This document shows positions 1 to 64,000 of a DNA stretch of 64,000 nucleotides, piece after piece. Source of the DNA: Escherichia coli (GTDB taxonomy: Bacteria; Pseudomonadota; Gammaproteobacteria; Enterobacterales; Enterobacteriaceae). The DNA lies in NCBI RefSeq assembly GCF_036507355.1, contig NZ_AP027877.1; one strand, written 5' to 3'. Numbering within the stretch: the stretch's first letter is position 1; the number at the start of each line of letters is the position of its first letter. Made by a program: the position numbers and the translations under genes. The notes under the pieces were generated by a model. It did no database searches and was not told the origin of the DNA. It saw nothing but the letters and a program-made list of their open reading frames with translations.

Positions 1-161
1 TGAAGGCCGCTGTCACTGGTCTGGGTCAGGCGGGTGGAGTACATCGCGCAGAAGGTCGAGTTGGTTATCATCTGAGCGTCAGCCTGCTCGTCGGCGAACG
101 CGCTGTGGCTGAAGGCGGAAAGCAGAATTGTGGCGGTTAACAGTTTTAAAATTTTCATCAT
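1..161 (-). CDS. Secreted protein, N-terminal part only (gene continues beyond window start)
   Basis: Minus-strand ATG at 161-159 gives MMKILKLLTATILLSAFSHSAFA/DEQ..., a typical Sec signal peptide; frame stays open to position 1. Not in the ORF track because it is truncated by the window edge. Confidence 0.4.
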   Translation of the reverse strand, partial: MMKILKLLTATILLSAFSHSAFADEQADAQMITNSTFCAMYSTRLTQTSDSGL

Positions 162-453
162 GTTCCCTTATGGATTGAAAAGCGGAGACAGCCTGCCATA
201 CAGGGTGGTCAGGAGATGTCCGGCAGAGAAAAAAGTCAGGGTTTCAGCGAGGGAGCCAGTCGCCAGCGGTGAGGGCCAGCAGATTCGAGCACAAAGGCCA
301 GTTGAGCGAGGTCCCGTCTTGCGGTCCGGGGAGATACGTCAAACTGCCGGATGATGTAGCGAACAGATATTGTCTGACCGTAAAACAGCACCATGGTCAG
401 CCGGATGAGCCGTTCTCCCTGTCCGGTAGCGTGTTGCCTGCGACGATTAACGT

Positions 454-918
454 TCATCGTTGCCATACGCGCCATCGGTCCCCTTTCTGAAAAGAATCGA
501 GGTGTCTGGCAAGCCAGATATCAGGGCATGAATTGCCGGTAACGCAGCGGGCAGTAAACCGGTGGCAGTTAAAGTCGAGCAGGCTGTAGGGATAGCGCTG
601 ACCCACTGCCGCCTTTGCCCGTTCAGCGGCCTGCGCACAACCCTGAGGCGTCAAATCCATACAATCGGTATACACCGAGATAGCGGAGTTCCAGCCATCG
701 AGCCGGTCAAGAAACCCTTTAGCCTTACTTTTGATAACGGTTCCATCGCCATCAAGATGAACAATATCGCCGTTACCCACATAGATACCGCTGTGTGCGG
801 CAAGGCCAAAAAGCAGTTCGCACTGCACGATACCACCGTAAGCCGGTTCATCGACGCAGGAGAGAATGCAGTTATCGATAAATGAATCCACGAAGTTCAG
901 CAGCAGAAGCCGGTACAT
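454..918 (-). CDS. Permuted NlpC/P60 (LRAT/YiiX-like) Cys-His hydrolase-family protein
   Basis: ORF 454-1089; likely start at internal Met (MYRLLLL...). His-box HSGIYVGNGDIVH precedes Cys-box NCHRF, the LRAT-type permuted order. Confidence 0.45.
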   Translation of the reverse strand: MYRLLLLNFVDSFIDNCILSCVDEPAYGGIVQCELLFGLAAHSGIYVGNGDIVHLDGDGTVIKSKAKGFLDRLDGWNSAISVYTDCMDLTPQGCAQAAERAKAAVGQRYPYSLLDFNCHRFTARCVTGNSCPDIWLARHLDSFQKGDRWRVWQR

Positions 919-976
919 AACATTCAGTTCCTTACTACGGGGGAGAGGGGGGATGCGGGGGAAACGTAGTGAACAC

Positions 977-1405
977 TCAGCTTTCCCACAACGTACGGAC
1001 CGTGAAAACCCCCATATCGTGGTAAGCCATAAAGTTACTTTCCCATAGCGACCAGAACTCACGGGCGTCGACATGAGAGATATCGCCACAACGGGAAAGC
1101 CACGTGTATTGTTGCGTCCAGCTCACATCGACATCTTTTTCAAGCTCAGGCCATGGATGCCCTGCATAATGAAAATCGGTGACGTAATCGAGCTGCCAGT
1201 CTTCTCCGGCAGGGATGAGGCGTATTTCGACCGGATGCCAGCCGCCCTTTTCCGGTGAGTATTCAGGGTCACGGAAGTTAATGGTTAATCCGGTGATGGG
1301 GTGACGATGAGGCGGTTTTTGCGCGAGGATATCCAGAAGCAGTTGGGTGAACGACCGGGAGAGAGGCAGCACATAGCCGCCCTGCAATATTACGGGTGAT
1401 GACAT
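977..1405 (-). CDS. Hypothetical protein (142 aa)
   Basis: Six-frame ORF, same strand and tight spacing with neighbouring ORFs; no family recognised. Confidence 0.4.
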   Translation of the reverse strand: MSSPVILQGGYVLPLSRSFTQLLLDILAQKPPHRHPITGLTINFRDPEYSPEKGGWHPVEIRLIPAGEDWQLDYVTDFHYAGHPWPELEKDVDVSWTQQYTWLSRCGDISHVDAREFWSLWESNFMAYHDMGVFTVRTLWES

Positions 1406-1451
1406 AGTGAATTTCCTGATTTTTGGTTAACAGAACACAGAAAAAGCGGGG

Positions 1452-1883
1452 TTAGTCCTGGCTGAGCGTAGCAAGCTGCGTCATACGATGCTGCCAGTCG
1501 GCATAGCAGCGGTGCATAAAGAGTCTGCTGCTGTCCGCTTCGATAAGGCAGATATCCGGACTTCTGAGTACGGCGGCAAGAAACCCGGCGTTGTTGGTGC
1601 TGCCCTGACCAAATAGTGGTCGAAACACACGCGACGGAAAGCTGTCCTGCTGCTGTTCAAGAATGGCGTGAATCGCATCAAGCGTTATCCATTCACGGGA
1701 GAACAGGCCTCCTTCGCCATTGGCGGTTAAGCGCAGGGCGAGGCTTCCGGTTTCATCCTCCTTACCCAGCTCATACGTCAGCAGTCCCTTACTGTGTGGA
1801 CTGATTTTCTCGGCTTCACCCCTGTAGAACACGGTATAGCTTTCGGTGACGGCGGCTTCGGTAGCGACTTTTTTCTTACTCAT
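1452..1883 (-). CDS. Hypothetical protein (143 aa)
   Basis: Six-frame ORF in apparent leftward operon; no family recognised. Confidence 0.4.
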   Translation of the reverse strand: MSKKKVATEAAVTESYTVFYRGEAEKISPHSKGLLTYELGKEDETGSLALRLTANGEGGLFSREWITLDAIHAILEQQQDSFPSRVFRPLFGQGSTNNAGFLAAVLRSPDICLIEADSSRLFMHRCYADWQHRMTQLATLSQD

Positions 1884-2247
1884 GGTTCAGCGCCTCAATC
1901 AGGTTCTGGAGTTGAGTGATAACGGTCGTGTCCGGGAACACCAGATAGATACCCTGTCCGTTATCGCAGACGATACCGAGCAGGAGATACCAGCCATCAT
2001 CAAGTGCGGTGACGTATTCCGGGTTAGCCAGTGCCACTGCCAGCAGCGGGTCTTCGGGGAGGGTGTCATCGTGGTTGAGATGCCAGAGCAGGGTTCTTGT
2101 TTCTTTCCAGAAAGCAGTAAACAGGTCGATATCATCTACGGGGCCAAGAATTTCATTGCTGAGGGCTTCCAGCGCGGAGGCTGGCAGGTTGAGAAGGGAA
2201 ATACTGGTAGGGGTTGTGAGTTTGTACATAGTTATCTCCATCATCAA
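1876..2247 (-). CDS. Hypothetical protein (117-123 aa)
   Basis: ORF with GGAG Shine-Dalgarno upstream of the internal Met (MYKLTTP...), so the start is probably 2229; stop overlaps next gene start by 8 nt. Confidence 0.4.
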   Translation of the reverse strand: MMMEITMYKLTTPTSISLLNLPASALEALSNEILGPVDDIDLFTAFWKETRTLLWHLNHDDTLPEDPLLAVALANPEYVTALDDGWYLLLGIVCDNGQGIYLVFPDTTVITQLQNLIEALNHE

Positions 2248-2457
2248 TCGAATATCATGGAAATAATATGTGTCCGTTTTAAGGGCTATTACAGGCTTGG
2301 TGTGTTGGATTTGTTTTTCTTATTACGAACAAATAGCGACTGGCTCAGGCCGGGATTGTTTAGAGACAGATTCAGCATAGATTCGTAAAAATAAAAACTA
2401 TTAGCGCGAGATCCTCTGTTTATGCCGTGACAGTTAACTGATAGGAGGCTTGTTGGT

Positions 2458-3161
2458 TGGATTTGCCCCTATATTTCCAGACACCTGTTATCACTTAACC
2501 CATTACTGGCCCGCTGCCGCAGATATTCCCGTGGCGAGCGATAACCCAGCGCACTATGCGGATGCCATTCGTTATAATGCTCGAACGCCTCTGCAAGGTT
2601 CTTTGCTGCCGTTAACCCGTCTGGTTTGGGCATGATACTTATGTAGTCACGCTTTATCGTTTTCACGAAGCTCTCTGCTATTCCGTTACTCTCCGGACTC
2701 CGCACTGCCGTGTTCTTCGGTTCAAGTCCCAACATCCTGGCGAACTGACGTGTTTCATTCGCCCGGTAGCATGAACCATTATCCGTCAGCCACTCCACTG
2801 GAGACGCCGGAAGCTCGCTGCCAAAGCGGCGTTCCACTGCTCCCAGCATGACGTCCTGTACTGTTTCACTGTCGAAGCCACCCGTTGTGACCCCCCAGTG
2901 CAGTGCCTCACGGTCACAGCAGTCCAACGCGAACGTGACCCGCAGTTTTTCTCCGTTATCACAGCGGAACTCAAACCCGTCAGAGCACCATCGCTGATTA
3001 CTTTCTTTCACAGCCACTCTGCCGGTATGTGCCCGTTTCGATGGCGGTACAGCGGGTTTTCGCTCAAGCAACAGCGCATTCTGGCGCATGATCCGGTAAA
3101 CACGTTTGGCATTGATCGCAGGCATACCATCAAGTTCTGTTTGTCTGCGAAGCAGCGCCCA
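2458..3161 (-). mobile_element. IS2 remnant: right inverted repeat plus 3' part of orfB (IS3-family transposase), 5' portion deleted
   Basis: ORF 2469-3125 matches the IS2 OrfB C-terminal region as I remember it (...[36 protein letters not shown]...[12 protein letters not shown]); terminus TGGATTTGCCCCTATATTTCCAGACA at 2458. Similarity stops abruptly near 3161. Confidence 0.8.
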
Positions 3162-3636
3162 TAACGCAGCCCTTGCCTTACTGGTGTTTCTGGCCCTGAC
3201 CGGATTACGCCTTGGTGAAACCCGTTATCTTCTGCTTGAGGATATCGACTGGTCCCGTCAGACCATCACTTTGCGAGAAACTAAAAACGGTAAGCTTCGC
3301 TGTGTGCCAGTGGGTGATAAGGCCTTTGTTCTTCTGACTGAGCAGCGCCAGCACTTGGGCGATAAAGGCTGGGTTTTCCCCGGCTATAACACAACTAATC
3401 CGGTTGCAGAACCACGCCGTCTGCAAAAGCGTATATGTGAGAAAGCCGGTATTTCACCATTCACTATTCATGAGATGCGACACACTTTCGCCACGAAACT
3501 TATCGAGAGTGGGGCTGACATCCATACCATCAAAGATTTACTGGGCCACAGCACCATAAAGGTTACCGAGAGGTACCTACATGGCAGCCCGGTGCGCTAC
3601 CACGAGGCCATTAACAAGGCGATGGATACGTTCTAG
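3160..3636 (+). pseudogene. Tyrosine recombinase (phage-type integrase) C-terminal catalytic fragment, N-terminus missing
   Basis: ORF 3106-3636 carries integrase catalytic motifs (HEMRHTFAT, LLGHSTIKVTERYLH) but only ~160 aa; directly abuts the truncated IS2 segment. Confidence 0.7.
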
Positions 3637-3717
3637 GTATAAGCATAACTATCCACAGGCAGGTTAGTTCCTTTTTCCCTGCACGCGATTTATCTGTTTT
3701 TAATTGAGGATTAGATA

Positions 3718-5643
3718 ATGAATAACATAGTGACACCCGCCCCCTTAACGACAATGGCGCGTTTTGCCTGTTCGAAACTGAATGGATTTCTGGCTCGTCG
3801 GGCTTTGCATCAGGCAAATGCGAAGAAAATCCTTAAAAAGGCAATTGCAATCAGCATTGCGGTCGATGAGATTTCGGCAAAAGGGGGGCGTGATGGTCTG
3901 CCTGATGGGTTTGTTAACTCACCGCATGGGCTTTTTTATGATGATGGCAAAAAAGTGTTTCAGCTCAGTTCTACTGCTATTGTTCCCGTCAGCAGGCATT
4001 ATTCAGCGTGTAAGAAGCGCAATATGGGTGTCGAACTCATGACCATTAATCATGCGGGTCAGTATGTCTGCGCTGAAATTTCACTGAGCAACGTTACGCT
4101 AAACCCCGATAGTGTGATTGGCTCCCTGACAGCGCAAGGTTTCGGTATCCCTATGACGGTAAAGACGAAAGAGCTGTTGGCGCAGTTCTTACAGACATGT
4201 ATGAAGCAAGCGCTGGCTCTCCCTACCTACCTTGTCGCTGATTCAATGGGATTTGTACCCGGCAAGAAAGCGTTCTTACATGGCAATATGCCTTTAGCAC
4301 AGAACATCCCTGGGTTTGATTACCTTATTTCCGTTCAGCGTACACCCGCAGGGATCGTTGAGTCCGGCACGCTGGATGCGTGGAAGGCTCTGGTGAAAAA
4401 GAATGTCCATGGATGGCCACAGATTTTTGCATTGTGTTCTGCCTTTGCGTCCATGCTGGTTGCATTGTGTAAAATGGATGTGGCGATGTTTCACTTCTAT
4501 GGTGGGTCAACGACTGGAAAAACGATCCTTCTCCAGCTTGCGATGTCAGTTCATGGTCATGGCGGGGAGCCGGGAAGTGGAAAGCTTGTCAATGTTCTTC
4601 GCTGGAATACCACGGTGAATGCGCTAGAGAAGCGACTGAGTCAGTTCTCAGGCCTGCTGGCATGTGTGGATGAGTTGGGGGCTTATAAACAAAAGGACTT
4701 CGCTTCGCTCCTGTACAACATTACCGCCGGTCAGGGTAAAAGCAGAATGGACAAGAATCTGGATATACGTGAGCTTTATACATGGGAAATGTTAATTCTC
4801 TCCGCAGGTGAAATGTCCATTTCTGAGAAGCTAGCGACGGAAAAAGAACATCTTCAGGGTGGACAGGAACATCGCGCCATTAGCCTCAATGTTTTGCCTG
4901 AAGATGCCCGTAAAGACGGCGAATCATCAGAAAGGGTACGCTGCCGCGCTGATAGTCTGAAAAATGGCCTGAGTGAAGTTTATGGTACGGCGGGTAAGGA
5001 ATTTATTGCTAATTTGCTGGCACTGGATAATGACGATGATGAACCGCAGTCCTGGGATGAAATGTGCCTGTCTATTCAGGGGGCAGTAGAAGAACAACGT
5101 GACAGTCTTGTCGGTGAGCTGCAGGAAGAAGGTTATGCACTTAGTGACATTCAGCTGCGTGCATTAAAACGATTTTCCCTATGTTTGTGTGCCGGAATCC
5201 TGGCAGCATCATGGAATATCCTTCCGTTCAGTGAAGATATTATTAAGGGTGCGGTAATGAGCGCGGCTCGTCGCTGGCTGGATGATAAACCAAACCAGTA
5301 TAGCCCACTAAAGCAGGTGCTTACGGCTATCCAGCACGATCTTCTCACAACCAGAGCGTCCCATTTAATGCCGTTGCTTGATGAGGATGCGCATACCCCA
5401 TACAACCACTGGGGGTACACGGATAAGAACGATAACATGATGATTTTCGCTCCTGTTTTTGAAGGCTGGTGTGCCAAAAAAGGCATTAAACCTGCTGATG
5501 TGGCGAAAGCATTGGCAAAAAAAAATCACCTCAAACCAGAAAGTCAGGGCCACTACAAAAAACGTCCTCAGAAGGGAGTTCAGCAACCTTTTTATCTGGT
5601 TATGAATACATTTCTTGGCTGTAACATTGGCGCTGACTTTTAA
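3718..5643 (+). CDS. DUF927-like protein with P-loop NTPase (primase/helicase-like replication protein of integrative elements)
   Basis: 641-aa ORF with Walker A GGSTTGKT and Walker B-like CVDELG; architecture recalled from P4-like/integrative-element replication proteins. Confidence 0.55.
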   Translation: MNNIVTPAPLTTMARFACSKLNGFLARRALHQANAKKILKKAIAISIAVDEISAKGGRDGLPDGFVNSPHGLFYDDGKKVFQLSSTAIVPVSRHYSACKKRNMGVELMTINHAGQYVCAEISLSNVTLNPDSVIGSLTAQGFGIPMTVKTKELLAQFLQTCMKQALALPTYLVADSMGFVPGKKAFLHGNMPLAQNIPGFDYLISVQRTPAGIVESGTLDAWKALVKKNVHGWPQIFALCSAFASMLVALCKMDVAMFHFYGGSTTGKTILLQLAMSVHGHGGEPGSGKLVNVLRWNTTVNALEKRLSQFSGLLACVDELGAYKQKDFASLLYNITAGQGKSRMDKNLDIRELYTWEMLILSAGEMSISEKLATEKEHLQGGQEHRAISLNVLPEDARKDGESSERVRCRADSLKNGLSEVYGTAGKEFIANLLALDNDDDEPQSWDEMCLSIQGAVEEQRDSLVGELQEEGYALSDIQLRALKRFSLCLCAGILAASWNILPFSEDIIKGAVMSAARRWLDDKPNQYSPLKQVLTAIQHDLLTTRASHLMPLLDEDAHTPYNHWGYTDKNDNMMIFAPVFEGWCAKKGIKPADVAKALAKKNHLKPESQGHYKKRPQKGVQQPFYLVMNTFLGCNIGADF

Positions 5644-5818
5644 GAGGGAGCAGGAATAGAGATTAAATAATATAAGGTTAATTAAGATTTTCCGTGCCGT
5701 AATTTAAATTGTAGGATCCGGAAATATAATCTGAATGCTCAGAGGGCAGGTTGTGCACAAAATGGGCATTTAATTTTTTAATTATTCAACATATATATCA
5801 ACTAAAGGTAATTTTAAA

Positions 5819-6238
5819 ATGTATCATACAACTCCTGATGAATGTCCTGAGTTTCCACAGGCGATTAGTTCCGAAAATGTGGGGAAAGTAAAATTTACAC
5901 GTTACAGGCTCTTAATGACACAGGCTCAATGCAATTTTTATGGTATTCAACGAGAGATTTTTGATGGCGAATTTCCTGCTCTTAGAGCAATTGTTAAAGG
6001 TGATTTTCAAATCGAATTTTTTGTGAAATATAAGTGTAGAGGGCTGGATTACTATGGTTCTCTTGGTGATTGGCCTCATATGACAATTAGTGATGCAAAA
6101 GAAATCGCAGAGGGAGTTTTCAATAACTGCGATGACTCCCACCGTAATAACTGGGAGGGTGAAAATGATAGCGATAGTATCGAAGAAGACATGATGAGCT
6201 ATTTTGAAAATGGTATTCCATTCGGCAATAATTCATAG
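5819..6238 (+). CDS. Hypothetical small acidic protein in very AT-rich segment
   Basis: 139-aa ORF with no recognisable family; surrounding 5640-6300 is conspicuously AT-rich. Confidence 0.35.
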   Translation: MYHTTPDECPEFPQAISSENVGKVKFTRYRLLMTQAQCNFYGIQREIFDGEFPALRAIVKGDFQIEFFVKYKCRGLDYYGSLGDWPHMTISDAKEIAEGVFNNCDDSHRNNWEGENDSDSIEEDMMSYFENGIPFGNNS

Positions 6239-6335
6239 GTTTATACTGGATTTTCACGTCAGTAACGAAATCGAAATTCGCACATGAAAACATCTATATC
6301 TATGAGGTAGTTACTTATCGATAAACGACTGTGAA

Positions 6336-6364
6336 AGCAGAGGGGCGGCCCCTCTGCTTTTTTT
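6336..6364 (+). terminator. Rho-independent terminator hairpin between convergent genes
   Basis: GCAGAGGGGCGGCCCCTCTGC stem followed by a T-run. Confidence 0.5.
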
Positions 6365-6365
6365 G

Positions 6366-7553
6366 CTACAACGTATCGGGTAACTGAGCGCGGATACGTT
6401 CCGCCAGTAACTGACTGGTGTTCTGTAAGCGCTGAGGATGAAGATGTGCATAACGCTGTGAAGACTGACTGCTACGGTGCCCCAGTTGAGCCTGAACGTC
6501 ATATAGCGTACCGCCGTAGGACACGATGAGGGCGGCAACCGAATGGCGGCAGGTATGGATACACACTTCCTTGTCGAAAATTCCCGCCCGACGCACGATA
6601 CGCTGAAAGGCTTTAACCGGGTTACTCAGCGGCATTCCCTGTTTTTTACCAATAAACAACCACGGATTTCCCCGCTGCGTTGGCAGCGTTCTGATTACGT
6701 CCATCGCCAGTGAGTTAAGGTGAACAATCCGTCCATAGCCATTCTTGGTTTCAGGGAGCCACAGGGTGCGTTTAACCGGGTCAACATGCTCCCACTTTGC
6801 CAGACGCAGCTCATCGCGGCGAAGGCCGGTCAATAACAGCAGTTTGACATAGCGGGCAGCTACAGGGCTGGTATCGTTATCGGCGGAGAGAAAAATACGA
6901 CGAATTTCGTCCTCGGTAAAATAACGCTGTCGGGCGTTGTTCTCCCTGAGTAGCTGTACCACCCTTGCCGGATGAACAGAGGTCATGCTTTGCCTTCCGG
7001 CCCATGTAAAGACGGCTTTAATGAGTACGATGACACGGTTACAGGTAGCCGCTGACAGGGAAGTACTTAACGTCTGCTGAAGGCGCAGAATGCTCGCTGG
7101 TGTGATATCGCTCAGCAGCCTCTGACCAATGGCGGGACGGATATGATCGCGGTAGCGCTGAACATCCTTTCCCCAACTGCGTTTAGCGGATTTTGCCCAT
7201 GGCAGATAATGCTGATTAAAGAGTTCATCGAACGTCAGCTCCATTCTCTTGTTTTCACGCTCCTGCTTAGGGTCAGTGCCGGTGGCAAGGGAACGTTTGT
7301 GTTCTATGGCAATCTGACGGGCAAGATTGACGTCCACTTCAGGCCAGTGACCAATGGCGATGGCGCGTTTTCGTCCATGATAGAGGTAGCGGAGCAAAAA
7401 CTTTTTACGACCTTCTTTTCTGCTGACCAGACACTTGAGGCCGGAAATCTCGGTGTCGCTGTATTCGGCATCGGTGCTGCGTGCATCTGATGTGTTAGGG
7501 GGCAGTGATTTAATGAGCTGATTAGTAAAACGGAAGCGTTTGGGAGTGGACAT
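6366..7553 (-). CDS. int: P4-type tyrosine integrase
   Basis: 395-aa ORF with arm-binding-like N-terminus and catalytic R..HxxR..Y region (HTCRHSVAALIV, LGHRSSQSSQRYAHL); lies 7.3 kb from tRNA-Phe and is transcribed away from it. Confidence 0.85.
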   Translation of the reverse strand: MSTPKRFRFTNQLIKSLPPNTSDARSTDAEYSDTEISGLKCLVSRKEGRKKFLLRYLYHGRKRAIAIGHWPEVDVNLARQIAIEHKRSLATGTDPKQERENKRMELTFDELFNQHYLPWAKSAKRSWGKDVQRYRDHIRPAIGQRLLSDITPASILRLQQTLSTSLSAATCNRVIVLIKAVFTWAGRQSMTSVHPARVVQLLRENNARQRYFTEDEIRRIFLSADNDTSPVAARYVKLLLLTGLRRDELRLAKWEHVDPVKRTLWLPETKNGYGRIVHLNSLAMDVIRTLPTQRGNPWLFIGKKQGMPLSNPVKAFQRIVRRAGIFDKEVCIHTCRHSVAALIVSYGGTLYDVQAQLGHRSSQSSQRYAHLHPQRLQNTSQLLAERIRAQLPDTL

Positions 7554-7985
7554 ATAACCTCCTGTGACTGGTGTAAAGAACGTCAGGGTTGACCCATCCC
7601 CGGCACGGCGTTGTTAATGGCTAAGTTGATTTTCTGGCATGGCGAAGGGAATGCTGGTGCCACATGGTATGAATTAAGACGGGAAATGCAGAAAGAGCAG
7701 GCTTTACGGTCTGATTCTGGTCTTAAGGGAAAAGATTGCCGTTGGGGAAGAGTTCACAGAAATAATATGTGTTTCAGTCTAGAACAATTACATGCCATGA
7801 GGATCAAGAGAGTTGCCCGTATATGGCAGGTATCAAAGTTGGTTATGGATGTTGCCAAAACATAGTGGGGATGGATGTTGAAGTGCTAACTTGATGTTTT
7901 TAATGGGAAAGTGTAAATTGCGTGATGCGTTGCACTCATGTAGATAACACCATTGAAAGTATCAAATTGTTTGAAAAAAAATCAT

Positions 7986-8056
7986 CTTTGATCAACCTTA
8001 AGATTGTTTCTAGATGGTAAAATCTTCATATGGGAAAGAGCTCACTGGTAAGGAAG
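7986..8056 (+). promoter_or_regulatory. Putative promoter and RBS for the four-gene operon
   Basis: AT-rich divergent intergenic region; TTGATC ... TGGTAAAAT (extended -10-like) and AGGAAG 10 nt before the ATG at 8067. By eye only. Confidence 0.25.
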
Positions 8057-8066
8057 ACAAATCCTG

Positions 8067-9119
8067 ATGGGGATCATCGTACGAATTCTTAAAGCTAACC
8101 ATGGCGATTGCATTTTGGTGAGCCATGAAAGCGGTTCAGGCACTCTCAACTTGCTCATTGATGGGGGACCTGCGACGACATTCAGGTATGGCATTAGGCA
8201 GCGCTATTCTGGAGCATTGAGTAACGCTCTCGATGATCTGAAAGGAAAGGGGCAAAACATTGATCTGGCTATCCTGACCCACATTGATGATGATCACATA
8301 AATGGTTTTATCAAGGCATTCGAAAGTCCAAACTATCTGCGTCAGCTGGTTAAATCGATCTGGTTCAATTCTTCGAGGTTAATCACACATCATTTTAATG
8401 TGCCTGAAATTTGTGAAAATAATATTTTCTTGCAGGAAGTTTCCCCTGAAACTAGCGTTAAACAGGGGCAAGAACTTGAGGCATTACTTGATGAAATCGG
8501 ATGTGTGCGAGCACCGCTCATTATGGCAGGGCAAATCTACAAAGTAGGCCCGATTACTTTAACAGCACTTTCACCTGAACGAAGACAACTCGAACAGCTT
8601 TTGCATAAGTGGCCAACGGAAGTAAGTTCAGCTGACACTTCTTCATATGAGAATGATTATCACCGTTCATTGGACGAAATTTGGGCAGATGATAGATTTG
8701 AATCTGACTCATCTATTTATAATGGAAGCTCAATTGCATTTTTACTGGAAACAGATGACAAAAAAATGCTTTTTTTAGGAGACGCCAATGACCAAGTTGT
8801 TACAAAAAATTTAAGAGCATTGGGCTATAGCGAAACAAACAAGTTGAAGCTGGATCTGGTTAAAGTTTCGCATCATGGTAGTCAATACAACACAAGCAAC
8901 GAATTTCTTTCAATACTAGATTCTCCATGCTTTGTTATTTCAACCAATGGTTCGAAGCATGGTCTTCCTAATAAAAGGACTATTGCAAGGATCTTAAAGG
9001 AAACAGATGGTGATATTTATTTTAATTACAGCAATGTAATTACTCCGCTGCTTTTAGCGCATGAAGCTGAGAGCTATTCTTCTCGTCTAAAAGTGCTAGG
9101 TGATGAGATTAAATTCTAA
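8067..9119 (+). CDS. Metallo-beta-lactamase-fold hydrolase (putative nuclease)
   Basis: 350-aa ORF with MBL motifs in canonical order: LIDGG, THIDDDH (8278-8298), FLGDAN, VSHHGS. Confidence 0.7.
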   Translation: MGIIVRILKANHGDCILVSHESGSGTLNLLIDGGPATTFRYGIRQRYSGALSNALDDLKGKGQNIDLAILTHIDDDHINGFIKAFESPNYLRQLVKSIWFNSSRLITHHFNVPEICENNIFLQEVSPETSVKQGQELEALLDEIGCVRAPLIMAGQIYKVGPITLTALSPERRQLEQLLHKWPTEVSSADTSSYENDYHRSLDEIWADDRFESDSSIYNGSSIAFLLETDDKKMLFLGDANDQVVTKNLRALGYSETNKLKLDLVKVSHHGSQYNTSNEFLSILDSPCFVISTNGSKHGLPNKRTIARILKETDGDIYFNYSNVITPLLLAHEAESYSSRLKVLGDEIKF

Positions 9120-10419
9120 CATGACAGTTTACGAAATAATGCAGTCCCACTGCGTCATGGTTAATGGTGGCAGTGGTGTGCTAGTTAATGCAATGACACT
9201 GGATTACACATATGTACTGACTGCATACCATGTTATTCGTGACACTCTCGATAATATCGAAGTTACCGATCACAGTGGCAATAAACTTACAGTATTAGCT
9301 GTGCTCCTATATCCAGATATTAAATATTTGAACGAATCCCATAATGATTTCGCAATTTTAAAAATTGAATATCAACCAGAAGTTGCACAAAGTTGTTTTA
9401 CTGCTTCGACGTTGCCTCCTCGTGCTGAGCTTACATTAGTAGGATTTCCAAACACTGAAAGAAGGAGTTCGGATCCTATAAAATATTATGATGGACATAT
9501 GACTAGCGTGGTCGATGAGCTTGTCATTTTCACTGTTGATGGTGTACCAGGCTTAGCCACGATAAAGGGGATGTCAGGTGGAGGTGTATATCACATAGTT
9601 GGTAGAAATACATTTCTTGTTGGTGTTGAGTTTAGGATGGATGGCACTGAAGAGGAACAACAGTTTGGCCGAGTGCAATGCCATAGCTTAGCAAAGTTTG
9701 ATGAAATAATAAGAGCATACGATAGCGCACCGATGATTCCTGCCCATTTGGAATGCTTTTCTCGAATACAAGACAAAATATTTAAATTTAATGTTATTGA
9801 TCAAAACAATGTTCGTAATCTTAAAGATGCGTTAGAAGCCCTTTCCAGATCACTTATAGCTAGTGGGATGTCTCCGCCTTACAAAATCATGGGGCAATAT
9901 GGATTACAGCTTTTGATGGATCCCAAAACTCCTAATGAGCTCAGTAATAAAGAGTTATGGATTTCTTATTTTGAATTTTTAGTTATTTGCTCTGTGATAG
10001 ATAATGTTGGAATTGTGGATGATGCATATATAAAAAGCTTGGAGCGAAAGCGGCGGCTATTATATACCAGTAATGGTGCGAACTGGATTAGCCATTTGGA
10101 AGAACTACTCAAAACGGCACGAAAACTTTTAGATAAGGATGGCACTTTAATCGTTGCATCACCTGATGCTGCTGCAAGTGTCTTGCCTCCGAACTTTCGA
10201 CTTAAAAACGTAATAAGTAATATAGCGGTAGTGCCAAACCAGGGGCCGTTTGCTATCGATGAAGTTGAAAGTTCTATTTATACAAGCTTCAAATTAACTC
10301 ATCTGGAGGGACTCCGCAAAAGCTGCGTAATAGACCGTGAGGATGAATATCTAGTAGTTCCAGCAGGTGTACCACAATTGCAGTTATTTAAGGAGAAGCT
10401 TAATGAAATTATTAAGTAA
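9100..10419 (+). CDS. Trypsin-like serine protease domain fused to a ~250-aa C-terminal domain of unknown function
   Basis: His (LTAYHVI), Asp (NDFAILK), Ser (GMSGGGVY) in S1 order in the first ~170 aa. Start ambiguous (GTG 9100, ATG 9103 or ATG 9121); overlaps or abuts the upstream stop. Confidence 0.7.
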   Translation: MMRLNSNMTVYEIMQSHCVMVNGGSGVLVNAMTLDYTYVLTAYHVIRDTLDNIEVTDHSGNKLTVLAVLLYPDIKYLNESHNDFAILKIEYQPEVAQSCFTASTLPPRAELTLVGFPNTERRSSDPIKYYDGHMTSVVDELVIFTVDGVPGLATIKGMSGGGVYHIVGRNTFLVGVEFRMDGTEEEQQFGRVQCHSLAKFDEIIRAYDSAPMIPAHLECFSRIQDKIFKFNVIDQNNVRNLKDALEALSRSLIASGMSPPYKIMGQYGLQLLMDPKTPNELSNKELWISYFEFLVICSVIDNVGIVDDAYIKSLERKRRLLYTSNGANWISHLEELLKTARKLLDKDGTLIVASPDAAASVLPPNFRLKNVISNIAVVPNQGPFAIDEVESSIYTSFKLTHLEGLRKSCVIDREDEYLVVPAGVPQLQLFKEKLNEIIK

Positions 10420-10942
10420 GGAAGTCGATCTGAGTATTTTAAGTGTGAAATATGATAAAATCAGATTTCACATGTATTGCTCAGATGATCCACTTTCATT
10501 TATTTCCTGTATAGTATGTGTATGTGAGACTTCAGCCGATATTTTGGAGAATTGGCGTACTATTCAAAATGTGGTTTCTGTTCACTATCAACCATCGGGT
10601 GACTTAGCATCTTGGAATATGTATATTGTTTTTTTTACAACTGATGTTTTTCCTGTATGGGAAAAATATGAAATAGAAAACAATAAGTTTGCTGCTCGCA
10701 AGATAATTATTGATAAATTCTCAGGTGCCCCCACCTCTGCTCAGTTAGTTACTGAGTTGCAAAAATATTTGTTGGGAACAGACTTAAGACTTGATCCGCG
10801 AGTCAATGAGTCAAAAGAGGCTTTATTGTCTTTAGATAAATACGTTCGTGGTGCTCCATTAGATTCAAAGAATGAGTCCAGAGAAATCCGCGCCTCCATG
10901 GTCAATGAAATAATTAAATTTTTGAACAAAAATGAAAATTAA
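10403..10942 (+). CDS. Small protein of unknown function (possible adaptor component)
   Basis: 179-aa ORF from ATG 10403 with AGGAG upstream; overlaps previous gene end by 17 nt and next gene start by 11 nt. Confidence 0.55.
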   Translation: MKLLSKEVDLSILSVKYDKIRFHMYCSDDPLSFISCIVCVCETSADILENWRTIQNVVSVHYQPSGDLASWNMYIVFFTTDVFPVWEKYEIENNKFAARKIIIDKFSGAPTSAQLVTELQKYLLGTDLRLDPRVNESKEALLSLDKYVRGAPLDSKNESREIRASMVNEIIKFLNKNEN

Positions 10943-13900
10943 AAAAGTTGAGATTGAAGCATTTCGTGCCTACAAATCTAGGTCAGATGGCACGTTTGAT
11001 TTCACGAATGATGGAGATGTTGCTGCAAATTTTGTTGCGATCTATGCTCCGAATGGTTTTGGTAAAAGCTCCTTCTACGATGCTGTTGAATGGGCAATTA
11101 CCAATCACATGGCAAGACTTGGCGGAGAATATAATAAAGCTAATTATGAGAACGCTGCCAAAATCACCAAGGACGATAATGTTGGGCAAGAAATTTTACG
11201 TAATAAATATGTAGATAAAAATATACGCACAAAGGTAGTGGTATCAACCACTCGACCACTCCCTTTTGAGCGTAAACTACCCAAAGTCAGATCTAATGGG
11301 CGTGATTTGCGATTCGGAGATAATAGTCAAAGAGAAAATGATTTTTTCCGACAAGTGATTCTAAGTCAAGATGAAATTGATAGATTTCTCCGAGAAGCCA
11401 AACCGCAAGAGCGCTATACGAAATTTATGGAAAGTTTCGGTGGAGATATTGAAATTGCCCGTAAAGAGCTGTCAGTACTTATAAATGATAATAAGATTGA
11501 GTTGAATAATCTCAATAAAAAGAGAGAATCTATTCTTGAACAATTAAAACAACCAATAGATTCTTCAATTTTCCAAAAATTCAATTCTATTGCTGTTGAA
11601 TTGAATAAGTTGGGTGAAAATATTCAATTACCTGACGAGAGTTTTTCATCTCAAGATGAATATGCTCTTAATGTTAGTCTTATATCGCGACGCCATGAAC
11701 TCGACTCATCACGTTTAACGAACAATCGAACGGTAGAAGCACTGGAAGACAGGCTTCTAAAAATATCTGAAACTGAATTACATGTCCGCAGTTTAGCAGA
11801 ACAGAATTTACATCTTGCTAAATTAGTGAAAGGAGTGGCCGACGCTGATAGGTACCAATCACTTTTGGATTCATACGAAAAATGTGCAGAAGATCAGAAA
11901 ACCACACACATGCATATGACTCGTATTATAGAAGTGATTGATTGCCTTGATGATTTTCTAAAAATTGAGTCTCATCTTCTTGAGTTGTCTACTAGCCAAA
12001 AGATAATTTCTGAAGAACGCACCAAGATCTGTGCGCAGCTTGCAGGTTTTGAAACAACAATTAATCAATTGAATAAGGAGCTTAAGGCTGTAGATGATAG
12101 GGTCGCTATACTTAGGAAGACCGTTGATAACGCCGGGCAAGTATATTTGGAGCTCGCAAATAACCGGGCTCGGGTAAGTAACCTAACACAGCAAATATCA
12201 AAAAAAGAAGTTTCTATTAAGATAGATAAATCTAGGCTTGGGGAGTTGAATCGTGAGTTGACTAGACTTTCTGAACTCAATATTAATGCCACCTCATTAT
12301 CAAACGGAAATCTAGGGACCTTACTTTTAGAACCTACGAAAGTTGAGCAGCTGACGAGATGTTACGCCGAGTTTGATGTGATTGAATCACAAATTCAAGC
12401 TGTGCATGTTACTCAAAAAGCATTATCTGAACAGATGGAATTGCATGAACGACTGATTGCCATTGGAATTGACTATCTTAGTGTACGACCATCCAGTATC
12501 TGTCCTTTATGTACAGCTCCTCACCCATCTGCGGACGGTTTACTGGATAAAATTAAAGGGCGGAACCTTTTATCAGAATTAAGTGAGGAGAATTCTAAAC
12601 AGCTTTTATTTTTCTCTACACGTCAGAAAGAAATTCTTCAATCAATTCAGGATATTACTCAGTGCGCAATTGATTCAAAGGCTCAGTTGATTATTAACTT
12701 AAACAAGGAATTGAGTGAGACTGACGAGAGACTTACTCTTGCAGGTAGAGATATATATTCAATAGAAGCAGAGTTAAAGACTCTTGAGAAACGGACCACA
12801 GAGTTAGAAAGTTTAGTTTGGGCACTTTCACATGATGAACTGGTATCCCGAATTGAAAAAGAAATTGGTGAGCTTTCAATCAAAAGTTCAAAGCTCCTAG
12901 AAGGAAAAGCATTAATTACCCCTCAGGTTGAAATGCTTAATGAATCACTCAAAGAAAAAGACTCTGCGCAGCAAAAAATAGCTTCGGAGTTGGAAGGTAT
13001 CTTTAGCGGAAATATCTACATTACAGTTTATAAATACTTAAATGAAAATGCGATTTCGTCTTCATCCCTCAAAAGTCATACTGAAAAAAGGAAACTAGAG
13101 ATTGAGGCTGAAATAATTAAGTGTAAAACCACTATTGAGTTTTTGACTGAACAATGTGCTGTTTTACAGCAAAAAATGTTAAGTGATGGTATGTGGGTGG
13201 ATTTTGTTCAGTTGAAGCTGCAAAAAGAATCTTTAGAAATAAGTGTTGCCCGCTCTCAATCAGTAATTAACACGTTTTATGAGAGTTTATCTAACCTTAT
13301 AATTATCCGTCCTGAGTACAGTCTTGAAAAAGTCAAAGAGCTCATAGCTGCGAAAGTTCAGGATTGCCATCTTCGTACGAAAGAATTTGATAGGCTCTCA
13401 AATAATATTAATTTACTCATAGAACTTATGAGTTCGTTTAAGCCATATATTAAACATACAGCTCTTCAGAAAGATTTAATGGCTGAAGAGATGTTAATAA
13501 AACAGCGTGAACGGGTCGACACTACTTTAACCGCAGAAAGAGATGCAATAGTGGATAGCCTGAAACTTCTTATCAATAATTTCTTCTATGAAGATCTTAT
13601 TAATTCTATTTATAAGAAGATAGATCCGCATCCTGCCTTTAAAAAAGTAGAGTTTAAGGCTGACTTTGATTCTGATAAGCCAGGCCTAAATATTGTGGTT
13701 AGTGATGAGGTTGGAGAGCAAATCTCGCCAATACTTTATTTCAGTGCGGCTCAAACGAATATTCTAAGCTTAAGTGTCTTTTTAGCTAGTGCACTTCATG
13801 CGAAAGACGATGAGGGTAATCCCATCAATGTTGTTATGATTGATGACCCAATTCAGTCAATGGATTCGATTAATATACTCTCTACGATAGATCTTTTAAG

Positions 13901-14063
13901 AAGTATATGTGTTCAATTTGATAAACAAATTATTATTTCAACGCATGATGAAAACTTCTTTGCCTTACTCCAGCGCAAAATCCCTGCCCAAATTTTTGGA
14001 TCTAAATTCTTGCAATTGGAAAAGTTTGGTGTAGTCGTCCCGGTGCAACCCTTTGTGAACTAA
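10932..14063 (+). CDS. SbcC/Rad50-like ABC ATPase with long coiled coil and central CxxC zinc hook
   Basis: 1043 aa: Walker A NGFGKSS (Lys codon 11064-11066), Q-loop ILSQDE, CPLC at 12501-12512 (residues 524-527, mid-protein), signature-like FSAAQ, Walker B VVMIDDP, H-loop STHDE. The middle ~600 aa are heptad-rich and Leu/Glu/Lys-rich. Confidence 0.8.
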   Translation: MKIKKVEIEAFRAYKSRSDGTFDFTNDGDVAANFVAIYAPNGFGKSSFYDAVEWAITNHMARLGGEYNKANYENAAKITKDDNVGQEILRNKYVDKNIRTKVVVSTTRPLPFERKLPKVRSNGRDLRFGDNSQRENDFFRQVILSQDEIDRFLREAKPQERYTKFMESFGGDIEIARKELSVLINDNKIELNNLNKKRESILEQLKQPIDSSIFQKFNSIAVELNKLGENIQLPDESFSSQDEYALNVSLISRRHELDSSRLTNNRTVEALEDRLLKISETELHVRSLAEQNLHLAKLVKGVADADRYQSLLDSYEKCAEDQKTTHMHMTRIIEVIDCLDDFLKIESHLLELSTSQKIISEERTKICAQLAGFETTINQLNKELKAVDDRVAILRKTVDNAGQVYLELANNRARVSNLTQQISKKEVSIKIDKSRLGELNRELTRLSELNINATSLSNGNLGTLLLEPTKVEQLTRCYAEFDVIESQIQAVHVTQKALSEQMELHERLIAIGIDYLSVRPSSICPLCTAPHPSADGLLDKIKGRNLLSELSEENSKQLLFFSTRQKEILQSIQDITQCAIDSKAQLIINLNKELSETDERLTLAGRDIYSIEAELKTLEKRTTELESLVWALSHDELVSRIEKEIGELSIKSSKLLEGKALITPQVEMLNESLKEKDSAQQKIASELEGIFSGNIYITVYKYLNENAISSSSLKSHTEKRKLEIEAEIIKCKTTIEFLTEQCAVLQQKMLSDGMWVDFVQLKLQKESLEISVARSQSVINTFYESLSNLIIIRPEYSLEKVKELIAAKVQDCHLRTKEFDRLSNNINLLIELMSSFKPYIKHTALQKDLMAEEMLIKQRERVDTTLTAERDAIVDSLKLLINNFFYEDLINSIYKKIDPHPAFKKVEFKADFDSDKPGLNIVVSDEVGEQISPILYFSAAQTNILSLSVFLASALHAKDDEGNPINVVMIDDPIQSMDSINILSTIDLLRSICVQFDKQIIISTHDENFFALLQRKIPAQIFGSKFLQLEKFGVVVPVQPFVN

Positions 14064-14559
14064 AGTGCTTGCACTGCCTCTAAACAATCTGCATGCACAT
14101 CTCGTTGACTAAATTTGAAACGAGATGTGCATTGCTCGTTATAAAAATAAGGCATGTTCTAATTATCCAATCCCCATCAGTATAAGTGGGTGGATAGATA
14201 TATTTGGCCCCTTTAACAGATATGTTAATTTCCACTTTTCGCTTACAGTGGACCTGCAGCTCAGTAACTTACTCACTTTGTGCTAGGAACGGGCATTGCT
14301 AATAGTCAGAGTGTATGACCTGCTCATCGTTGATTAAGGACAGCGCTGTACTGGTTCGTTGAACCCACGGCTCACAACGGACACTCAGGTTATTATTCCA
14401 ATACGTTTAGCTCAAGTAGTATTACTACGGATAAATCATTTTATGATGGCGTGGAGAACGGGGGGATTCTGAAAATGGTAAGAAGTGAAAGGGCAAGAAG
14501 AGCTTGTTGCAGGTGGACGGACTGGTGAAGATTCCCATCTGGAGGGTGTATGCTGCCAA

Positions 14560-14730
14560 GTTTCCCCGCTTGCTATTGGGGATTTCCCCACCTTATTCCC
14601 CGCGACAAAATCATGTTAAGACCAGCGGATTAAGGAGAAATGATAATTCCCCCGTTTTCCCCGTATTTTCTACTTCATTATGAATGATCTGAGAGAAAGG
14701 AACCGTAGAGGACCGTAGAAAGACCGTAGC
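14560..14730. repeat. Clustered short direct repeats (five TTCCCC motifs at 14561-14663; three ACCGTAG repeats at 14702-14729, ~10-11 bp phasing)
   Basis: Read directly from the sequence in the 840-bp non-coding stretch between the operon and tRNA-Phe. Confidence 0.4.
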
Positions 14731-14899
14731 AGTGAGGTTAGGAAAAGGTACATCAGAGGATGTTGAGGTGTCTAAAAGTAACGAACATCTGCGAAAATGG
14801 CGAGAAATCCAGCAAACAAATAACGTGTTGCAACGACCAGAAATCTACCGTAGCCAAGAAAGGAAAAAGCCCCGCTTTGCAGCGAGGCCTTATGAATAT

Positions 14900-14975
14900 T
14901 GGTGCCCGGACTCGGAATCGAACCAAGGACACGGGGATTTTCAATCCCCTGCTCTACCGACTGAGCTATCCGGGC
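14900..14975 (-). tRNA. pheV: tRNA-Phe (GAA anticodon)
   Basis: Reverse complement reads GCCCGGATAGCTCAGTCGGTAGAGCAGGGGATTGAAAATCCCCGTGTCCTTGGTTCGATTCCGAGTCCGGGCACCA, the E. coli tRNA-Phe as I remember it; position next to yqgA-speC indicates pheV. Confidence 0.95.
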
Positions 14976-15080
14976 AACGGGGCGCATTAAACCTGATTCG
15001 CCTCGTCTCGTCAATCAAATTTCTTCAATTTACTGCAGACTGCACAATCTATCATCACTTTGCCGCTATTGCACGCATTG

Positions 15081-15790
15081 TCAGGCAAACCAGGCGGTCC
15101 AGGTGGCGGAAAGCGGCATTGCCAGAAGGAGTGCTGGAAGCATGTTGACCACCGGGAACATTTTAATGCCACAGATGCGTAATCCGGTTGCCAGCAGCAA
15201 TAAACCGCCTACGGCGCTGAAGTCTGCCATCATCGACGGTGTGGTCAGCGGTAATATCAGCGCGGCAGCCCACGCCAGCGTTAACTGGATGATCAGTAAT
15301 GGGATACTAATTACCGACACCGCAATACCCAGCGAGCAGGCGAAGATCATCGCCGTAAAGAAATCAAGAAATGACTTGGCGATTAAAATACTCGGATCGC
15401 CGGTCATCCCTTCGTTCATCGCCCCGAAGATCCCGGTGCCGCTGGCGCAAAACAGGACAATAATCGCGACATAATTCTGAATAAAAGATTCATGCGCTGG
15501 CTTCTTACGTGAGTGACGAAACAGATTTTGTGCTTTGGCGACCGCTGTATTGACGCCTTTCTCCAGCAGACAAATTTCGCCGATTAATGCTCCGAGTAAG
15601 GTTGCTAAAACCATCGCCGGAAGGTTGGCGCATTTCACCACCAGTAAAATACCAATCCCCAGCGATGCCAGACCAAAAATAGATGTCATGGAGACGCGCG
15701 GATACGTTCCGGTAAGCGTTGGCTGAGCAGTGCGCCGAGAACGCCACCCAGTAATACTGCACTAGCGTTGATAAAAGGGCCGATGACCAC
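15081..15790 (-). pseudogene. yqgA: DUF554 inner-membrane protein, apparently frameshifted near codon 33
   Basis: 202-aa ORF (15081-15689). The 101 nt upstream (15690-15790, GTG start) encode a hydrophobic N-terminus in another frame ending in a stop. 33+202 = 235 aa, the length I recall for YqgA. Confidence 0.55.
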
Positions 15791-16187
15791 AAGAGTTCCT
15801 GTTAACTGTATTGTTTGATTTTCTTATTATGAACTTTTTGCCTTGTTGATGGCTTGTCTGGTCGCAAAGTCCTGGCTTGCACGCTTTAGCGAAAGGTGCC
15901 ATGATTGCGCGAATTTTCTCCTCTCTGTACGGAGTTTGCCCGATGCACGCCACCTCCTTACATTCTCTCGCTTATCGCCGCTTCGCGCGAAACTCTTCTC
16001 TTTTTATGCTACTGCTCATGCGGTGAAGTTAGCGCACGCTCACTGCAGGACAACAGTAAAATCAGAGCGTTTCTGCTTTTACTGATGTCTGGCGGTCGGA
16101 GCTGGTGACCAGTTTGACCCATATCTCATGGGGCAGGGTTTTCCACCTTGTCCGGTATTCTTACTTCCCCGAAACGGGTTTGCGCTT

Positions 16188-18323
16188 ATGAAATCAATGA
16201 ATATTGCCGCCAGTAGTGAACTGGTATCCCGACTTTCTACTCATCGCCGCGTGGTGGCGTTGGGAGATACTGATTTTACGGACGTCGCGGCAGTCGTCAT
16301 TACCGCTGCGGATAGTCGCAGTGGCATTCTTACGTTGCTTAAGCGCACCGGTTTTCATCTACCGGTGTTTTTGTATTCCGAACATGCTGTTGAATTACCT
16401 GCGGGCGTTACGGCGGTAATCAACGGCAACGAGCAGCATTGGCTGGAGCTGGAATCCGCAGCCTGTCAGTATGAAGAGAATTTGCTGCCACCGTTTTATG
16501 ACACGCTGACACAGTACGTTGAGATGGGCAACAGCACCTTTGCTTGCCCTGGGCATCAACATGGTGCGTTTTTTAAAAAGCATCCTGCCGGACGCCATTT
16601 TTACGATTTCTTTGGTAAGAACGTCTTTCGCGCCGATATGTGTAATGCTGACGTAAAATTGGGCGATCTGCTTATTCATGAAGGATCGGCGAAAGATGCG
16701 CAGAAATTCGCAGCCAAAGTCTTTCATGCCGATAAAACCTATTTTGTGCTGAACGGCACATCGGCAGCGAATAAAGTGGTGACGAATGCGCTGTTAACGC
16801 GTGGCGATCTGGTGCTCTTCGACCGTAACAACCATAAGTCGAATCATCACGGCGCGTTGATTCAGGCGGGGGCGACGCCGGTCTATCTGGAAGCTTCACG
16901 TAACCCGTTTGGTTTCATTGGCGGTATTGATGCGCACTGTTTTAATGAAGAGTATCTGCGCCAGCAAATTCGCGACGTTGCGCCAGAAAAAGCCGACCTG
17001 CCGCGCCCGTTTCGCCTGGCGATTATTCAGCTGGGAACCTATGACGGCACTGTCTATAACGCCCGTCAGGTGATCGATACCATTGGGCATCTGTGTGATT
17101 ACATTCTGTTTGATTCCGCGTGGGTCGGTTATGAACAATTTATCCCGATGATGGCAGATAGCTCGCCGCTGCTGTTAGAACTTAACGAAAACGATCCGGG
17201 GATTTTTGTGACCCAGTCGGTGCACAAACAGCAGGCTGGACTCTCACAGACGTCGCAGATCCATAAAAAAGATAACCATATCCGCGGACAGGCGCGTTTT
17301 TGCCCGCATAAGCGGTTGAATAACGCCTTTATGCTCCATGCTTCTACCAGCCCTTTCTATCCGCTGTTTGCTGCACTGGATGTTAACGCCAAAATTCATG
17401 AAGGGGAGAGTGGGCGTCGGCTGTGGGCTGAGTGCGTTGAGTTGGGTATTGAGTCGCGCAAGGCTATTCTTGCGCGCTGTAAGCTGTTCCGCCCGTTTAT
17501 CCCGCCCGTTGTTGATGGCAAATTGTGGCAGGATTATCCGACATCAGTGTTAGCCAGCGACCGCCGTTTTTTCAGTTTTGAGCCGGGGGCGAAGTGGCAC
17601 GGCTTTGAAGGATATGCCGCGGATCAGTATTTTGTTGATCCGTGCAAGCTGTTACTCACTACACCAGGTATCGATGCCGAAACCGGCGAATATAGCGACT
17701 TTGGCGTTCCGGCGACGATTCTGGCGCACTATCTGCGTGAGAACGGCATTGTGCCGGAGAAGTGCGATCTCAACTCCATTCTGTTCTTATTAACTCCGGC
17801 GGAAAGCCACGAGAAGCTGGCACAACTGGTGGCGATGCTGGCGCAATTTGAACAGCATATTGAGGATGACTCGCCGCTGGTTGAGGTGTTGCCGAGCGTT
17901 TATAACAAATATCCGGTGCGCTATCGCGACTACACCCTGCGCCAGTTGTGTCAGGAGATGCACGATCTGTATGTCAGTTTCGACGTCAAAGACCTACAAA
18001 AAGCGATGTTCCGCCAGCAGAGTTTCCCGTCAGTGGTGATGAACCCCCAGGATGCGCATAGCGCTTATATTCGCGGTGACGTGGAGTTGGTGCGGATTCG
18101 TGATGCCGAAGGGCGAATTGCGGCAGAAGGGGCGTTGCCTTATCCACCTGGCGTGCTTTGCGTGGTACCCGGGGAAGTCTGGGGTGGGGCGGTTCAACGT
18201 TATTTCCTTGCGCTGGAAGAAGGGGTGAATTTGTTGCCGGGATTTTCGCCGGAGCTGCAAGGTGTTTATAGCGAAACCGATGCGGATGGCATGAAACGGT
18301 TGTACGGTTATGTGTTGAAGTAA
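16188..18323 (+). CDS. speC: Ornithine decarboxylase, constitutive
   Basis: 711 aa from MKSMNIAASSELVSRL...; protein sequence recognised. Confidence 0.95.
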   Translation: MKSMNIAASSELVSRLSTHRRVVALGDTDFTDVAAVVITAADSRSGILTLLKRTGFHLPVFLYSEHAVELPAGVTAVINGNEQHWLELESAACQYEENLLPPFYDTLTQYVEMGNSTFACPGHQHGAFFKKHPAGRHFYDFFGKNVFRADMCNADVKLGDLLIHEGSAKDAQKFAAKVFHADKTYFVLNGTSAANKVVTNALLTRGDLVLFDRNNHKSNHHGALIQAGATPVYLEASRNPFGFIGGIDAHCFNEEYLRQQIRDVAPEKADLPRPFRLAIIQLGTYDGTVYNARQVIDTIGHLCDYILFDSAWVGYEQFIPMMADSSPLLLELNENDPGIFVTQSVHKQQAGLSQTSQIHKKDNHIRGQARFCPHKRLNNAFMLHASTSPFYPLFAALDVNAKIHEGESGRRLWAECVELGIESRKAILARCKLFRPFIPPVVDGKLWQDYPTSVLASDRRFFSFEPGAKWHGFEGYAADQYFVDPCKLLLTTPGIDAETGEYSDFGVPATILAHYLRENGIVPEKCDLNSILFLLTPAESHEKLAQLVAMLAQFEQHIEDDSPLVEVLPSVYNKYPVRYRDYTLRQLCQEMHDLYVSFDVKDLQKAMFRQQSFPSVVMNPQDAHSAYIRGDVELVRIRDAEGRIAAEGALPYPPGVLCVVPGEVWGGAVQRYFLALEEGVNLLPGFSPELQGVYSETDADGMKRLYGYVLK

Positions 18324-18333
18324 GAATAAAAAA

Positions 18334-18364
18334 AACGGGTCACCTTCTGGCGACCCGTTTTTCT
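18334..18364. terminator. Bidirectional intrinsic terminator between convergent speC and nupG
   Basis: A-run, CGGGTCACCTTCTGGCGACCCG hairpin, T-run. Confidence 0.6.
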
Positions 18365-18372
18365 TTGCGTAA

Positions 18373-19629
18373 TTAGTGGCTAACCGTCTGTGTACCTGTC
18401 GGGACACGAACGTGTTTATATTTGAACATCGCCATGAACGCGAAGGCCAGAACCACGGAGTAACCAGCGAAAATCAACCATACGGTCTGCCAGTCGGTAA
18501 TGCCGTTTTGGGTGTACATCTCAACCACTTTACCGCTCACGATGCCCCCGAGGATACAGCCGAAGCCGTTGGTCATCATCAGGAACATCCCTTGCGCACT
18601 GGCGCGAATAGCCGGGCTAACTTCTTTTTCGACAAACACCGAACCAGAGATGTTGAAGAAGTCGAACGCACAGCCGTAAACAATCATCGACAGAACCAGC
18701 AGTACGGTGCCGAACGGAGTCGGGTCGCCGTAAGCAAACAGCGCAAAACGCAGGATCCACGCCACGATACTGATCATCATTACGTTCTTAATGCCGTAGC
18801 GGCTTAAGAAGAACGGGATGGTCAGAATGAACAGGGTTTCAGAGATCTGCGAAATCGACATGATGATTGACGCATGCTGCACAATAAAGCTGCTGGCAAA
18901 CATCGGATCTTTGTCGAAGCTGTGCAGGAAGGTATTACCGAACATGTTGGTAATCTGCAGTTCCGCGCCCAGCAGCATTGAGAAGATGAAGAAGATTGCC
19001 ATACGCTTGTTTTTAAACAGCGCGAATGCATCGAGGCCCAGTAGGGTTGTCCAGCTCTGATTCGCTTGCTGTTTAGCAACAGGAATATGCGGCAGAGTCA
19101 GGGTAAACAGAACCAGAATGGCGGAAAGTGCTGCGCCAATATACAGCTGCATGTGGCTTAATTCGAAGCCAGACAGGCTCACCACCCACATTGCCATGAT
19201 AAAGCCGATGGTGCCCCAGATACGGATTGGCGGGAAGTCAGTAACGATATCCATCCCGGCATTTTGCAGGCGATAGTAAGAGATGGTGTTGATTAACCCA
19301 AGCGTTGGCATATAAGCAAACGAGTTAATCAATATCACAAGGAACATCGCTTCCGGCGTCGTGACCTGTGCCGCCATGAACAGCGTGATAGCGCCAATGG
19401 TGTGGCAAATGGCATATACCCATTTCGCACTTAACCATTTGTCGGCCACAATCCCCAGCAGCGCAGGCATAAAGACCGCGGCGATACCCAGTGAACTATA
19501 AACTGCGCCAATAGAAGCACCGTCAAACTTCAGGGTAACAAACATATAGGAGCCGAGGGTCGTCAGCCAACTTCCCCACAGACAGAACTGCAGAAAAGAG
19601 AGGATTTTCAGCTGCAGCTTAAGATTCAT
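18373..19629 (-). CDS. nupG: Nucleoside:H+ symporter
   Basis: 418 aa from MNLKLQLKILSFLQF...; recognised MFS nucleoside permease. Confidence 0.95.
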   Translation of the reverse strand: MNLKLQLKILSFLQFCLWGSWLTTLGSYMFVTLKFDGASIGAVYSSLGIAAVFMPALLGIVADKWLSAKWVYAICHTIGAITLFMAAQVTTPEAMFLVILINSFAYMPTLGLINTISYYRLQNAGMDIVTDFPPIRIWGTIGFIMAMWVVSLSGFELSHMQLYIGAALSAILVLFTLTLPHIPVAKQQANQSWTTLLGLDAFALFKNKRMAIFFIFSMLLGAELQITNMFGNTFLHSFDKDPMFASSFIVQHASIIMSISQISETLFILTIPFFLSRYGIKNVMMISIVAWILRFALFAYGDPTPFGTVLLVLSMIVYGCAFDFFNISGSVFVEKEVSPAIRASAQGMFLMMTNGFGCILGGIVSGKVVEMYTQNGITDWQTVWLIFAGYSVVLAFAFMAMFKYKHVRVPTGTQTVSH

Positions 19630-19830
19630 GTTAATTTCCTCACATCGTGATGCGGATGAGTGTTTGAAAAAGCACATTTGACCGTGCGAGATGATGGGAT
19701 TCTATCAACTTCGCGGACTGGTTTTTTGTTACCTGTGGCAAATAATTGCAAACATTCCTAATTTGCAAAACGAAATTGTGATATGGATAACATTTTTGCC
19801 CCTGAGCATCGTCAGGGGCGGTTAGTGGAA

Positions 19831-20937
<1,107 letters not shown>

Positions 20938-20974
20938 TTATGCAAGCTGCCGGAGGCGTGCTCCGGCACTGTTT

Positions 20975-21253
<279 letters not shown>

Positions 21254-21277
21254 TCATCCTCTTTATCGACTCACGCG

Positions 21278-22330
21278 CTAAACCGGCGCGCCAGTGCGTA
21301 ACTGCTGTAACAAACGCTCCACGGGAGCCGCCAGGCCAACTGACGGCGGTTGCGCTAAGTTATACCAGAGCGCATTGCTTTCATCCATGCAGCCGGTGAA
21401 TGACGACACGGGAAGCCACATAGGCACAATATCTAAGTGGAAATGGCTGAAGGTATGCCGAAACGCGGTCAGCTGCGTCAGGTTATCGGCAGCAATCTGC
21501 CGTTGCGCCAGCCACTGCCGCAAACTTTCTTCGTCGGCAAACTGCGGGAAACAGTATAAACCGCCCCACAATCCGCTCGGCGGACGCTGCGCCAGCAATA
21601 CTTCATCTTCGTGCTGTAACAGGAGAAAGTAGCCGGTGCGCTCCGGCAGCGTCTGTTTCGGTTTTTTGCCCGGATAAAGCGACCAGCTATTGTTGGTGGC
21701 GGCAATACACCCGTTTTGTAGCGGACAGAGCGAACATTTCGGCTTCGAACGCGTGCAAATCATCGCACCCAAATCCATCATCGCCTGATTAAACCGTTCC
21801 ACGCCGACTGCGGGCGTCACCTGCTCGCTTAAACTCCATAATTTATTCTCGACCTCTTTTTTCCCAGGCCAGCCGCTTACAGCATAGCAGCGCGCCAGCA
21901 CCCGTTTGACGTTACCGTCGAGAATCGGAAAGTGCTTACCCAGAGAAAGCGAGAGAATCGCGCCTGCGGTGGAACGCCCGACGCCCGGCAGTGCTGCAAC
22001 TTCCTCAAAGGTTTCCGGGAATTTACCGCCGTGTAAGGTCGCCACTTGTTGTGCCGCTTTATGCAGATTGCGCGCGCGGGCGTAATAGCCAAGCCCGGTC
22101 CACAAGTGGAGAACTTCGTCGAGCGGCGCATTGGCGAGATCGGTCACCGTCGGGAAGCGCGCCATAAAGCGTTCAAAATAGGGGATAACGGTCGCAACCT
22201 GAGTTTGTTGCAACATCACTTCTGAGAGCCATACTTTGTAGGGCGTCTTGTCAATTTGCCAGGGCAGAGTTTTTCGCCCGTATTTATCGTACCAGTCCAG
22301 AACCTGGGCTGAAAATTGCGACGCTTGCAT
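21278..22330 (-). CDS. mutY: Adenine DNA glycosylase
   Basis: 350 aa from [20 protein letters not shown]...; Fe-S cluster cysteines near the C-terminal part. Confidence 0.95.
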
Positions 22331-22490
22331 GGTCACCGAATTCACTGTTGTTGGGGGCAAGATTGCAGCACAGCGACGGCAGGGTGTAAACCGGAACTTT
22401 CCGCAGCCACGGCCTTATCATGCTTGCATCCGGCAACTAACTTTGGATAATGCCCGTTTTCAGAACACTTTCACAAGCGACTAAATCTTT

Positions 22491-23210
22491 ATGAAAAACG
22501 ACGTCATTTCACCGGAATTTGATGAAAACGGCCGCCCACTGCGCCGTATCCGTAGTTTTGTGCGCCGCCAGGGGCGACTGACCAAAGGCCAGGAACATGC
22601 GCTGGAAAACTACTGGCCGGTGATGGGCGTTGAGTTCAGCGAAGATATGCTGGATTTCCCCGCGCTTTTTGGCCGTGAAGCGCCGGTGACGCTTGAGATT
22701 GGTTTTGGCATGGGGGCGTCGCTGGTGGCAATGGCTAAAGATCGCCCCGAGCAGGACTTCCTCGGCATTGAAGTGCATTCACCGGGCGTTGGTGCGTGCC
22801 TGGCTTCTGCGCATGAAGAGGGCTTAAGCAACCTGCGCGTGATGTGTCACGATGCGGTTGAAGTGCTGCATAAAATGATTCCTGACAATTCATTGCGCAT
22901 GGTGCAGCTCTTTTTCCCTGACCCGTGGCACAAAGCGCGCCATAATAAACGCCGTATCGTTCAGGTGCCGTTTGCCGAACTGGTAAAAAGCAAACTGCAG
23001 CTGGGGGGCGTATTCCATATGGCGACCGACTGGGAACCTTATGCGGAACATATGCTTGAAGTGATGTCTTCTATTGACGGTTATAAAAACCTGTCAGAGA
23101 GCAATGATTACGTACCGCGTCCGGCATCACGTCCGGTGACGAAATTTGAACAACGTGGTCATCGTCTTGGTCACGGAGTATGGGACTTAATGTTCGAGAG
23201 GGTGAAATAA
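22491..23210 (+). CDS. trmB: tRNA (guanine46-N7)-methyltransferase
   Basis: 239 aa; sequence recognised. Confidence 0.95.
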
Positions 23211-23536
23211 TGGCAAAGAACCGTAGCCGTCGTCTGCGTAAAAAAATGCACATCGACGAATTCCAGGAATTAGGATTTTCGGTGGCATGGCGATTCCCGG
23301 AAGGTACATCGGAAGAACAGATTGATAAAACCGTTGATGATTTTATTAACGAGGTTATCGAACCGAACAAACTGGCCTTTGACGGCAGCGGTTATCTGGC
23401 CTGGGAAGGTCTGATCTGCATGCAGGAAATCGGCAAATGCACCGAAGAACATCAGGCGATTGTGCGTAAGTGGCTGGAAGAGCGCAAACTGGATGAGGTA
23501 CGCACCAGCGAACTTTTCGACGTTTGGTGGGACTAA
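23210..23536 (+). CDS. yggL: DUF469 protein
   Basis: 108 aa from [18 protein letters not shown]...; start overlaps the trmB stop (TAATG). Confidence 0.9.
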   Translation: MAKNRSRRLRKKMHIDEFQELGFSVAWRFPEGTSEEQIDKTVDDFINEVIEPNKLAFDGSGYLAWEGLICMQEIGKCTEEHQAIVRKWLEERKLDEVRTSELFDVWWD

Positions 23537-23568
23537 GAAAGCATACGGGCGATGACAAATGCAAAACT

Positions 23569-23648
23569 GCCTGATGCGCTACGCTTATCAGGCCTACAAA
23601 GATGCACGATCGAGTAGGCGGGATAAGGCGTTTACGCCGCATCCGGCA
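23569..23648. repeat. REP pair (BIME)
   Basis: GCCTGATGCGCTACGCTTATCAGGCCTAC and inverted GTAGGCGGGATAAGGCGTTTACGCCGCATCCGGCA. Confidence 0.7.
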
Positions 23649-23719
23649 TGGAAAACGCGTACTTTGTTATCAATCTGGGGCCAGCAAATGCTGGCCTGAT
23701 TTGTTCTTGAGGGAAGACT

Positions 23720-24439
23720 ATGATGCGCAAAATGCTGCTGGCGGCAGCACTTTCAGTGACGGCAATTACCGCTCACGCCGACTACCAGTGCAGCGTCACG
23801 CCGCGTGACGATGTGATTGTCAGCCCGCAAACCGTGCAGGTGAAGGGCGAAAACGGCAATCTGGTGATCACGCCAGACGGCAACGTGATGTATAACGGTA
23901 AGCAATATTCCCTGAATGCTGCCCAGCGCGAGCAGGCGAAGGATTATCAGGCTGAACTACGCAGCACGCTGCCGTGGATTGATGAAGGCGCGAAAAGCCG
24001 CGTCGAAAAAGCCCGTATTGCTCTGGATAAAATTATCGTTCAGGAGATGGGCGAAAGCAGCAAAATGCGCAGCCGTCTGACCAAACTTGATGCGCAGCTG
24101 AAAGAGCAGATGAACCGCATTATCGAAACGCGCAGCGATGGCCTGACGTTCCACTATAAAGCCATTGATCAAGTTCGCGCTGAAGGCCAGCAATTAGTGA
24201 ATCAGGCAATGGGCGGAATTTTACAGGACAGCATTAATGAAATGGGCGCGAAAGCGGTGCTGAAAAGCGGCGGCAACCCATTACAGAATGTGCTGGGAAG
24301 TCTGGGCGGTCTGCAATCCTCAATCCAAACCGAGTGGAAAAAGCAGGAAAAAGATTTCCAGCAGTTTGGCAAAGATGTTTGTAGCCGCGTTGTGACTCTG
24401 GAAGATAGCCGCAAAGCCCTGGTCGGGAATTTAAAATAA
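23720..24439 (+). CDS. yggN: DUF2884 periplasmic protein
   Basis: 239 aa with signal peptide; sequence recognised. Confidence 0.9.
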   Translation: MMRKMLLAAALSVTAITAHADYQCSVTPRDDVIVSPQTVQVKGENGNLVITPDGNVMYNGKQYSLNAAQREQAKDYQAELRSTLPWIDEGAKSRVEKARIALDKIIVQEMGESSKMRSRLTKLDAQLKEQMNRIIETRSDGLTFHYKAIDQVRAEGQQLVNQAMGGILQDSINEMGAKAVLKSGGNPLQNVLGSLGGLQSSIQTEWKKQEKDFQQFGKDVCSRVVTLEDSRKALVGNLK

Positions 24440-24453
24440 TCCTCTATTTTAAG

Positions 24454-24490
24454 ACGGCATAATACTTTTTTATGCCGTTTAATTCTTCGT
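24454..24490 (+). terminator. Intrinsic terminator after yggN
   Basis: ACGGCATAATACTTTTTTATGCCGT hairpin followed by T-rich tract. Confidence 0.5.
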
Positions 24491-24614
24491 TTTGTTACCT
24501 GCCTCTAACTTTGTAGATCTCCAAAATATATTCACGTTGTAAATTGTTTAACGTCAAATTTCCCATACAAAGCTAATGGATAATACGTAGCGTTCACGTA
24601 ACTGGAGGAATGAA

Positions 24615-25661
24615 ATGGAGTTTTTCAAAAAGACGGCACTTGCCGCACTGGTTATGGGTTTTAGTGGTGCAGCATTGGCATTACCCAATATCACCATTTT
24701 AGCAACCGGCGGGACCATTGCCGGTGGTGGTGACTCCGCAACCAAATCTAACTACACAGCGGGTAAAGTTGGCGTAGAAAATCTGGTTAATGCGGTGCCG
24801 CAACTGAAGGACATTGCGAACGTTAAAGGCGAGCAGGTAGTGAATATCGGCTCCCAGGACATGAACGATGATGTCTGGCTGACACTGGCGAAAAAAATTA
24901 ACACCGACTGCGATAAAACCGACGGCTTCGTCATTACTCACGGTACCGACACGATGGAAGAAACCGCTTACTTCCTCGACCTGACGGTGAAATGCGACAA
25001 ACCGGTGGTGATGGTCGGCGCAATGCGCCCGTCCACGTCCATGAGCGCAGACGGTCCATTCAACCTGTATAACGCGGTAGTGACCGCAGCTGATAAAGCC
25101 TCCGCTAATCGTGGCGTGCTGGTGGTGATGAACGACACCGTACTGGACGGTCGCGATGTCACCAAAACCAACACCACCGACGTAGCGACCTTCAAGTCTG
25201 TTAACTACGGTCCTCTGGGTTACATTCACAACGGTAAGATTGACTACCAACGTACCCCGACACGTAAGCACACCAGCGACACGCCGTTCGATGTCTCTAA
25301 GCTGAATGAACTGCCGAAAGTCGGCATTGTTTATAACTACGCTAACGCATCCGATCTTCCGGCTAAAGCACTGGTAGATGCGGGCTATGATGGCATCGTT
25401 AGCGCTGGTGTGGGTAACGGCAACCTGTATAAAACCGTATTTGACACTCTGGCGACCGCCGCGAAAAACGGCACTGCAGTCGTGCGTTCTTCCCGCGTAC
25501 CGACGGGCGCTACCACTCAGGATGCCGAAGTGGATGATGCGAAATACGGTTTTATTGCCTCTGGTACGTTGAACCCGCAAAAAGCGCGCGTCCTGCTGCA
25601 ACTGGCTCTGACGCAAACCAAAGATCCGCAGCAGATCCAGCAGATCTTCAATCAGTACTAA
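24615..25661 (+). CDS. ansB: L-asparaginase II (periplasmic)
   Basis: 348 aa with signal peptide and TGGTIAG motif; sequence recognised. Confidence 0.95.
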   Translation: MEFFKKTALAALVMGFSGAALALPNITILATGGTIAGGGDSATKSNYTAGKVGVENLVNAVPQLKDIANVKGEQVVNIGSQDMNDDVWLTLAKKINTDCDKTDGFVITHGTDTMEETAYFLDLTVKCDKPVVMVGAMRPSTSMSADGPFNLYNAVVTAADKASANRGVLVVMNDTVLDGRDVTKTNTTDVATFKSVNYGPLGYIHNGKIDYQRTPTRKHTSDTPFDVSKLNELPKVGIVYNYANASDLPAKALVDAGYDGIVSAGVGNGNLYKTVFDTLATAAKNGTAVVRSSRVPTGATTQDAEVDDAKYGFIASGTLNPQKARVLLQLALTQTKDPQQIQQIFNQY

Positions 25662-25668
25662 TTACCTC

Positions 25669-25694
25669 GCCCCGGTATCGTGCCGGGGCTTTTT
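25669..25694 (+). terminator. Intrinsic terminator after ansB
   Basis: GCCCCGGTATCGTGCCGGGGC hairpin plus TTTTT. Confidence 0.6.
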
Positions 25695-25777
25695 CACTTC
25701 AGACTTACGTCCATTGCCAATTTTCATTACCCTGATGATAATCACCGGAATAAATTATTCCGCGCGAGGGTTTTCGG

Positions 25778-26785
25778 GTGAAAAAGCAATGGATTGTTGG
25801 CACGGCGCTGCTTGTGTTGATGACTGGTAATGTCTGGGCAGATGGCGAACCGCCAACTGAAAATATCTTAAAAGATCAATTCAAAAAGCAGTATCACGGC
25901 ATTCTCAAGCTTGATGCCATCACCTTAAAAAATCTTGATGCTAAGGGTAATCAGGCCACCTGGTCAGCGGAAGGCGATGTCTCTTCCAGTGACGATCTCT
26001 ATACCTGGGTCGGTCAGTTGGCAGATTACGAACTGCTCGAACAGACCTGGACGAAAGATAAACCGGTAAAATTCTCGGCGATGTTAACCAGTAAAGGAAC
26101 GCCCGCGTCTGGCTGGTCGGTGAACTTTTACTCTTTTCAGGCGGCAGCCAGCGATCGTGGGCGGGTGGTCGACGATATCAAAACGAATAATAAATATCTG
26201 ATCGTGAATAGCGAAGATTTCAATTATCGCTTTAGTCAGCTTGAGACTGCGTTGAATACCCAGAAGAACTCGATTCCTGCGCTGGAAAAGGAAGTGAAAG
26301 CGCTTGATAAGCAAATGGTGGCGGCGCAGAAAGCAGCGGATGCATATTGGGGAAAAGATGCAAATGGTAAGCAAATGACCCGCGAAGACGCCTTTAAAAA
26401 AATTCACCAACAGCGTGATGAGTTTAATAAACAGAACGATAGCGAGGCGTTCGCGGTTAAATATGACAAAGAGGTTTATCAACCGGCGATTGCGGCATGT
26501 CATAAACAGAGTGAAGAGTGTTATGAAGTGCCGATTCAGCAGAAACGAGATTTCGATATCAACGAACAACGGCGACAGACTTTTCTGCAATCACAAAAAC
26601 TTAGCCGTAAATTGCAGGATGACTGGGTAACGCTCGAAAAAGGGCAATATCCATTAACGATGAAAGTTTCAGAAATAAACAGTAAAAAAGTCGCGATTTT
26701 GATGAAGATTGACGATATCAACCAGGCTAATGAACGCTGGAAAAAAGATACCGAACAACTGCGTAGCAATGGGGTGATTAAGTAA
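25778..26785 (+). CDS. yggM: DUF1202 periplasmic protein
   Basis: 335 aa with signal peptide; sequence recognised. Confidence 0.9.
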   Translation: MKKQWIVGTALLVLMTGNVWADGEPPTENILKDQFKKQYHGILKLDAITLKNLDAKGNQATWSAEGDVSSSDDLYTWVGQLADYELLEQTWTKDKPVKFSAMLTSKGTPASGWSVNFYSFQAAASDRGRVVDDIKTNNKYLIVNSEDFNYRFSQLETALNTQKNSIPALEKEVKALDKQMVAAQKAADAYWGKDANGKQMTREDAFKKIHQQRDEFNKQNDSEAFAVKYDKEVYQPAIAACHKQSEECYEVPIQQKRDFDINEQRRQTFLQSQKLSRKLQDDWVTLEKGQYPLTMKVSEINSKKVAILMKIDDINQANERWKKDTEQLRSNGVIK

Positions 26786-26853
26786 TTTTTGCGATAACGC
26801 ATGAGTTGTGGCCGGATGCTGCGTACACGCACGCCGCATCCGGCAATACAAGT

Positions 26854-27990
26854 TTACTCAGCCAGAAAAAGCTCCAGCAGCGAATTTAAAAACAGCTTCC
26901 CATGTTCCGTTATCTGCCAGTAATCCGCACACTCAGTGAGATAACCCTGAGCGATAGCCTCTTCTAACTGTGGGCGAATAACTTCTTCAGAAAGGCCAGT
27001 ATACTGGCTAAACTCCATGCGCGGCGCGGCCTCCAGCAGACGGAAGCGATTCATAAAGAACTCAAACGGCTTATCTGCGGCTTCGACATCACGCTGGCTT
27101 TCCAGATACCTTCCTTGCATAAAACCACGCGGATGACGCGTTTTGGTGGTACGCAGAATGCGCCCATCCGGGAAGGTCACTTTGCCGTGCGCGCCGCAGC
27201 CAATACCGATGTAGTCACCAAAGCGCCAGTAGTTGAGATTGTGCTGGCACTGATAACCGGGTTTGGCGTAAGCGGAAGTTTCATATTGCTGATAACCCGC
27301 TGCGGTTAATAACTGATGCCCCTGTTCGAATATATCCCACAACGCGTCATCGTCCGGCAGTACAGGAGGGCGCGAGCCAAACAGCGTATTGGGTTCGATG
27401 GTCAGTTGATACCAGGAAAGATGCGGCGGATTCAGTTCAATGGCCTGGCGTAGATCGCCAAGCGCCTCTTCCAGTGATTGATCCGGCAGCCCATGCATCA
27501 AATCAAGGTTAAAGCTACGTAACCCTAAACCGCTCGCCAGCTTCGCCGCGCGTTTCGCTTCTTGCGGGCCATGAATACGCCCAAGTCGTTTCAGCTTTTC
27601 TTCGCTAAAACTCTGCACACCAATAGAGATGCGGTTCACACCGGCACGCTGATAATCAACAAAGCGATCCGCTTCTACCGTACCGGGGTTCGCTTCCATG
27701 GTAATTTCTGCATCCGCTGCCAGCGGCAAACGCGCACGCACGCCGTCCAGCAGCGTTTGCATCGCCGGGCCGGAAAGCAGGCTCGGCGTACCACCGCCAA
27801 TAAAGATTGTCTTTACTTCACGGCCCTGAGCGTAAGCCACATCGTTGTCCAGATCGTTAAGCAGATGCTGAACATAATCGTCGTGCGGCACTTCTCCTTT
27901 CAACGCGTGAGAGTTGAAATCGCAGTACGGGCATTTCTGCACACACCACGGGATGTGAATGTAGAGACTCAGCGGCGGTAATTTAACCAT
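26854..27990 (-). CDS. hemW: Heme chaperone / radical SAM family protein HemW
   Basis: 378 aa, CxxxCxxC ([10 protein letters not shown]) near N-terminus. Confidence 0.9.
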
Positions 27991-28576
27991 TACGTAAAGC
28001 GTCCAGCAGCAGTTTCAATGCCTGACCACGGTGGGAAATGGCGCTCTTTTCTTCGCGGGTCAGTTCGGCAGCGGTTTTCCCTTCGGAAGGTACGAAGAAG
28101 ATTGGATCATAACCAAAGCCGCCAGTACCCGCTGGTTCACGAGTAATCATGCCCGGCCAACTACCGTGGCACACGAGCGGAGTCGGATCTTCCGCGTGAC
28201 GCAGATATACCAGCACGCAGTGGAAACGCGCCTGACGTTGGTCGTCCGGTACGTCTTTCAGTGTTTCCAGCAGTTTTTGCAGATTCTTTTGATCGGTCGC
28301 GTCTTCACCGGAATAACGCGCGGAGTAAATCCCCGGTGCACCGCCAAGTACATCTACCGCCAGACCGGAGTCGTCGGCAATTGCCGGTAAACCGGTCACT
28401 TTTGCCGCATGGCGCGCTTTCAGAATCGCGTTTTCGATAAAGGTCAGGCCGGTTTCTTCAGCGGAATCTACGCCGAGGTCTGTTTGGGCCACGATATCAA
28501 GACCGAAGTCGCTAAGCAGCGACGCCAGCTCACGCACTTTACCGGCATTGCCGGTTGCGAGGACAACTTTTTGCAT
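27983..28576 (-). CDS. rdgB: dITP/XTP pyrophosphatase
   Basis: 197 aa [17 protein letters not shown]...; sequence recognised. Confidence 0.95.
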
Positions 28577-28583
28577 AGGATAC

Positions 28584-28874
28584 CTAATTAATTAACGCCG
28601 CGATTTCTGGCGGGATTTGTTGCGGATTAATGATTTTAATTTGTTTGTGGCGGCCAAGTTCGCCTTTTTCAATCACCACCTGGCTTTTGGCAACCCGGAA
28701 TTGCTTACCGAGAAACTTCACCAGATGGCTGTTGGCCTGACCGTCAACCGGCGGCGCGGTAATGGCGACTTTTACCTCGTCGCCATGTAAACCGACAATA
28801 GAATCACGGCTGGCTTTCGGCTGAATATAGAGCCGTAAAACCAGACCGTCATCGTTAACTGTTACGGCACTCAT
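28584..28874 (-). CDS. yggU: DUF167 protein
   Basis: 96 aa from [11 protein letters not shown]... Confidence 0.85.
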
Positions 28875-29437
28875 AACGCCATCCACAGCCCCGGCAGCAG
28901 CATATTTCCGGTCGCCTGTAATACTTCTGCGACACCCATATTGATGACATACAGCAGCAGAACGAGGATCATCGGCGAGAAATCAATCCCACCCATTGCC
29001 GGTAGCAGGCGGCGAATCGGGCGCAGCAGCGGATCGGCCAGCTGAATCAGCACGTATTCAATCGGGCTACGACCCTGGCTTACCCAGCTCATAATCGCCA
29101 TCACCAGCAGGACCCAGAAAATCAGCAGGCCGATGGTTTTCAGCAGAATCAGTAAACCGGCAATCCAGATGATTGGCAGGAAGGTCACCACTTTAAACAG
29201 CACGATGGCTTTGATAAAACTGAGAATATAGGCAACCAGCAGCGAGGCGCTATCAATGGGTCCCATTGCCGGAATAACGCGGCGCAGTGGCCCGATAATT
29301 GGCTGTGTTACCTTCACTACAAACTGTGAGAAGGGGTTGTAAAAATCACAATGAGCCCACTGCATCCAGATGCGTAATAACAGCACCATGGTATACAGCT
29401 CAATGACCGTTGAAAGCAGGAAAGTCAACGTATTCAT
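28871..29437 (-). CDS. yggT: YggT-family membrane protein
   Basis: 188 aa hydrophobic protein; sequence recognised. Confidence 0.9.
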
Positions 29438-29454
29438 GGCGTTCCTTTAATTCC

Positions 29455-30159
29455 TTATTTTTTAGAGTAATCACGCGCACCAAAAATTGCAGTGCCGATA
29501 CGAACCATCGTGCTACCTGCCGCAATGGCGGCTTCCATATCGTCCGACATTCCCAGAGAGAGCGTGTCGATATGCGGGTAGCGCGTTTTCAGTCCGGCAA
29601 ATGCTACAGCCATTTGGCGTGCAACTTCAAACTGCCTTACATATTCTGACTCAGGCGCAGGGATTGCCATCAGCCCGCGCAGACGTAAACGCGGTAGTTC
29701 AGCGACCGCAGCTGCCAGCTCGTCCAGTTCTGCCAGTTGAATCCCGGACTTACTGTTTTCATCACTAATATTAATTTGAATCAGTACGTTAAGAGGGGGA
29801 AGTTCTGCCGGGCGCTGATCGTTGAGGCGGGTAGCAATGCGCAAACGGTCGATGGTATGACACCAGTCGAAATGCTCTGCCACCAGGCGGCTTTTATTAG
29901 ACTGCAACGGGCCAATAAAATGCCATTCTAATCCTGTTACGCCCAGTTCCTGAAAGTGGCGAATTTTATCTACCCCTTCCTGAACGTAGTTTTCACCAAA
30001 TTGACGCTGCCCGGCATCAATGGCTTCTGCGATGGCGCTCGCAGGTTTTGTTTTACTGACTGCAAGCAGCGTAATTTCTTCTGGAGAACGGCCGCAACGC
30101 GTTGCAGCCGCTGAGATTTTGTCCCGGACCTGTGCCAGGTTATGCGCAATATCGTTCAT
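29455..30159 (-). CDS. yggS: PLP homeostasis protein (YggS/PLPBP)
   Basis: 234 aa, PLP-binding barrel with conserved Lys (LLAVSKTKP). Confidence 0.9.
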   Translation of the reverse strand: MNDIAHNLAQVRDKISAAATRCGRSPEEITLLAVSKTKPASAIAEAIDAGQRQFGENYVQEGVDKIRHFQELGVTGLEWHFIGPLQSNKSRLVAEHFDWCHTIDRLRIATRLNDQRPAELPPLNVLIQINISDENSKSGIQLAELDELAAAVAELPRLRLRGLMAIPAPESEYVRQFEVARQMAVAFAGLKTRYPHIDTLSLGMSDDMEAAIAAGSTMVRIGTAIFGARDYSKK

Positions 30160-30176
30160 TTTCCGAGGATCTTAGT

Positions 30177-31157
30177 ATGAATATGGAAGAAATTGTGGCC
30201 CTTAGTGTAAAGCATAACGTCTCGGATCTACACCTGTGCAGCGCCTGGCCCGCACGATGGCGCATTCGCGGGCTAATGGAAGCTGCACCGTTTGATGCGC
30301 CGGACGTCGAAGAGCTACTGCGGGAGTGGCTGGATGACGATCAGCGGGCAATATTGCTGGAGAATGGTCAGCTGGATTTTGCCGTGTCGCTGGCGGAAAA
30401 CCAGCGATTGCGCGGCAGTGCGTTCGCACAACGGCAAGGTATTTCTCTGGCGTTACGGTTGTTACCTTCGTGCTGCCCGCAGCTCGAACAGCTTGGCGCA
30501 CCACCGGTATTGCCGGAATTACTCAAGAGCGAGAATGGCCTGATTCTGGTGACGGGGGCGACGGGGAGTGGTAAATCCACCACGCTGGCGGCAATGGTTG
30601 GCTATCTCAATCAACATGCCGATGCGCATATTCTGACGCTGGAAGATCCTGTTGAATATCTCTATGCCAGCCAGCGATGTTTGATCCAGCAGCGGGAAAT
30701 CGGTTTGAATTGTATGACGTTCGCATCGGGATTGCGGGCTGCATTGCGGGAAGATCCTGATGTGATTTTGCTCGGAGAGCTGCGTGACAGCGAGACAATC
30801 CGTCTGGCGCTGACGGCGGCAGAAACCGGGCATTTGGTGCTGGCAACATTACATACGCGTGGTGCGGCGCAGGCAGTTGAGCGACTTGTGGATTCATTTC
30901 CGGCGCAGGAAAAAGACCCCGTGCGTAATCAACTGGCAGGTAGTTTACGGGCAGTGCTGTCACAAAAGCTGGAAGTGGATAAACAGGAAGGACGCGTGGC
31001 GCTATTTGAATTGCTGATTAACACACCCGCGGTGGGGAATTTGATTCGCGAAGGGAAAACCCACCAGTTACCGCATGTTATTCAAACCGGGCAGCAGGTG
31101 GGGATGATAACGTTTCAGCAGAGTTATCAGCAGCGGGTGGGGGAAGGGCGTTTGTGA
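30177..31157 (+). CDS. yggR: PilT-like type IV pilus retraction ATPase homologue
   Basis: 326 aa from MNMEEIVALSV...; Walker A GATGSGKST. Confidence 0.9.
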   Translation: MNMEEIVALSVKHNVSDLHLCSAWPARWRIRGLMEAAPFDAPDVEELLREWLDDDQRAILLENGQLDFAVSLAENQRLRGSAFAQRQGISLALRLLPSCCPQLEQLGAPPVLPELLKSENGLILVTGATGSGKSTTLAAMVGYLNQHADAHILTLEDPVEYLYASQRCLIQQREIGLNCMTFASGLRAALREDPDVILLGELRDSETIRLALTAAETGHLVLATLHTRGAAQAVERLVDSFPAQEKDPVRNQLAGSLRAVLSQKLEVDKQEGRVALFELLINTPAVGNLIREGKTHQLPHVIQTGQQVGMITFQQSYQQRVGEGRL

Positions 31158-31167
31158 CGTTGCCATG

Positions 31168-31292
31168 CCCGATGTGCAAGCTTATCGGGCCTACAAAGGC
31201 AATAAACGTCTGATGCGACGCTTGCGCGTCTTATCAGACCTAAAATCGCTGCCACATGTAGGCCGGATAAGGCGTTCACGCCGCATCCGGCA
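31168..31292. repeat. REP cluster (three REP units)
   Basis: Three REP-like palindromic units in alternating orientation. Confidence 0.7.
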
Positions 31293-31347
31293 ATAAGGAG
31301 TAAGGCGCGATGATATTATTTATACTCCAGCAGGCGTTTAAATCGCC

Positions 31348-43793: not shown

Positions 43794-44714
43794 ATGAGCA
43801 CCTTAGGTCATCAATACGATAACTCACTGGTTTCCAACGCCTTTGGTTTTTTACGCCTGCCGATGAACTTCCAGCCGTATGACAGCGATGCCGACTGGGT
43901 GATCACCGGCGTGCCGTTCGACATGGCCACCTCTGGCCGTGCCGGTGGTCGTCACGGCCCGGCGGCGATTCGCCAGGTTTCGACTAACCTGGCCTGGGAA
44001 CACAACCGCTTCCCGTGGAATTTCGACATGCGCGAGCGTCTGAACGTGGTGGACTGCGGCGATCTGGTATATGCCTTCGGCGATGCCCGTGAGATGAGCG
44101 AAAAACTGCAGGCACACGCCGAGAAGCTGCTGGCTGCCGGTAAGCGTATGCTCTCCTTCGGTGGTGACCACTTTGTTACGCTGCCGCTGCTGCGTGCTCA
44201 TGCGAAGCATTTCGGCAAAATGGCGCTGGTACACTTTGACGCCCACACCGATACCTACGCGAACGGTTGTGAATTTGACCACGGCACCATGTTCTATACC
44301 GCGCCGAAAGAAGGTCTGATCGACCCGAATCATTCCGTGCAGATTGGTATTCGTACCGAATTTGATAAAGACAACGGCTTTACCGTGCTGGACGCCTGCC
44401 AGGTGAACGATCGCAGCGTGGATGACGTTATCGCCCAGGTGAAACAAATTGTGGGTGATATGCCGGTTTACCTGACCTTTGATATCGACTGCCTGGATCC
44501 TGCATTTGCGCCGGGAACCGGTACGCCGGTAATTGGCGGTCTGACCTCCGATCGCGCTATTAAACTGGTACGCGGCCTGAAAGATCTCAACATCGTTGGG
44601 ATGGACGTAGTGGAAGTGGCTCCGGCATACGATCAGTCGGAAATCACCGCTCTGGCAGCGGCAACGCTGGCGCTGGAAATGCTGTATATTCAGGCGGCGA
44701 AAAAGGGCGAGTAA
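43794..44714 (+). CDS. speB: Agmatinase
   Basis: 306 aa [26 protein letters not shown]...; sequence recognised. Confidence 0.95.
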
Positions 44715-44753
44715 GCACCAGATGCGATGCGCACGGGTAAAACGTGCCATTAA

Positions 44754-46007
<1,254 letters not shown>

Positions 46008-46008
46008 C

Positions 46009-46067
<59 letters not shown>

Positions 46068-46079
46068 GTTCGGCACCCG

Positions 46080-46178
46080 TAGGCCGGATAAGATGCGCCA
46101 GCATCGCATCCGGCAATGCGCACAAGGTAACAAATGTGCCATTCATGTCAGATGCGGGGTGAACGCCTTATCTGACCT
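46080..46178. repeat. REP elements downstream of IS621
   Basis: GTAGGCCGGATAAGATGCGCCAGCATCGCATCCGGCA and GTCAGATGCGGGGTGAACGCCTTATCTGACCT. Confidence 0.7.
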
Positions 46179-46198
46179 TCGTTCGACACCACCAGGCT

Positions 46199-46957
46199 TT
46201 ACTTTATCCCATCCGCGCTCATACGATCGCGAATATGCTGGGCGCGTTCGGCGGATGCAGGATGGTCGTCAAACATTGAGCTTTGGCGGCCTTCTTCCAG
46301 TTTCGCCAGTTTTTCAAAGCTGGTGGCAAGACCTGCCGGGCTGATGCCGCGTTGGCGCAGAAGATCGTAAGAATAATCATCGGCTTCTGCTTCCTGGCGC
46401 TGGGAGAATTGCGAATTAACTAATTTCTCGCCCAGATCACCGAGTTGTGATTGAGATAAACTGCCGACAATCCCGCCCGCAGAGGCCGCAGCTACTCGCA
46501 CGGCATTTGTACCAAGTGCCACCTGCATTCCTTTTTTCACATGGCCTAACGCCACGTGCCCCATTTCGTGACCGATCACCGCTTCGACTTCGTTATCCGT
46601 CATCATATCCATCAGCCCGCTATAGACACGGATACAGCCGTTAGCCATTGCAAAGGCGTTCACATCCTTCGCCATATACACTTTGTAATTTACCGGCTGA
46701 CCGTTGATATTGTTGCCTAGCGCATTGGCAATAGTTGTCAGACGTTTAGCGTATTCGCTATTGGCTGGCGCAATCGTCGCCTTACTGTCCATCTCCTGAC
46801 ATGCCTGATCGCTCAGGGTTTTCACCTGCGCATCACTCAAACTGTAAGCCTGAAAAGCTTCCGCTCCTGATGAGAGCAGTCCGTTGGAGTCCATATTCTG
46901 GCAACCGGTCAGTACCGTTGCCACGCTCATTGCTACCAATAAGGCGCGAATTTTCAT
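46199..46957 (-). CDS. loiP: Periplasmic M48 metalloprotease (lipoprotein)
   Basis: 252 aa from MKIRALLVAMSVATVLTGCQ...; HEMGH zinc motif. Confidence 0.9.
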   Translation of the reverse strand: MKIRALLVAMSVATVLTGCQNMDSNGLLSSGAEAFQAYSLSDAQVKTLSDQACQEMDSKATIAPANSEYAKRLTTIANALGNNINGQPVNYKVYMAKDVNAFAMANGCIRVYSGLMDMMTDNEVEAVIGHEMGHVALGHVKKGMQVALGTNAVRVAAASAGGIVGSLSQSQLGDLGEKLVNSQFSQRQEAEADDYSYDLLRQRGISPAGLATSFEKLAKLEEGRQSSMFDDHPASAERAQHIRDRMSADGIK

Positions 46958-47234
46958 GTTTTTTCTTCCGCACAAGGTCAGGATTATTCTAAAAATGCGC
47001 CGTTTGCAGGTGAACCGACGCTCAGTCTCAGTATAAGGAAAAGCGCAGCGGACGGGCGAGTAGATTGCGCAACATGCGAGCATGATCCAGAGATTTCTGA
47101 AGCGGCAAAAGGATGTTCCATGTACATGACGCGCGGCTTGCGGTAAATTGTTGGCAAATTTTCCGGCGTAGCCCAAAACGCGCTGTCGTCAAGTCGTTAA
47201 GGGCGTGCCCTTCATCATCCGATCTGGAGTCAAA

Positions 47235-49226
47235 ATGTCCTCACGTAAAGAGCTTGCCAATGCTATTCGTGCGCTGAGCATGGACGCAGTACAGAAAGCC
47301 AAATCCGGTCACCCGGGTGCCCCTATGGGTATGGCTGACATTGCCGAAGTCCTGTGGCGTGATTTCCTGAAACACAACCCGCAGAATCCGTCCTGGGCTG
47401 ACCGTGACCGCTTCGTGCTGTCCAACGGCCACGGCTCCATGCTGATCTACAGCCTGCTGCACCTCACCGGTTACGATCTGCCGATGGAAGAACTGAAAAA
47501 CTTCCGTCAGCTGCACTCTAAAACTCCGGGCCACCCGGAAGTGGGTTACACCGCTGGTGTGGAAACCACCACCGGTCCGCTGGGGCAGGGTATTGCCAAC
47601 GCAGTAGGTATGGCGATTGCAGAAAAAACGCTGGCGGCGCAGTTTAACCGTCCGGGCCACGACATTGTCGACCACTACACCTACGCCTTCATGGGCGACG
47701 GCTGCATGATGGAAGGCATCTCCCACGAAGTTTGCTCTCTGGCGGGTACGCTGAAGCTGGGTAAACTGATTGCGTTCTACGATGACAACGGTATCTCTAT
47801 TGATGGTCACGTTGAAGGCTGGTTCACCGACGACACCGCAATGCGTTTCGAAGCTTACGGCTGGCACGTTATTCGCGACATCGACGGTCATGACGCAGCA
47901 TCCATCAAACGCGCAGTAGAAGAAGCGCGCGCAGTGACTGACAAACCGTCCCTGCTGATGTGCAAAACCATCATCGGTTTCGGTTCCCCGAACAAAGCCG
48001 GTACTCACGACTCCCACGGTGCGCCGCTGGGTGATGCAGAAATCGCTCTGACCCGCGAACAGCTGGGCTGGAAATACGCACCGTTCGAAATCCCGTCTGA
48101 AATCTATGCGCAGTGGGATGCGAAAGAAGCAGGCCAGGCGAAAGAAGCTGCCTGGAATGAGAAATTCGCGGCTTACGCCAAAGCCTTCCCGCAGGAAGCG
48201 GCTGAATTCACCCGTCGTATGAAAGGTGAAATGCCGTCTGACTTCGACGCGAAAGCGAATGAATTCATTGCGAAGCTGCAGGCTAACCCGGCGAAAATCG
48301 CCAGCCGTAAAGCGTCGCAGAATGCTATCGAAGCGTTCGGCCCGCTGTTGCCGGAATTCCTCGGCGGCTCCGCTGACCTGGCACCGTCTAACCTGACCCT
48401 GTGGTCTGGTTCTAAAGCAATCAACGAAGATGCTGCGGGTAACTACATCCACTACGGTGTTCGCGAGTTCGGTATGACCGCGATTGCTAACGGTATCTCC
48501 CTGCACGGTGGCTTCCTGCCGTACACCTCCACCTTCCTGATGTTTGTCGAATACGCACGTAACGCCGTACGTATGGCTGCGCTGATGAAACAGCGTCAGG
48601 TGATGGTTTACACCCACGACTCCATCGGTCTGGGCGAAGACGGCCCGACTCACCAGCCGGTTGAGCAGGTCGCTTCTCTGCGCGTGACCCCGAACATGTC
48701 TACATGGCGTCCGTGTGACCAGGTTGAATCTGCAGTAGCGTGGAAATACGGCGTTGAGCGTCAGGACGGCCCGACCGCGCTGATCCTCTCCCGTCAGAAC
48801 CTGGCGCAGCAGGAGCGTACTGAAGAGCAACTGGCAAACATCGCGCGCGGTGGTTATGTACTGAAAGACTGCGCCGGTCAGCCGGAACTGATTTTCATCG
48901 CTACCGGTTCAGAAGTTGAATTGGCGGTTGCTGCCTACGAAAAACTGACTGCTGAAGGCGTGAAAGCGCGCGTGGTGTCCATGCCGTCTACCGACGCATT
49001 TGACAAGCAGGATGCGGCTTACCGTGAATCCGTACTGCCGAAAGCGGTTACTGCACGCGTTGCTGTAGAAGCGGGTATTGCTGACTACTGGTACAAGTAT
49101 GTTGGCCTGAACGGTGCTATCGTCGGTATGACCACCTTCGGTGAATCTGCTCCGGCAGAGCTGCTGTTTGAAGAGTTCGGCTTCACTGTTGATAACGTTG
49201 TTGCGAAAGCAAAAGCGCTGCTGTAA
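47235..49226 (+). CDS. tktA: Transketolase 1
   Basis: 663 aa from [20 protein letters not shown]...; sequence recognised. Confidence 0.95.
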
Positions 49227-49245
49227 TCAGTAAGACGTTTTGTGA

Positions 49246-49268
49246 GAAGGGCCGCGAAAGCGGCCCTT
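49246..49268 (+). terminator. Hairpin terminator after tktA (first of two identical hairpin copies)
   Basis: GAAGGGCCGCGAAAGCGGCCCTT; the same hairpin recurs at 49422-49447. Confidence 0.5.
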
Positions 49269-49296
49269 TAGATTATTGGTAAAGTGCGCGTTGTTC

Positions 49297-49399
<103 letters not shown>

Positions 49400-49445
49400 T
49401 TTGCTTTTGCCATCACTCTCAAGGGCCGCGAAAGCGGCCCTTTTT

Positions 49446-50354
49446 TTACTTAGTAGAGATAAACGGAACTGTGCTGCCGGGGATCATGGTATCGGGCAGT
49501 TTACCGTCCCAACGTTCGGCAGTGGTGAGGGCTACAAGTCCGGGATTATCCCGCAGAGCTTCACCGCGCAGGCGGATTGCTTCTGCTTCAGCCGCACTTT
49601 TTAAACGAATAGTTTCAGCCTCTGCCGCGCCTCTTACGCGAATAGTTTCCGCTTCTGCTTTGGCTGCCGCCAGTTTACTGTCTGCTTCTGCCTGGGCCTG
49701 AGTTACCGCTATTTGCGCCTGGATTTTCTCTGTTTCCAGATTTTGCTTACGCGTGGCAATGGCGACTTCTGCTTTCATTCGGTCTTCAATCGACTTTTCA
49801 TAAGCGTCAGAAAAATCAATATTTTCAATCTGGACCCCGTCAATTACCACTGGCCCAACAACGGCTTTGCGCATGGCATTTTGCAGATCCTGAACCAGTT
49901 TTGTACGATCCTGTACAGCGCTGATGGCGGTATATTGGCCGAAAACGTTCTCCAGTTGAGTTGGCAACTGACGGACAATCAGACGATCTTTTAATGCTTC
50001 AATGGTGTTGTAGGTGGTATAAACCGCGCCTGCTTCTGAAGGTTTAATGTGGAAGCTGACTGATACTGTCATTTGTGCCGGTTGCTGGTCGCGGCTGTAG
50101 GCCTGTAATCCCTGATAGACCACAGCCTGATTACGCGTGGAAATTTTCTCCACGCTTTCCATAAACGGGATCTTAAAACCCAGACCCGGCTCGGCAACTT
50201 TTACGATTTTTCCGTAGCGCAGCAAAATGCCGCGTTCACCTTCATTAACGGTGTAATACGAGAGAAATGGCAGCACAACCACGGCAAGCACGCCAATGGC
50301 GATAGCAAGAGATTTTTGTGGGCGAAATGAGGTTAATGAAACAGGTGCTTTCAT
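49446..50354 (-). CDS. SPFH/band-7 (prohibitin/HflC-like) membrane protein
   Basis: 302 aa with N-terminal TM segment and SPFH-like core followed by an Ala/Glu-rich coiled-coil tail. I do not recall a gene at this position in K-12. Confidence 0.65.
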   Translation of the reverse strand: MKAPVSLTSFRPQKSLAIAIGVLAVVVLPFLSYYTVNEGERGILLRYGKIVKVAEPGLGFKIPFMESVEKISTRNQAVVYQGLQAYSRDQQPAQMTVSVSFHIKPSEAGAVYTTYNTIEALKDRLIVRQLPTQLENVFGQYTAISAVQDRTKLVQDLQNAMRKAVVGPVVIDGVQIENIDFSDAYEKSIEDRMKAEVAIATRKQNLETEKIQAQIAVTQAQAEADSKLAAAKAEAETIRVRGAAEAETIRLKSAAEAEAIRLRGEALRDNPGLVALTTAERWDGKLPDTMIPGSTVPFISTK

Positions 50355-50731
50355 GACAATCTTCCTTGAGTAAAGTGTGGGAATATGTCACATGAGATGA
50401 GGAGAAAACAGCCGACAGGTGAGAATTCAGAATCTATAAAGGGGTATAGCGAAAAAACATTGCATTAGAAAAGTATGTTTTCGAACATTCAATAAATAAA
50501 TAGAGATATGCATCACAAATACAATAACAAACAAAATGTTGATTTTGTGATAAATATAACAAATACAAAGTTGACTTTAAAAATATCAATTTCATATTGT
50601 TGTTATTTAAGGTTTTATTATTTTGGTTTATGGGGTTTTTCTTCTCGCGTACCCAATTGCTTTCATTAAACCGCACGAGTATTTTATTTTTACCGCCTGA
50701 CGGTACCCTAAAAATAAAATAAGGATAATTT

Positions 50732-51175
50732 ATGCGGCTTAGTGATTATTTTCCAGAATCATCAATCTCAGTTATACATTCAGCAAAAGATTGGCAGGAA
50801 GCTATCGATTTCTCGATGGTATCATTGCTGGATAAAAACTATATCAGCGAGAATTACATTCAGGCAATTAAAGATTCCACCATTAACAATGGCCCTTATT
50901 ATATTCTCGCACCAGGCGTGGCAATGCCTCATGCGCGACCGGAATGTGGGGCGCTTAAAACCGGGATGTCTTTGACATTACTTGAACAAGGTGTTTATTT
51001 TCCGGGGAATGACGAACCAATTAAATTACTCATCGGACTCTCTGCTGCCGATGCCGATTCGCACATTGGCGCTATTCAGGCGTTAAGTGAATTACTGTGC
51101 GAAGAAGAAATACTCGAACAACTCTTAACAGCATCATCAGAAAAACAATTAGCGGACATTATCAGCCGCGGATAA
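50732..51175 (+). CDS. cmtB: Cryptic mannitol-type PTS enzyme IIA
   Basis: 147 aa; sequence recognised. Confidence 0.9.
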   Translation: MRLSDYFPESSISVIHSAKDWQEAIDFSMVSLLDKNYISENYIQAIKDSTINNGPYYILAPGVAMPHARPECGALKTGMSLTLLEQGVYFPGNDEPIKLLIGLSAADADSHIGAIQALSELLCEEEILEQLLTASSEKQLADIISRG

Positions 51176-51202
51176 TTACTCTCTCCTCTACAGGATAATA
51201 TT

Positions 51203-52591
51203 ATGGAAAACAAGTCTGCTCGTGCAAAGGTCCAGGCTTTTGGGGGCTTTTTGACTGCAATGGTCATCCCCAATATTGGTGCTTTTATTGCCTGGGGTTT
51301 TATTACTGCGTTATTTATTCCCACCGGTTGGCTGCCTAACGAACATTTCGCCAAAATTGTCGGCCCGATGATTACCTATTTATTGCCCGTGATGATTGGT
51401 TCTACCGGTGGTCATCTGGTCGGCGGTAAACGCGGCGCGGTCATGGGCGGAATAGGTACTATTGGTGTGATCGTCGGCGCAGAGATCCCGATGTTCCTTG
51501 GCTCAATGATTATGGGGCCGCTCGGTGGTCTGGTCATAAAATATGTTGATAAGGCACTGGAAAAACGCATACCTGCCGGTTTTGAGATGGTTATCAATAA
51601 CTTCTCATTAGGTATCGCGGGGATGCTCCTTTGCCTGCTGGGTTTTGAAGTGATCGGCCCGGCGGTGTTAATTGCCAATACTTTCGTCAAAGAGTGTATT
51701 GAGGCGCTGGTACATGCGGGTTATCTGCCTCTGCTGTCAGTCATCAATGAACCGGCGAAAGTGCTTTTCCTTAATAATGCGATCGATCAGGGCGTCTATT
51801 ATCCGCTGGGAATGCAACAGGCTTCGGTTAACGGTAAATCCATCTTCTTTATGGTGGCCTCTAACCCAGGTCCGGGCCTGGGGCTGCTGCTGGCGTTTAC
51901 CTTGTTTGGTAAAGGGATGAGTAAACGTTCTGCGCCCGGGGCGATGATTATTCACTTCCTCGGTGGGATCCACGAACTGTATTTCCCATATGTGCTGATG
52001 AAGCCGCTGACTATTATTGCCATGATTGCGGGCGGTATGTCTGGCACCTGGATGTTTAACTTACTGGACGGTGGTCTGGTGGCTGGCCCAAGTCCGGGGT
52101 CTATCTTTGCTTACCTGGCGCTGACGCCGAAAGGTTCGTTCCTGGCGACAATTGCCGGTGTTACGGTAGGTACCCTGGTGTCCTTTGCTATCACTTCGCT
52201 GATACTGAAGATGGAAAAAACGGTGGAAACGGAGAGCGAAGATGAGTTTGCTCAGTCAGCCAATGCGGTTAAGGCGATGAAACAAGAGGGTGCATTCTCG
52301 TTAAGCAGGGTTAAGCGTATCGCCTTTGTTTGCGATGCGGGGATGGGCTCCAGTGCGATGGGCGCGACCACCTTCCGTAAACGCCTGGAAAAAGCGGGGC
52401 TGGCAATTGAAGTAAAACATTACGCCATAGAAAACGTGCCTGCGGATGCGGATATCGTCGTTACTCATGCCAGTCTGGAAGGGCGCGTGAAACGTGTGAC
52501 GGATAAACCACTGATATTGATTAACAACTATATTGGCGATCCAAAACTCGACACTTTATTTAATCAATTAACCGCCGAACATAAACACTGA
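51203..52591 (+). CDS. cmtA: Cryptic mannitol-type PTS enzyme IICB
   Basis: 462 aa polytopic membrane protein with C-terminal IIB domain. Confidence 0.9.
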   Translation: MENKSARAKVQAFGGFLTAMVIPNIGAFIAWGFITALFIPTGWLPNEHFAKIVGPMITYLLPVMIGSTGGHLVGGKRGAVMGGIGTIGVIVGAEIPMFLGSMIMGPLGGLVIKYVDKALEKRIPAGFEMVINNFSLGIAGMLLCLLGFEVIGPAVLIANTFVKECIEALVHAGYLPLLSVINEPAKVLFLNNAIDQGVYYPLGMQQASVNGKSIFFMVASNPGPGLGLLLAFTLFGKGMSKRSAPGAMIIHFLGGIHELYFPYVLMKPLTIIAMIAGGMSGTWMFNLLDGGLVAGPSPGSIFAYLALTPKGSFLATIAGVTVGTLVSFAITSLILKMEKTVETESEDEFAQSANAVKAMKQEGAFSLSRVKRIAFVCDAGMGSSAMGATTFRKRLEKAGLAIEVKHYAIENVPADADIVVTHASLEGRVKRVTDKPLILINNYIGDPKLDTLFNQLTAEHKH

Positions 52592-52605
52592 TTACAGAGG
52601 TAAAA

Positions 52606-53883
52606 ATGAAAACCAAAGTTGCTGCTATTTATGGCAAGCGGGATGTCCGTCTGCGCGAATTTGAACTGCCAGAAATTACCGATAATGAATTACTGGTGAG
52701 TGTGATTTCTGACAGCGTCTGTTTATCCACCTGGAAAGCGGCGTTACTCGGTAGTGAACATAAACGCGTACCCGACGATTTAGAAAATCATCCGGTCATT
52801 ACCGGGCATGAATGTGCCGGGGTTATTGTCGAAGTGGGTAAAAATCTCACTGGCAAATATAAAAAAGGCCAGCGTTTTGTATTGCAACCGGCGATGGGGT
52901 TACCAAGCGGATATTCAGCGGGCTACAGCTACGAATATTTTGGCGGCAATGCCACTTATATGATTATTCCCGAAATTGCCATTAATTTGGGCTGCGTATT
53001 ACCGTATCACGGCTCTTATTTTGCTGCGGCGTCGCTGGCAGAGCCTATGTGCTGCATTATTGGTGCTTATCATGCCAATTATCACACCACGCAATATGTT
53101 TATGAGCATCGCATGGGCGTCAAACCTGGCGGCAATATTGCACTGCTGGCGTGTGCAGGTCCGATGGGCATTGGCGCTATCGATTACGCCATTAACGGCG
53201 GCATACAACCGTCGCGGGTGGTGGTGGTCGATATCGACGACAAACGTCTGGCGCAGGTACAGAAGCTGCTGCCGGTGGAACTGGCGGCCAGTAAAGGCAT
53301 TGAGCTGGTGTATGTGAATACCAAAGGGATGAGCGATCCTGTCCAGATGCTGCGGGCGCTGACAGGAGATGCCGGGTTCGATGACATTTTTGTTTATGCG
53401 GCGGTGCCTGCTGTCGTTGAGATGGCTGATGAATTACTGGCGGAAGATGGCTGTCTGAACTTCTTTGCCGGGCCGACGGATAAAAACTTCAAAGTGCCGT
53501 TTAATTTCTACAACGTTCATTACAACAGCACGCACGTCGTCGGTACATCCGGCGGTTCAACGGACGACATGAAAGAGGCGATTGCCCTTAGCGCCACTGG
53601 GCAGTTACAGCCGTCGTTTATGGTCACGCATATCGGTGGGCTGGATGCGGTGCCTGATACCGTGCTCAATCTGCCGGACATCCCTGGCGGTAAAAAACTC
53701 ATTTATAACGGCGTCACCATGCCGCTCACCGCCATTGCCGATTTTGCCGAAAAAGGCAAAACCGATCCGCTGTTTAAAGAGCTGGCGCGGCTGGTTGAGG
53801 AAACGCACGGCATCTGGAATGAGCAGGCCGAGAAATATCTGCTGGCGCAATTTGGTGTTGATATTGGGGAGGCCGCGCAATGA
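52606..53883 (+). CDS. yggP: Zinc-type alcohol/polyol-phosphate dehydrogenase family protein
   Basis: 425 aa; sequence recognised. Confidence 0.9.
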   Translation: MKTKVAAIYGKRDVRLREFELPEITDNELLVSVISDSVCLSTWKAALLGSEHKRVPDDLENHPVITGHECAGVIVEVGKNLTGKYKKGQRFVLQPAMGLPSGYSAGYSYEYFGGNATYMIIPEIAINLGCVLPYHGSYFAAASLAEPMCCIIGAYHANYHTTQYVYEHRMGVKPGGNIALLACAGPMGIGAIDYAINGGIQPSRVVVVDIDDKRLAQVQKLLPVELAASKGIELVYVNTKGMSDPVQMLRALTGDAGFDDIFVYAAVPAVVEMADELLAEDGCLNFFAGPTDKNFKVPFNFYNVHYNSTHVVGTSGGSTDDMKEAIALSATGQLQPSFMVTHIGGLDAVPDTVLNLPDIPGGKKLIYNGVTMPLTAIADFAEKGKTDPLFKELARLVEETHGIWNEQAEKYLLAQFGVDIGEAAQ

Positions 53884-54845
53884 TGTCCCTGGCGTGGCCA
53901 TTATTTCGCGTTACGGAACAGGCAGCGTTGGCTGCCTGGCCGCAAACCGGATGTGGCGACAAAAATAAAATTGATGGCCTGGCGGTCACCGCGATGCGCC
54001 AGGCATTAAACGACGTCGCTTTTCGTGGACGAGTGGTTATCGGCGAAGGAGAAATTGACCATGCGCCGATGCTGTGGATTGGCGAAGAGGTGGGCAAAGG
54101 CGATGGGCCAGAAGTCGATATCGCGGTTGATCCCATTGAAGGCACGCGGATGGTGGCGATGGGGCAGAGCAATGCGCTGGCGGTCATGGCTTTCGCCCCT
54201 CGAGATAGCCTGTTACATGCGCCCGATATGTATATGAAAAAGCTGGTTGTTAATCGACTGGCTGCCGGGGCGATTGATCTGTCTTTGCCTCTGGCGGACA
54301 ACTTGCGTGACGTGGCGCGGGCGTTAGGTAAACCGCTGGACAAGCTGCGCATGGTTACGCTGGATAAACCGCGTCTGAGTGCCGCGATTGAGGAAGCAAC
54401 ACAGCTGGGGGTGAAAGTTTTTGCCCTGCCGGATGGCGATGTCGCCGCCAGCGTGCTGACCTGCTGGCAGGATAATCCTTACGACGTGATGTACACCATC
54501 GGCGGCGCGCCGGAAGGCGTGATTTCTGCCTGTGCAGTCAAAGCGTTAGGCGGAGATATGCAGGCGGAATTAATCGATTTTTGTCAGGCTAAAGGGGATT
54601 ACACGGAAAATCGGCAGATTGCAGAGCAGGAGCGCAAGCGTTGCAAGGCAATGGGCGTTGACGTTAACCGTGTGTACTCGCTCGACGAACTGGTGAGGGG
54701 GAACGATATCCTCTTTAGCGCTACGGGCGTGACGGGCGGTGAGCTGGTGAACGGTATCCAACAGACGGCGAATGGGGTGCGGACGCAGACATTACTGATC
54801 GGCGGCGCGGACCAAACGTGTAATATAATAGACTCCCTGCATTGA
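53880..54845 (+). CDS. yggF: Fructose-1,6-bisphosphatase class II (GlpX paralogue)
   Basis: 321 aa; sequence recognised. Confidence 0.9.
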   Translation: MMSLAWPLFRVTEQAALAAWPQTGCGDKNKIDGLAVTAMRQALNDVAFRGRVVIGEGEIDHAPMLWIGEEVGKGDGPEVDIAVDPIEGTRMVAMGQSNALAVMAFAPRDSLLHAPDMYMKKLVVNRLAAGAIDLSLPLADNLRDVARALGKPLDKLRMVTLDKPRLSAAIEEATQLGVKVFALPDGDVAASVLTCWQDNPYDVMYTIGGAPEGVISACAVKALGGDMQAELIDFCQAKGDYTENRQIAEQERKRCKAMGVDVNRVYSLDELVRGNDILFSATGVTGGELVNGIQQTANGVRTQTLLIGGADQTCNIIDSLH

Positions 54846-54866
54846 TGGTGATCTATCGGAAGACCA

Positions 54867-55376
54867 ATGGCGACGCTGACAGAAGATGATGTGCTTGAGC
54901 AACTGGATGCACAGGACAATTTATTTTCATTTATGAAAACTGCGCATTCTATTTTGCTCCAGGGGATACGCCAGTTTCTGCCGTCGCTGTTTGTCGATAA
55001 CGATGAAGAGATCGTGGAATATGCAGTGAAGCCGTTACTCGCCCAAAGCGGCCCGCTTGACGATATTGATGTTGCACTGCGTTTGATTTATGCGCTGGGA
55101 AAAATGGATAAATGGCTGTACGCCGATATCACCCATTTTTCCCAGTTCTGGCATTACCTGAACGAACAGGATGAAACGCCCGGATTTGCCGATGACATGA
55201 CCTGGGATTTTATCAGCAACGTCAATAGCATAACCTGCAATGCGACGCTCTATGACGCGTTGAAAGCGATGAAGTTCGCCGATTTCGCCGTCTGGTCAGA
55301 GGCGCGTTTTAGCGGGATGGTCAAAACGGCGCTGACGCTGGCAGTAACGACCACCTTAAAGGAATTAACGCCGTGA
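54867..55376 (+). CDS. yggD: MtlR-like regulator
   Basis: 169 aa; sequence recognised. Confidence 0.85.
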   Translation: MATLTEDDVLEQLDAQDNLFSFMKTAHSILLQGIRQFLPSLFVDNDEEIVEYAVKPLLAQSGPLDDIDVALRLIYALGKMDKWLYADITHFSQFWHYLNEQDETPGFADDMTWDFISNVNSITCNATLYDALKAMKFADFAVWSEARFSGMVKTALTLAVTTTLKELTP

Positions 55377-56086
55377 AAATTGAATTAACGGTGAATGGGC
55401 TGAACGTGCAAGCGCAGTACCATGATGAAGAGATAGAACGCGTGCATAAACCGTTGCTGCGTATGCTGGCGGCCTTACAGACGGTAAATCCGCAGCGCCG
55501 AACCGTGGTTTTTCTTTGCGCTCCGCCGGGGACGGGTAAATCTACCCTAACCACCTTCTGGGAATATCTCGCGCAACAAGACCCGGAGCTGCCCGCTATT
55601 CAGACGCTCCCGATGGATGGTTTTCACCATTACAATAGCTGGCTGGATGCGCATCAATTGCGCCCCTTCAAAGGCGCACCAGAGACATTTGACGTTGCGA
55701 AACTGGCGGAAAATCTGCGCCAGGTCGTGGAAGGGGATTGTACGTGGCCGCAGTACGATCGACAAAAGCATGATCCTGTTGAAGATGCGTTGCACGTTAC
55801 CGCACCACTCGTCATCGTCGAAGGAAACTGGTTGTTGCTGGACGACGAGAAGTGGTGCCAGCTTGCGCAATTTTGTGATTTCTCGATCTTTATCAATGCG
55901 CCAGCTACTGCGTTGCGGGAACGACTGGTGGGGCGCAAGCTGGCGGGAGGGTTATCGCTGGCAGACGCAGAAGCTTTTTATGACCGTACCGACGGGCCGA
56001 ATGTTCGCCGGGTGCTGGAAGAGAGTCTGCCTGCTAATTTGACTTTAATGATGACCGCTACGGGTGAATATCGTCTGGTTGATTAA
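55373..56086 (+). CDS. yggC: P-loop nucleoside/sugar kinase-like protein
   Basis: 237 aa with Walker A PPGTGKST. Confidence 0.85.
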   Translation: MKIELTVNGLNVQAQYHDEEIERVHKPLLRMLAALQTVNPQRRTVVFLCAPPGTGKSTLTTFWEYLAQQDPELPAIQTLPMDGFHHYNSWLDAHQLRPFKGAPETFDVAKLAENLRQVVEGDCTWPQYDRQKHDPVEDALHVTAPLVIVEGNWLLLDDEKWCQLAQFCDFSIFINAPATALRERLVGRKLAGGLSLADAEAFYDRTDGPNVRRVLEESLPANLTLMMTATGEYRLVD

Positions 56087-56768
56087 CGTTCCTGATTAGA
56101 CCATCTTCCAGTCGCACCACACGAGAGAAATGACGCCGGGTAAATGCGGCGTCATGACTGATTGCTACGACGCTCGTGCCTCGCTGGCGGCACTTCTCCA
56201 GCCAGCTTTCAAACACGCTCAACCAATTTTCGTCAAAATCCCGACTCGGCTCGTCCAGCAGCAATAGTGGCGGAGAGAGTGCTTCCAGGCAGGCGACGGC
56301 GACCATCCGTCGCTGCGCACTATGCAGATCCAACGGATGCGCGCTGGCAGTGTCTGCTAACTGACAACATTGCAGGGCAGCATGGGTACGTTGAGTGATT
56401 TCATCCGCCGGGCATTTTTGCAGTTTCAAACCAAATGCGATCTCGTCGGCGACGGTGCTATGAAAAAGCTGGTTTTCCGCTTCCTGAAACAGTACGCCAA
56501 TCTTTGCCGCGCGCTGGCGGTTTTTCAGGTTTTTCATCGCCTGTTGTTGCAGCATAACCGTACCGGCTGTGGGCGTAAGAAGACCTGCCATTACTCGTAA
56601 CAGCGTCGATTTCCCTGCGCCATTGTCGCCGGTCAGCGCCAACCATTCACCTTGTTTGAGTTGCAGAGAAATGTCGCAAAGACAATCCGTTGCCGCGCCA
56701 GGCCAGCGATAAGATATCTGATTTAACGTTAACATAGTGGCTGGAGTGCTCCGTTTTGCAATTGCCAC
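56058..56768 (-). CDS. ABC ATPase (ECF-type energising component, second NBD)
   Basis: Walker A GDNGAGKST and Walker B LLLDEP; start may be the internal Met at 56735. Confidence 0.65.
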   Translation of the reverse strand: MAIAKRSTPATMLTLNQISYRWPGAATDCLCDISLQLKQGEWLALTGDNGAGKSTLLRVMAGLLTPTAGTVMLQQQAMKNLKNRQRAAKIGVLFQEAENQLFHSTVADEIAFGLKLQKCPADEITQRTHAALQCCQLADTASAHPLDLHSAQRRMVAVACLEALSPPLLLLDEPSRDFDENWLSVFESWLEKCRQRGTSVVAISHDAAFTRRHFSRVVRLEDGLIRNVNQPDDIHP

Positions 56769-57412
56769 GCTTGCTGGCAGTAGTTCAGGAAAGGTGTGCG
56801 ATGACGTTCAAAAAGAATAATCAGCGAACCACGTTCAAACGCCCAGTGTTGTAAGCGCTGCAACAGCATTTCGCTGGCCTGCGGCGTCAGGCGGCTAAAG
56901 GCTTCATCAAGAATTAATAGCTTTGGCTGCATCGCGATGGCGCAGGCGATGACCACGCGCTGTGTCTCTCCACCGGAGAGTGTTGCCGGGTGACGATGGC
57001 GCAACGGCTGGCACTCGGTCAGAGTCAGGGCGGCATCAATCCGCGCCATAATCTCTGCTTCAGCAAGACACAGATTTTCTGGCCCAAAGGCAACTTCTTC
57101 TTCCACGCTAAAGGTACAGCCGGAGAGCTGCAAATAAGGCGATTGCTGGACGAGCTGGATGGTGGCGGATTGTTCATTAAGCGGGAGATGCCCAATGGGC
57201 GTACCGAGGAGCGTCCCCGTGCCTGTTATCTCTCCTGGCAGAAAGTCCGGATACCAGCCCGCCATCAGCTGTGCCAGCGTACTTTTGCCACTGCCGTTGT
57301 CACCAAAGATGGCGACCATCCCCGGTTTGACATAGTGAAAGTCATAACAGAACGGAGGATGCGTTGAGTGTGTCGGGCAATAACGGAACTGTTCTAACGT
57401 AACCATATCCAC
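56729..57412 (-). CDS. ABC ATPase (ECF-type energising component, first NBD)
   Basis: Walker A GDNGSGKST, signature LSGGETQR, Walker B LILDEA; overlaps the next NBD ORF in another frame. Confidence 0.65.
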   Translation of the reverse strand: MDMVTLEQFRYCPTHSTHPPFCYDFHYVKPGMVAIFGDNGSGKSTLAQLMAGWYPDFLPGEITGTGTLLGTPIGHLPLNEQSATIQLVQQSPYLQLSGCTFSVEEEVAFGPENLCLAEAEIMARIDAALTLTECQPLRHRHPATLSGGETQRVVIACAIAMQPKLLILDEAFSRLTPQASEMLLQRLQHWAFERGSLIILFERHRTPFLNYCQQAWQLQNGALQPLC

Positions 57413-58101
57413 GCTCCGAATTCTGTCAGCATCAGCAAGATCATGGTGTAACGCGCTACGCGTTGTAGGGTGCTATCGGCTGGTGCCCACAACGTTGTTC
57501 GTCGGTTGTGGATCCGAAATGCCCGCATATCCAGCGCCGCACCACGGACAGCAAGATCGTTTAGCGCATTGTGTGTTAGCGGAATAATTAACGCGGACAT
57601 CGCACGTAAACGCTGATACCAGCCCTCATCCAGCGGCACGCCGCGGGCACGCTGCGCTTCATGAATAATCGCTAATTGCCGTTTTAACTGCTCAACGACC
57701 AATAACGGCCCGGCAAACAGATAAGCGACGCCTGGCGGCAGGCGAGAAGCAAACAGAGTGCGGATAAAACATTGCACGGGGACGTACTGCATCCACAACT
57801 GTGAGGTTGAAACAATCGCCAGAATCCGCAACCAGAGCGTAATAGCATGCGTCCAACGCTCCGGCGAACGCGGCGTGCCGCTTAGCCATTCTGTTAGCCA
57901 GCCACCGTGTACCAGCCACAGCCCGGCTCCCAGCGAGAACATCAGCCAGGCGACATATTTTGCCCGCCGCCGCGTGGCCTTTAGCGCAATAAGGCAAAAA
58001 AAGGTCGCCGCGCTATAGATCGGCAAAATGGTCTGCGCGGGCAGGATAAGCGTGGTGCAGGCCGCCAATGCCCATAGTGTTAATGAGGTAAATGGATGCA
58101 T
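57394..58101 (-). CDS. ECF transporter transmembrane (T) component, CbiQ-like
   Basis: 235-aa polytopic membrane protein with conserved ARG motif. Confidence 0.55.
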   Translation of the reverse strand: MHPFTSLTLWALAACTTLILPAQTILPIYSAATFFCLIALKATRRRAKYVAWLMFSLGAGLWLVHGGWLTEWLSGTPRSPERWTHAITLWLRILAIVSTSQLWMQYVPVQCFIRTLFASRLPPGVAYLFAGPLLVVEQLKRQLAIIHEAQRARGVPLDEGWYQRLRAMSALIIPLTHNALNDLAVRGAALDMRAFRIHNRRTTLWAPADSTLQRVARYTMILLMLTEFGAWIWLR

Positions 58102-58680
58102 TTAGCGCACGGCAGCCATTGCCGGAAAATGGCGCGTGGTGCGAATCGGCAGCTGGCGCAGTAAAAGCCAGACAATCACCGCTGTAAGAGTTTTATCGAC
58201 CAGGTTCGCGCCTATCACCGTAATCGCCACCGACTCCACCAGGTTTTGCCCCATCGAGTGCATCCAGGCAACGAACAAATCGGCTCCGCTACCGGTGACA
58301 CCGCCGAACAGCGCAGTACGCAGCGGTACAGCGACGACCGTTACCGCAAGCGTAATAATCACGCCGCTGACAACGACTTTTGGTAGGGTGCGAAACCAAC
58401 CCGCTCGCGCCAGCCAACCGGCGACCAGGCCGATGACCATCGCGACGGGTGCAAATGCGGCGGCGATCGGGTCGGTCAGCAATCCCCAGAGTAAATTGGT
58501 CAGTAAGCCGGTCAGCATTCCGATCACCGGACCAAGCAGTACCGCGCTAATAAGTGTGCCGATGGAGTCGAGAAATATAGGTAATTTGACCATGCTGGCC
58601 AGTTGCCCGCCGATCATATTGATGGCGATAGATATAACGATCAACACCAGTGCCTGACTGGAAAAGTGGCTACGCGCCAT
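58102..58680 (-). CDS. ECF transporter substrate-specific (S) component-like membrane protein
   Basis: ~193-aa hydrophobic protein from MARSHFSSQALVLIV...; position in the module. Confidence 0.5.
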   Translation of the reverse strand: MARSHFSSQALVLIVISIAINMIGGQLASMVKLPIFLDSIGTLISAVLLGPVIGMLTGLLTNLLWGLLTDPIAAAFAPVAMVIGLVAGWLARAGWFRTLPKVVVSGVIITLAVTVVAVPLRTALFGGVTGSGADLFVAWMHSMGQNLVESVAITVIGANLVDKTLTAVIVWLLLRQLPIRTTRHFPAMAAVR

Positions 58681-58702
58681 AAGAAAACCTCTCTGAAAGT
58701 AG

Positions 58703-59134
58703 TTATTTAACGGGGGAAATATGCAACTCGTCGTAACCAGAAAGCGCGCAAGGTTGGCGGCTAAACGCCAGTTCCTCAAAGCTACCGATCACCAGTTCAA
58801 GCGTGGTCCGCACGGTACAGCCGGGCATCATATGACCGCCAAGCATCGTGCCGTGTGGATCGGAAACGCAGAGATGAAGATGCTCACCACTCTGTTCCAA
58901 CGTGCCGTTTAGTGAGATCACTTCGAATGTACCGTTCAGGAGCGTGGTGCCTTCTTGCCCGGCATAGCGCAAGGCGATGTCAGTCAGGCTACCGGTACAG
59001 CCTGCAATCCAGGCGGCATGAAGTTGCTGCTGCTGTGCAAAAGCGTGTAGCTGGGAAAAAACTTCCTGCCCGGGGAGGAGGCGCAGTGCGTAAAAGCGTG
59101 CGGAGGAAGAATATGGGTAGGGCAATGTCATCAT
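58703..59134 (-). CDS. PPC/DUF296-domain protein
   Basis: 143 aa; pattern YALRLLPGQEV ... HLHLCVSDPHG ... GGHM resembles DUF296. Confidence 0.45.
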   Translation of the reverse strand: MMTLPYPYSSSARFYALRLLPGQEVFSQLHAFAQQQQLHAAWIAGCTGSLTDIALRYAGQEGTTLLNGTFEVISLNGTLEQSGEHLHLCVSDPHGTMLGGHMMPGCTVRTTLELVIGSFEELAFSRQPCALSGYDELHISPVK

Positions 59135-59505
59135 TGGAGTACTCCGAAACTCGGACGTATTGCGGATAATATCGACGCTGCATCAGTCATATTCTGATAT
59201 AAGTCAGGGTTTGTGACGGCACAACGAAAAGATTTTGCTACGCTTATTCGTGATTCTGCAAAGTGGAATAAATTCCACAGGGGCGGGGCTGAAAACGTGA
59301 CGTAAGTCAGATAATTGTTTTCTTTGACTGGACAATCATTCCTTTTATTCCACGTTTCGCTTATCCTAGCTGAAGCGTTTCAGTCGATTAAATGTTCGAC
59401 AATTAACCAATCAGTCGCAGTTTGCGACAGGTAAGGTTTCCCCGGACGATTTGCTGGATTACTCTGTCTGGCAAATTTGCTCAGGGAAAACCTTGCAGGA
59501 GATCT

Positions 59506-60525
59506 ATGACCGTACGCGTAGCGATAAATGGCTTCGGTCGCATCGGGCGTAATGTGGTTCGTGCTTTGTATGAATCCGGACGCCGGGCGGAAATTACCGT
59601 GGTGGCAATCAACGAACTGGCGGATGCTGCGGGCATGGCGCATTTGTTGAAATATGACACCAGCCATGGCCGTTTTGCATGGGAAGTACGACAGGAACGC
59701 GATCAACTTTTTGTTGGTGATGACGCCATCCGCGTATTGCATGAACGTTCACTGCAATCGCTCCCCTGGCGTGAACTTGGCGTTGATGTAGTCCTCGACT
59801 GCACCGGCGTATATGGCTCCCGCGAGCATGGCGAAGCGCATATTGCCGCCGGGGCCAAAAAAGTGCTCTTTTCACATCCTGGCAGTAACGATCTCGACGC
59901 GACCGTTGTTTACGGCGTCAATCAGGATCAACTTCGTGCGGAACACCGCATCGTTTCTAACGCTTCCTGTACCACGAATTGCATAATTCCCGTCATCAAA
60001 TTGTTAGATGATGCGTACGGTATTGAGTCCGGCACTGTGACCACAATTCACTCCGCCATGCACGATCAACAGGTTATTGATGCATACCATCCTGACCTGC
60101 GTCGCACCCGGGCAGCCAGCCAGTCGATCATTCCGGTCGATACTAAACTGGCCGCCGGTATCACACGATTTTTTCCGCAATTTAACGATCGCTTTGAAGC
60201 GATTGCGGTACGTGTGCCAACCATAAATGTGACGGCAATCGATTTAAGCGTGACGGTGAAGAAACCTGTAAAAGCCAATGAAGTCAACCTGTTGCTGCAA
60301 AAAGCAGCACAAGGTGCATTTCATGGTATAGTTGACTATACGGAATTGCCGTTGGTCTCTGTAGATTTTAACCACGATCCGCACAGTGCCATTGTCGATG
60401 GCACCCAAACCCGGGTCAGTGGCGCACACCTGATCAAAACGTTGGTCTGGTGCGATAACGAATGGGGCTTTGCTAACCGAATGCTCGACACGACGTTAGC
60501 TATGGCTACTGTTGCTTTCAGGTAA
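59506..60525 (+). CDS. epd: Erythrose-4-phosphate dehydrogenase
   Basis: 339 aa from [17 protein letters not shown]...; sequence recognised. Confidence 0.95.
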
Positions 60526-60574
60526 GACGCAAGCAGCGTCTGCAAAACTTTTAGAATCAACGAGAGGATTCACC

Positions 60575-61738
60575 ATGTCTGTAATTAAGATGACCGATCT
60601 GGATCTTGCTGGGAAACGTGTATTTATCCGTGCGGATCTGAACGTACCAGTAAAAGACGGGAAAGTAACCAGCGACGCGCGTATCCGTGCTTCTCTGCCG
60701 ACCATCGAACTGGCCCTGAAACAAGGCGCAAAAGTGATGGTAACTTCCCACCTGGGTCGTCCTACCGAAGGCGAGTACAACGAAGAATTCTCTCTGCTGC
60801 CGGTTGTTAACTACCTGAAAGACAAACTGTCTAACCCGGTTCGTCTGGTTAAAGATTACCTCGACGGCGTTGACGTTGCTGAAGGTGAACTGGTTGTTCT
60901 GGAAAACGTTCGCTTCAACAAAGGCGAGAAGAAAGACGACGAAACCCTGTCCAAAAAATACGCTGCACTGTGTGACGTGTTCGTAATGGACGCATTCGGT
61001 ACTGCTCACCGCGCGCAGGCTTCTACTCACGGTATCGGTAAATTCGCTGACGTTGCGTGCGCAGGCCCGCTGCTGGCAGCTGAACTGGACGCGCTGGGTA
61101 AAGCACTGAAAGAACCTGCTCGCCCGATGGTGGCTATCGTTGGTGGTTCTAAAGTATCTACCAAACTGACCGTTCTGGACTCCCTGTCTAAAATCGCTGA
61201 CCAGCTGATTGTTGGTGGTGGTATCGCTAACACCTTTATCGCGGCACAAGGCCACGATGTGGGTAAATCCCTGTACGAAGCTGACCTGGTTGACGAAGCT
61301 AAACGTCTGCTGACCACCTGCAACATCCCGGTTCCGTCTGATGTTCGCGTAGCAACCGAGTTCTCTGAAACTGCACCGGCTACCCTGAAATCTGTTAACG
61401 ATGTGAAAGCTGACGAGCAGATCCTGGATATCGGTGATGCTTCCGCTCAGGAACTGGCTGAAATCCTGAAGAATGCGAAAACCATTCTGTGGAACGGTCC
61501 GGTTGGCGTGTTCGAATTCCCGAACTTCCGCAAAGGTACTGAAATCGTGGCTAACGCTATCGCAGACAGCGAAGCGTTCTCCATCGCTGGCGGCGGCGAC
61601 ACTCTGGCAGCAATCGACCTGTTCGGCATTGCTGACAAAATCTCCTACATCTCCACTGGCGGCGGCGCATTCCTCGAATTCGTGGAAGGTAAAGTACTGC
61701 CTGCAGTAGCGATGCTCGAAGAGCGCGCTAAGAAGTAA
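60575..61738 (+). CDS. pgk: Phosphoglycerate kinase
   Basis: 387 aa from [25 protein letters not shown]... Confidence 0.95.
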
Positions 61739-61746
61739 AAAATCAC

Positions 61747-61772
61747 AGGGCAGGGAAACCTGCCCTTGTTTC
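61747..61772 (+). terminator. Hairpin between pgk and fbaA (partial terminator/attenuator)
   Basis: AGGGCAGGGAAACCTGCCCT followed by a T-rich stretch. Confidence 0.4.
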
Positions 61773-61952
61773 AGCGCGCTTTTAGAGCACGCATTTTTTC
61801 ATACTCTAAATAATTCGAGTTGCAGGAAGGCGACAAGAGAGTGAATCTCCAGGAGCTTACATAAGTAAGTGACTGGGGTGAGCGAACGCAGACGCAGCAC
61901 ATGCAACTTGAAGTATGACGAGTATAAGGCCCGACGATACAGGACAAGAGAC

Positions 61953-63032
61953 ATGTCTAAGATTTTTGATTTCGTAAAACCTGGCGTAATCACTGGTGAT
62001 GACGTACAGAAAGTTTTCCAGGTAGCAAAAGAAAACAACTTCGCACTGCCAGCAGTAAACTGCGTCGGTACTGACTCCATCAACGCCGTACTGGAAACCG
62101 CTGCTAAAGTTAAAGCGCCGGTTATCGTTCAGTTCTCCAACGGTGGTGCTTCCTTTATCGCTGGTAAAGGCGTGAAATCTGACGTTCCGCAGGGTGCTGC
62201 TATCCTGGGCGCGATCTCTGGTGCGCATCACGTTCACCAGATGGCTGAACATTATGGTGTTCCGGTTATCCTGCACACTGACCACTGCGCGAAGAAACTG
62301 CTGCCGTGGATCGACGGTCTGCTGGACGCGGGTGAAAAACACTTCGCTGCTACCGGCAAGCCGCTGTTCTCTTCTCACATGATCGACCTGTCTGAAGAAT
62401 CTCTGCAAGAGAACATCGAAATCTGCTCTAAATACCTGGAGCGCATGTCCAAAATCGGCATGACTCTGGAAATCGAACTTGGTTGCACCGGTGGTGAAGA
62501 AGACGGCGTGGACAACAGCCACATGGACGCTTCTGCACTGTACACCCAGCCGGAAGACGTTGATTACGCATACACCGAGCTGAGCAAAATCAGCCCGCGT
62601 TTCACCATCGCAGCTTCCTTCGGTAACGTACACGGTGTTTACAAGCCGGGTAACGTGGTTCTGACTCCGACCATCCTGCGTGATTCTCAGGAATATGTTT
62701 CTAAGAAACACAACCTGCCGCACAACAGCCTGAACTTCGTATTCCACGGTGGTTCCGGTTCTACTGCTCAGGAAATCAAAGACTCCGTAAGCTACGGCGT
62801 AGTGAAAATGAACATCGATACCGATACCCAATGGGCAACTTGGGAAGGCGTTCTGAACTACTACAAAGCGAACGAAGCTTATCTGCAGGGTCAGCTGGGT
62901 AACCCGAAAGGCGAAGATCAGCCGAACAAGAAATACTACGATCCGCGCGTATGGCTGCGTGCCGGTCAGACTTCGATGATCGCTCGTCTGGAAAAAGCAT
63001 TCCAGGAACTGAACGCGATCGACGTTCTGTAA
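61953..63032 (+). CDS. fbaA: Fructose-bisphosphate aldolase class II
   Basis: 359 aa from MSKIFDFVKPGVITGDDVQKVF... Confidence 0.95.
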   Translation: MSKIFDFVKPGVITGDDVQKVFQVAKENNFALPAVNCVGTDSINAVLETAAKVKAPVIVQFSNGGASFIAGKGVKSDVPQGAAILGAISGAHHVHQMAEHYGVPVILHTDHCAKKLLPWIDGLLDAGEKHFAATGKPLFSSHMIDLSEESLQENIEICSKYLERMSKIGMTLEIELGCTGGEEDGVDNSHMDASALYTQPEDVDYAYTELSKISPRFTIAASFGNVHGVYKPGNVVLTPTILRDSQEYVSKKHNLPHNSLNFVFHGGSGSTAQEIKDSVSYGVVKMNIDTDTQWATWEGVLNYYKANEAYLQGQLGNPKGEDQPNKKYYDPRVWLRAGQTSMIARLEKAFQELNAIDVL

Positions 63033-63056
63033 GTCATTCCTTTCTGCTTATCTCAA

Positions 63057-63080
63057 GGCCCGCTCTGCGGGTCTTTTTTT
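63057..63080 (+). terminator. Intrinsic terminator after fbaA
   Basis: GGCCCGCTCTGCGGGTC hairpin plus T7 run. Confidence 0.6.
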
Positions 63081-63222
63081 CGCCAAAAGCAAGGTGATAC
63101 AGATGAGAAATCTGTGATCTATTTGGCAAAATTATGCTTTATTGTTTACCCTTGTCAGACTGCCCGTCATAAGGCGGCGGAGTGTATTTCTCCATTTTGA
63201 GTCAGTTGAAAAGGAATATTGA

Positions 63223-64000
<778 letters not shown>

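Follow-up and report, generated by a model that had tools for sequence, protein, structure and literature searches.

What does a trypsin-like serine protease do in the middle of a bacterial defence operon, what is the domain fused to its C-terminus, and which protein does it cut? These questions are raised by the second of four overlapping plus-strand genes located at positions 8067-14063 of a 64,000-nt stretch of Escherichia coli DNA (this whole analysed stretch is referred to here as the window). The features that bear on the answer are as follows:

6366..7553, minus strand: island-borne tyrosine integrase, encoded upstream of the operon
8067..9119, plus strand: MBL-fold hydrolase ("LmuA-H"), 350 aa (PADLOC LmuA PDLC03854, E 2.2e-128)
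8451..8453 and 8637..8639, plus strand: candidate gate residues T129 and T191 of LmuA-H
9100..10419, plus strand: protease-CTD4 protein ("LmuA-P"), 439 aa if counted from GTG 9100, or 432 aa from ATG 9121, the likelier start (PADLOC LmuA PDLC03855, E 1.6e-142)
9169..9603, plus strand: serine protease domain of LmuA-P, trypsin-like (PA clan, S1-type) (Pfam, triad motifs)
9679..10332, plus strand: CTD4 domain (PF20280), C-terminal in long-type LmuA (Pfam)
10403..10942, plus strand: LmuC, ABC-3C middle component 1, 179 aa (PADLOC LmuC, E 3.5e-50; Pfam MComp1, E 2.3e-8; RefSeq annotation)
10932..14063, plus strand: LmuB, long SMC/Rad50/SbcC-like ABC ATPase, 1043 aa (PADLOC LmuB PDLC03865, E 0, 1036 bits)
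14093..14132, plus strand: inverted repeat of 14 bp, perfect, enclosing a loop of 12 nt (inverted-repeat search)
14900..14975, minus strand: tRNA-Phe (GAA), beside yqgA and speC

The protease gene and its operon

The open reading frame extends over 439 codons, from GTG at 9100 to the stop codon ending at 10419 on the plus strand. Its likely start is the ATG at 9121, 1 nt past the stop codon of the upstream gene, which would give a protein of 432 aa: the corresponding residue is the first one in 71 of 120 homologues, and the PADLOC model PDLC03855, whose match covers the full length of the protein, begins there as well. RefSeq, which names the product "ABC-three component system protein", places the start at GTG 9178, and with that start the conserved GGSG strand would be lost.

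The initial annotation, made from the sequence alone, had pointed to a His-Asp-Ser triad in S1 order in this reading frame, and both were borne out. The N-terminal part matches the Pfam families Trypsin_2 (residues 24-168, E 1.7e-8) and Trypsin (residues 21-176, E 1.4e-6), and the motifs TAYH44V, ND83FAIL and GMS159GGG follow one another in the order typical for S1 proteases, with GMSGGG representing the GxSGG-type motif around the serine (catalytic codons at 9229-9231, 9346-9348 and 9574-9576, respectively). Conservation of the triad, the lack of which had been named as one of two refuting observations, is complete among 121 sequences of 54-97% identity (H44, D83 and S159 each invariant in 121/121) and extends to 129 of 130 distant homologues of 24-56% identity, defined as full-length representatives of 50%-identity clusters, with a D to G replacement as the lone exception. 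Such conservation is far beyond chance, and the gene encodes a real trypsin-like protease, which is predicted to have peptidase activity. In the PADLOC search, the protease domain also weakly hit the protease region at the N-terminus of RT_UG9_large. A PDB sequence search with the whole protein retrieved designed "Pizza" propellers, which were dismissed as spurious repeat matches.

All four genes are labelled Lamassu by PADLOC, and the protease is classified here, by its profile matches and gene context, as the already catalogued LmuA, the subunit with protease function, of a "long" Lamassu (ABC-3C) anti-phage system with four genes and of the Hydrolase_Protease subtype. The gene content that defines this subtype is found in the operon, i.e. 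a LmuB ATPase, a lmuC gene between lmuA and lmuB, a LmuA of the protease-CTD4 type and an MBL gene upstream of it. The lmuC gene overlaps both of its neighbours (it shares the last 17 nt of the protease gene) and starts with an ATG at 10403, served by an AAGGAG ribosome-binding site. In LmuB, residues 1-1038 align with positions 1-1006 of the 1007 in model PDLC03865, the Pfam families AAA_23 and SMC_N also match, and a Walker A-type motif (APNGFGKS), a signature motif (FSAAQ) and an H-loop are present. According to Haudiquet et al. 2025, long Lamassu systems are recognized by a LmuB of ~1000 aa in which the CxxC zinc hook occurs once and the Walker B motif has the hhhhDD form; the protein studied here has 1043 aa, one hook (CPLC, residues 524-527, nt 12501-12512) and the Walker B motif VVMIDD (residues 967-972, nt 13830-13847).

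The operon sits in a low-GC island adjoining tRNA-Phe, the gene at which the island is inserted into the chromosome; the 3' end of this tRNA gene was not found a second time within the 64,000-nt window. The low-GC operon has been horizontally acquired, and of 5426 complete E. coli genomes only 3 carry it. Even at a protease identity of only 24-39%, the gene order (MBL, protease-CTD4, MComp1 and an ATPase of ~1040 aa) is the same: it recurs in two plasmids and three metagenomic loci, beside genes for restriction-modification, AbiE or an integrase. Only five homologues were found in the plasmid search, and none in the search of a phage collection. The inverted repeat, which starts 30 nt past the lmuB stop codon, is a possible operon terminator; the terminator scan made no call after lmuB, because the repeat is not followed by a clean T-run. 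A promoter scan returned sites no more numerous than in shuffled sequence. The proposal that a protease in a defence locus may act as an activatable effector or a proteolytic switch stands as far as the defence locus and the intact triad are concerned, and of these roles the switch is the best reading.

The upstream hydrolase as a candidate substrate

Directly upstream of the protease gene, at 8067-9119, lies the gene of an MBL-fold protein, a putative pro-nuclease and the likely substrate of the protease, which the initial annotation had overlooked. It contains the metal-binding motif H72-x-D74-x-D76-H77 (nt 8280-8297) together with H270, matches the PADLOC models RTasMBL and Avs1a in addition to the LmuA model, exhibits a partial match to the NCBIfam family Avs1a, and is named "ComEC/Rec2 family" in RefSeq. 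An AF2 model of this protein (pLDDT 89.5) finds its best fold match in the PDB in the MBL domain of ComEC (9ic4, E 2.8e-11). The latter comprises 266 aa as compared with 350 aa, i.e. it is ~84 residues shorter, and relative to MBL nucleases of the ComEC type the protein carries two insertions of low pLDDT, with low-confidence loops at residues 127-132 and 187-193.

Tuck et al. (Science 2025) have explained the MBL/protease pairs of Hachiman and AVAST as a gated pro-nuclease and its activating protease: the nuclease is a pro-enzyme that is cut in two gating loops, and the protease requires oligomerization by its fused partner domain. Cleavage to an active DNase was demonstrated only for Hachiman, AVAST and Canu. 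By analogy, we predict that the MBL protein of the E. coli operon is a gated pro-DNase. The mapped cut sites I118 of HamM and I134 of EpiAvs1a align with its T129, which is followed by a conserved S-x-x-Q-G motif. In the alignment the protein lacks the cleavage-site isoleucines, of which there is one per gating loop, and has threonine in loop 1; T129, like T191, is invariant (121/121 sequences each), and threonine occupies the loop-1 site also in five distant loci. Loop 2 is ~25 residues shorter; I218/I234 align ambiguously, with the variable H199/R200, and the invariant T191 and D197-Y198 are located near the aligned site. The rule that a disordered loop carries a conserved residue holds, with a residue other than isoleucine. 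Since a BLASTP comparison of the protease domain with the PflHamA protease is weak (E 0.08, ~24% identity over 143 residues), the homology to the Hachiman pair rests on the cross-hits between HMMs and on the alignment of the nucleases. Taken by analogy with these pairs, the protease most likely serves to activate, by cleavage, the DNA-degrading product of the gene directly before its own.

Alternatively, the protease could itself be the terminal effector that degrades host or phage proteins broadly, with the MBL hydrolase acting as an independent second effector. The N-terminal domains of Lamassu LmuA proteins are usually toxic effectors (e.g. Cap4, Sir2 or Mrr), "Protease" figures among the LmuA effector types of DefenseFinder, and nuclease cleavage in Lamassu was only inferred by Tuck et al. 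However, the homologous Hachiman protease is specific for its nuclease and left the other proteins tested uncut, the MBL gene is found directly upstream of the protease-CTD4 gene in every locus examined, and residues at the mapped cut-site position are invariant in nuclease loops that are otherwise variable and disordered. With these observations against it, we consider broad proteolysis an unlikely primary role, although it is the strongest of the rivals to activation of the upstream nuclease.

The CTD4 domain and the proposed course of activation

The ~250 residues that follow the protease domain, in which the initial annotation recognized nothing familiar, contain a complete match to the Pfam family CTD4 (PF20280; residues 194-411, E 1.3e-59) and are assigned to CTD4, an already catalogued class among the C-terminal domains of ABC-3C/Lamassu effectors. 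In the AF2 model this region adopts a compact, confidently predicted fold composed of helices and three strands, with lower confidence in an acidic loop (...AIDEVES..., residues ~383-391); a mixed helix/β-sheet domain with an acidic loop agrees with the description of the LmuA C-terminal domains (CTDs) of long Lamassu, in which this loop is conserved and which are described as resembling no known domain. A fold search of the CTD4 model against the PDB revealed no solved structural relative. A profile search with CTD4 only returned, among the 120 matches listed, nothing but protease fusions or fragments; the idea of CTD4 as a promiscuous adaptor gains no support from these matches, which included no fusions to other effectors.

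We infer that CTD4 serves for docking to LmuB/LmuC and for oligomerization. In the solved complexes of short Lamassu, the CTD of LmuA is held by LmuB and LmuC, its release leads to CTD-driven tetramerization, and the DNA-end sensor is LmuB. Since comparison of the CTD4 model with the solved short-type LmuA CTDs found no fold similarity, the sequestration and oligomerization role assigned to CTD4 is drawn from analogy and from published AF3 predictions, in which the CTDs of long LmuA proteins sit on the heads of LmuB.

The C-terminal domain had been proposed earlier to be a sensor or target-binding module, and in a stronger form of this idea CTD4 would be the infection sensor that binds a phage protein or nucleic acid and switches the protease on independently of LmuB. 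A compact and confident fold without a solved relative, fused, among the matches listed, only to a protease, would be consistent with such a role. However, in the loci examined CTD4 always co-occurs with LmuC and a Rad50/SbcC-like LmuB; mutations in the LmuB ATPase or deletion of lmuC abolish defence in the tested Lamassu systems; and in the solved systems it is LmuB that sits on DNA ends, while the CTD is the docking and oligomerization module. Together with the AF3 placement on the LmuB heads, this makes autonomous sensing by CTD4 improbable, even more so than broad proteolysis. The remaining alternative, an ordinary housekeeping or periplasmic quality-control protease of the HtrA/DegP kind that merely lies beside defence genes, draws on a weak match to the NCBIfam DegP/HtrA family (TIGR02037, 19 bits against a cut-off of 416) and is effectively refuted by the full-length match to the Lamassu LmuA model, by the Pfam domains, with no PDZ or similar periplasmic protease-associated domain of the kind the initial annotation had asked to be checked, by the lack of a signal peptide or any hydrophobic, transmembrane-like stretch (the maximum 19-residue Kyte-Doolittle mean is 1.7, at residue 281), and by the genome distribution of the low-GC operon, in which the gene overlaps its neighbours.

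The best explanation of the locus, which we regard as probable, is a long Lamassu in which a protease triggered by LmuB activates an MBL pro-nuclease. In the uninfected cell, CTD4 would dock the protease on a LmuB2-LmuC assembly and keep it monomeric and inactive. LmuB, an SbcC/Rad50-like protein with a zinc hook, would recognize aberrant DNA, e.g. free ends arising from phage replication, and an ATP-dependent rearrangement would free or re-arrange the protease-CTD4 protein, which would then oligomerize via CTD4 and become active. The protease would cleave the MBL protein in its disordered gating loops, most probably on the C-terminal side of the invariant Thr129, with a possible second cut in the 187-199 loop, at Thr191 or in the Asp197-Tyr198 region. 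The unmasked ComEC-like DNase would degrade DNA indiscriminately, by which the infection would be aborted. We base the steps of LmuB docking, sensing and protease release on the solved structures of short Lamassu, and those of gate cutting and DNase activation on the Hachiman/AVAST experiments of Tuck et al. 2025.

Comparison with known defence systems

The operon does not differ in architecture from the Hydrolase_Protease Lamassu of DefenseFinder and PADLOC, with which it shares all four genes and their order, and a long Hydrolase-Protease Lamassu from B. cereus B4077 has been reported as experimentally validated. As a discovery it adds little: it had been labelled by the standard defence-finder tools and RefSeq, and the role of such protease/MBL pairs was explained in the 2025 Science paper of Tuck et al. 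Its residual value is that of a test case, both for the proteolytic activation of a nuclease, which Tuck et al. only infer for Lamassu, and for long Lamassu complexes and CTD4 domains, of which there are no solved structures. At the loop-1 site, isoleucine is present in the Bacillus LmuA-H that Tuck et al. used, whereas the E. coli copy has threonine; replacement of the mapped cleavage isoleucine by a threonine invariant in this clade provides a sharp and cheap mutational prediction (T129) in the native E. coli system.

With Trypsin_2 proteases of the HtrA/DegP type, LmuA-P has in common the catalytic fold and the His/Asp/Ser motifs; unlike them, it carries neither a PDZ domain nor an export signal, is predicted to be cytoplasmic, belongs to a defence operon and scores far below the family cut-off. 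The likeness to the Hachiman (PflHamM / protease-HamA) and AVAST type 1 (EpiAvs1a / Avs1b) pairs goes further. In them, too, an MBL nuclease of the ComEC kind, bearing two additional disordered loops, is encoded directly upstream of a trypsin-like protease that is fused N-terminally to a partner-binding domain, the loop-1 site can be aligned via S-x-x-Q-G, and the PADLOC models cross-hit. The partner domain, however, is CTD4 in the E. coli protein versus a dead HamA or a STAND NTPase in those systems, the sensor is an SMC-like ATPase, unlike in those pairs, the P1 residue of loop 1 is threonine instead of isoleucine, and the loops are shorter by ~12 and ~25 residues.

Short Lamassu, or DdmABC, known from cryo-EM of the V. 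cholerae and S. enterica systems with a Cap4-nuclease LmuA, follows the same logic of an effector domain joined to a CTD and combined with LmuC and an SMC-like LmuB, in which the effector is held monomeric and becomes active by release and CTD-driven oligomerization. Nevertheless, its CTDs are helical bundles, to which no structural match of the CTD4 model was found, its LmuB is about half as long as that of the E. coli operon, and its LmuA and LmuC are found at the coiled-coil apex, whereas in the long type they are predicted at the LmuB heads. Moreover, its nuclease acts directly, while the protease is proposed to act on a separate protein. It is conceivable, though we would put it somewhat below an even chance, that the CTD4-linked Lamassu constitutes a distinct mechanistic variant, in which the protease has shifted from isoleucine to threonine and cuts shortened gates after Thr129 and perhaps Thr191, and in which a structurally unprecedented CTD4 controls it, docked where SbcD would be on the heads of an SbcC-like LmuB, unlike the apex sequestration of short Lamassu.

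Gene content and island setting

The protease-CTD4 gene belongs to a block of four co-directional, overlapping genes (~8000-14100), in which the G+C content is 35-40%, compared to ~50-54% in the flanking chromosome.

Features of the operon and its surroundings
2469-3125, minus strand: IS3-family transposase ORF, abutting a truncated integrase
3106-3636: truncated second tyrosine integrase, abutting the transposase ORF
3718-5643: DUF927 protein (641 aa), after the truncated integrase
6366-7553, minus strand: tyrosine integrase, just upstream of the operon
8067-9119, plus strand: MBL-fold gene (350 aa)
9100-10419, plus strand: protease-CTD4 ORF, GTG 9100 to stop 10419 (439 codons)
10367/10403-10942, plus strand: lmuC
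10932-14063, plus strand: lmuB (1043 aa)
14900-14975: tRNA-Phe, downstream of the operon, adjoining yqgA and speC

All four genes are assigned to Lamassu by PADLOC: the MBL-fold protein as LmuA PDLC03854 (E 2.2e-128), the protease-CTD4 protein, over its full length, as LmuA PDLC03855 (E 1.6e-142), the small protein as LmuC (E 3.5e-50) and the large one as LmuB PDLC03865 (E 0). Pfam finds MComp1 in LmuC and AAA_23/SMC_N in LmuB, and the respective RefSeq names, in gene order, are 'ComEC/Rec2 family competence protein', 'ABC-three component system protein', 'ABC-three component system middle component 1' and 'AAA family ATPase'. LmuB possesses one zinc hook (CPLC at residue 524) and the Walker B motif VVMIDD, which are exactly the features of 'long' Lamassu, namely one CxxC and the hhhhDD consensus (Haudiquet et al.). 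The operon is the catalogued 'Hydrolase_Protease' Lamassu subtype, one member of which, from B. cereus B4077, has been reported as experimentally validated (Haudiquet et al.).

The order MBL, protease-CTD4, MComp1 and ATPase (~1020-1060 aa) recurs at protease identities of 24-39% in three metagenomic contigs and two conjugative plasmids, where the neighbours are restriction-modification genes, AbiEii or integrases. Two of these distant copies have settings that resemble defence islands: in L003 (1-3323) the operon adjoins an MvaI/BcnI-type restriction enzyme, Vsr and a cytosine methylase, and in L005 (1203-4196) it adjoins AbiEii/DUF6088 and an integrase. On a plasmid of Acinetobacter ursingii (NZ_CP089040.1, 26285-26632) the system appears to have decayed or been truncated: a protease-CTD4 homologue (70% identity) survives there as just its final ~115 residues, beside a 'middle component 1' gene that is intact.

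The 6.1-kb block has matches of 99.8-100% identity in three E. coli chromosomes; carried by only 3 of 5426 complete E. coli genomes, it is therefore rare cargo, acquired horizontally. The island to the left of the operon (2469-5643) is composite, and the tRNA-Phe 3' end is not repeated anywhere in the window to mark the far boundary of the island. An inverted repeat 30 nt past the lmuB stop (14093-14132; perfectly matched 14-bp arms, 12-nt loop) is likely a transcript-end hairpin, though it has no clean T-run. The 0.8 kb of non-coding DNA that separates lmuB from tRNA-Phe also contains (G/A)ACCGTAG(A) in three direct copies a short distance apart (14694-14730) and a fourth ACCGTAG (14839-14853), which might be binding sites for a recombinase or a regulator at the island junction.

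The protease and its C-terminal domain

The protease domain is recognized by Pfam both as Trypsin_2 (residues 24-168, E 1.7e-8) and as Trypsin (residues 21-176, E 1.4e-6), with the triad in S1 order: H44 (TAYHV), D83 (NDFAIL) and S159 (GMSGGG). All three residues are invariant in 121/121 sequences (54-97% identity). Of 130 full-length sequences that each represent a 50%-identity cluster, with identities reaching as low as 24%, 129 keep the triad, the sole exception being a D->G replacement. The triad that the initial annotation placed within the first ~170 residues is thus confirmed by conservation far beyond chance. The start of the gene is probably to be moved: 71/120 homologues begin at residue 8, i.e. 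at ATG 9121, as does the PADLOC model, which points to this codon, and not GTG 9100, as the correct start. ATG 9121 lies one base past the stop codon of the upstream gene, which suggests translational coupling. With the RefSeq start (GTG 9178; WP_196783621.1 in NZ_CP139337) the protease would lose its conserved N-terminal GGSG strand.

The C-terminal domain, which had been described as uncharacterised, turns out to be a known family: residues 194-411 match PF20280 end to end (E 1.3e-59), the 'C-terminal domain 4 of the ABC-three component (ABC-3C) systems'. ABC-3C is an older name for Lamassu, in which the C-terminal domains of LmuA have been sorted into classes CTD1 to CTD12, some restricted to one effector and others promiscuous (Li et al.). 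A confident model of CTD4 (residues 185-439, 139-sequence alignment; pLDDT 94.7, pTM 0.90) comprises helices, three short strands and a lower-confidence loop with an acidic AIDEVES motif. A CTD-only profile search recovered 186 proteins, and in all 120 matches listed out of these CTD4 occurs with the protease or in fragments; within the reach of this search, CTD4 is specific to this protease.

The MBL protein and its candidate gating loops

Hachiman, AVAST, Lamassu and DRT systems have repeatedly gained an MBL-fold nuclease gene that directly precedes the gene of a trypsin-like protease, and in every case this protease is joined to a protein of the defence system (Tuck et al., Science 2025, PMC12799240). 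In Hachiman and AVAST the nuclease is an inactive pro-enzyme, whose active site is blocked by two disordered insertions; the partner protease, active only upon oligomerisation of the domain to which it is fused, cuts after one conserved isoleucine per insertion (I118 and I218 in HamM; in EpiAvs1a, adjacent to I134 by western blot, with I234 backed by mutagenesis), and the cut nuclease degrades DNA indiscriminately (PMC12799240). The same authors extended the mechanism to Lamassu by inference only (PMC12799240).

The window agrees with this picture on several points. Its MBL protein cross-matches the models for Avs1a and for RT-associated MBL proteins, and its protease cross-matches the protease region of the UG9 RT. 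Among solved structures, the one nearest in fold to the MBL model is 9ic4, the beta-lactamase-like nuclease domain of ComEC (E 2.8e-11), which has 266 residues compared to 350 here. The metal-binding residues H72, D74, D76, H77 and D239 are invariant in the 121 sequences and H270 is kept in 120/121. The AlphaFold model (pLDDT 89.5) contains exactly two low-confidence segments, 127-132 and 187-193.

We aligned the window nuclease and its relatives with PflHamM, EpiAvs1a, Citrobacter Avs1a and Bacillus LmuA-H (Table S1, PMC12799240). The loop-1 isoleucine (HamM I118, EpiAvs1a I134, Bacillus LmuA-H I137) forms a well-anchored column before a conserved S-x-x-Q-G, which in the window protein is occupied by Thr129 (nt 8451-8453), as in 121/121 close homologues and 5/5 distant loci. 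Compared with HamM and Avs1a, loop 2 lacks ~25 residues, and the positions aligned with I218/I234 are the variable H199/R200; T191 (nt 8637-8639), likewise followed by S/A/T, is invariant (121/121) inside the low-confidence segment, and D197-Y198 are further invariant residues near the loop-2 site. With Thr129 in the first column and H199/R200 in the second, the conserved cleavage isoleucines are therefore not found literally in this alignment; what is retained is the principle that a disordered gate carries an invariant residue, T129 and T191 both sitting within otherwise variable, low-pLDDT loops. We predict that the cut falls after T129, while the second cut site is uncertain.

Proposed activation and comparison with sister systems

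In the solved complexes of short Lamassu, on which we modelled the steps upstream of the protease, two LmuB protomers together with LmuC sequester the CTD of LmuA; DNA ends are bound by LmuB, and the freed LmuA oligomerises via its CTD and becomes active. By analogy, we infer that LmuB would sense aberrant DNA, that the protease-CTD4 protein would be released and oligomerise, that the oligomer would cut the gates of the MBL nuclease and that the active DNase would abort the infection, and we regard this sequence of events as the most likely one. What the analysis shows directly are the identities of the genes, their conserved order, the conserved motifs and the two loops. Alternatively, the response could end with the protease as effector and the MBL enzyme could act on its own, but the two genes are obligately paired in the loci examined, substrate specificity has been shown for the HamA protease and the gate residues of the MBL protein are invariant. 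CTD4 could also be a direct sensor, as the initial annotation had proposed; however, LmuC and the Rad50/SbcC-like LmuB are always present alongside it in the loci examined, and the tested Lamassu systems depend on both. That annotation was right about a defence-associated proteolytic switch, not about an uncharacterised sensor domain, and it missed the upstream pro-nuclease. The protein has neither PDZ domains nor an export signal, which, together with the operon context, excludes a housekeeping HtrA-like protease.

The operon belongs to a type of system that is already known and automatically annotated, and the mechanism has been published for its sister systems. The Bacillus Lamassu nuclease of Tuck et al. 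has Ile at loop 1, whereas the clade found here has Thr, and therefore Lamassu clades do not all share one P1 residue; this Thr-for-Ile change at the gate is one locus-specific difference from the sister systems.

Follow-up and report, generated by a model that had tools for sequence, protein, structure and literature searches.

Several anti-phage systems rely on what has been called a gated pro-nuclease; experiments have established this behavior in Hachiman and AVAST, and Lamassu has been added to the family by inference (Tuck et al., Science 2025, PMC12799240). In the Hachiman system HamMAB, the partner protease cleaves the nuclease HamM behind I118 and I218, and the processed enzyme degrades DNA and spares RNA; the protease left other proteins uncleaved, and the nuclease active site was required for defence (PMC12799240). 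Avs1a behaves like HamM, with cleavage observed in vivo, and a DNase that is inactive until cleaved has been reported for HamM, Avs1a (from that in vivo cleavage) and CanC (PMC12799240). Lamassu carries the matching gene pair, and its nuclease step was presented as a model (Fig. 3E of PMC12799240). An origin from SbcCD has in turn been argued for long Lamassu systems, LmuC being the descendant of the C-terminal domain of SbcD; their LmuB carries a Walker B motif of hhhhDD consensus, and the long Hydrolase-Protease system of B. cereus B4077 has been validated as anti-phage (10.1101/2025.04.02.646746).

We analyzed a 64,000-nucleotide stretch of an Escherichia coli genome (contig NZ_AP027877.1; the window), in which an intact ORF of 350 aa, running from ATG to TAA, opens a compact four-gene operon (Table 1). 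Each of the four genes matches a PADLOC Lamassu model (E = 2e-128, 1.6e-142, 3.5e-50 and 0, in gene order), and RefSeq names three of them as parts of an ABC-three component system. The gene set is that of the Lamassu Hydrolase-Protease system of B. cereus B4077 (Millman et al. 2022): a metallo-beta-lactamase (MBL) fold hydrolase, a protease-LmuA, LmuC and a long LmuB. Its gene content identifies the operon as a long Lamassu (ABC-3C) system and assigns it to a subtype already catalogued, Hydrolase-Protease. The protein sizes of 439, 191 and 1043 aa had at first suggested a Wadjet of JetABC type with an unusual nuclease, a guess abandoned because all four genes match Lamassu models and none matches Wadjet models. 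We propose that the first gene probably encodes the pro-nuclease (LmuA-H) of this anti-phage system, unlocked by the protease of the same operon.

The gene boundaries are well defined. An identical CDS is annotated by RefSeq in three E. coli genomes. The initial annotation, made from the sequence, had placed the MBL gene at the head of the operon, and the spacing agrees: a 201-nt gap lies upstream, and the three junctions that follow measure +1 nt, -17 nt and -11 nt, the protease ATG following 1 nt past the MBL stop codon. Among relatives, the conserved cassette likewise begins with the MBL gene, and the genes upstream of it are unrelated. The operon is tightly packed and of low GC content (37.5%, against 51.4% in the flank). 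It is followed by a hairpin with a 16-bp stem interrupted by one bulge, 13 pairs being uninterrupted; the 101-nt stretch that contains it folds at -30.8 kcal/mol (z = -4.84), a value equalled by 0 of 200 shuffles. A simple terminator scan was silent after lmuB because this hairpin has no U-tract.

Table 1. Features of the operon and its surroundings (window coordinates; an arrow marks a predicted scissile bond).
Feature	Position	Strand	Basis or remark
Island tyrosine integrase, divergent from operon	6366..7553	-	NCBIfam tyrosine recombinase matches; RefSeq
LmuA-H, ComEC-type MBL-fold pro-nuclease (predicted)	8067..9119	+	PADLOC LmuA PDLC03854, E = 2e-128, residues 2-349
Metal-binding motif H72-I-D74-D-D76-H77 (HxDxDH variant, as in ComEC)	8280..8297	+	Conservation, 142 sequences
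Gating loop 1, ~residues 103-133; predicted cut SPET129↓S130	8373..8465	+	T129 codon 8451-8453
Gating loop 2, ~residues 177-216; predicted cut SADT191↓S192	8595..8714	+	T191 codon 8637-8639
D239 of FLGDA motif, inferred metal-ligand Asp	8781..8783	+	142/142 invariant
Active-site motif H269-H270-G271-S272	8871..8882	+	Alignment of 142 sequences
LmuA, trypsin-like serine protease (~17-170) with ABC-3C C-terminal domain 4	9121..10419	+	PADLOC PDLC03855, E = 1.6e-142
LmuA catalytic residues H37, D76, S152	9229-9231, 9346-9348, 9574-9576	+	Alignment with PflHamA
LmuA E170, candidate S1 determinant	9628-9630	+	Tracks Thr-type P1
LmuC, ABC-3C middle component 1	10403..10942	+	PADLOC LmuC, E = 3.5e-50, from residue 13 of longer ORF
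LmuB, 1043-aa long-type SMC/Rad50/SbcC-like ATPase	10932..14063	+	PADLOC LmuB PDLC03865, E = 0, residues 1-1038
CPLC hook of LmuB, residues 524-527, mid-length	12501-12512	+	CxxC motif
Strong hairpin, likely operon end	14091..14135	+	Directly after lmuB stop codon
tRNA-Phe (GAA), pheV position, adjoining yqgA/speC; chromosomal edge of island	14900..14975	-	ARAGORN; RefSeq

The protein encoded by the first gene has the fold and metal site of a ComEC-type nuclease. The motifs from which an MBL fold had been read were all located (LIDGG at residues 30-34, THIDDDH at 71-77, FLGDAN at 236-241 and VSHHGS at 267-272), and an AlphaFold2 model of high confidence (pLDDT 94.1, pTM 0.93) bears the fold out, its best PDB match being the beta-lactamase-like nuclease domain of ComEC (9ic4, E = 8e-14). 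Sequence searches against solved structures likewise returned ComEC chains as the top matches, the remaining sub-threshold ones having E > 0.1. The metal site is of ComEC type: H72-x-D74-x-D76-H77, D239 (which we take to be a metal ligand from general knowledge of MBL proteins) and H269-H270-G-S272. In an alignment of the query with 141 relatives, H72 is kept in 141 sequences, D74 in 136, and D76 and H77 in all 142; H269 and H270 are invariant, and S272 is present in 139. The ligands are thus essentially invariant, and the nuclease reading survives the conservation test that the initial annotation had set for it. Moorella glycerini ComEC, a metal-dependent DNase, has the equivalent H598-x-D600-x-D602-H603 (PMC12455585), and the alignment of KVPHHGS/KVSHHGS to 9ic4 suggests that ComEC H725 and S728 correspond to H269 and S272. 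In PflHamM, H289A abolishes defence (Tuck et al., PMC12799240); this histidine aligns to H270 of the query.

The same comparisons narrow the kind of MBL protein. A ComEC/RNase J-type nuclease had been suggested, and the ComEC half of that description fits both fold and motifs. In nucleases such as RNase J and CPSF73, a beta-CASP domain interrupts the MBL fold. Among the Pfam matches of the query, Lactamase_B alone was found and no beta-CASP-type family; RNase J/CPSF73-type structures rank under ComEC (TM-score 0.3-0.4 normalised to the query), and the MBL core and two loops account for all 350 residues, so we set the RNase J half aside. Class B metallo-beta-lactamases are secreted enzymes with an HxHxDH zinc site. 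The query carries HxDxDH, scores 36.7 bits against the blaAHM cut-off of 590 and has no N-terminal extension, in line with the earlier statement that it is not a beta-lactamase. Inspection and the model also fit the absence of a signal peptide, as the first core beta-strand starts at residue 2 and relatives align from residues 1-5. Assignment to a small-molecule hydrolase family, the other outcome that the initial annotation had named as a refutation, is remote as well, with 16.5 bits against 425 for YtnP lactonase. We conclude that the MBL protein is, as far as sequence and modeled fold can tell, the ComEC-type nuclease effector of an operon built round a Rad50/SbcC-like ATPase.

The RefSeq product name, ComEC/Rec2 family competence protein, would make the gene a component of DNA uptake rather than of defence. 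It has behind it the matches to ComEC among PDB sequences and a hit to TIGR00361 (E = 2.6e-6). That hit, at 25.9 bits, is well under the cut-off of 190.05, and of the 663 model positions it spans only 558-633. In ComEC/Rec2 proteins the MBL domain is preceded by a polytopic competence channel domain, usually accompanied by an OB fold. Neither gave a Pfam match in the query, whose 350 aa leave no room for either, and the gene sits in a four-gene Lamassu cassette within a low-GC island; domain content effectively refutes the competence reading. The database name is therefore misleading for what we predict to be the effector of an anti-phage system. Among solved structures, ComEC (9ic4, 9vc6) nevertheless remains the best match in both fold and sequence, sharing the HxDxDH variant and HHGS. 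It differs in that its nuclease domain is constitutively active and forms the extracytoplasmic terminus of a membrane channel protein, whereas the query is stand-alone, cytosolic and longer by ~70 residues between motif 2 and N219 (138 residues, against 68 in ComEC 9vc6).

Fold comparison also raised the reading that the protease is the true effector, acting on host or phage proteins, and that the MBL protein plays an accessory part or hydrolyses something other than DNA, for instance as a phosphodiesterase of small molecules or teichoic-acid-like substrates. The second-best folds are those of the phosphorylcholine esterase Pce (1wra and 2bib, E about 1e-11), the cyclic-nucleotide phosphodiesterase Apyc1 ranks lower (7u2r, E = 1e-6), and a faint Apyc1 Pfam match was recorded for one relative. 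Yet both sequence and fold lie closest to the ComEC nuclease, small-molecule hydrolase families score far under their cut-offs, and the operon encodes no nucleotide cyclase or other enzyme that makes a signal. In HamMAB, moreover, the protease spared other proteins, the nuclease site was needed and the cut nuclease degraded DNA (PMC12799240). We consider a protease effector very improbable.

A Rad50-like ATPase had been named as the partner of the MBL protein, and this identification of the last gene holds: in addition to its PADLOC LmuB match (E = 0), the product matches Pfam AAA_23 (6e-13) and SMC_N, as well as the Rad50 chain 3qf7 (E = 9e-4). It carries a Walker A motif (GFGKSS, residues 42-47), a signature motif (SAAQ at 938), a Walker B motif (VVMIDD, ending at 972) and STHD at 1003-1006. 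With its ATPase head, long coiled coil and CxxC hook, LmuB resembles SbcC/Rad50. Its length, its Walker B sequence and the hook at mid-length agree with what has been described for the long type, in which LmuB measures ~1000 aa (10.1101/2025.04.02.646746). The gene before it encodes a protein with a Pfam MComp1 match (2.3e-8), named 'ABC-three component system middle component 1' by RefSeq.

From this pairing the initial annotation had drawn the idea that the MBL protein supplies the nuclease that Mre11/SbcD provides in SbcCD. Taken literally, the MBL protein would dock directly on LmuB and act as an ATP-regulated processing nuclease, without proteolysis. The Rad50/SbcC-like character of LmuB, the nuclease gene in the same operon and the argued descent of long Lamassu from SbcCD (10.1101/2025.04.02.646746) all speak for such an arrangement, and in evolutionary terms the analogy is apt. 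Several features of the locus argue against docking itself. Mre11/SbcD has a calcineurin-like phosphoesterase fold and a Rad50-binding C-terminal domain; the query has an MBL fold, and its core and two loops fill all 350 residues, with no docking domain. The SbcD-derived piece that binds the ATPase is reported to be LmuC, and the LmuB-associated CTD4 sits on the protease, not on the MBL protein. The MBL-protease pair also serves STAND/TPR, MoxR, Hachiman and RT sensors without Rad50; in our searches, the MBL gene lay directly upstream of a trypsin-like protease gene alongside non-Rad50 sensors that included STAND/TPR, MoxR and very large fusion proteins. Docking would also leave unexplained the matched, co-varying motifs in the two loops (see below). 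We therefore regard docking as highly unlikely, and retain the effector role and the evolutionary analogy. What the earlier reading had missed is that the next gene encodes a protease, and that the published mechanism is a free zymogen nuclease unlocked by such a protease (PMC12799240). The protease is most likely what links the MBL nuclease to the ATPase, and the query, probably not docked on the ATPase, would act as a released, indiscriminate DNase, in contrast to the SbcCD nuclease, which is positioned for site-specific processing.

The closest characterized relatives place the query among these zymogens. A first protein search returned 2540 homologues, with 347 representative clusters at E<=1e-30; weaker PADLOC matches were to RTasMBL (8e-64) and Avs1a (9e-48). 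Over nearly its full length the query is 28-31% identical to Bacillus LmuA-H, EpiAvs1a, PflHamM and KaeCanC (E = 1e-26 to 1e-39). LmuA-H of Bacillus sp. B1-b2 (31% identity over residues 3-329) shares the HxDxDH/HHGS site, and its site 1 (I137) aligns with that of the query; it is longer (399 aa against 350 aa) and has Ile as P1 where we predict Thr at both sites of the query, which belongs to a gammaproteobacterial clade. PflHamM, from the Pseudomonas fluorescens Hachiman system, has two cut sites, one per loop, the first aligning to T129, and differs in its sensor (the HamB helicase, not an SMC/Rad50-like ATPase), its P1 Ile and its 28% identity. EpiAvs1a, from AVAST type 1 of Erwinia piriflorinigrans, has paired sites, PHEI↓S and PHVI↓N, that follow the same logic, with I134 aligning to T129; its sensor is a STAND NTPase that recognizes phage terminase. 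The query matches the NCBIfam Avs1a model (E = 1.4e-59) at 201.8 bits, below the equivalog cut-off of 420, and is therefore not an Avs1a. KaeCanC, of the caspase-nuclease system canu, is a homologous gated nuclease (28% identical) whose predicted cut-site glycines, G104 and G189, align at S130 and S192, beside the sites of the query; it is paired with a caspase-family protease, its P1 is Gly and its gene order is reversed. With its MBL core, candidate cut sites and adjacent protease, the query would belong to the gated MBL pro-nuclease family (HamM/Avs1a/LmuA-H), as a further instance of a mechanism only lately explained and nothing new in kind.

We reasoned from these homologues to the cut sites. 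The experimental cut-site residues PflHamM I118 and EpiAvs1a I134 both align to T129, in the first of two loops that, by homology, may cover the metal site. The second loop is poorly alignable, and aligning HamM and Avs1a directly put site 2 at discordant positions (E195 and a gap), an approach that was dropped; site 2 was instead located by covariation and motif matching. Columns 129 and 191 co-vary among relatives with a mutual information (MI) z of 18.4; of nine other loop-2 columns scored against column 129, the adjacent column 192 (P1') reached 8.5 and the rest 3.3 or less. The residues at the two columns tend to be the same, with T/T the most frequent pair (58), followed by I/I (14), M/M (5), K/K (4), L/L (4) and V/V (3), and Thr is the commonest residue at column 129 (71 of 142 sequences). 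An alignment-free comparison of P4-P1' pentamers gave a concordant result: the site-1 pentamer shares 2.43 identities with the loop 2 of its own protein and 1.75 with those of other proteins (z = 13.5; 0 of 2000 permutations reached the observed score). As a control, the method recovered the mapped second sites of HamM (I218, DEEI↓S) and Avs1a (I234, PHVI↓N). Both predicted sites fall in the only two clearly low-confidence stretches of the AlphaFold2 model, where pLDDT dips at residues 121-140 (loop 1) and 181-200 (loop 2) and residues 177-201 are coil. We therefore predict two cleavage sites, SPET129↓S and SADT191↓S, with Thr rather than Ile as P1; that both characterized homologues use Ile counts against this prediction.

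The protease itself is recognizable from several independent matches. LmuA matches Pfam Trypsin_2 (1.6e-8, residues 17-161), Trypsin (1.5e-6) and CTD4 (1.3e-59, residues 187-404), and its triad columns align with those of PflHamA, whose S157 aligns to S152; the S157A mutant of PflHamA is inactive (Tuck et al., PMC12799240). This is the layout expected of a LmuA, whose effector domain precedes a Lamassu-specific C-terminal domain. A search of its sequence against solved structures gave spurious matches to repeat proteins ('Pizza') only. Because single-sequence phmmer was too insensitive for the partner genes of distant loci, we classed these by motif and length patterns together with recorded Pfam matches, and found that in 20 of 23 related loci the MBL gene is followed directly by a gene with a GxSG[GSA] motif. 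Among the nuclease-protease pairs compared, protease residue 170 is Glu or Gln wherever the nuclease sites are of Thr type (7/7) and in none of the 18 others, which carry Phe, Ile, Val or Leu. An Asp at Ser-6, read by eye from the alignment as a marker of Lys-type sites, was rejected as not discriminating because it is also present in a Thr-type pair.

Across the family, the P1 residues include Thr, Ile, Met, Lys, Leu, Val, Asn and others. We tentatively suggest, as a possibility to which we give somewhat less than even odds, that these pairs use private cleavage codes, in which P1 (and partly P4-P2) has diversified in step at both loops and with a residue of the protease pocket. The covariation between protease and P1 could partly stem from the shared ancestry of the module. 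The word 'threonine' does not occur in the main text or supplements of Tuck et al., nor 'specificity' in the main text. If the code is true, co-resident defence systems would be insulated from cross-activating each other's nucleases, and the E. coli Lamassu described here would be the first predicted Thr-specific member. Matched sites together with a Glu/Gln pocket residue would then make protease-nuclease pairing predictable, and orthogonal protease-gated DNases could be built.

Taken with the published systems, these observations suggest the following sequence of events. The 39-kDa MBL protein would be made as a free cytosolic zymogen, its two loops covering a two-metal DNase site as homology indicates. 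By extrapolation from structures of short, Cap4-type Lamassu, the protease-CTD4 LmuA would be kept inactive on a complex of LmuC with LmuB, the Rad50/SbcC-like ATPase with its zinc hook. LmuBC may sense phage or plasmid DNA ends or abnormal replication structures, whereupon LmuA would be released, again as extrapolated from the short systems, and would oligomerize via its C-terminal domain. The clustered trypsin-like domains (H37/D76/S152) could then cut the zymogen after Thr129 and Thr191, which would yield fragments of ~14.4, 6.8 and 18.0 kDa. The nuclease so unlocked would, by analogy with its homologues, degrade DNA indiscriminately, so that the infected cell dies or arrests and phage spread fails. 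As proteolytic activation has been shown for the Hachiman and AVAST homologues only (PMC12799240), the operon offers concrete predictions (cuts, fragments and catalytic residues) on the activation of the Lamassu nuclease, so far a model (PMC12799240).

The operon lies in an island whose left end is beyond the window start; direct repeats of the tRNA end, as expected of att sites, were not found in the first 16 kb. No relative was found in phage genomes at E<=1e-20. IS2-linked decay is visible in the island near the operon. The operon occurs in 3 of 5426 complete E. coli genomes, and this rarity, with the decay close by, would be compatible with an inactive relic, a passenger of a decaying island that no longer works. 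Against this, the four ORFs are intact and their junctions coupled, all catalytic residues checked are present, the copies in the three E. coli genomes share 99.8-100% identity, and the closest homologue, from Serratia, is 95% identical. The presence of the operon in E. coli puts a rare Lamassu variant within reach of genetics. A relic has little probability in our view, and a working pro-nuclease remains the reading we prefer.

The MBL-fold gene, described in the initial annotation as heading an operon, is an intact ORF encoding 350 aa with all four of the motifs quoted for it (LIDGG at residues 30-34, THIDDDH at 71-77, FLGDAN at 236-241 and VSHHGS at 267-272) and does lead a same-strand cluster of four genes. 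RefSeq annotates the CDS identically in all three E. coli genomes with this DNA; the operon is present in 3 of 5426 complete E. coli genomes, at 99.8-100% identity. It has a GC content of 37.5%, compared with 51.4% for the flanking chromosome, and ends in a strong hairpin. Decay of the operon is not suggested, as its ORFs are intact and conserved.

Features of the island and its long Lamassu operon (window coordinates)
Feature	Coordinates	Strand	Position or content	PADLOC match
Second tyrosine integrase, remnant	2458-3636		C-terminal 176 aa (3106-3636) remain; range also takes in the IS2 transposase	
Truncated IS2 (IS3-family) transposase	2469-3125	-	abuts integrase remnant	
DUF927 protein	3718-5643		641 aa	
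Tyrosine integrase	6366-7553	-	within island, on one side of operon	
Small ORF (WP_001096211.1)	7617-7865	+	82-84 aa; between integrase and operon; ends 201 nt upstream of MBL gene	
MBL gene	8067-9119	+	first of four; complete, ATG to TAA	LmuA, PDLC03854, E=2e-128
Protease-CTD4 gene	9121-10419	+	ATG 1 nt past MBL stop codon	LmuA, PDLC03855, E=1.6e-142
LmuC gene	10403-10942	+	17-nt overlap with protease-CTD4 gene	LmuC, E=3.5e-50
LmuB gene	10932-14063	+	11-nt overlap with LmuC gene	LmuB, E=0
Tandem repeats	14702-14729		in 840-nt non-coding stretch from lmuB to tRNA-Phe	
tRNA-Phe	14900-14975		on other side of operon; adjoins yqgA and speC (E. coli pheV locus)	

All four proteins gave full-length matches to the corresponding PADLOC Lamassu models. 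Pfam assigned Trypsin_2 (residues 17-161) and 'C-terminal domain 4 of ABC-3C systems' (187-404, E=1.3e-59) to the second gene product, MComp1 to the third, and AAA_23 and SMC_N to the fourth. This last protein, LmuB, has 1043 aa, a Walker A GFGKSS, an SAAQ signature, a Walker B VVMIDD, an STHD motif and a CPLC hook at 524-527, the exact middle of the protein; it matches Rad50 chain 3qf7, in agreement with the Rad50-like partner gene noted initially. Lamassu comprises short and long families; members of the latter have an hhhhDD Walker B, lie nearest SbcC and carry an LmuC that descends from the C-terminal domain of SbcD, and the sole validated long Lamassu, the B. cereus B4077 system of Millman et al. 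(2022), has 'Hydrolase-Protease' effectors (Haudiquet et al., 10.1101/2025.04.02.646746). The model matches and LmuB features, read against these long-family criteria, therefore identify the operon by sequence as a long Lamassu of the Hydrolase-Protease subtype, which is already catalogued in PADLOC and validated through its Bacillus representative. Identical four-gene architecture surrounds four diverse MBL relatives (roughly 33-37% identity), and at the locus of a fifth (L051) LmuC is fused to LmuB; this genome, a metagenome-assembled one from NCBI, has a single gene call at 3144-4867 covering both LmuC (MComp1) and LmuB (AAA_23). MBL relatives of 31-43% identity are also carried by 28 plasmids, of which 11 are conjugative, in hosts that include Enterobacter, Providencia, Shewanella, Bacillus and Rhizobium, and none was found at E<=1e-20 in a phage genome collection.

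The MBL matches Pfam Lactamase_B weakly (E=5.9e-5) and specialised models strongly, including the PADLOC models for DRT-associated MBL (8e-64) and Avs1a (9e-48) and NCBIfam Avs1a (E=1.4e-59; 201.8 bits, under the equivalog cut-off of 420). Searching solved structures by sequence placed ComEC chains on top, with remaining matches at E>0.1. An AlphaFold2 model built from 142 sequences was confident (pLDDT 94.1, pTM 0.93), and its best PDB match was the ComEC beta-lactamase-like nuclease domain 9ic4 (E=8e-14), followed by the phosphorylcholine esterase Pce and, further down, beta-CASP nucleases. In the alignment of the query and 141 relatives (30-95% identity), G13, D32, G34, D76, H77, N101, P170, N219, D239, H269 and H270 are invariant, and H72 (141/142), D74 (136/142) and S272 (139/142) nearly so. 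The H72-x-D74-x-D76-H77 motif is the same variant as H598-x-D600-x-D602-H603 of the crystallised ComEC domain, and ComEC H725 and S728, each of which has been implicated in catalysis or in binding substrate, appear to be the counterparts of the MBL HHGS (PMC12455585). The ComEC-type nuclease fold proposed initially is upheld, and neither ground named there for rejecting it appeared: the metal ligands are conserved in homologues, and membership of a small-molecule hydrolase family found no support, with YtnP lactonase scoring 16.5 bits (cut-off 425) and blaAHM 36.7 (cut-off 590). That the MBL is a small-molecule or phosphodiester hydrolase and the protease the real effector is highly improbable: its fold matches (Pce, Apyc1) are second-tier only, and family-level biochemistry speaks against it (PMC12799240). 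A competence role fails on domain content; judged from the protein itself, the RefSeq label 'ComEC/Rec2 family competence protein' misleads, because the match to TIGR00361 reaches 25.9 bits (cut-off 190) over the final tenth of the model only, and profile searches for families and domains detected neither a channel nor an OB domain.

The gene directly downstream of the MBL encodes a GxSG[GSA] motif in 20 of 23 related loci, the two genes usually overlapping or standing within a few nucleotides. In the query operon the candidate protease triad (H37, D76 and S152, numbered from ATG 9121) aligns with the PflHamA triad columns, among them S157, which is essential there, and also with those of 24 further partner proteases. 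In RefSeq this CDS begins at a GTG that corresponds to window 9178. Alignments with the PADLOC model and with relatives begin 19 codons upstream, at ATG 9121, and the RefSeq start is probably too far downstream, costing the protease its first beta-strand. The fusion partner of the protease differs between loci: CTD4 in long Lamassu, ~375 aa in short-Lamassu-like cassettes (judged by gene sizes), 480-495 aa with STAND/TPR proteins encoded next, single proteins that are 1300-1900 aa long, and a MoxR-type ATPase context. This modularity across sensor contexts argues that the functional partner of the nuclease is the protease, not the Rad50-like ATPase. Direct, Mre11-like docking of the MBL on LmuB, the arrangement first envisaged, is very unlikely: the MBL lacks a domain for docking, the piece that stems from SbcD is LmuC, the MBL-protease pair works with unrelated sensors, and docking would leave the predicted paired cut sites without a role. 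Among individual loci, L002 (563-4600) holds an Ile-type MBL relative, a 128-aa ORF with a GFSGSG protease motif, a 220-aa ORF and a MoxR-like AAA ATPase (bpMoxR/AAA_5); Tuck et al. (PMC12799240) name four systems, and this context, which is not one of them, may represent an additional kind of sensor or else a protease that is split or frameshifted. At L054 (3001-5114) the MBL precedes a 351-aa protein that bears the protease motif but has no Pfam domain on record, and BrxE and nSTAND3 genes lie nearby. At L056 (1679-7059) the 5' end of the MBL gene overlaps a patatin gene; after the MBL come a 647-aa protease protein and then a TPR protein.

In November 2025, Tuck et al. (Science 2025, PMC12799240) described how this same nuclease-protease gene pair works. 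Protease-HamA cuts PflHamM after I118 and I218; cut PflHamM degrades DNA but not RNA, whereas the intact protein does not degrade DNA. Defence is lost on mutation of either Ile or of the nuclease, protease or helicase active sites, and forced protease dimerisation alone is toxic. In EpiAvs1a, infection leads to a cut adjoining I134, and I134K/I234K abolish defence; Lamassu appears there as a model only (Fig. 3E). The query aligns nearly full length, at 28-31% identity, with Bacillus LmuA-H, EpiAvs1a, PflHamM and KaeCanC (reference nuclease sequences from their Table S1). From motif 2 to the N219 strand it has 138 residues, compared with 68 in ComEC 9vc6; model confidence dips markedly twice, at residues 121-140 and 181-200, and residues 177-201 are coil.

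At site 1, query T129 aligns with both PflHamM I118 and EpiAvs1a I134, in the context SPET↓SVKQG. Because the site-2 region aligns unreliably, we turned to covariation. Columns 129 and 191 co-vary among the 142 sequences (T/T 58, I/I 14, M/M 5, K/K 4, L/L 4, V/V 3), with mutual information 18.4 SD above shuffles; of nine other loop-2 columns compared with 129, the adjacent column 192 (P1') reached 8.5 and the rest <=3.3. Residues preceding both sites often agree (for example KYTS/KYTS, LDTS/LDTS, CETS/CETA). In an alignment-free check, the site-1 pentamer shared a mean of 2.43 identities with its own loop 2 and 1.75 with the loops of other proteins (z=13.5; 0/2000 permutations as high), also exceeding same-P1 pairs (2.03) and four control regions (1.39-1.61). 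The procedure selects DEEI↓S in PflHamM and PHVI↓N in EpiAvs1a, the experimentally defined I218 and I234, and SADT191↓S192 in the query. The site-1 alignment and matched site-2 motif lead us to predict cuts after T129 and T191 and hence fragments of 14.4, 6.8 and 18.0 kDa. The most likely mechanism follows by homology: the gating loops would cover the metal site, and cutting of the zymogen MBL in both loops by the neighbouring protease would unlock a DNase. In short Cap4-type Lamassu, LmuABC binds DNA ends and releases LmuA, which oligomerises into its active form; the long Lamassu here may sense by the same logic, with protease clustering as output.

The P1 residue, immediately before the cut, seems widely diversified yet matched between both loops. 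Thr, more frequent at this position than any other residue in the 142-sequence alignment, is predicted as P1 in the query's clade. Of 25 nuclease-protease pairs, 7 have a P1 Thr, and in every one of these the protease has Glu/Gln at the E170-equivalent and SGGG after the catalytic Ser, a combination found in 0/18 pairs whose P1 is Ile, Val, Leu, Met or Lys. Within long Lamassu, residue 170 is E or Q with P1 Thr (query, L005, L049, L050, L051), I with P1 Ile (L006) and F with P1 Lys (L003, L052). P1 thus appears to track a protease residue, and the pattern fits residue 170 as an S1-pocket determinant; shared ancestry of the module could also produce it. In Tuck et al. (PMC12799240), 'threonine' occurs in neither text nor supplements and 'specificity' does not occur in the main text; as far as these show, Thr at P1, its matched diversification and its tracking of the protease are not described there.

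Elsewhere in the island, the small 'hypothetical protein' ORF has no family match and is absent upstream of the cassette in related loci, and is therefore probably part of the integrase module. The tandem repeats consist of an 11-nt unit, ACCGTAGAAAG, in 2.6 copies, with GACCGTAG present three times, and might be binding sites for the island recombinase or a regulator. The truncated transposase matches positions 84-301 of the 301-residue IS2 TnpB model; this ~0.7 kb IS2 remnant stands where E. coli YZ22MPE54 has ~2.6 kb, and the DNA lost held a hypothetical gene along with the 5' portion of the integrase; the strain sampled here is thus a different one from YZ22MPE54. The DUF927 protein is weakly similar to Cch1, the replicative helicase of SCC cassettes (E=6e-21, well short of the cut-off), which suggests that the island is, or formerly was, a self-replicating satellite-like element.

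Follow-up and report, generated by a model that had tools for sequence, protein, structure and literature searches.

The window, a stretch of 64,000 nucleotides of Escherichia coli DNA, contains a four-gene operon at positions 8067-14063 (Table 1). It begins with the gene of an MBL-fold hydrolase, followed by the genes of LmuA (a protease fused to the docking domain CTD4) and LmuC, with lmuB as the last gene; all four were matched by PADLOC. The operon is part of an integrative island of low GC content, located at the E. coli pheV tRNA, and lies beside an integrase. No further copy of the tRNA-Phe att repeat is present inside the window, and thus the far boundary of the island lies outside it. 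Consensus scans for promoters and terminators showed no enrichment over shuffled sequences. The operon occurs in three of 5426 complete E. coli genomes. Its gene order was identical in all of six distant loci, and toxin-antitoxin and recombinase genes flank the homologous loci.

Table 1. Genes of the operon and features of LmuB, with positions in the window; residue numbers refer to LmuB.
Feature	Positions	Strand	Description
Gene 1, MBL-fold hydrolase	8067..9119	+	350 aa; 'hydrolase' of Lamassu Hydrolase-Protease; predicted gated pro-nuclease
Gene 2, LmuA effector	9100..10419	+	N-terminal trypsin-like serine protease, C-terminal ABC-3C docking domain CTD4
Gene 3, LmuC	10403..10942	+	179 aa; ABC-3C middle component 1 (MComp1)
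Gene 4, LmuB, long type	10932..14063	+	1043 aa; Rad50/SbcC-like coiled-coil ABC ATPase
Walker A NGFGKSS	11052..11072	+	residues 41-47; located by script
Q-loop ILSQDE	11358..11375	+	residues 143-148; located by script
N-terminal coiled-coil arm	11403..12485	+	residues 158-518; breaks at 206-211, 227-239, 448-467; AF2 secondary structure
Zinc-hook motif CPLC (zinc predicted)	12501..12512	+	residues 524-527; inside non-helical apex loop 519-533
C-terminal coiled-coil arm	12531..13622	+	residues 534-897; breaks at 629-633, 706-709, 752-757, 788-797; AF2
ABC signature-like FSAAQ	13740..13754	+	residues 937-941; located by script
Walker B VVMIDDP	13830..13850	+	residues 967-973; ends D-D, not canonical D-E
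H-loop STHDE	13938..13952	+	residues 1003-1007; located by script

The metal motifs of the MBL-fold protein (H72-x-D-x-D-H77 and S268-H-H-G) are invariant across seven loci. PADLOC matched this protein to LmuA PDLC03854 (2.2e-128), RTasMBL (7.7e-64) and Avs1a (8.8e-48), and Pfam to Lactamase_B (5.9e-5). The NCBIfam model Avs1a was matched with 1.4e-59, which is under the cut-off of the model (201.8 vs 420 bits). Variable loops rich in Ser and Thr, at about residues 125-134 and 183-222, correspond by position to the cut sites of the Hachiman MBL protein. By analogy with published work (PMC12799240; bioRxiv 10.1101/2025.09.03.673762) the protein is predicted to be a pro-nuclease.

LmuA has the catalytic triad H44/D83/S159, numbered from the GTG at 9100, and the triad columns are invariant in seven loci. 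The true start is likely the ATG at 9121; the alignment with the PADLOC model PDLC03855 (1.6e-142) begins at residue 8. In Pfam, Trypsin_2 was matched at residues 24-168 (1.7e-8) and CTD4 (PF20280, 1.3e-59) at residues 194-411, i.e. over about 217 aa. The protease domain also matches the PADLOC model RT_UG9_large. The LmuC gene overlaps both of its neighbours, with 17 nt shared with the protease gene and 11 nt with lmuB. LmuC was matched by PADLOC PDLC03873 (3.5e-50) and Pfam MComp1 (PF20289, 2.3e-8) and is named 'ABC-three component system middle component 1' in RefSeq; its sequence had no meaningful match in the PDB. The long LmuC is reported to resemble the C-terminal domain of SbcD in structure (PMC12663957). 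Hence, according to Pfam, the three upstream genes code for an MBL protein, a trypsin-CTD4 fusion and MComp1, and an Mre11/SbcD phosphoesterase is not among the genes of the operon. The original prediction, which had described LmuB as lacking an Mre11 partner, was literally true in this respect, but the gene does not stand alone: it closes the operon of four, with the effectors immediately upstream.

The LmuB reading frame starts with ATG and is not interrupted by a stop codon. PADLOC matched it as LmuB with E=0 over the full length of the protein (the model has 1007 positions). All the Rad50/SbcC motifs ascribed to this ATPase were located in the intact frame. In an alignment of 142 sequences including the query, N41, G42, G44 and K45 of Walker A, L144 and Q146 of the Q-loop, S938 and Q941 of the signature-like motif, D971, D972 and P973 of Walker B together with D978, and T1004 and H1005 of the H-loop are invariant. 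A D-loop, QSMD, follows Walker B. The position given for Walker B was right, but its D-D ending, which the literature gives as a hallmark of long LmuB (PMC12663957), had gone unflagged. In the AF2 model, which was based on a 72-sequence alignment, the structures nearest to the LmuB head were those of Rad50 and SbcC. This model superseded an earlier one from 23 aligned sequences, in which the heads were unreliable (pLDDT 30-50) and the Foldseek TM scores very low. At the sequence level the PDB yielded a single, marginal match, T. maritima Rad50 (E 9e-4), and a profile of close homologues matched only unrelated coiled-coil proteins; a solved structure of a long LmuB is thus not detectable by sequence search of the PDB. 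Some databases name LmuB-family proteins 'DNA repair protein' or 'exonuclease SbcC'.

Between the head segments, the AF2 model folds back as a helical hairpin whose two arms are joined by the hook loop, as had been expected of a structure prediction. The helical part of the coiled-coil-like region comprises about 740 residues (158-518 and 534-897) and not the roughly 600 proposed originally. Hydrophobic periodicity of 3.5 residues exceeded the 95% null in 26% of the windows of the N-terminal arm and 24% of those of the C-terminal arm, compared with 0-2% in the heads. Inter-arm covariation (APC-corrected mutual information on a G-INS-i alignment) had its maximum on the antidiagonal i+j = 1047-1057, a modest signal (z about 3) that centres the hairpin at about residue 525.

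CPLC lies at the midpoint of the protein (1043/2 = 521.5). It is the sole CxxC among the 11 cysteines of LmuB, where about 0.12 such motifs are expected by chance. A mid-protein CxxC is present in all 141 full-length homologues, which represent clusters at 50% identity. With the query counted, C524, P525 and C527 are invariant (CPLC in 128 sequences, CPVC in 11, CPIC in two and CPTC in one), so that the Cys pair passed the proposed conservation check. Judged from sequence and model, CPLC forms a conserved hook at the tip of the folded-back hairpin, as in Rad50 and SbcC, and is predicted to bind zinc.

LmuB has the composition of a Lamassu sensor: it is an ABC ATPase of the SMC/Rad50-like kind, with a coiled coil dividing the head; LmuC is encoded immediately upstream of it, and LmuA combines an N-terminal effector with a C-terminal docking domain. 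Long Lamassu systems combine an hhhhDD Walker B and hydrolase-protease effectors with one CxxC in every case (PMC12663957). VVMIDD fits hhhhDD, there is exactly one CxxC, and the sizes of LmuB, LmuC and CTD4 are likewise those of the long clade. In addition, the protease fusion is directly preceded by a separate MBL gene, and the catalytic motifs of the two are intact. Very probably, then, the last gene encodes LmuB, the sensor of a complete long Lamassu of the Hydrolase-Protease subtype (ABC-3C), a known anti-phage and anti-plasmid system. One member of this subtype, from B. cereus B4077, has been validated as defensive (PMC12663957, citing its ref. 20; 10.1101/2022.05.11.491447). Protection from phage or plasmids that relies on the ATPase of LmuB and on the active sites of the effectors is also established for other Lamassu systems.

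With the described subtype ('Lamassu-Hydrolase_Protease' in DefenseFinder and PADLOC; CTD4 plus MC1) the E. coli system shares the four components in the same order, the hhhhDD motif, the single CxxC, a trypsin-like LmuA with its CTD, the separate MBL protein and the setting in a mobile or defence island. No qualitative difference was found for this system, which is known from sequence; its LmuB of about 1043 aa is at the upper end, as the published average is about 800 aa (PMC12663957). The homologues have a length of 1043 +/- 12 aa, and geometry derived from other Lamassu may thus not transfer to this clade. The short Lamassu systems (DdmABC of V. cholerae and LmuACB of Salmonella enterica; PDB 9hqu, 9hqx, 9uxl) share the Rad50-like LmuB, LmuC, and an LmuA with a docking CTD. 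By extension they may also share the sensing of DNA ends, effector release by oligomerisation and, where a hook is present, the need for it.

For short Lamassu, cryo-EM and genetics have demonstrated DNA-end sensing and effector release (PMC12663957), and mutants of the zinc hook, which is needed for defence, abolish it in one such system (bioRxiv 10.1101/2025.03.14.643221). In Hachiman and AVAST the MBL protein is a pro-DNase switched on by its partner protease; the model has been extended to Lamassu, but the activation has been demonstrated only in these two systems and in no Lamassu (PMC12799240; 10.1101/2025.09.03.673762). By analogy with this work, a pathway from sensor to protease to pro-nuclease is likely. 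Two LmuB chains would dimerise through a zinc ion held by their two CPLC motifs, and the dimer, together with LmuC, would keep LmuA inactive. The ATP-bound heads would clamp DNA ends or abnormal intermediates of phage or plasmid replication and recombination. This would release LmuA or lead to its oligomerisation, whereupon its trypsin-like domain would cut the gating loops of the co-encoded MBL-fold pro-nuclease. The cleaved nuclease would degrade DNA indiscriminately and the infection would be aborted. With Asp in place of Glu in Walker B, ATP is probably hydrolysed more slowly, which would prolong the DNA-engaged state. The original view of a Rad50-like sensor repurposed for conflict agrees with the PADLOC match, the Rad50/SbcC-like head and the phylogenetic position of LmuB beside SbcC, and the sensing itself would follow the example of the published Lamassu.

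The same sensor could also be coupled to a different effector logic, in which the protease itself kills by cutting host or phage proteins and the MBL protein is independent or has a substrate other than DNA. The protease-to-MBL step exists for Lamassu as a model only (PMC12799240), and the score of the MBL protein below the Avs1a cut-off means that it does not qualify as an equivalog of the proteins that have been tested. However, in six out of six distant loci the MBL gene directly precedes that of the protease, and the pair also occurs with STAND and reverse-transcriptase sensors, as the Avs1a/RTasMBL and RT_UG9_large matches show. The two proteins co-evolve and act as pro-nuclease and activator in two unrelated systems (PMC12799240; 10.1101/2025.09.03.673762), and the Ser/Thr-rich loops match the positions cut in the Hachiman MBL protein. 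We therefore regard a separate effector logic as unlikely. In the trypsin-MBL modules of AVAST type 1, Hachiman-MBL and DRT/UG9, the MBL gene is likewise immediately upstream of a protease fusion. In contrast to these, where the partner is a STAND NTPase, a helicase or a reverse transcriptase, the LmuA protease is coupled through CTD4 to an SMC-like complex.

Another possibility concerns CPLC, which might have a structural role or bind a partner, for instance by docking LmuA or LmuC, with dimerisation taking place elsewhere. Some short LmuB clades are functional without a CxxC (PMC12663957), and in the structure from Salmonella the hook region, where zinc density is not discernible, is in contact with both LmuA and LmuC (10.1101/2025.03.14.643221). 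Against this, CPxC is invariant in 141 of 141 clusters and sits at the exact apex of the hairpin as in Rad50 and SbcC. Moreover, the hook mutants of a short Lamassu lose defence (10.1101/2025.03.14.643221), and long LmuB proteins always retain one CxxC (PMC12663957). This makes a structural or docking role very unlikely, and a zinc dimerisation hook is the preferred reading.

LmuB might further be taken for a housekeeping SbcC/Rad50 paralogue acting in DNA repair. Its length is near that of E. coli SbcC (about 1048 aa), Rad50 and SbcC match it best in structure, and the repair-related database names point the same way. Yet the operon has no SbcD/Mre11 nuclease, the partners are ABC-3C components and Walker B has Asp where Glu is canonical. 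Presence in 3 of 5426 complete genomes, on a low-GC island beside an integrase, and the toxin-antitoxin and recombinase genes near the homologues also do not fit a repair protein, and we give this explanation hardly any credence. Both LmuB and Rad50/SbcC have an antiparallel coiled coil with a CxxC at its apex; the phosphoesterase partner is not shared. LmuB works like Rad50 but is not classed as Rad50/SbcC, because its upstream partners are an MBL protein, trypsin-CTD4 and MComp1, and its proposed output would be to switch on a toxic effector and abort the infection, and not to process ends for repair. A loop-extruding SMC of the Wadjet/MukBEF type, superficially suggested by gene sizes (439, 191 and 1043 aa) and an order like JetA-JetB-JetC and by JetC and MukB among the full-length Foldseek matches, was rejected, since no Jet models were matched in PADLOC, Pfam gave CTD4 and MComp1, and the arms are joined by a 15-residue loop with no hinge.

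The length of LmuB stays within +/-12 residues over 141 clusters that share 25-64% identity, and arm length may thus be functionally calibrated. Tentatively, the clade of about 1043 aa could represent a form of Lamassu in its own right, with the length of SbcC, in which coupling differs from the 'sequester and tetramerise' scheme of short Lamassu, for example through head-proximal docking, though we consider this doubtful. Published AF3 models suggest a head-proximal docking inherited from SbcD (PMC12663957).

The locus reveals no new kind of system but an annotated and published one. For annotation this means that family members called 'AAA family ATPase', 'DNA repair protein' or 'exonuclease SbcC' are best taken as Lamassu LmuB sensors. 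The operon is a clean and, in E. coli, rare instance of the least-studied branch of Lamassu, in which a zinc-hook sensor of SbcC length is paired with a two-enzyme effector, a protease and a predicted pro-nuclease. It would be a convenient model in its native host for how a Rad50-like clamp turns on a protease.

The ORF under study is uninterrupted from its ATG start over 1043 residues. All motifs assigned to it in the original prediction were located by script where that prediction had placed them, and its reading of the protein from the bare sequence proved correct. One of two corrections concerns Walker B, where VVMIDDP is present but ends in Asp-Asp, not Asp-Glu. CPLC, the putative zinc hook, sits in the very middle of the protein and is the sole CxxC among 11 cysteines (chance expectation ~0.12 motifs).

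Motifs of LmuB (residues of the protein) and genes of the operon and its surroundings (nucleotides of the window)
Feature	Position	Strand	Evidence or remark
Walker A NGFGKSS	residues 41-47		LmuB, located by script
Q-loop ILSQDE	residues 143-148		LmuB, located by script
CPLC	residues 524-527		LmuB, located by script
Signature-like FSAAQ	residues 937-941		LmuB, located by script
Walker B VVMIDDP	residues 967-973		LmuB, located by script
H-loop STHDE	residues 1003-1007		LmuB, located by script
IS-type transposase fragment (ORF)	2469-3125	-	rve-like sequence; within ~0.7-kb replacement
Second tyrosine integrase, C-terminal remnant, 176 aa	3106-3636		
DUF927 protein, 641 aa	3718-5643	+	weak match, 6e-21, to SCCmec Cch1 replicative helicase family, well under cut-off
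Tyrosine integrase, P4-like	6366-7553	-	other side of operon
MBL-fold hydrolase, 350 aa	8067-9119	+	PADLOC LmuA 2.2e-128
N-terminal trypsin-like protease + Pfam CTD4	9100 or 9121 to 10419	+	PADLOC LmuA 1.6e-142
LmuC, 179 aa	10403-10942	+	Pfam MComp1 'ABC-3C middle component 1'; PADLOC LmuC 3.5e-50
LmuB ATPase	10932-14063	+	PADLOC LmuB E=0, 1036.6 bits, full length
tRNA-Phe (pheV)	14900-14975	-	its 3' end faces operon

In an AlphaFold2 model (72-sequence alignment, mean pLDDT 82.1) the predicted fold of LmuB is Rad50-like. Two helical arms (158-518 and 534-897) are connected by a non-helical loop (519-533) which contains the hook cysteines, i.e. the expected fold-back with a hook was obtained. 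The helical stretch comprises ~740 residues instead of the ~600 estimated originally. A 3.5-residue hydrophobic periodicity was enriched in both arms, where 24-26% of the windows exceeded 95% of the null, versus 0-2% in the heads. Covariation between the arms peaked at the antidiagonal i+j = 1047-1057, a modest signal (z ~3 among 559 antidiagonals; best parallel diagonal z 2.4), which points to an antiparallel hairpin centred at about residue 525.

When 1.84 billion cluster representatives were scanned in full with HMMER, 2548 relatives were retrieved; lengths and motifs were counted in the best 150 of these. All 141 full-length homologues among them carry a mid-protein CxxC, and C524, P525 and C527 are invariant in their alignment (CPLC 128, CPVC 11, CPIC 2, CPTC 1, query included). 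The Cys pair is thus conserved, as the original prediction required. K45, Q146, S938, Q941, D971, D972, D978 and H1005 are also invariant; the coiled-coil columns around the hook vary almost freely. The invariant Asp at the position of the catalytic Glu of Walker B suggests slow hydrolysis. Despite the almost unconserved coiled-coil sequence, total length is unusually uniform (1043 +/- 12 aa in 141 clusters, identity down to ~25%), a hint that the length of the arms is under selection.

The operon consists of four closely spaced genes, some of them overlapping, and lmuB comes last. The domain CTD4 of the protease is the 'C-terminal domain 4 of the ABC-three component systems', and in RefSeq identical operons from three E. 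coli genomes are already labelled as ABC-three component system proteins. The protease start annotated there (GTG 9178, 413 aa) appears to lie too far downstream. The PADLOC LmuA alignment begins at residue 8 of the ORF starting at 9100, and homologues have ~20 extra N-terminal residues, overlapping or abutting the MBL stop. ATG 9121, one nucleotide past the MBL stop codon, is from the sequence the more likely true start. A perfect 13-bp inverted repeat (ATGCACATCTCGT, 14 nt, ACGAGATGTGCAT; 14093-14132) begins 30 nt past the lmuB stop. It was not called by the terminator scan, having a long loop and no T run. Possible roles are that of a transcription element, a stability element or a site related to the island.

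Six distant loci extend far enough upstream for comparison, and each of them shows the order MBL, trypsin-CTD4, MComp1, ~1045-aa LmuB, although their LmuB proteins are only ~25-34% identical to ours; a seventh, on a truncated contig, retains CTD4, MComp1 and LmuB. The protease triad H44, D83, S159 (numbered from GTG 9100) and the MBL metal motifs H72-x-D-x-D-H77 and S-H-H-G 268-271 are invariant across the compared loci. ParE/RelB-type toxin-antitoxin pairs, resolvases and integrases flank the homologous operons of other bacteria (L002 6810-7326; L007 8179-8650; L003 1-526 and 10564-14636; L006 1174-1836), which fits the view that mobile defence islands carry them.

All the defining features of Lamassu that were tested are present, and the ORF encodes the LmuB sensor of this published defence system. 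Since it is published and detected by standard tools, the system is already known. The CPxCG-like hook of the ABC-3C/Lamassu family has been known from its first description onward (PMC10586767). Haudiquet et al. distinguish a short and a long clade of Lamassu; in the long one, LmuB has a Walker B of the form hhhhDD and consistently one CxxC, and one Hydrolase-Protease system, that of B. cereus B4077, was validated experimentally (PMC12663957). Published long LmuB proteins average ~800 aa, whereas the clade found here is tightly conserved at ~1043 aa.

With yqgA, speC, nupG, mltC and mutY among its genes, the window is a piece of E. coli chromosome. The operon has a GC content of 37.5% against ~51% in the host. 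It has the 3' end of tRNA-Phe on one side and a tyrosine integrase on the other, which makes it cargo carried by an integrative island at pheV, placed as defence cargo between attachment site and integrase gene. As the window has no second copy of the tRNA-Phe 3' end, the island must extend upstream beyond position 1. Of 5426 complete E. coli genomes, only 3 have the operon; near-identical proteins in Citrobacter, E. fergusonii, Serratia, Pectobacterium and Pantoea indicate horizontal spread. Two tandem integrase genes suggest two elements stacked at pheV, and the weak Cch1 match of the DUF927 protein suggests that the neighbouring element is satellite-like or a replicative integrative one. 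Compared with strain YZ22MPE54 (comparison locus L001, 1505-4094), ~0.7 kb (2458-3160) stands in place of ~2.6 kb; what is missing comprises a hypothetical gene of 398 aa and, of the second integrase, the N-terminal two-thirds.

Beyond the architecture, the motifs and their conservation, the predicted Rad50-like fold and the mobile context observed here, relatives suggest how the system could work. Defence by a short Lamassu depends on the zinc hook of LmuB and on its binding of ATP and engagement of the heads (Li et al., 10.1101/2025.03.14.643221), and activation has been tied to hairpin-forming palindromes (Robins et al., PMC11707656). For Hachiman and AVAST it was demonstrated that the partner protease activates an MBL pro-nuclease, and an explicit model has been proposed for Lamassu (PMC12799240; 10.1101/2025.09.03.673762). 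Variable loops rich in Ser/Thr occur in the MBL protein of the window at ~125-134 (…VSPETSVKQG…) and ~183-222 (…EVSSADTSSYENDY…DSSIYNGSS…). In position they match the two mapped sites, S128/S129 and S191/S192, at which the Hachiman-associated MBL pro-nuclease is cleaved, an analogy that is suggestive only and makes them candidate gating loops. By this scheme LmuB would dimerise via the zinc hook and, together with LmuC, keep LmuA inactive. ATP-engaged heads would clamp phage or plasmid DNA, either at its ends or at aberrant intermediates of replication, upon which LmuA would be released or oligomerise. Once the LmuA protease had cut its gating loops, the MBL pro-nuclease would degrade DNA and thereby abort the infection.

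Follow-up and report, generated by a model that had tools for sequence, protein, structure and literature searches.

The window analysed here, a 64-kb stretch of Escherichia coli DNA, contains a tRNA-Phe (GAA) gene on the minus strand at 14900-14975 (ARAGORN; Rfam tRNA, 68 bits). The gene is flanked by yqgA and speC and is therefore pheV. Its 3′ end points toward a repeat-rich interval, 14064-14899, that an earlier, sequence-only reading of this DNA had treated as one unit. That view holds for the right-hand part (~14400-14899, ~500 bp), which is a widely conserved non-coding element, but not for the leftmost 250-340 bp, from 14064 to ~14400, which are the flank of a Lamassu defence cargo and are complete only in three near-identical genomes. 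The interval is thus a composite.

The element belongs to a family of islands with a common order of parts. From the tRNA outward, these are tRNA-Phe, ~500 bp of non-coding arm, cargo, a conserved region of 220-240 bp upstream of the integrase gene, the integrase itself, a DUF927 gene and further genes. In the window, the integrase (6366-7553, minus strand) is a P4-type tyrosine recombinase, as judged from Pfam matches to Phage_integrase (2.9e-23), Arm-DNA-bind_3 (1.5e-13) and Phage_int_M (5e-07), and its N-terminal arm-binding domain (PF13356, Arm-DNA-bind_3) spans residues 10-101. The protein is present in 134/5426 E. coli genomes and represents a separate DNA-similarity group, with no other E. 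coli integrase gene matching at the blastn level. The simple pairing of tRNA and integrase assumed in the sequence-only reading is not what is found, since the integrase gene lies 7.3 kb from the tRNA, past the Lamassu cargo. Across the family this distance ranges from 0.7 to 25 kb. At the short extreme, strain ECONIH4 has no cargo, so that the arm touches the integrase upstream region and only 716 bp separate the tRNA from the integrase gene.

The left edge of the cargo slot is formed by a box of composition AGAAATAATATGTG-N15-ATTACATG (7758-7794), 205-240 bp upstream of the integrase gene and probably part of its promoter or operator. The slot itself, between this region and the arm, is occupied in the window by a Lamassu (ABC-3C) system (8067-14063, plus strand), for which PADLOC recognized LmuA (two proteins) and LmuB with E values from 0 to 1e-128, and Pfam the domains CTD4, MComp1 and AAA_23/SMC_N. 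A hairpin with a perfect 14-bp stem (14093-14132, plus strand), 30 nt past the lmuB stop codon, is part of the cargo and not of the arm, being confined to three genomes of at least 99% identity; a sub-threshold, RNA-OUT-like Rfam match corresponded to this hairpin. Relatives carry other systems at this place, among them a retron type III-A reverse transcriptase, a Septu-like pair, SIR2 proteins and restriction enzymes, and the cargo of metagenomic loci measures 0.8-5.9 kb. The two edges of the slot bear a modest similarity to each other and to the single junction of the cargo-free island. A duplicated 30-bp site flanking the cargo was considered on this account, but its left copy resembles the integrase promoter region and a further copy occurs upstream of a different gene, at 2259, so we offer the likeness as an observation only.

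The rest of the island includes a DUF927 primase-helicase (phrog_8841, 4e-44) and small helix-turn-helix proteins, namely a DeoR-like protein of 79 aa and a WYL regulator; an ORF of 82 aa lies at 7617-7865. Some members of the scaffold carry a second recombinase. The P4 genes psu, delta and sid were not found, either in the annotation of the island or in the set of proteins tested.

Attachment core, terminator and distribution of the arm

The attachment core comprises 49 bp (14900-14948), from the tRNA's 3′ end through the anticodon stem-loop. A perfect direct repeat of these 49 bp marks the far end of the island in locus L009 (12048-12096). In strain YZ22MPE54 the same island is 30.5 kb long and has at its two ends the 3′ part of the tRNA as a perfect 49-bp repeat. 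The same 49 bp are also present beside the element on Klebsiella plasmids and at the island junction in strain GPEC1189, where the whole island, including an element 100% identical to that of the window, resides within frvX.

The frvX insertion allowed a finer definition of the core. The secondary site, CCAGGGATTTTCACTCCCTTG, has its stem-loop in common with the 49-bp core. When the empty frvX site of K-12 (CCAGGGATTTTCACTCCCTTGTG), the tRNA (ACGGGGATTTTCAATCCCCTGCT) and the island's own junction (ACGGGGATTTTCAATCCCTTCAAAA) were compared, all three had GGGA, a 7-nt spacer and TCCC, which correspond to the stem and loop of the anticodon. This defines the core half-sites as GGGGA (14933-14937) and TCCCC (14945-14949, the last base falling just outside the 49-bp repeat), with TTTTCAA as the overlap. 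The lone mismatch in the spacer shows the island allele at both junctions, as expected if the mismatch lay inside the overlap region.

The occurrence of an identical island in a site that mimics the anticodon stem-loop indicates that the system was active recently. The island is mobile now or was so until recently, with the anticodon stem-loop as its core. A search of metagenome contigs for the excised attP junction (GAGGCCTTATGAAT, the 49-bp core, TTCAAAAAAGACC) retrieved none.

Immediately beyond the tRNA, the island supplies an intrinsic terminator for pheV (14856-14891, minus strand), made of a hairpin (14866-14891) followed by a T run. This was the sole terminator-like match in 13900-15100, and its stem is kept in variants of the family. 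At the same position after the tRNA, the sister clade of islands (see below) and K-12 have unrelated hairpins, also followed by T runs. The comparison with an island-free strain proposed in the sequence-only reading was run on K-12, which has its own, unrelated terminator and lacks the element; homology stops exactly at the tRNA's 3′ end. The outcome named there as a refutation was thus not observed.

The full 836 bp of the interval are common to only three E. coli genomes. The right-hand 480-530 bp, on the other hand, were detected at 75-100% identity in 221/5426 complete E. coli genomes (~4%), in none of which did they carry an annotated feature. The element adjoins the 3′ end of tRNA-Phe at pheV in four of the loci inspected (L004, L006, L008 and L009) and at pheU in three (L003, L005 and L007). 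In the O103:H2 strain 12009 it stands next to a fragment of the tRNA-Phe 3′ end (L002, 8474-8495), and on the Klebsiella plasmids and in GPEC1189 next to the 49-bp core rather than a full tRNA. Every case examined thus had the element adjoining either the tRNA-Phe 3′ end or a tRNA-Phe fragment.

A scan of species-representative genomes identified the same arrangement in 13 other Enterobacterales species, whose genera include Erwinia, Morganella, Citrobacter, Enterobacter, Kluyvera, Buttiauxella, Mixta and Shimwellia. In those of the 13 representatives that retained the flank, the ACCGTAG site closest to the tRNA was exactly 47 nt from the tRNA end; since the scan selected for the motif, it is uninformative on motif conservation. 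The element was absent from IMG/VR and also from phage records, which matched the tRNA alone.

Other origins for the element were sought with negative results. A search for the remnant of an integrase pseudogene in 14000-14460 returned only noise (E values >0.3), and local alignment of the element with tRNA-Phe copies, as a sign of descent from them, was no better than alignment of shuffled sequences. No ORF family was common to all 40 arms considered, and the ORFs that do persist sit in near-invariant DNA or begin within the tRNA.

Phased ACCGTAG repeats

The two repeat motifs described in the sequence-only reading are both real. Five TTCCCC motifs had been reported within ~100 bp, and we located them on the plus strand at 14562, 14584, 14596, 14647 and 14657, that is, inside 101 bp. 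Three ACCGTAG repeats had been reported at ~10-11 bp from one another; their positions are 14702, 14712 and 14723, so that successive copies are 10 and 11 bp apart. In the whole 64-kb window there are 31 copies of TTCCCC on both strands and 9 of ACCGTAG (4.1 expected), so the clustering of both motifs is far beyond chance. A fourth ACCGTAG, overlooked in that reading, lies at 14847, 47 nt from the tRNA.

The arm can be divided in two on the basis of metagenomic and E. coli variants. Its tRNA-proximal part, module A (14681-14865), is highly conserved, with a mean per-column agreement with the window of 0.89 over 39 metagenomic variants. The TTCCCC motifs lie in module B, which is considered in the next section. 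Near the outer edge of the arm there is also a conserved 21-bp box, TGACCTGCTCATCGTTGATTA (14316-14336, plus strand), found in a single copy per island and common to islands with differing cargo. Its conservation suggests that the functional arm may extend left as far as this box.

Module A contains two groups of putative arm-type sites. The distal one is the phased array AACCGTAG, GACCGTAG, GACCGTAG (14701-14729, plus strand). In the other, the fourth ACCGTAG, within TACCGTAG, is preceded 11 bp upstream by a GACCAGAA site, and the two make up a phased pair of their own (14835-14853, plus strand). The pair keeps a fixed distance to the tRNA, TACCGTAG starting 54 nt from its 3′ end. Among E. 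coli variants, which were gathered by BLAST and hence were unselected for the motif, the proximal pair was invariant, as were the second and third ACCGTAG and the block around the fourth (ACCAGAAATCTACCGTA), while the first repeat was degenerate or deleted.

The decisive information came from 70 metagenomic arms, chosen solely by the presence of the GACCAGAAATCTACC block followed by the tRNA end. These arms fell into two clades, the first (that of the window) with 39 distinct arms and the second, its sister, with 22. In E. coli, strain KMi029 is the representative of the sister clade; at the DNA level, its integrase gene and that of the window are 65% identical. In clade 1 the site next to the tRNA, starting 54 nt from the end of that gene, is TACCGTAG (two arms have TACCGTAA), and the phased sites are GACCGTAG at 178 and 189, often at 199 too and once at 210. 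In clade 2 the site next to the tRNA is TACCGGAA or TACCAGAA; the phased sites are GACCGGAC and GACCGGAT, 11 bp apart at ~243-257, usually with GACCGGAA near 145 as well. Phased sites were present in two to four copies in 36/39 clade-1 arms, and in about two-thirds of the clade-2 arms.

Only three stretches could still be aligned between the arms of the two clades, namely 40 bp at the proximal site, 16 bp at the phased pair, and the 21-bp box. Within this otherwise diverged sequence, the motif reads ACCGTAG in one clade and ACCGGA in the other, at the tRNA-proximal site and at the phased pair alike. Because sites separated by more than 120 bp changed in the same way while their surroundings diverged, the pattern looks like the mark of a single sequence-specific protein that reads every one of these sites, with the proviso that the two-clade comparison amounts to essentially one evolutionary contrast.

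At the opposite end of the island, conservation extends over no more than 63-136 bp, and the conserved part ends in another phased pair, CTACCAGAA and CTACCAT, 11 bp apart, which is retained in a variant with diverged flanks. The motif of this far arm (ACCAGAA, ACCATT) agrees with ACCGTAG only in ACC plus a purine. It was found only by aligning far ends; a search for k-mers of 8-11 nt common to both island ends gave nothing convincing. A consensus IHF site was sought in the arm and not found, and a literature search on the bare motif ACCGTAG was uninformative.

The attP arms of phage lambda carry arm-type sites (P1, P2 and P′1-P′3) that are bound by the N-terminal domain of Int. The island repeats are like them in several respects: they are short direct repeats distinct from the core and phased at about one helical turn, one arm has them as a contiguous array and the opposite arm as a pair, and the cognate integrase has a separate arm-binding domain. 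It is on this lambda-like pattern that we read them as arm-type sites. The island origin of the element, its conservation, its junctions, the behaviour of its motifs and its recent mobility are established by the comparisons above. The integrase of the island is the protein most likely to dock at the phased ACCGTAG repeats; the identity of the binding protein we infer from the pattern of sites and the domain make-up of the enzyme.

The main rival candidate is a small regulator. Three tandem phased repeats are also typical of the sites bound by Xis-type directionality factors in lambda, so the distal array could be theirs, and an excisionase-type factor or another small island regulator might bend the arm to set the direction of recombination. 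The direct orientation and the 10-11 bp spacing of the ACCGTAG repeats would suit such a protein, and the island encodes the DeoR-like and WYL proteins as possible candidates; moreover, the KplE1 prophage has directionality-factor sites on its tRNA-side attL (PMC2951348). Yet the same class of motif recurs in three separate clusters on both arms, as integrase arm sites do, and no recognizable protein of the Xis or AlpA family was present among the island proteins tested. On balance, we consider a directionality factor an unlikely reader of the array.

Our preferred interpretation, to which we would assign a probability of roughly 60%, is that 14400-14899 is the tRNA-proximal arm (attL, P′ side) of a ~30-kb island and carries putative integrase sites. 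The island would insert into the anticodon loop of tRNA-Phe through its P4-type integrase (6366-7553). Proceeding from the tRNA, the arm consists of a replacement pheV terminator, the GACCAGAA/TACCGTAG pair, two to four phased ACCGTAG sites in an array ~125 bp beyond that pair, and the 240-bp array of C/G boxes. The N-terminal domain of the integrase would bind the ACC(R)(K)A sites and these, together with the CTACCAGAA/CTACCAT pair of the other arm, would assemble a lambda-like intasome for integration and excision. For the TTCCCC boxes we propose, with low confidence, an accessory or regulatory role in which they would be bound by the integrase or by a protein that acts with it. Points against the interpretation as a whole are the partial match of the far-arm motif, the single contrast between the clades, the searches for an IHF site and for an excised attP junction, neither of which found one, and the length of the arm. 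Of the recombinase-arm proposal made in the sequence-only reading, then, the part concerning the ACCGTAG repeats is supported by the comparisons, whereas for the TTCCCC cluster the comparisons show that it is a real array, and a conserved one.

The C/G-box array

Module B (14440-14680, ~240 bp) is an array of C/G boxes, reading WTCCCC on the plus strand and GGGGAW where inverted. Besides the five TTCCCC motifs, it contains inverted copies, with GGGGATT at 14462-14468 and 14578-14584. The second of these is part of a palindrome, GGGGATTTCCCC (14578-14589), that mimics the anticodon stem with a shortened loop. The module is bracketed by a long-range inverted repeat with arms of 19 nt each: the left arm is CGTGGAGAACGGGGGGATT (14450-14468) and the right arm, AATTCCCCCGTTTTCCCCG (14645-14663), contains TTCCCC boxes 4 and 5.

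Unlike the tRNA-proximal module, which stays near 90% identity, module B exists as three sequence types that are 55-75% alike and in which the C and G runs are kept. Invariant columns concentrate in the C runs, and all types retain a palindrome of a G run and a C run with a variable centre. Arrays with a density of 4-8 boxes per 250 bp, the first box ~445 nt away from the tRNA, were seen in ~37/44 clade-1 loci and in 0/26 clade-2 arms, despite the use of the same tRNA. In KMi029, similar boxes (e.g., ATCCCCCGTTTTTCCG and GGCGGGGGGAAATTTCCC) are found upstream of the integrase gene instead.

The boxes (WWTCCCC, or GGGGAWW when inverted) resemble the core half-site. Two of them are identical to a 7-mer of the core (GGGGATT) and five are one base off, a resemblance to be read bearing in mind how short the motif is. 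They lie 235-440 bp from the core. In other systems, recombinases without an arm-binding domain use accessory repeats of the core motif within ~100 bp of the core, as with DR1/DR2 of integron attI and DR1-DR2 of the Tn4430 IRS. The present array is similar to these in having extra copies of a core-type half-site, as candidate sites, beside the crossover site, and differs in the distance of 235-440 bp. A role of the boxes as accessory core-type sites is a tentative reading that we regard as possible, though with the odds well against it. The absence of the array from a sister clade that uses the same tRNA, together with the occurrence of one GGGGGGAATCTGG box in the arm of a classical GI-pheV island, implies that the boxes are not simply a requirement of core recognition.

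In the cargo-free layout, which is taken as ancestral, module B lies directly upstream of the integrase upstream box, which suggests a role linked to the expression or action of the integrase. One could picture the module as a dedicated control element, in which ~7 copies of the core half-site bracketed by an inverted repeat couple integrase expression to excision, either by recruiting or trapping the integrase or by folding in a plus-strand transcript. This remains a doubtful proposal; if it were true, module B would let the arm work despite the kilobases of swappable cargo that separate it from the integrase gene.

A different possibility is that module B acts as a folded single strand, either a structured RNA or a single-stranded DNA signal of the plus strand. 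Such a fold would be built on the pairing of the two arms of the long-range inverted repeat, whose sixteen paired columns were complementary in 95% of cells (36 sequences), as opposed to 49-61% with slid partners; wobble pairs possible only on the plus strand outnumbered those possible only on the minus strand by 77 to 11 among distinct haplotypes; and column-shuffle z-scores were about -9 to -10 on both strands. But shuffles reached the same 95%, with only one cell changed on both sides, and RNAalifold (16 and 36 sequences, both strands) gave weak energies and a covariation term of about zero. The equal scores of the two strands are what inverted DNA boxes would produce, and purine-rich boxes could explain the wobble excess. 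Furthermore, an Rfam scan of 13800-15200 yielded no match other than the tRNA and sub-threshold noise, and in 13900-15100 there was no sigma-70-like promoter and no terminator besides that of the tRNA. A folded module B is accordingly quite improbable in our estimate, and the small RNA gene raised as an option in the sequence-only reading, lacking a family match, a promoter, a terminator of its own and covariation, found no support.

Short iterons in both orientations are known from the ori and crr of P4. Since module B has a short motif in no fewer than seven copies, oriented both ways about a centre richer in A+T, and the same island encodes a primase-helicase (DUF927), the array might be envisaged as a replication origin, or a region acting in cis on replication, with iterons bound by that enzyme. 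However, in the window the primase gene is 9 kb away, the sister-clade islands possess DUF927 and yet have an arm without the array, and an origin would have no need for boxes that resemble the integrase core half-site; we therefore hold this explanation, too, to have little chance of being right. Least probable of all is that only the terminator and a short attL have a function, the remainder being a relic that looks conserved owing to the recent spread of the island. Identities of 90-100% across genera, Erwinia and Morganella included, do indicate recent horizontal spread, and remnants devoid of the integrase persist, for example in O103:H2 and A30. Nevertheless, the types of module B are only 55-75% alike and still keep their C/G runs and positions, while in the sister clade the motif blocks are the only parts of the arm to survive, making a relic very unlikely.

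Relation to known islands

Arm-type integrase sites are a known kind of feature (for a general description, see PMC2951348), found here in a previously uncharacterized island family. The putative sites of the island depart from those of lambda in their motif (ACC-R-K-A), in lying up to 200 bp from the tRNA end and in being paired with a P4-type N-terminal domain (PF13356). The core, too, is different, coinciding with the tRNA anticodon stem-loop, and the arm has an extra proximal pair and the extra 240-bp array of boxes.

Another close parallel is the IntS-TorI module of KplE1/HK620 at argW, whose attL is on the tRNA side, between the tRNA and the integrase gene, as it is here. The KplE1 attL combines integrase arm sites and directionality-factor sites, and is tied to the integrase promoter and its autoregulation; a typical attL measures 80-170 nt and overlaps that promoter (PMC2951348). 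In contrast, the arm of the present island is ~500 bp long, about three times the usual attL, and usually has 0.8-25 kb of cargo between itself and the integrase promoter.

The island shares with the GI-pheV islands the tRNA gene and a P4-type tyrosine integrase. In GI-pheV islands, intP4 directly adjoins pheV and direct repeats measure 19 or 23 bp (PMC11537424), whereas our island has a 49-bp repeat and an integrase gene far from the tRNA, 716 bp away even when there is no cargo. It is not of the GI-pheV (intP4) type on these grounds. Other differences are its crossover in the anticodon loop and the separate DNA-similarity group of its integrase.

Defence hotspots have been described in P4-like satellites and in the integrase-only defence islands of E. 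coli (PMC9122126, PMC10121019). The present family fits the integrase-only defence islands at tRNA hotspots, being a mobile scaffold at a tRNA site with a slot for interchangeable defence systems. Unlike in those hotspots, the slot here is bordered by the attachment arm on one side and by the integrase promoter region on the other, and the scaffold includes a DUF927 primase-helicase.

An unannotated stretch of 0.5 kb, present in ~4% of E. coli genomes, can thus be described as an attachment arm with candidate integrase sites and a terminator for pheV. Since the arm and the integrase upstream box bracket the slot, they may be used as anchors for mining new defence cargo. Finally, the mobility of integrase-only defence islands has been called unclear (PMC10121019), and the presence in this family of what appears to be a complete, two-armed attachment site, along with a recent insertion at a secondary site, bears on how such islands move.

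A variable cargo slot between the arm and the integrase

The island of the window contains a slot with variable cargo (7780-14400), bounded by the attachment arm, i.e., the conserved non-coding island end that abuts pheV, and by the conserved region upstream of int, the P4-type integrase gene. Here the slot holds the Lamassu genes (8067-14063), while in relatives we found SIR2 plus an ATPase, a restriction enzyme, a retron type III-A reverse transcriptase, a Septu-like PtuA/PtuB pair or no cargo at all; among metagenomic loci, slot size ranged from 0.8 to 5.9 kb. A hairpin with a perfect 14-bp stem but no T run lies at 14093-14132, 30 nt past the lmuB stop codon. It occurs specifically with the Lamassu cargo of the window, and its RNA-OUT-like match was weak and sub-threshold on both strands.

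Conserved boxes around the slot

Near the arm edge, a 21-bp box, TGACCTGCTCATCGTTGATTA (14316-14336), is present in a single copy per island. It is common to islands that differ in cargo and recurs in the sister clade, despite the arms being unalignable elsewhere.

At the other side of the slot, a AGAAATAATATGTG-N15-ATTAC box (7758-7794), conserved across genera, is located 205-240 bp upstream of int. A second copy (2259-2295) occurs just upstream of a leftward ORF (1876-2247), and a weaker look-alike (14400-14432) sits at the left edge of the arm. The box is probably a promoter or operator; only tentatively might it represent a site of cargo insertion that was duplicated.

The islands also differ upstream of the DUF927 gene, where loci L009 and L001 carry genes for a protein of 398 aa and for an additional tyrosine recombinase. 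The counterpart in the window (1846-3636) is ~1.9 kb shorter and includes an ORF with an rve domain, the IS-type integrase core (2469-3125).

The arm outside its usual context

The complete arm, together with the 49-bp tRNA-Phe core, was also observed on large conjugative plasmids, namely Klebsiella pneumoniae pS141.1 (L029, 8700-9320) and seven other Klebsiella plasmids. There its immediate neighbours carry annotations as integrating conjugative element (ICE) proteins, and the arrangement looks like a tandem-island junction that moved onto a plasmid. In E. coli O103:H2 12009, a 560-bp remnant (L002, 7889-8495) consists of the arm only, flanked by two tRNA-Phe fragments; it lies within the composite LEE/CP4-like island, and its surroundings lack an integrase.

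In L009 (11851-12047), a tandem integration has brought in the arm of another pheV integrase, one of the classical type. This arm also carries GGGGGGAATCTGG and inverted TCTACCGAA, similar to the ACCGTAG and TTCCCC motif classes of the window arm.

A secondary attachment site in frvX

In strain GPEC1189, an island identical to that of the window sits within frvX (L001, 16837-16890; L102, 14940-14975; L103, 5604-5626), at a site resembling the tRNA-Phe anticodon stem-loop. The frvX site is a secondary attachment site of the island, and it defines the core of the attachment site.

Follow-up and report, generated by a model that had tools for sequence, protein, structure and literature searches.

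The window analysed here is a 64,000-nt stretch of Escherichia coli DNA (RefSeq assembly GCF_036507355.1, contig NZ_AP027877.1). On its minus strand, yqgA is present as two consecutive open reading frames (ORFs) of 34 and 202 aa, as judged from the sequence and the ORF list (Table 1). The gene order speC-yqgH-yqgA-pheV of the window is the same as that in E. coli K-12 and in YZ22MPE54, and yqgA spans 710 nt compared with 708 nt in intact alleles. The 34-aa ORF has the sequence MVIGPFINASAVLLGGVLGALLSQRLPERIRASP, and contains native residues 1–31 (helix 1 and a loop) followed by an out-of-frame Ala-Ser-Pro and then TGA. The 202-aa ORF corresponds to native residues 34–235 with the substitution A229T, and has been deposited as BED20978.1. 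Both pieces were matched by the Pfam profile DUF554 (PF04474), the 34-aa piece at profile positions 1–30 (25.2 bits, against a cut-off of 25.1) and the 202-aa piece at profile positions 33–219 (E 8e-56). Since the two pieces cover the profile in order, they are the halves of one gene and not a chance pairing. In the spacer between yqgA and speC, the small ORF yqgH is intact (15943–16026, plus strand). The mechanically derived ORF of speC, also on the plus strand (16128–18323), has 731 aa from an upstream ATG, and the start annotated in relatives corresponds to window position 16188, giving 711 aa.

Table 1. Features of the split yqgA gene and its immediate surroundings in the window
Feature	Position	Strand	Basis
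Disrupted yqgA, gene for a DUF554 family inner-membrane protein	15081..15790	-	K-12 alignment, Pfam on both pieces, synteny
Shine-Dalgarno-like AGGA, 6 nt upstream of the native GTG	15797..15800	-	Sequence; anti-SD duplex -4.3 kcal/mol
5' fragment ORF, 34 aa, GTG 15790 to TGA 15688-15686	15686..15790	-	ORF list, K-12 alignment
(CG)3 tract, site of the +2 insertion	15695..15700	-	(CG)2 in all intact alleles examined
ATGA overlap: TGA of the 5' fragment shares bases with the ATG (native Met34 codon) that opens the 3' fragment	15686..15689	-	Sequence
3' fragment ORF, 202 aa, ATG 15689-15687 to 15081	15081..15689	-	ORF list; Pfam; allele comparison
tRNA-Phe (GAA) gene pheV, directly downstream of yqgA; intact; island integration site	14900..14975	-	ARAGORN
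Terminator-like hairpin after pheV	14891-14866	-	Sequence

Comparison with intact yqgA

The E. coli K-12 gene yqgA (b2966) encodes an inner-membrane protein of 235 aa belonging to DUF554 (PF04474). It shares its locus with the window copy, between speC/yqgH and pheV, at ~97% nucleotide identity. The annotated 235-aa reading frame of K-12 (MC4100) begins at the same GTG, and its Met34 corresponds to the window ATG at 15689. Pairwise alignment of the window copy with K-12 yqgA revealed one indel only, K-12 having ATCCGCGTCTCC and the window ATCCGCGCGTCTCC. This insertion of two bases turns CGCG into CGCGCG, that is, (CG)2 into (CG)3, at codons 31/32, and is seen relative to YZ22MPE54 as well as to K-12; the premature stop follows at codon 35. 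Thus, the window copy carries a +2 CG insertion and is split into 34 + 202 aa, whereas the K-12 gene is unsplit. Deletion of one CG in silico restored a full 235-aa ORF, in which only A229T differs from K-12 YqgA. The profile match, the position and the near-identity to K-12 identify the window gene as the DUF554 ortholog, but it does not form a single ORF of ~235 aa. Of 5,426 complete E. coli genomes, 5,421 contained the 901-nt region around yqgA; the matches listed for this region are all annotated yqgA and all span 899 nt.

The initial annotation had placed a frameshift 33 codons into yqgA. Alignment with K-12 bears out the frameshift but relocates it, the lesion lying at codons 31/32 and the stop at codon 35. 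The distance of 101 nt upstream of the ATG at 15689 is exact (15790 to 15690), and the proposed sum of 33 and 202 residues does yield the 235 aa of K-12 YqgA, with Met34 at this ATG. The suspected CGCGCG run is also where the K-12 alignment places the +2 insertion. An upstream ORF opening with GTG is present as described, but its stop, thought to fall just before the ATG, instead overlaps the latter as ATGA. The possibility that the reference gene itself starts at the ATG at 15689 did not hold: the 235-aa form of K-12 starts at the GTG, as in 5,400+ genomes among the matches listed.

Mutation or sequencing error?

A spurious CG introduced into a GC-rich run by sequencing or assembly, with yqgA intact in the real genome, would be consistent with the location of the lesion within a short repeat and with the absence of the allele from 4,762 complete genomes and from metagenomes. 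However, the insertion recurs in three other deposits made by different pipelines, namely a draft assembly at ENA, a Logan assembly built from an SRA run and a protein record at DDBJ, and one of the three comes from a distinguishable strain. The identical CGCGCG insertion was found in the draft assembly GCA_905398635.1 (referred to here as L002) and in the Logan assembly of SRR17480487 (L003). L003 shows 100% identity to the window over 3.7 kb and possibly comes from the same isolate. L002 matches the window exactly from pheV as far as nupG and diverges directly beyond pheV, where it has another integrase-bearing island; because of this different island, L002 is a distinct strain of the same core lineage, and it is the sole surely independent strain carrying the insertion. 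A protein record identical to the 202-aa product, BED20978.1, exists on a 4.64-Mb contig, and the same product is found on a few other contigs.

The window is moreover free of indel noise elsewhere in its coding sequence, which also speaks against a sequencing error. It was compared over ~50 kb with its nearest complete relative, YZ22MPE54 (NZ_CP139337.1), which has an intact yqgA and the same pheV island. Over this distance, the CG insertion was observed to be the only net frameshifting indel in coding sequence, the remaining indels being either intergenic or, in a divergent allele of yggC, alignment artefacts that cancel out. Fourteen one-base "indels" clustered at 55855–56008 were considered as errors and rejected, being balanced and representing the divergent 3' allele of yggC. 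The lack of any other coding frameshift over ~50 kb therefore excludes an indel-noisy assembly. General decay of the genome was rejected together with a noisy assembly, as no further coding frameshift was found in ~50 kb despite the presence of IS4-family and IS110-family transposase genes. Where the initial annotation left the choice between a real pseudogene and a base-call error, the sharing of the insertion by L002 and L003 and the otherwise undisturbed ~50 kb favour a real mutation over a base-call error, which is very improbable. These sequence comparisons indicate that the yqgA lesion is present in the DNA of the organism and is not an assembly artefact.

Rarity and age of the split allele

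The split allele can be recognised by the k-mer CGTATCCGCGCGTCTCCATGACATC. A probe of 81 nt centred on the site had matches in 4,762 complete E. coli genomes, and in none of them (0/4,762) did the match exceed 79/81, the shortfall being the 2-nt gap. The mutant 25-mer was found in 0 metagenome contigs; this negative result is informative because the wild-type 23-mer, used as a control, matched 87 contigs. No exact match to the 34-aa fragment was found in the gene-position collection, which is uninformative because gene callers rarely call such short ORFs. No complete RefSeq genome matched the window at above about 99% in the core region. In these searches, the split allele proved rare and restricted to one lineage.

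How old is the lesion? The repaired allele was compared with 70 intact natural alleles of 708 nt (50 of them distinct). Only one substitution, G685A (A229T), is private to the repaired allele. At 15 other sites, it has the minority state, and all 15 are synonymous and common to intact alleles. With one private substitution and the remaining variation synonymous and shared, the frameshift is therefore recent and has not been followed by secondary decay. On the same grounds, an old pseudogene was rejected, as all differences but one are shared synonymous polymorphisms. The history of the allele has been dominated by purifying selection, and a single private substitution since divergence gives no statistical power on relaxed selection. 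In these respects, the window yqgA resembles the lineage-specific frameshift pseudogenes that arise in enterobacteria by slippage at short repeats: it has likewise gained one repeat unit, meets a premature stop soon after, is otherwise undecayed and is found in one clone or lineage. The only oddity relative to such pseudogenes is that the new stop happens to share bases, as ATGA, with a native Met codon in frame.

Recoding or phase variation?

Could the frameshift be deliberate? It might be corrected during translation, by a programmed frameshift or ribosomal hop that yields full-length YqgA, or it might belong to a phase-variable switch based on a dinucleotide repeat. CGC does recur at offset +2 in CGCGCG, so that tRNA-Arg, by re-pairing at +2, would bring the ribosome back exactly into the native frame, and the lesion itself is a change in the number of repeat units. 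However, the lesion has neither a slippery heptamer nor a homopolymer run. The only heptamer in frame is C CCU UUU (codons 4–6), and a ribosome shifting there would run into a TAG three codons on in the target frame. The frameshifted form was also found in no other genome examined (0/4,762), and there is therefore no conserved recoding signal. Nothing in the sequence suggests that +2 re-pairing of tRNA-Arg would occur above background. A programmed frameshift or recoding site was rejected, since neither a slippery site nor conservation among orthologs was found.

Phase-variable dinucleotide tracts are typically far longer than three repeat units. The tract in the window has three units only, and 2 units were found throughout the 4,762 genomes and the 87 metagenome contigs. 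A phase-variable contingency locus, which would be marked by a long tract and by length polymorphism in the population, was rejected for lack of both. Overall, it is extremely improbable that the frameshift is deliberate in either sense.

Predicted consequences for YqgA

The length of 235 aa is kept in YqgA across Escherichia, Citrobacter, Salmonella, Kluyvera and Klebsiella. Distant relatives with 31–55% identity align from residue 1–3, and the N-terminus is kept in DUF554 members at 31–100% identity. An alignment of 91 sequences has four invariant residues, one of which is G19; G4 and G15 are conserved at >=90%, and all three glycines lie within the detached 34-aa peptide. A PDB sequence search with YqgA found no relative with a solved structure. 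An AlphaFold2 model of YqgA (pLDDT 95.6, pTM 0.89) has helix 1 at residues 4–22 and helix 2 at residues 28–50, and a ZIP (Zrt/Irt-like) metal transporter fold was considered possible for DUF554.

Expression of the 3' fragment would have to begin at the internal ATG. The anti-SD value at this codon is +0.4 kcal/mol versus -4.3 kcal/mol for the native GTG, and 78% of the positions within the gene score at least as well. The 3' ORF is therefore unlikely to be initiated independently, which leaves termination-reinitiation at the ATGA as the only way to express it. The junction has the same geometry as that of translationally coupled ATGA gene pairs, in which the upstream stop overlaps the downstream start. 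Unlike the junctions of such pairs, that of the window is accidental within one gene, lacks a Shine-Dalgarno sequence and is not conserved.

This geometry raises the question of whether the 34-aa peptide containing helix 1 and the 202-aa remainder might both be made, the second by ATGA termination-reinitiation, and co-assemble in the membrane as a working YqgA. The overlap of the first stop with the native Met34 ATG is in line with this, as are the retention of all native residues but V32 and S33 in the two pieces jointly, the undamaged state of both ORFs and the persistence of the allele in at least two strains with differing pheV islands. The recency of the lesion, however, explains the intact ORFs equally well, and reinitiation would be inefficient without a Shine-Dalgarno sequence before the ATG. 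In the AlphaFold2 model, the break would clip the start or first turns of helix 2, given its extent of residues 28–50, and would not fall in a free loop. In addition, no natural two-gene arrangement of DUF554 was found among 2,500+ relatives, in which the shorter matches look like fragments. A functional two-piece YqgA is thus unlikely. If it did exist, it would be a modest natural example of fission in a transporter-like membrane protein, with the break between helix 1 and helix 2, and the survival of the allele in more than one strain with no further decay would be accounted for.

The preferred reading is that the split gene is inactivated. A CG unit was most likely duplicated by replication slippage in the short CGCG run, which shifts the reading frame by +2 beyond codon 31. 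Ribosomes starting at the native GTG would then produce a 34-aa peptide consisting of transmembrane helix 1 and Ala-Ser-Pro, and stop at the TGA. The 202 codons open from native Met34 have no ribosome-binding site of their own, and would at best be translated weakly through reinitiation at the ATGA. The net result is most likely a young pseudogene with no further damage so far. From the sequence and the structural model, loss or strong reduction of YqgA function is the most likely outcome. Taken as a whole, a real, recent, lineage-restricted and inactivating frameshift in a core E. coli gene is very probable.

A polar effect on pheV was considered and is unlikely, as pheV has a promoter-like element of its own in the 105-nt spacer, TTGACG-17-TTTAAT (identified by eye), and a terminator follows pheV. 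The element was not called by a simple scan because the scan demands A at position 2 of the -10 hexamer.

The pheV island and other features of the window

The island at pheV (3161–14900) encodes two tyrosine recombinases, a DUF927 protein, a ComEC/Rec2-like protein, two "ABC-three component system" proteins and an AAA ATPase of 1043 aa (10932–14063); these genes are a candidate anti-phage defence cassette. The island differs from that of YZ22MPE54 by about 8 mismatches in 11.7 kb, whereas the flanking core is about 1% divergent, which implies that the island was transferred horizontally in recent time. L002, of the same core lineage as the window, has a different island at pheV. An ORF for an LRAT (NlpC/P60-like acyltransferase) domain protein of 211 aa (454–1089, minus strand) was found at the far end of the island region, and an IS3-family integrase-core ORF is located at 2469–3125 (minus strand).

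Several segments of the window are missing in YZ22MPE54. The galP-metK interval carries an IS4-family transposase gene (37405–38733, minus strand), the speB-loiP interval carries an IS110-family transposase gene (44978–45958, plus strand), and a segment between tkt and cmtB carries an ORF of 302 aa of the SPFH/Band 7 family (49446–50354, minus strand). The interval between yggC and epd contains an ECF-type transporter cluster (56058–58779, minus strand) with two ABC ATPases, a CbiQ-like T component and an S component; the adjoining 3' end of yggC (55855–56008) is a highly divergent allele. Also missing in YZ22MPE54 is an insertion of 0.94 kb in the speA-speB interval (42781–43717), with an ORF of 243 aa (42927–43658, plus strand) whose product had no Pfam or NCBIfam match. 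At least 80% of a 1.1-kb probe covering the insertion (window 42700–43800) was recovered from 3,550 of the 5,426 complete E. coli genomes, in which the ORF bears the annotation "hypothetical protein". It counts as a common accessory gene.

Loss of yqgA in E. coli

What does the split allele mean for E. coli? According to PMC8882828, which cites Hancock and Klemm (2007), yqgA is up-regulated in urine biofilms and reportedly involved in biofilm formation; reduced biofilm formation in urine was the sole yqgA phenotype found in the literature. Lesions of other kinds are found in natural yqgA alleles. In-frame deletions of 23–25 aa give forms of 212 aa and 210 aa in other E. coli, on up to 23 contigs. 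A C-terminal frameshift form of 203 aa has 114 member sequences, and one metagenomic allele has an internal stop. The 212-aa, 210-aa and 203-aa forms are independent of the window allele and belong to other lineages; they differ from it in position and mechanism, and none lies at the CGCG. The occurrence of independent lesions in other lineages indicates that yqgA is dispensable and sporadically lost.

Overall, the split yqgA is most likely an ordinary young lineage-specific frameshift pseudogene, with little import beyond annotation. As for annotation, BED20978.1, recorded as a "DUF554 domain-containing protein", is the 3' part of a frameshifted gene. The two-base insertion is also a clean marker of one rare E. 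coli lineage, and the split allele adds to the evidence that the near-universal but uncharacterised gene yqgA can be lost in nature.
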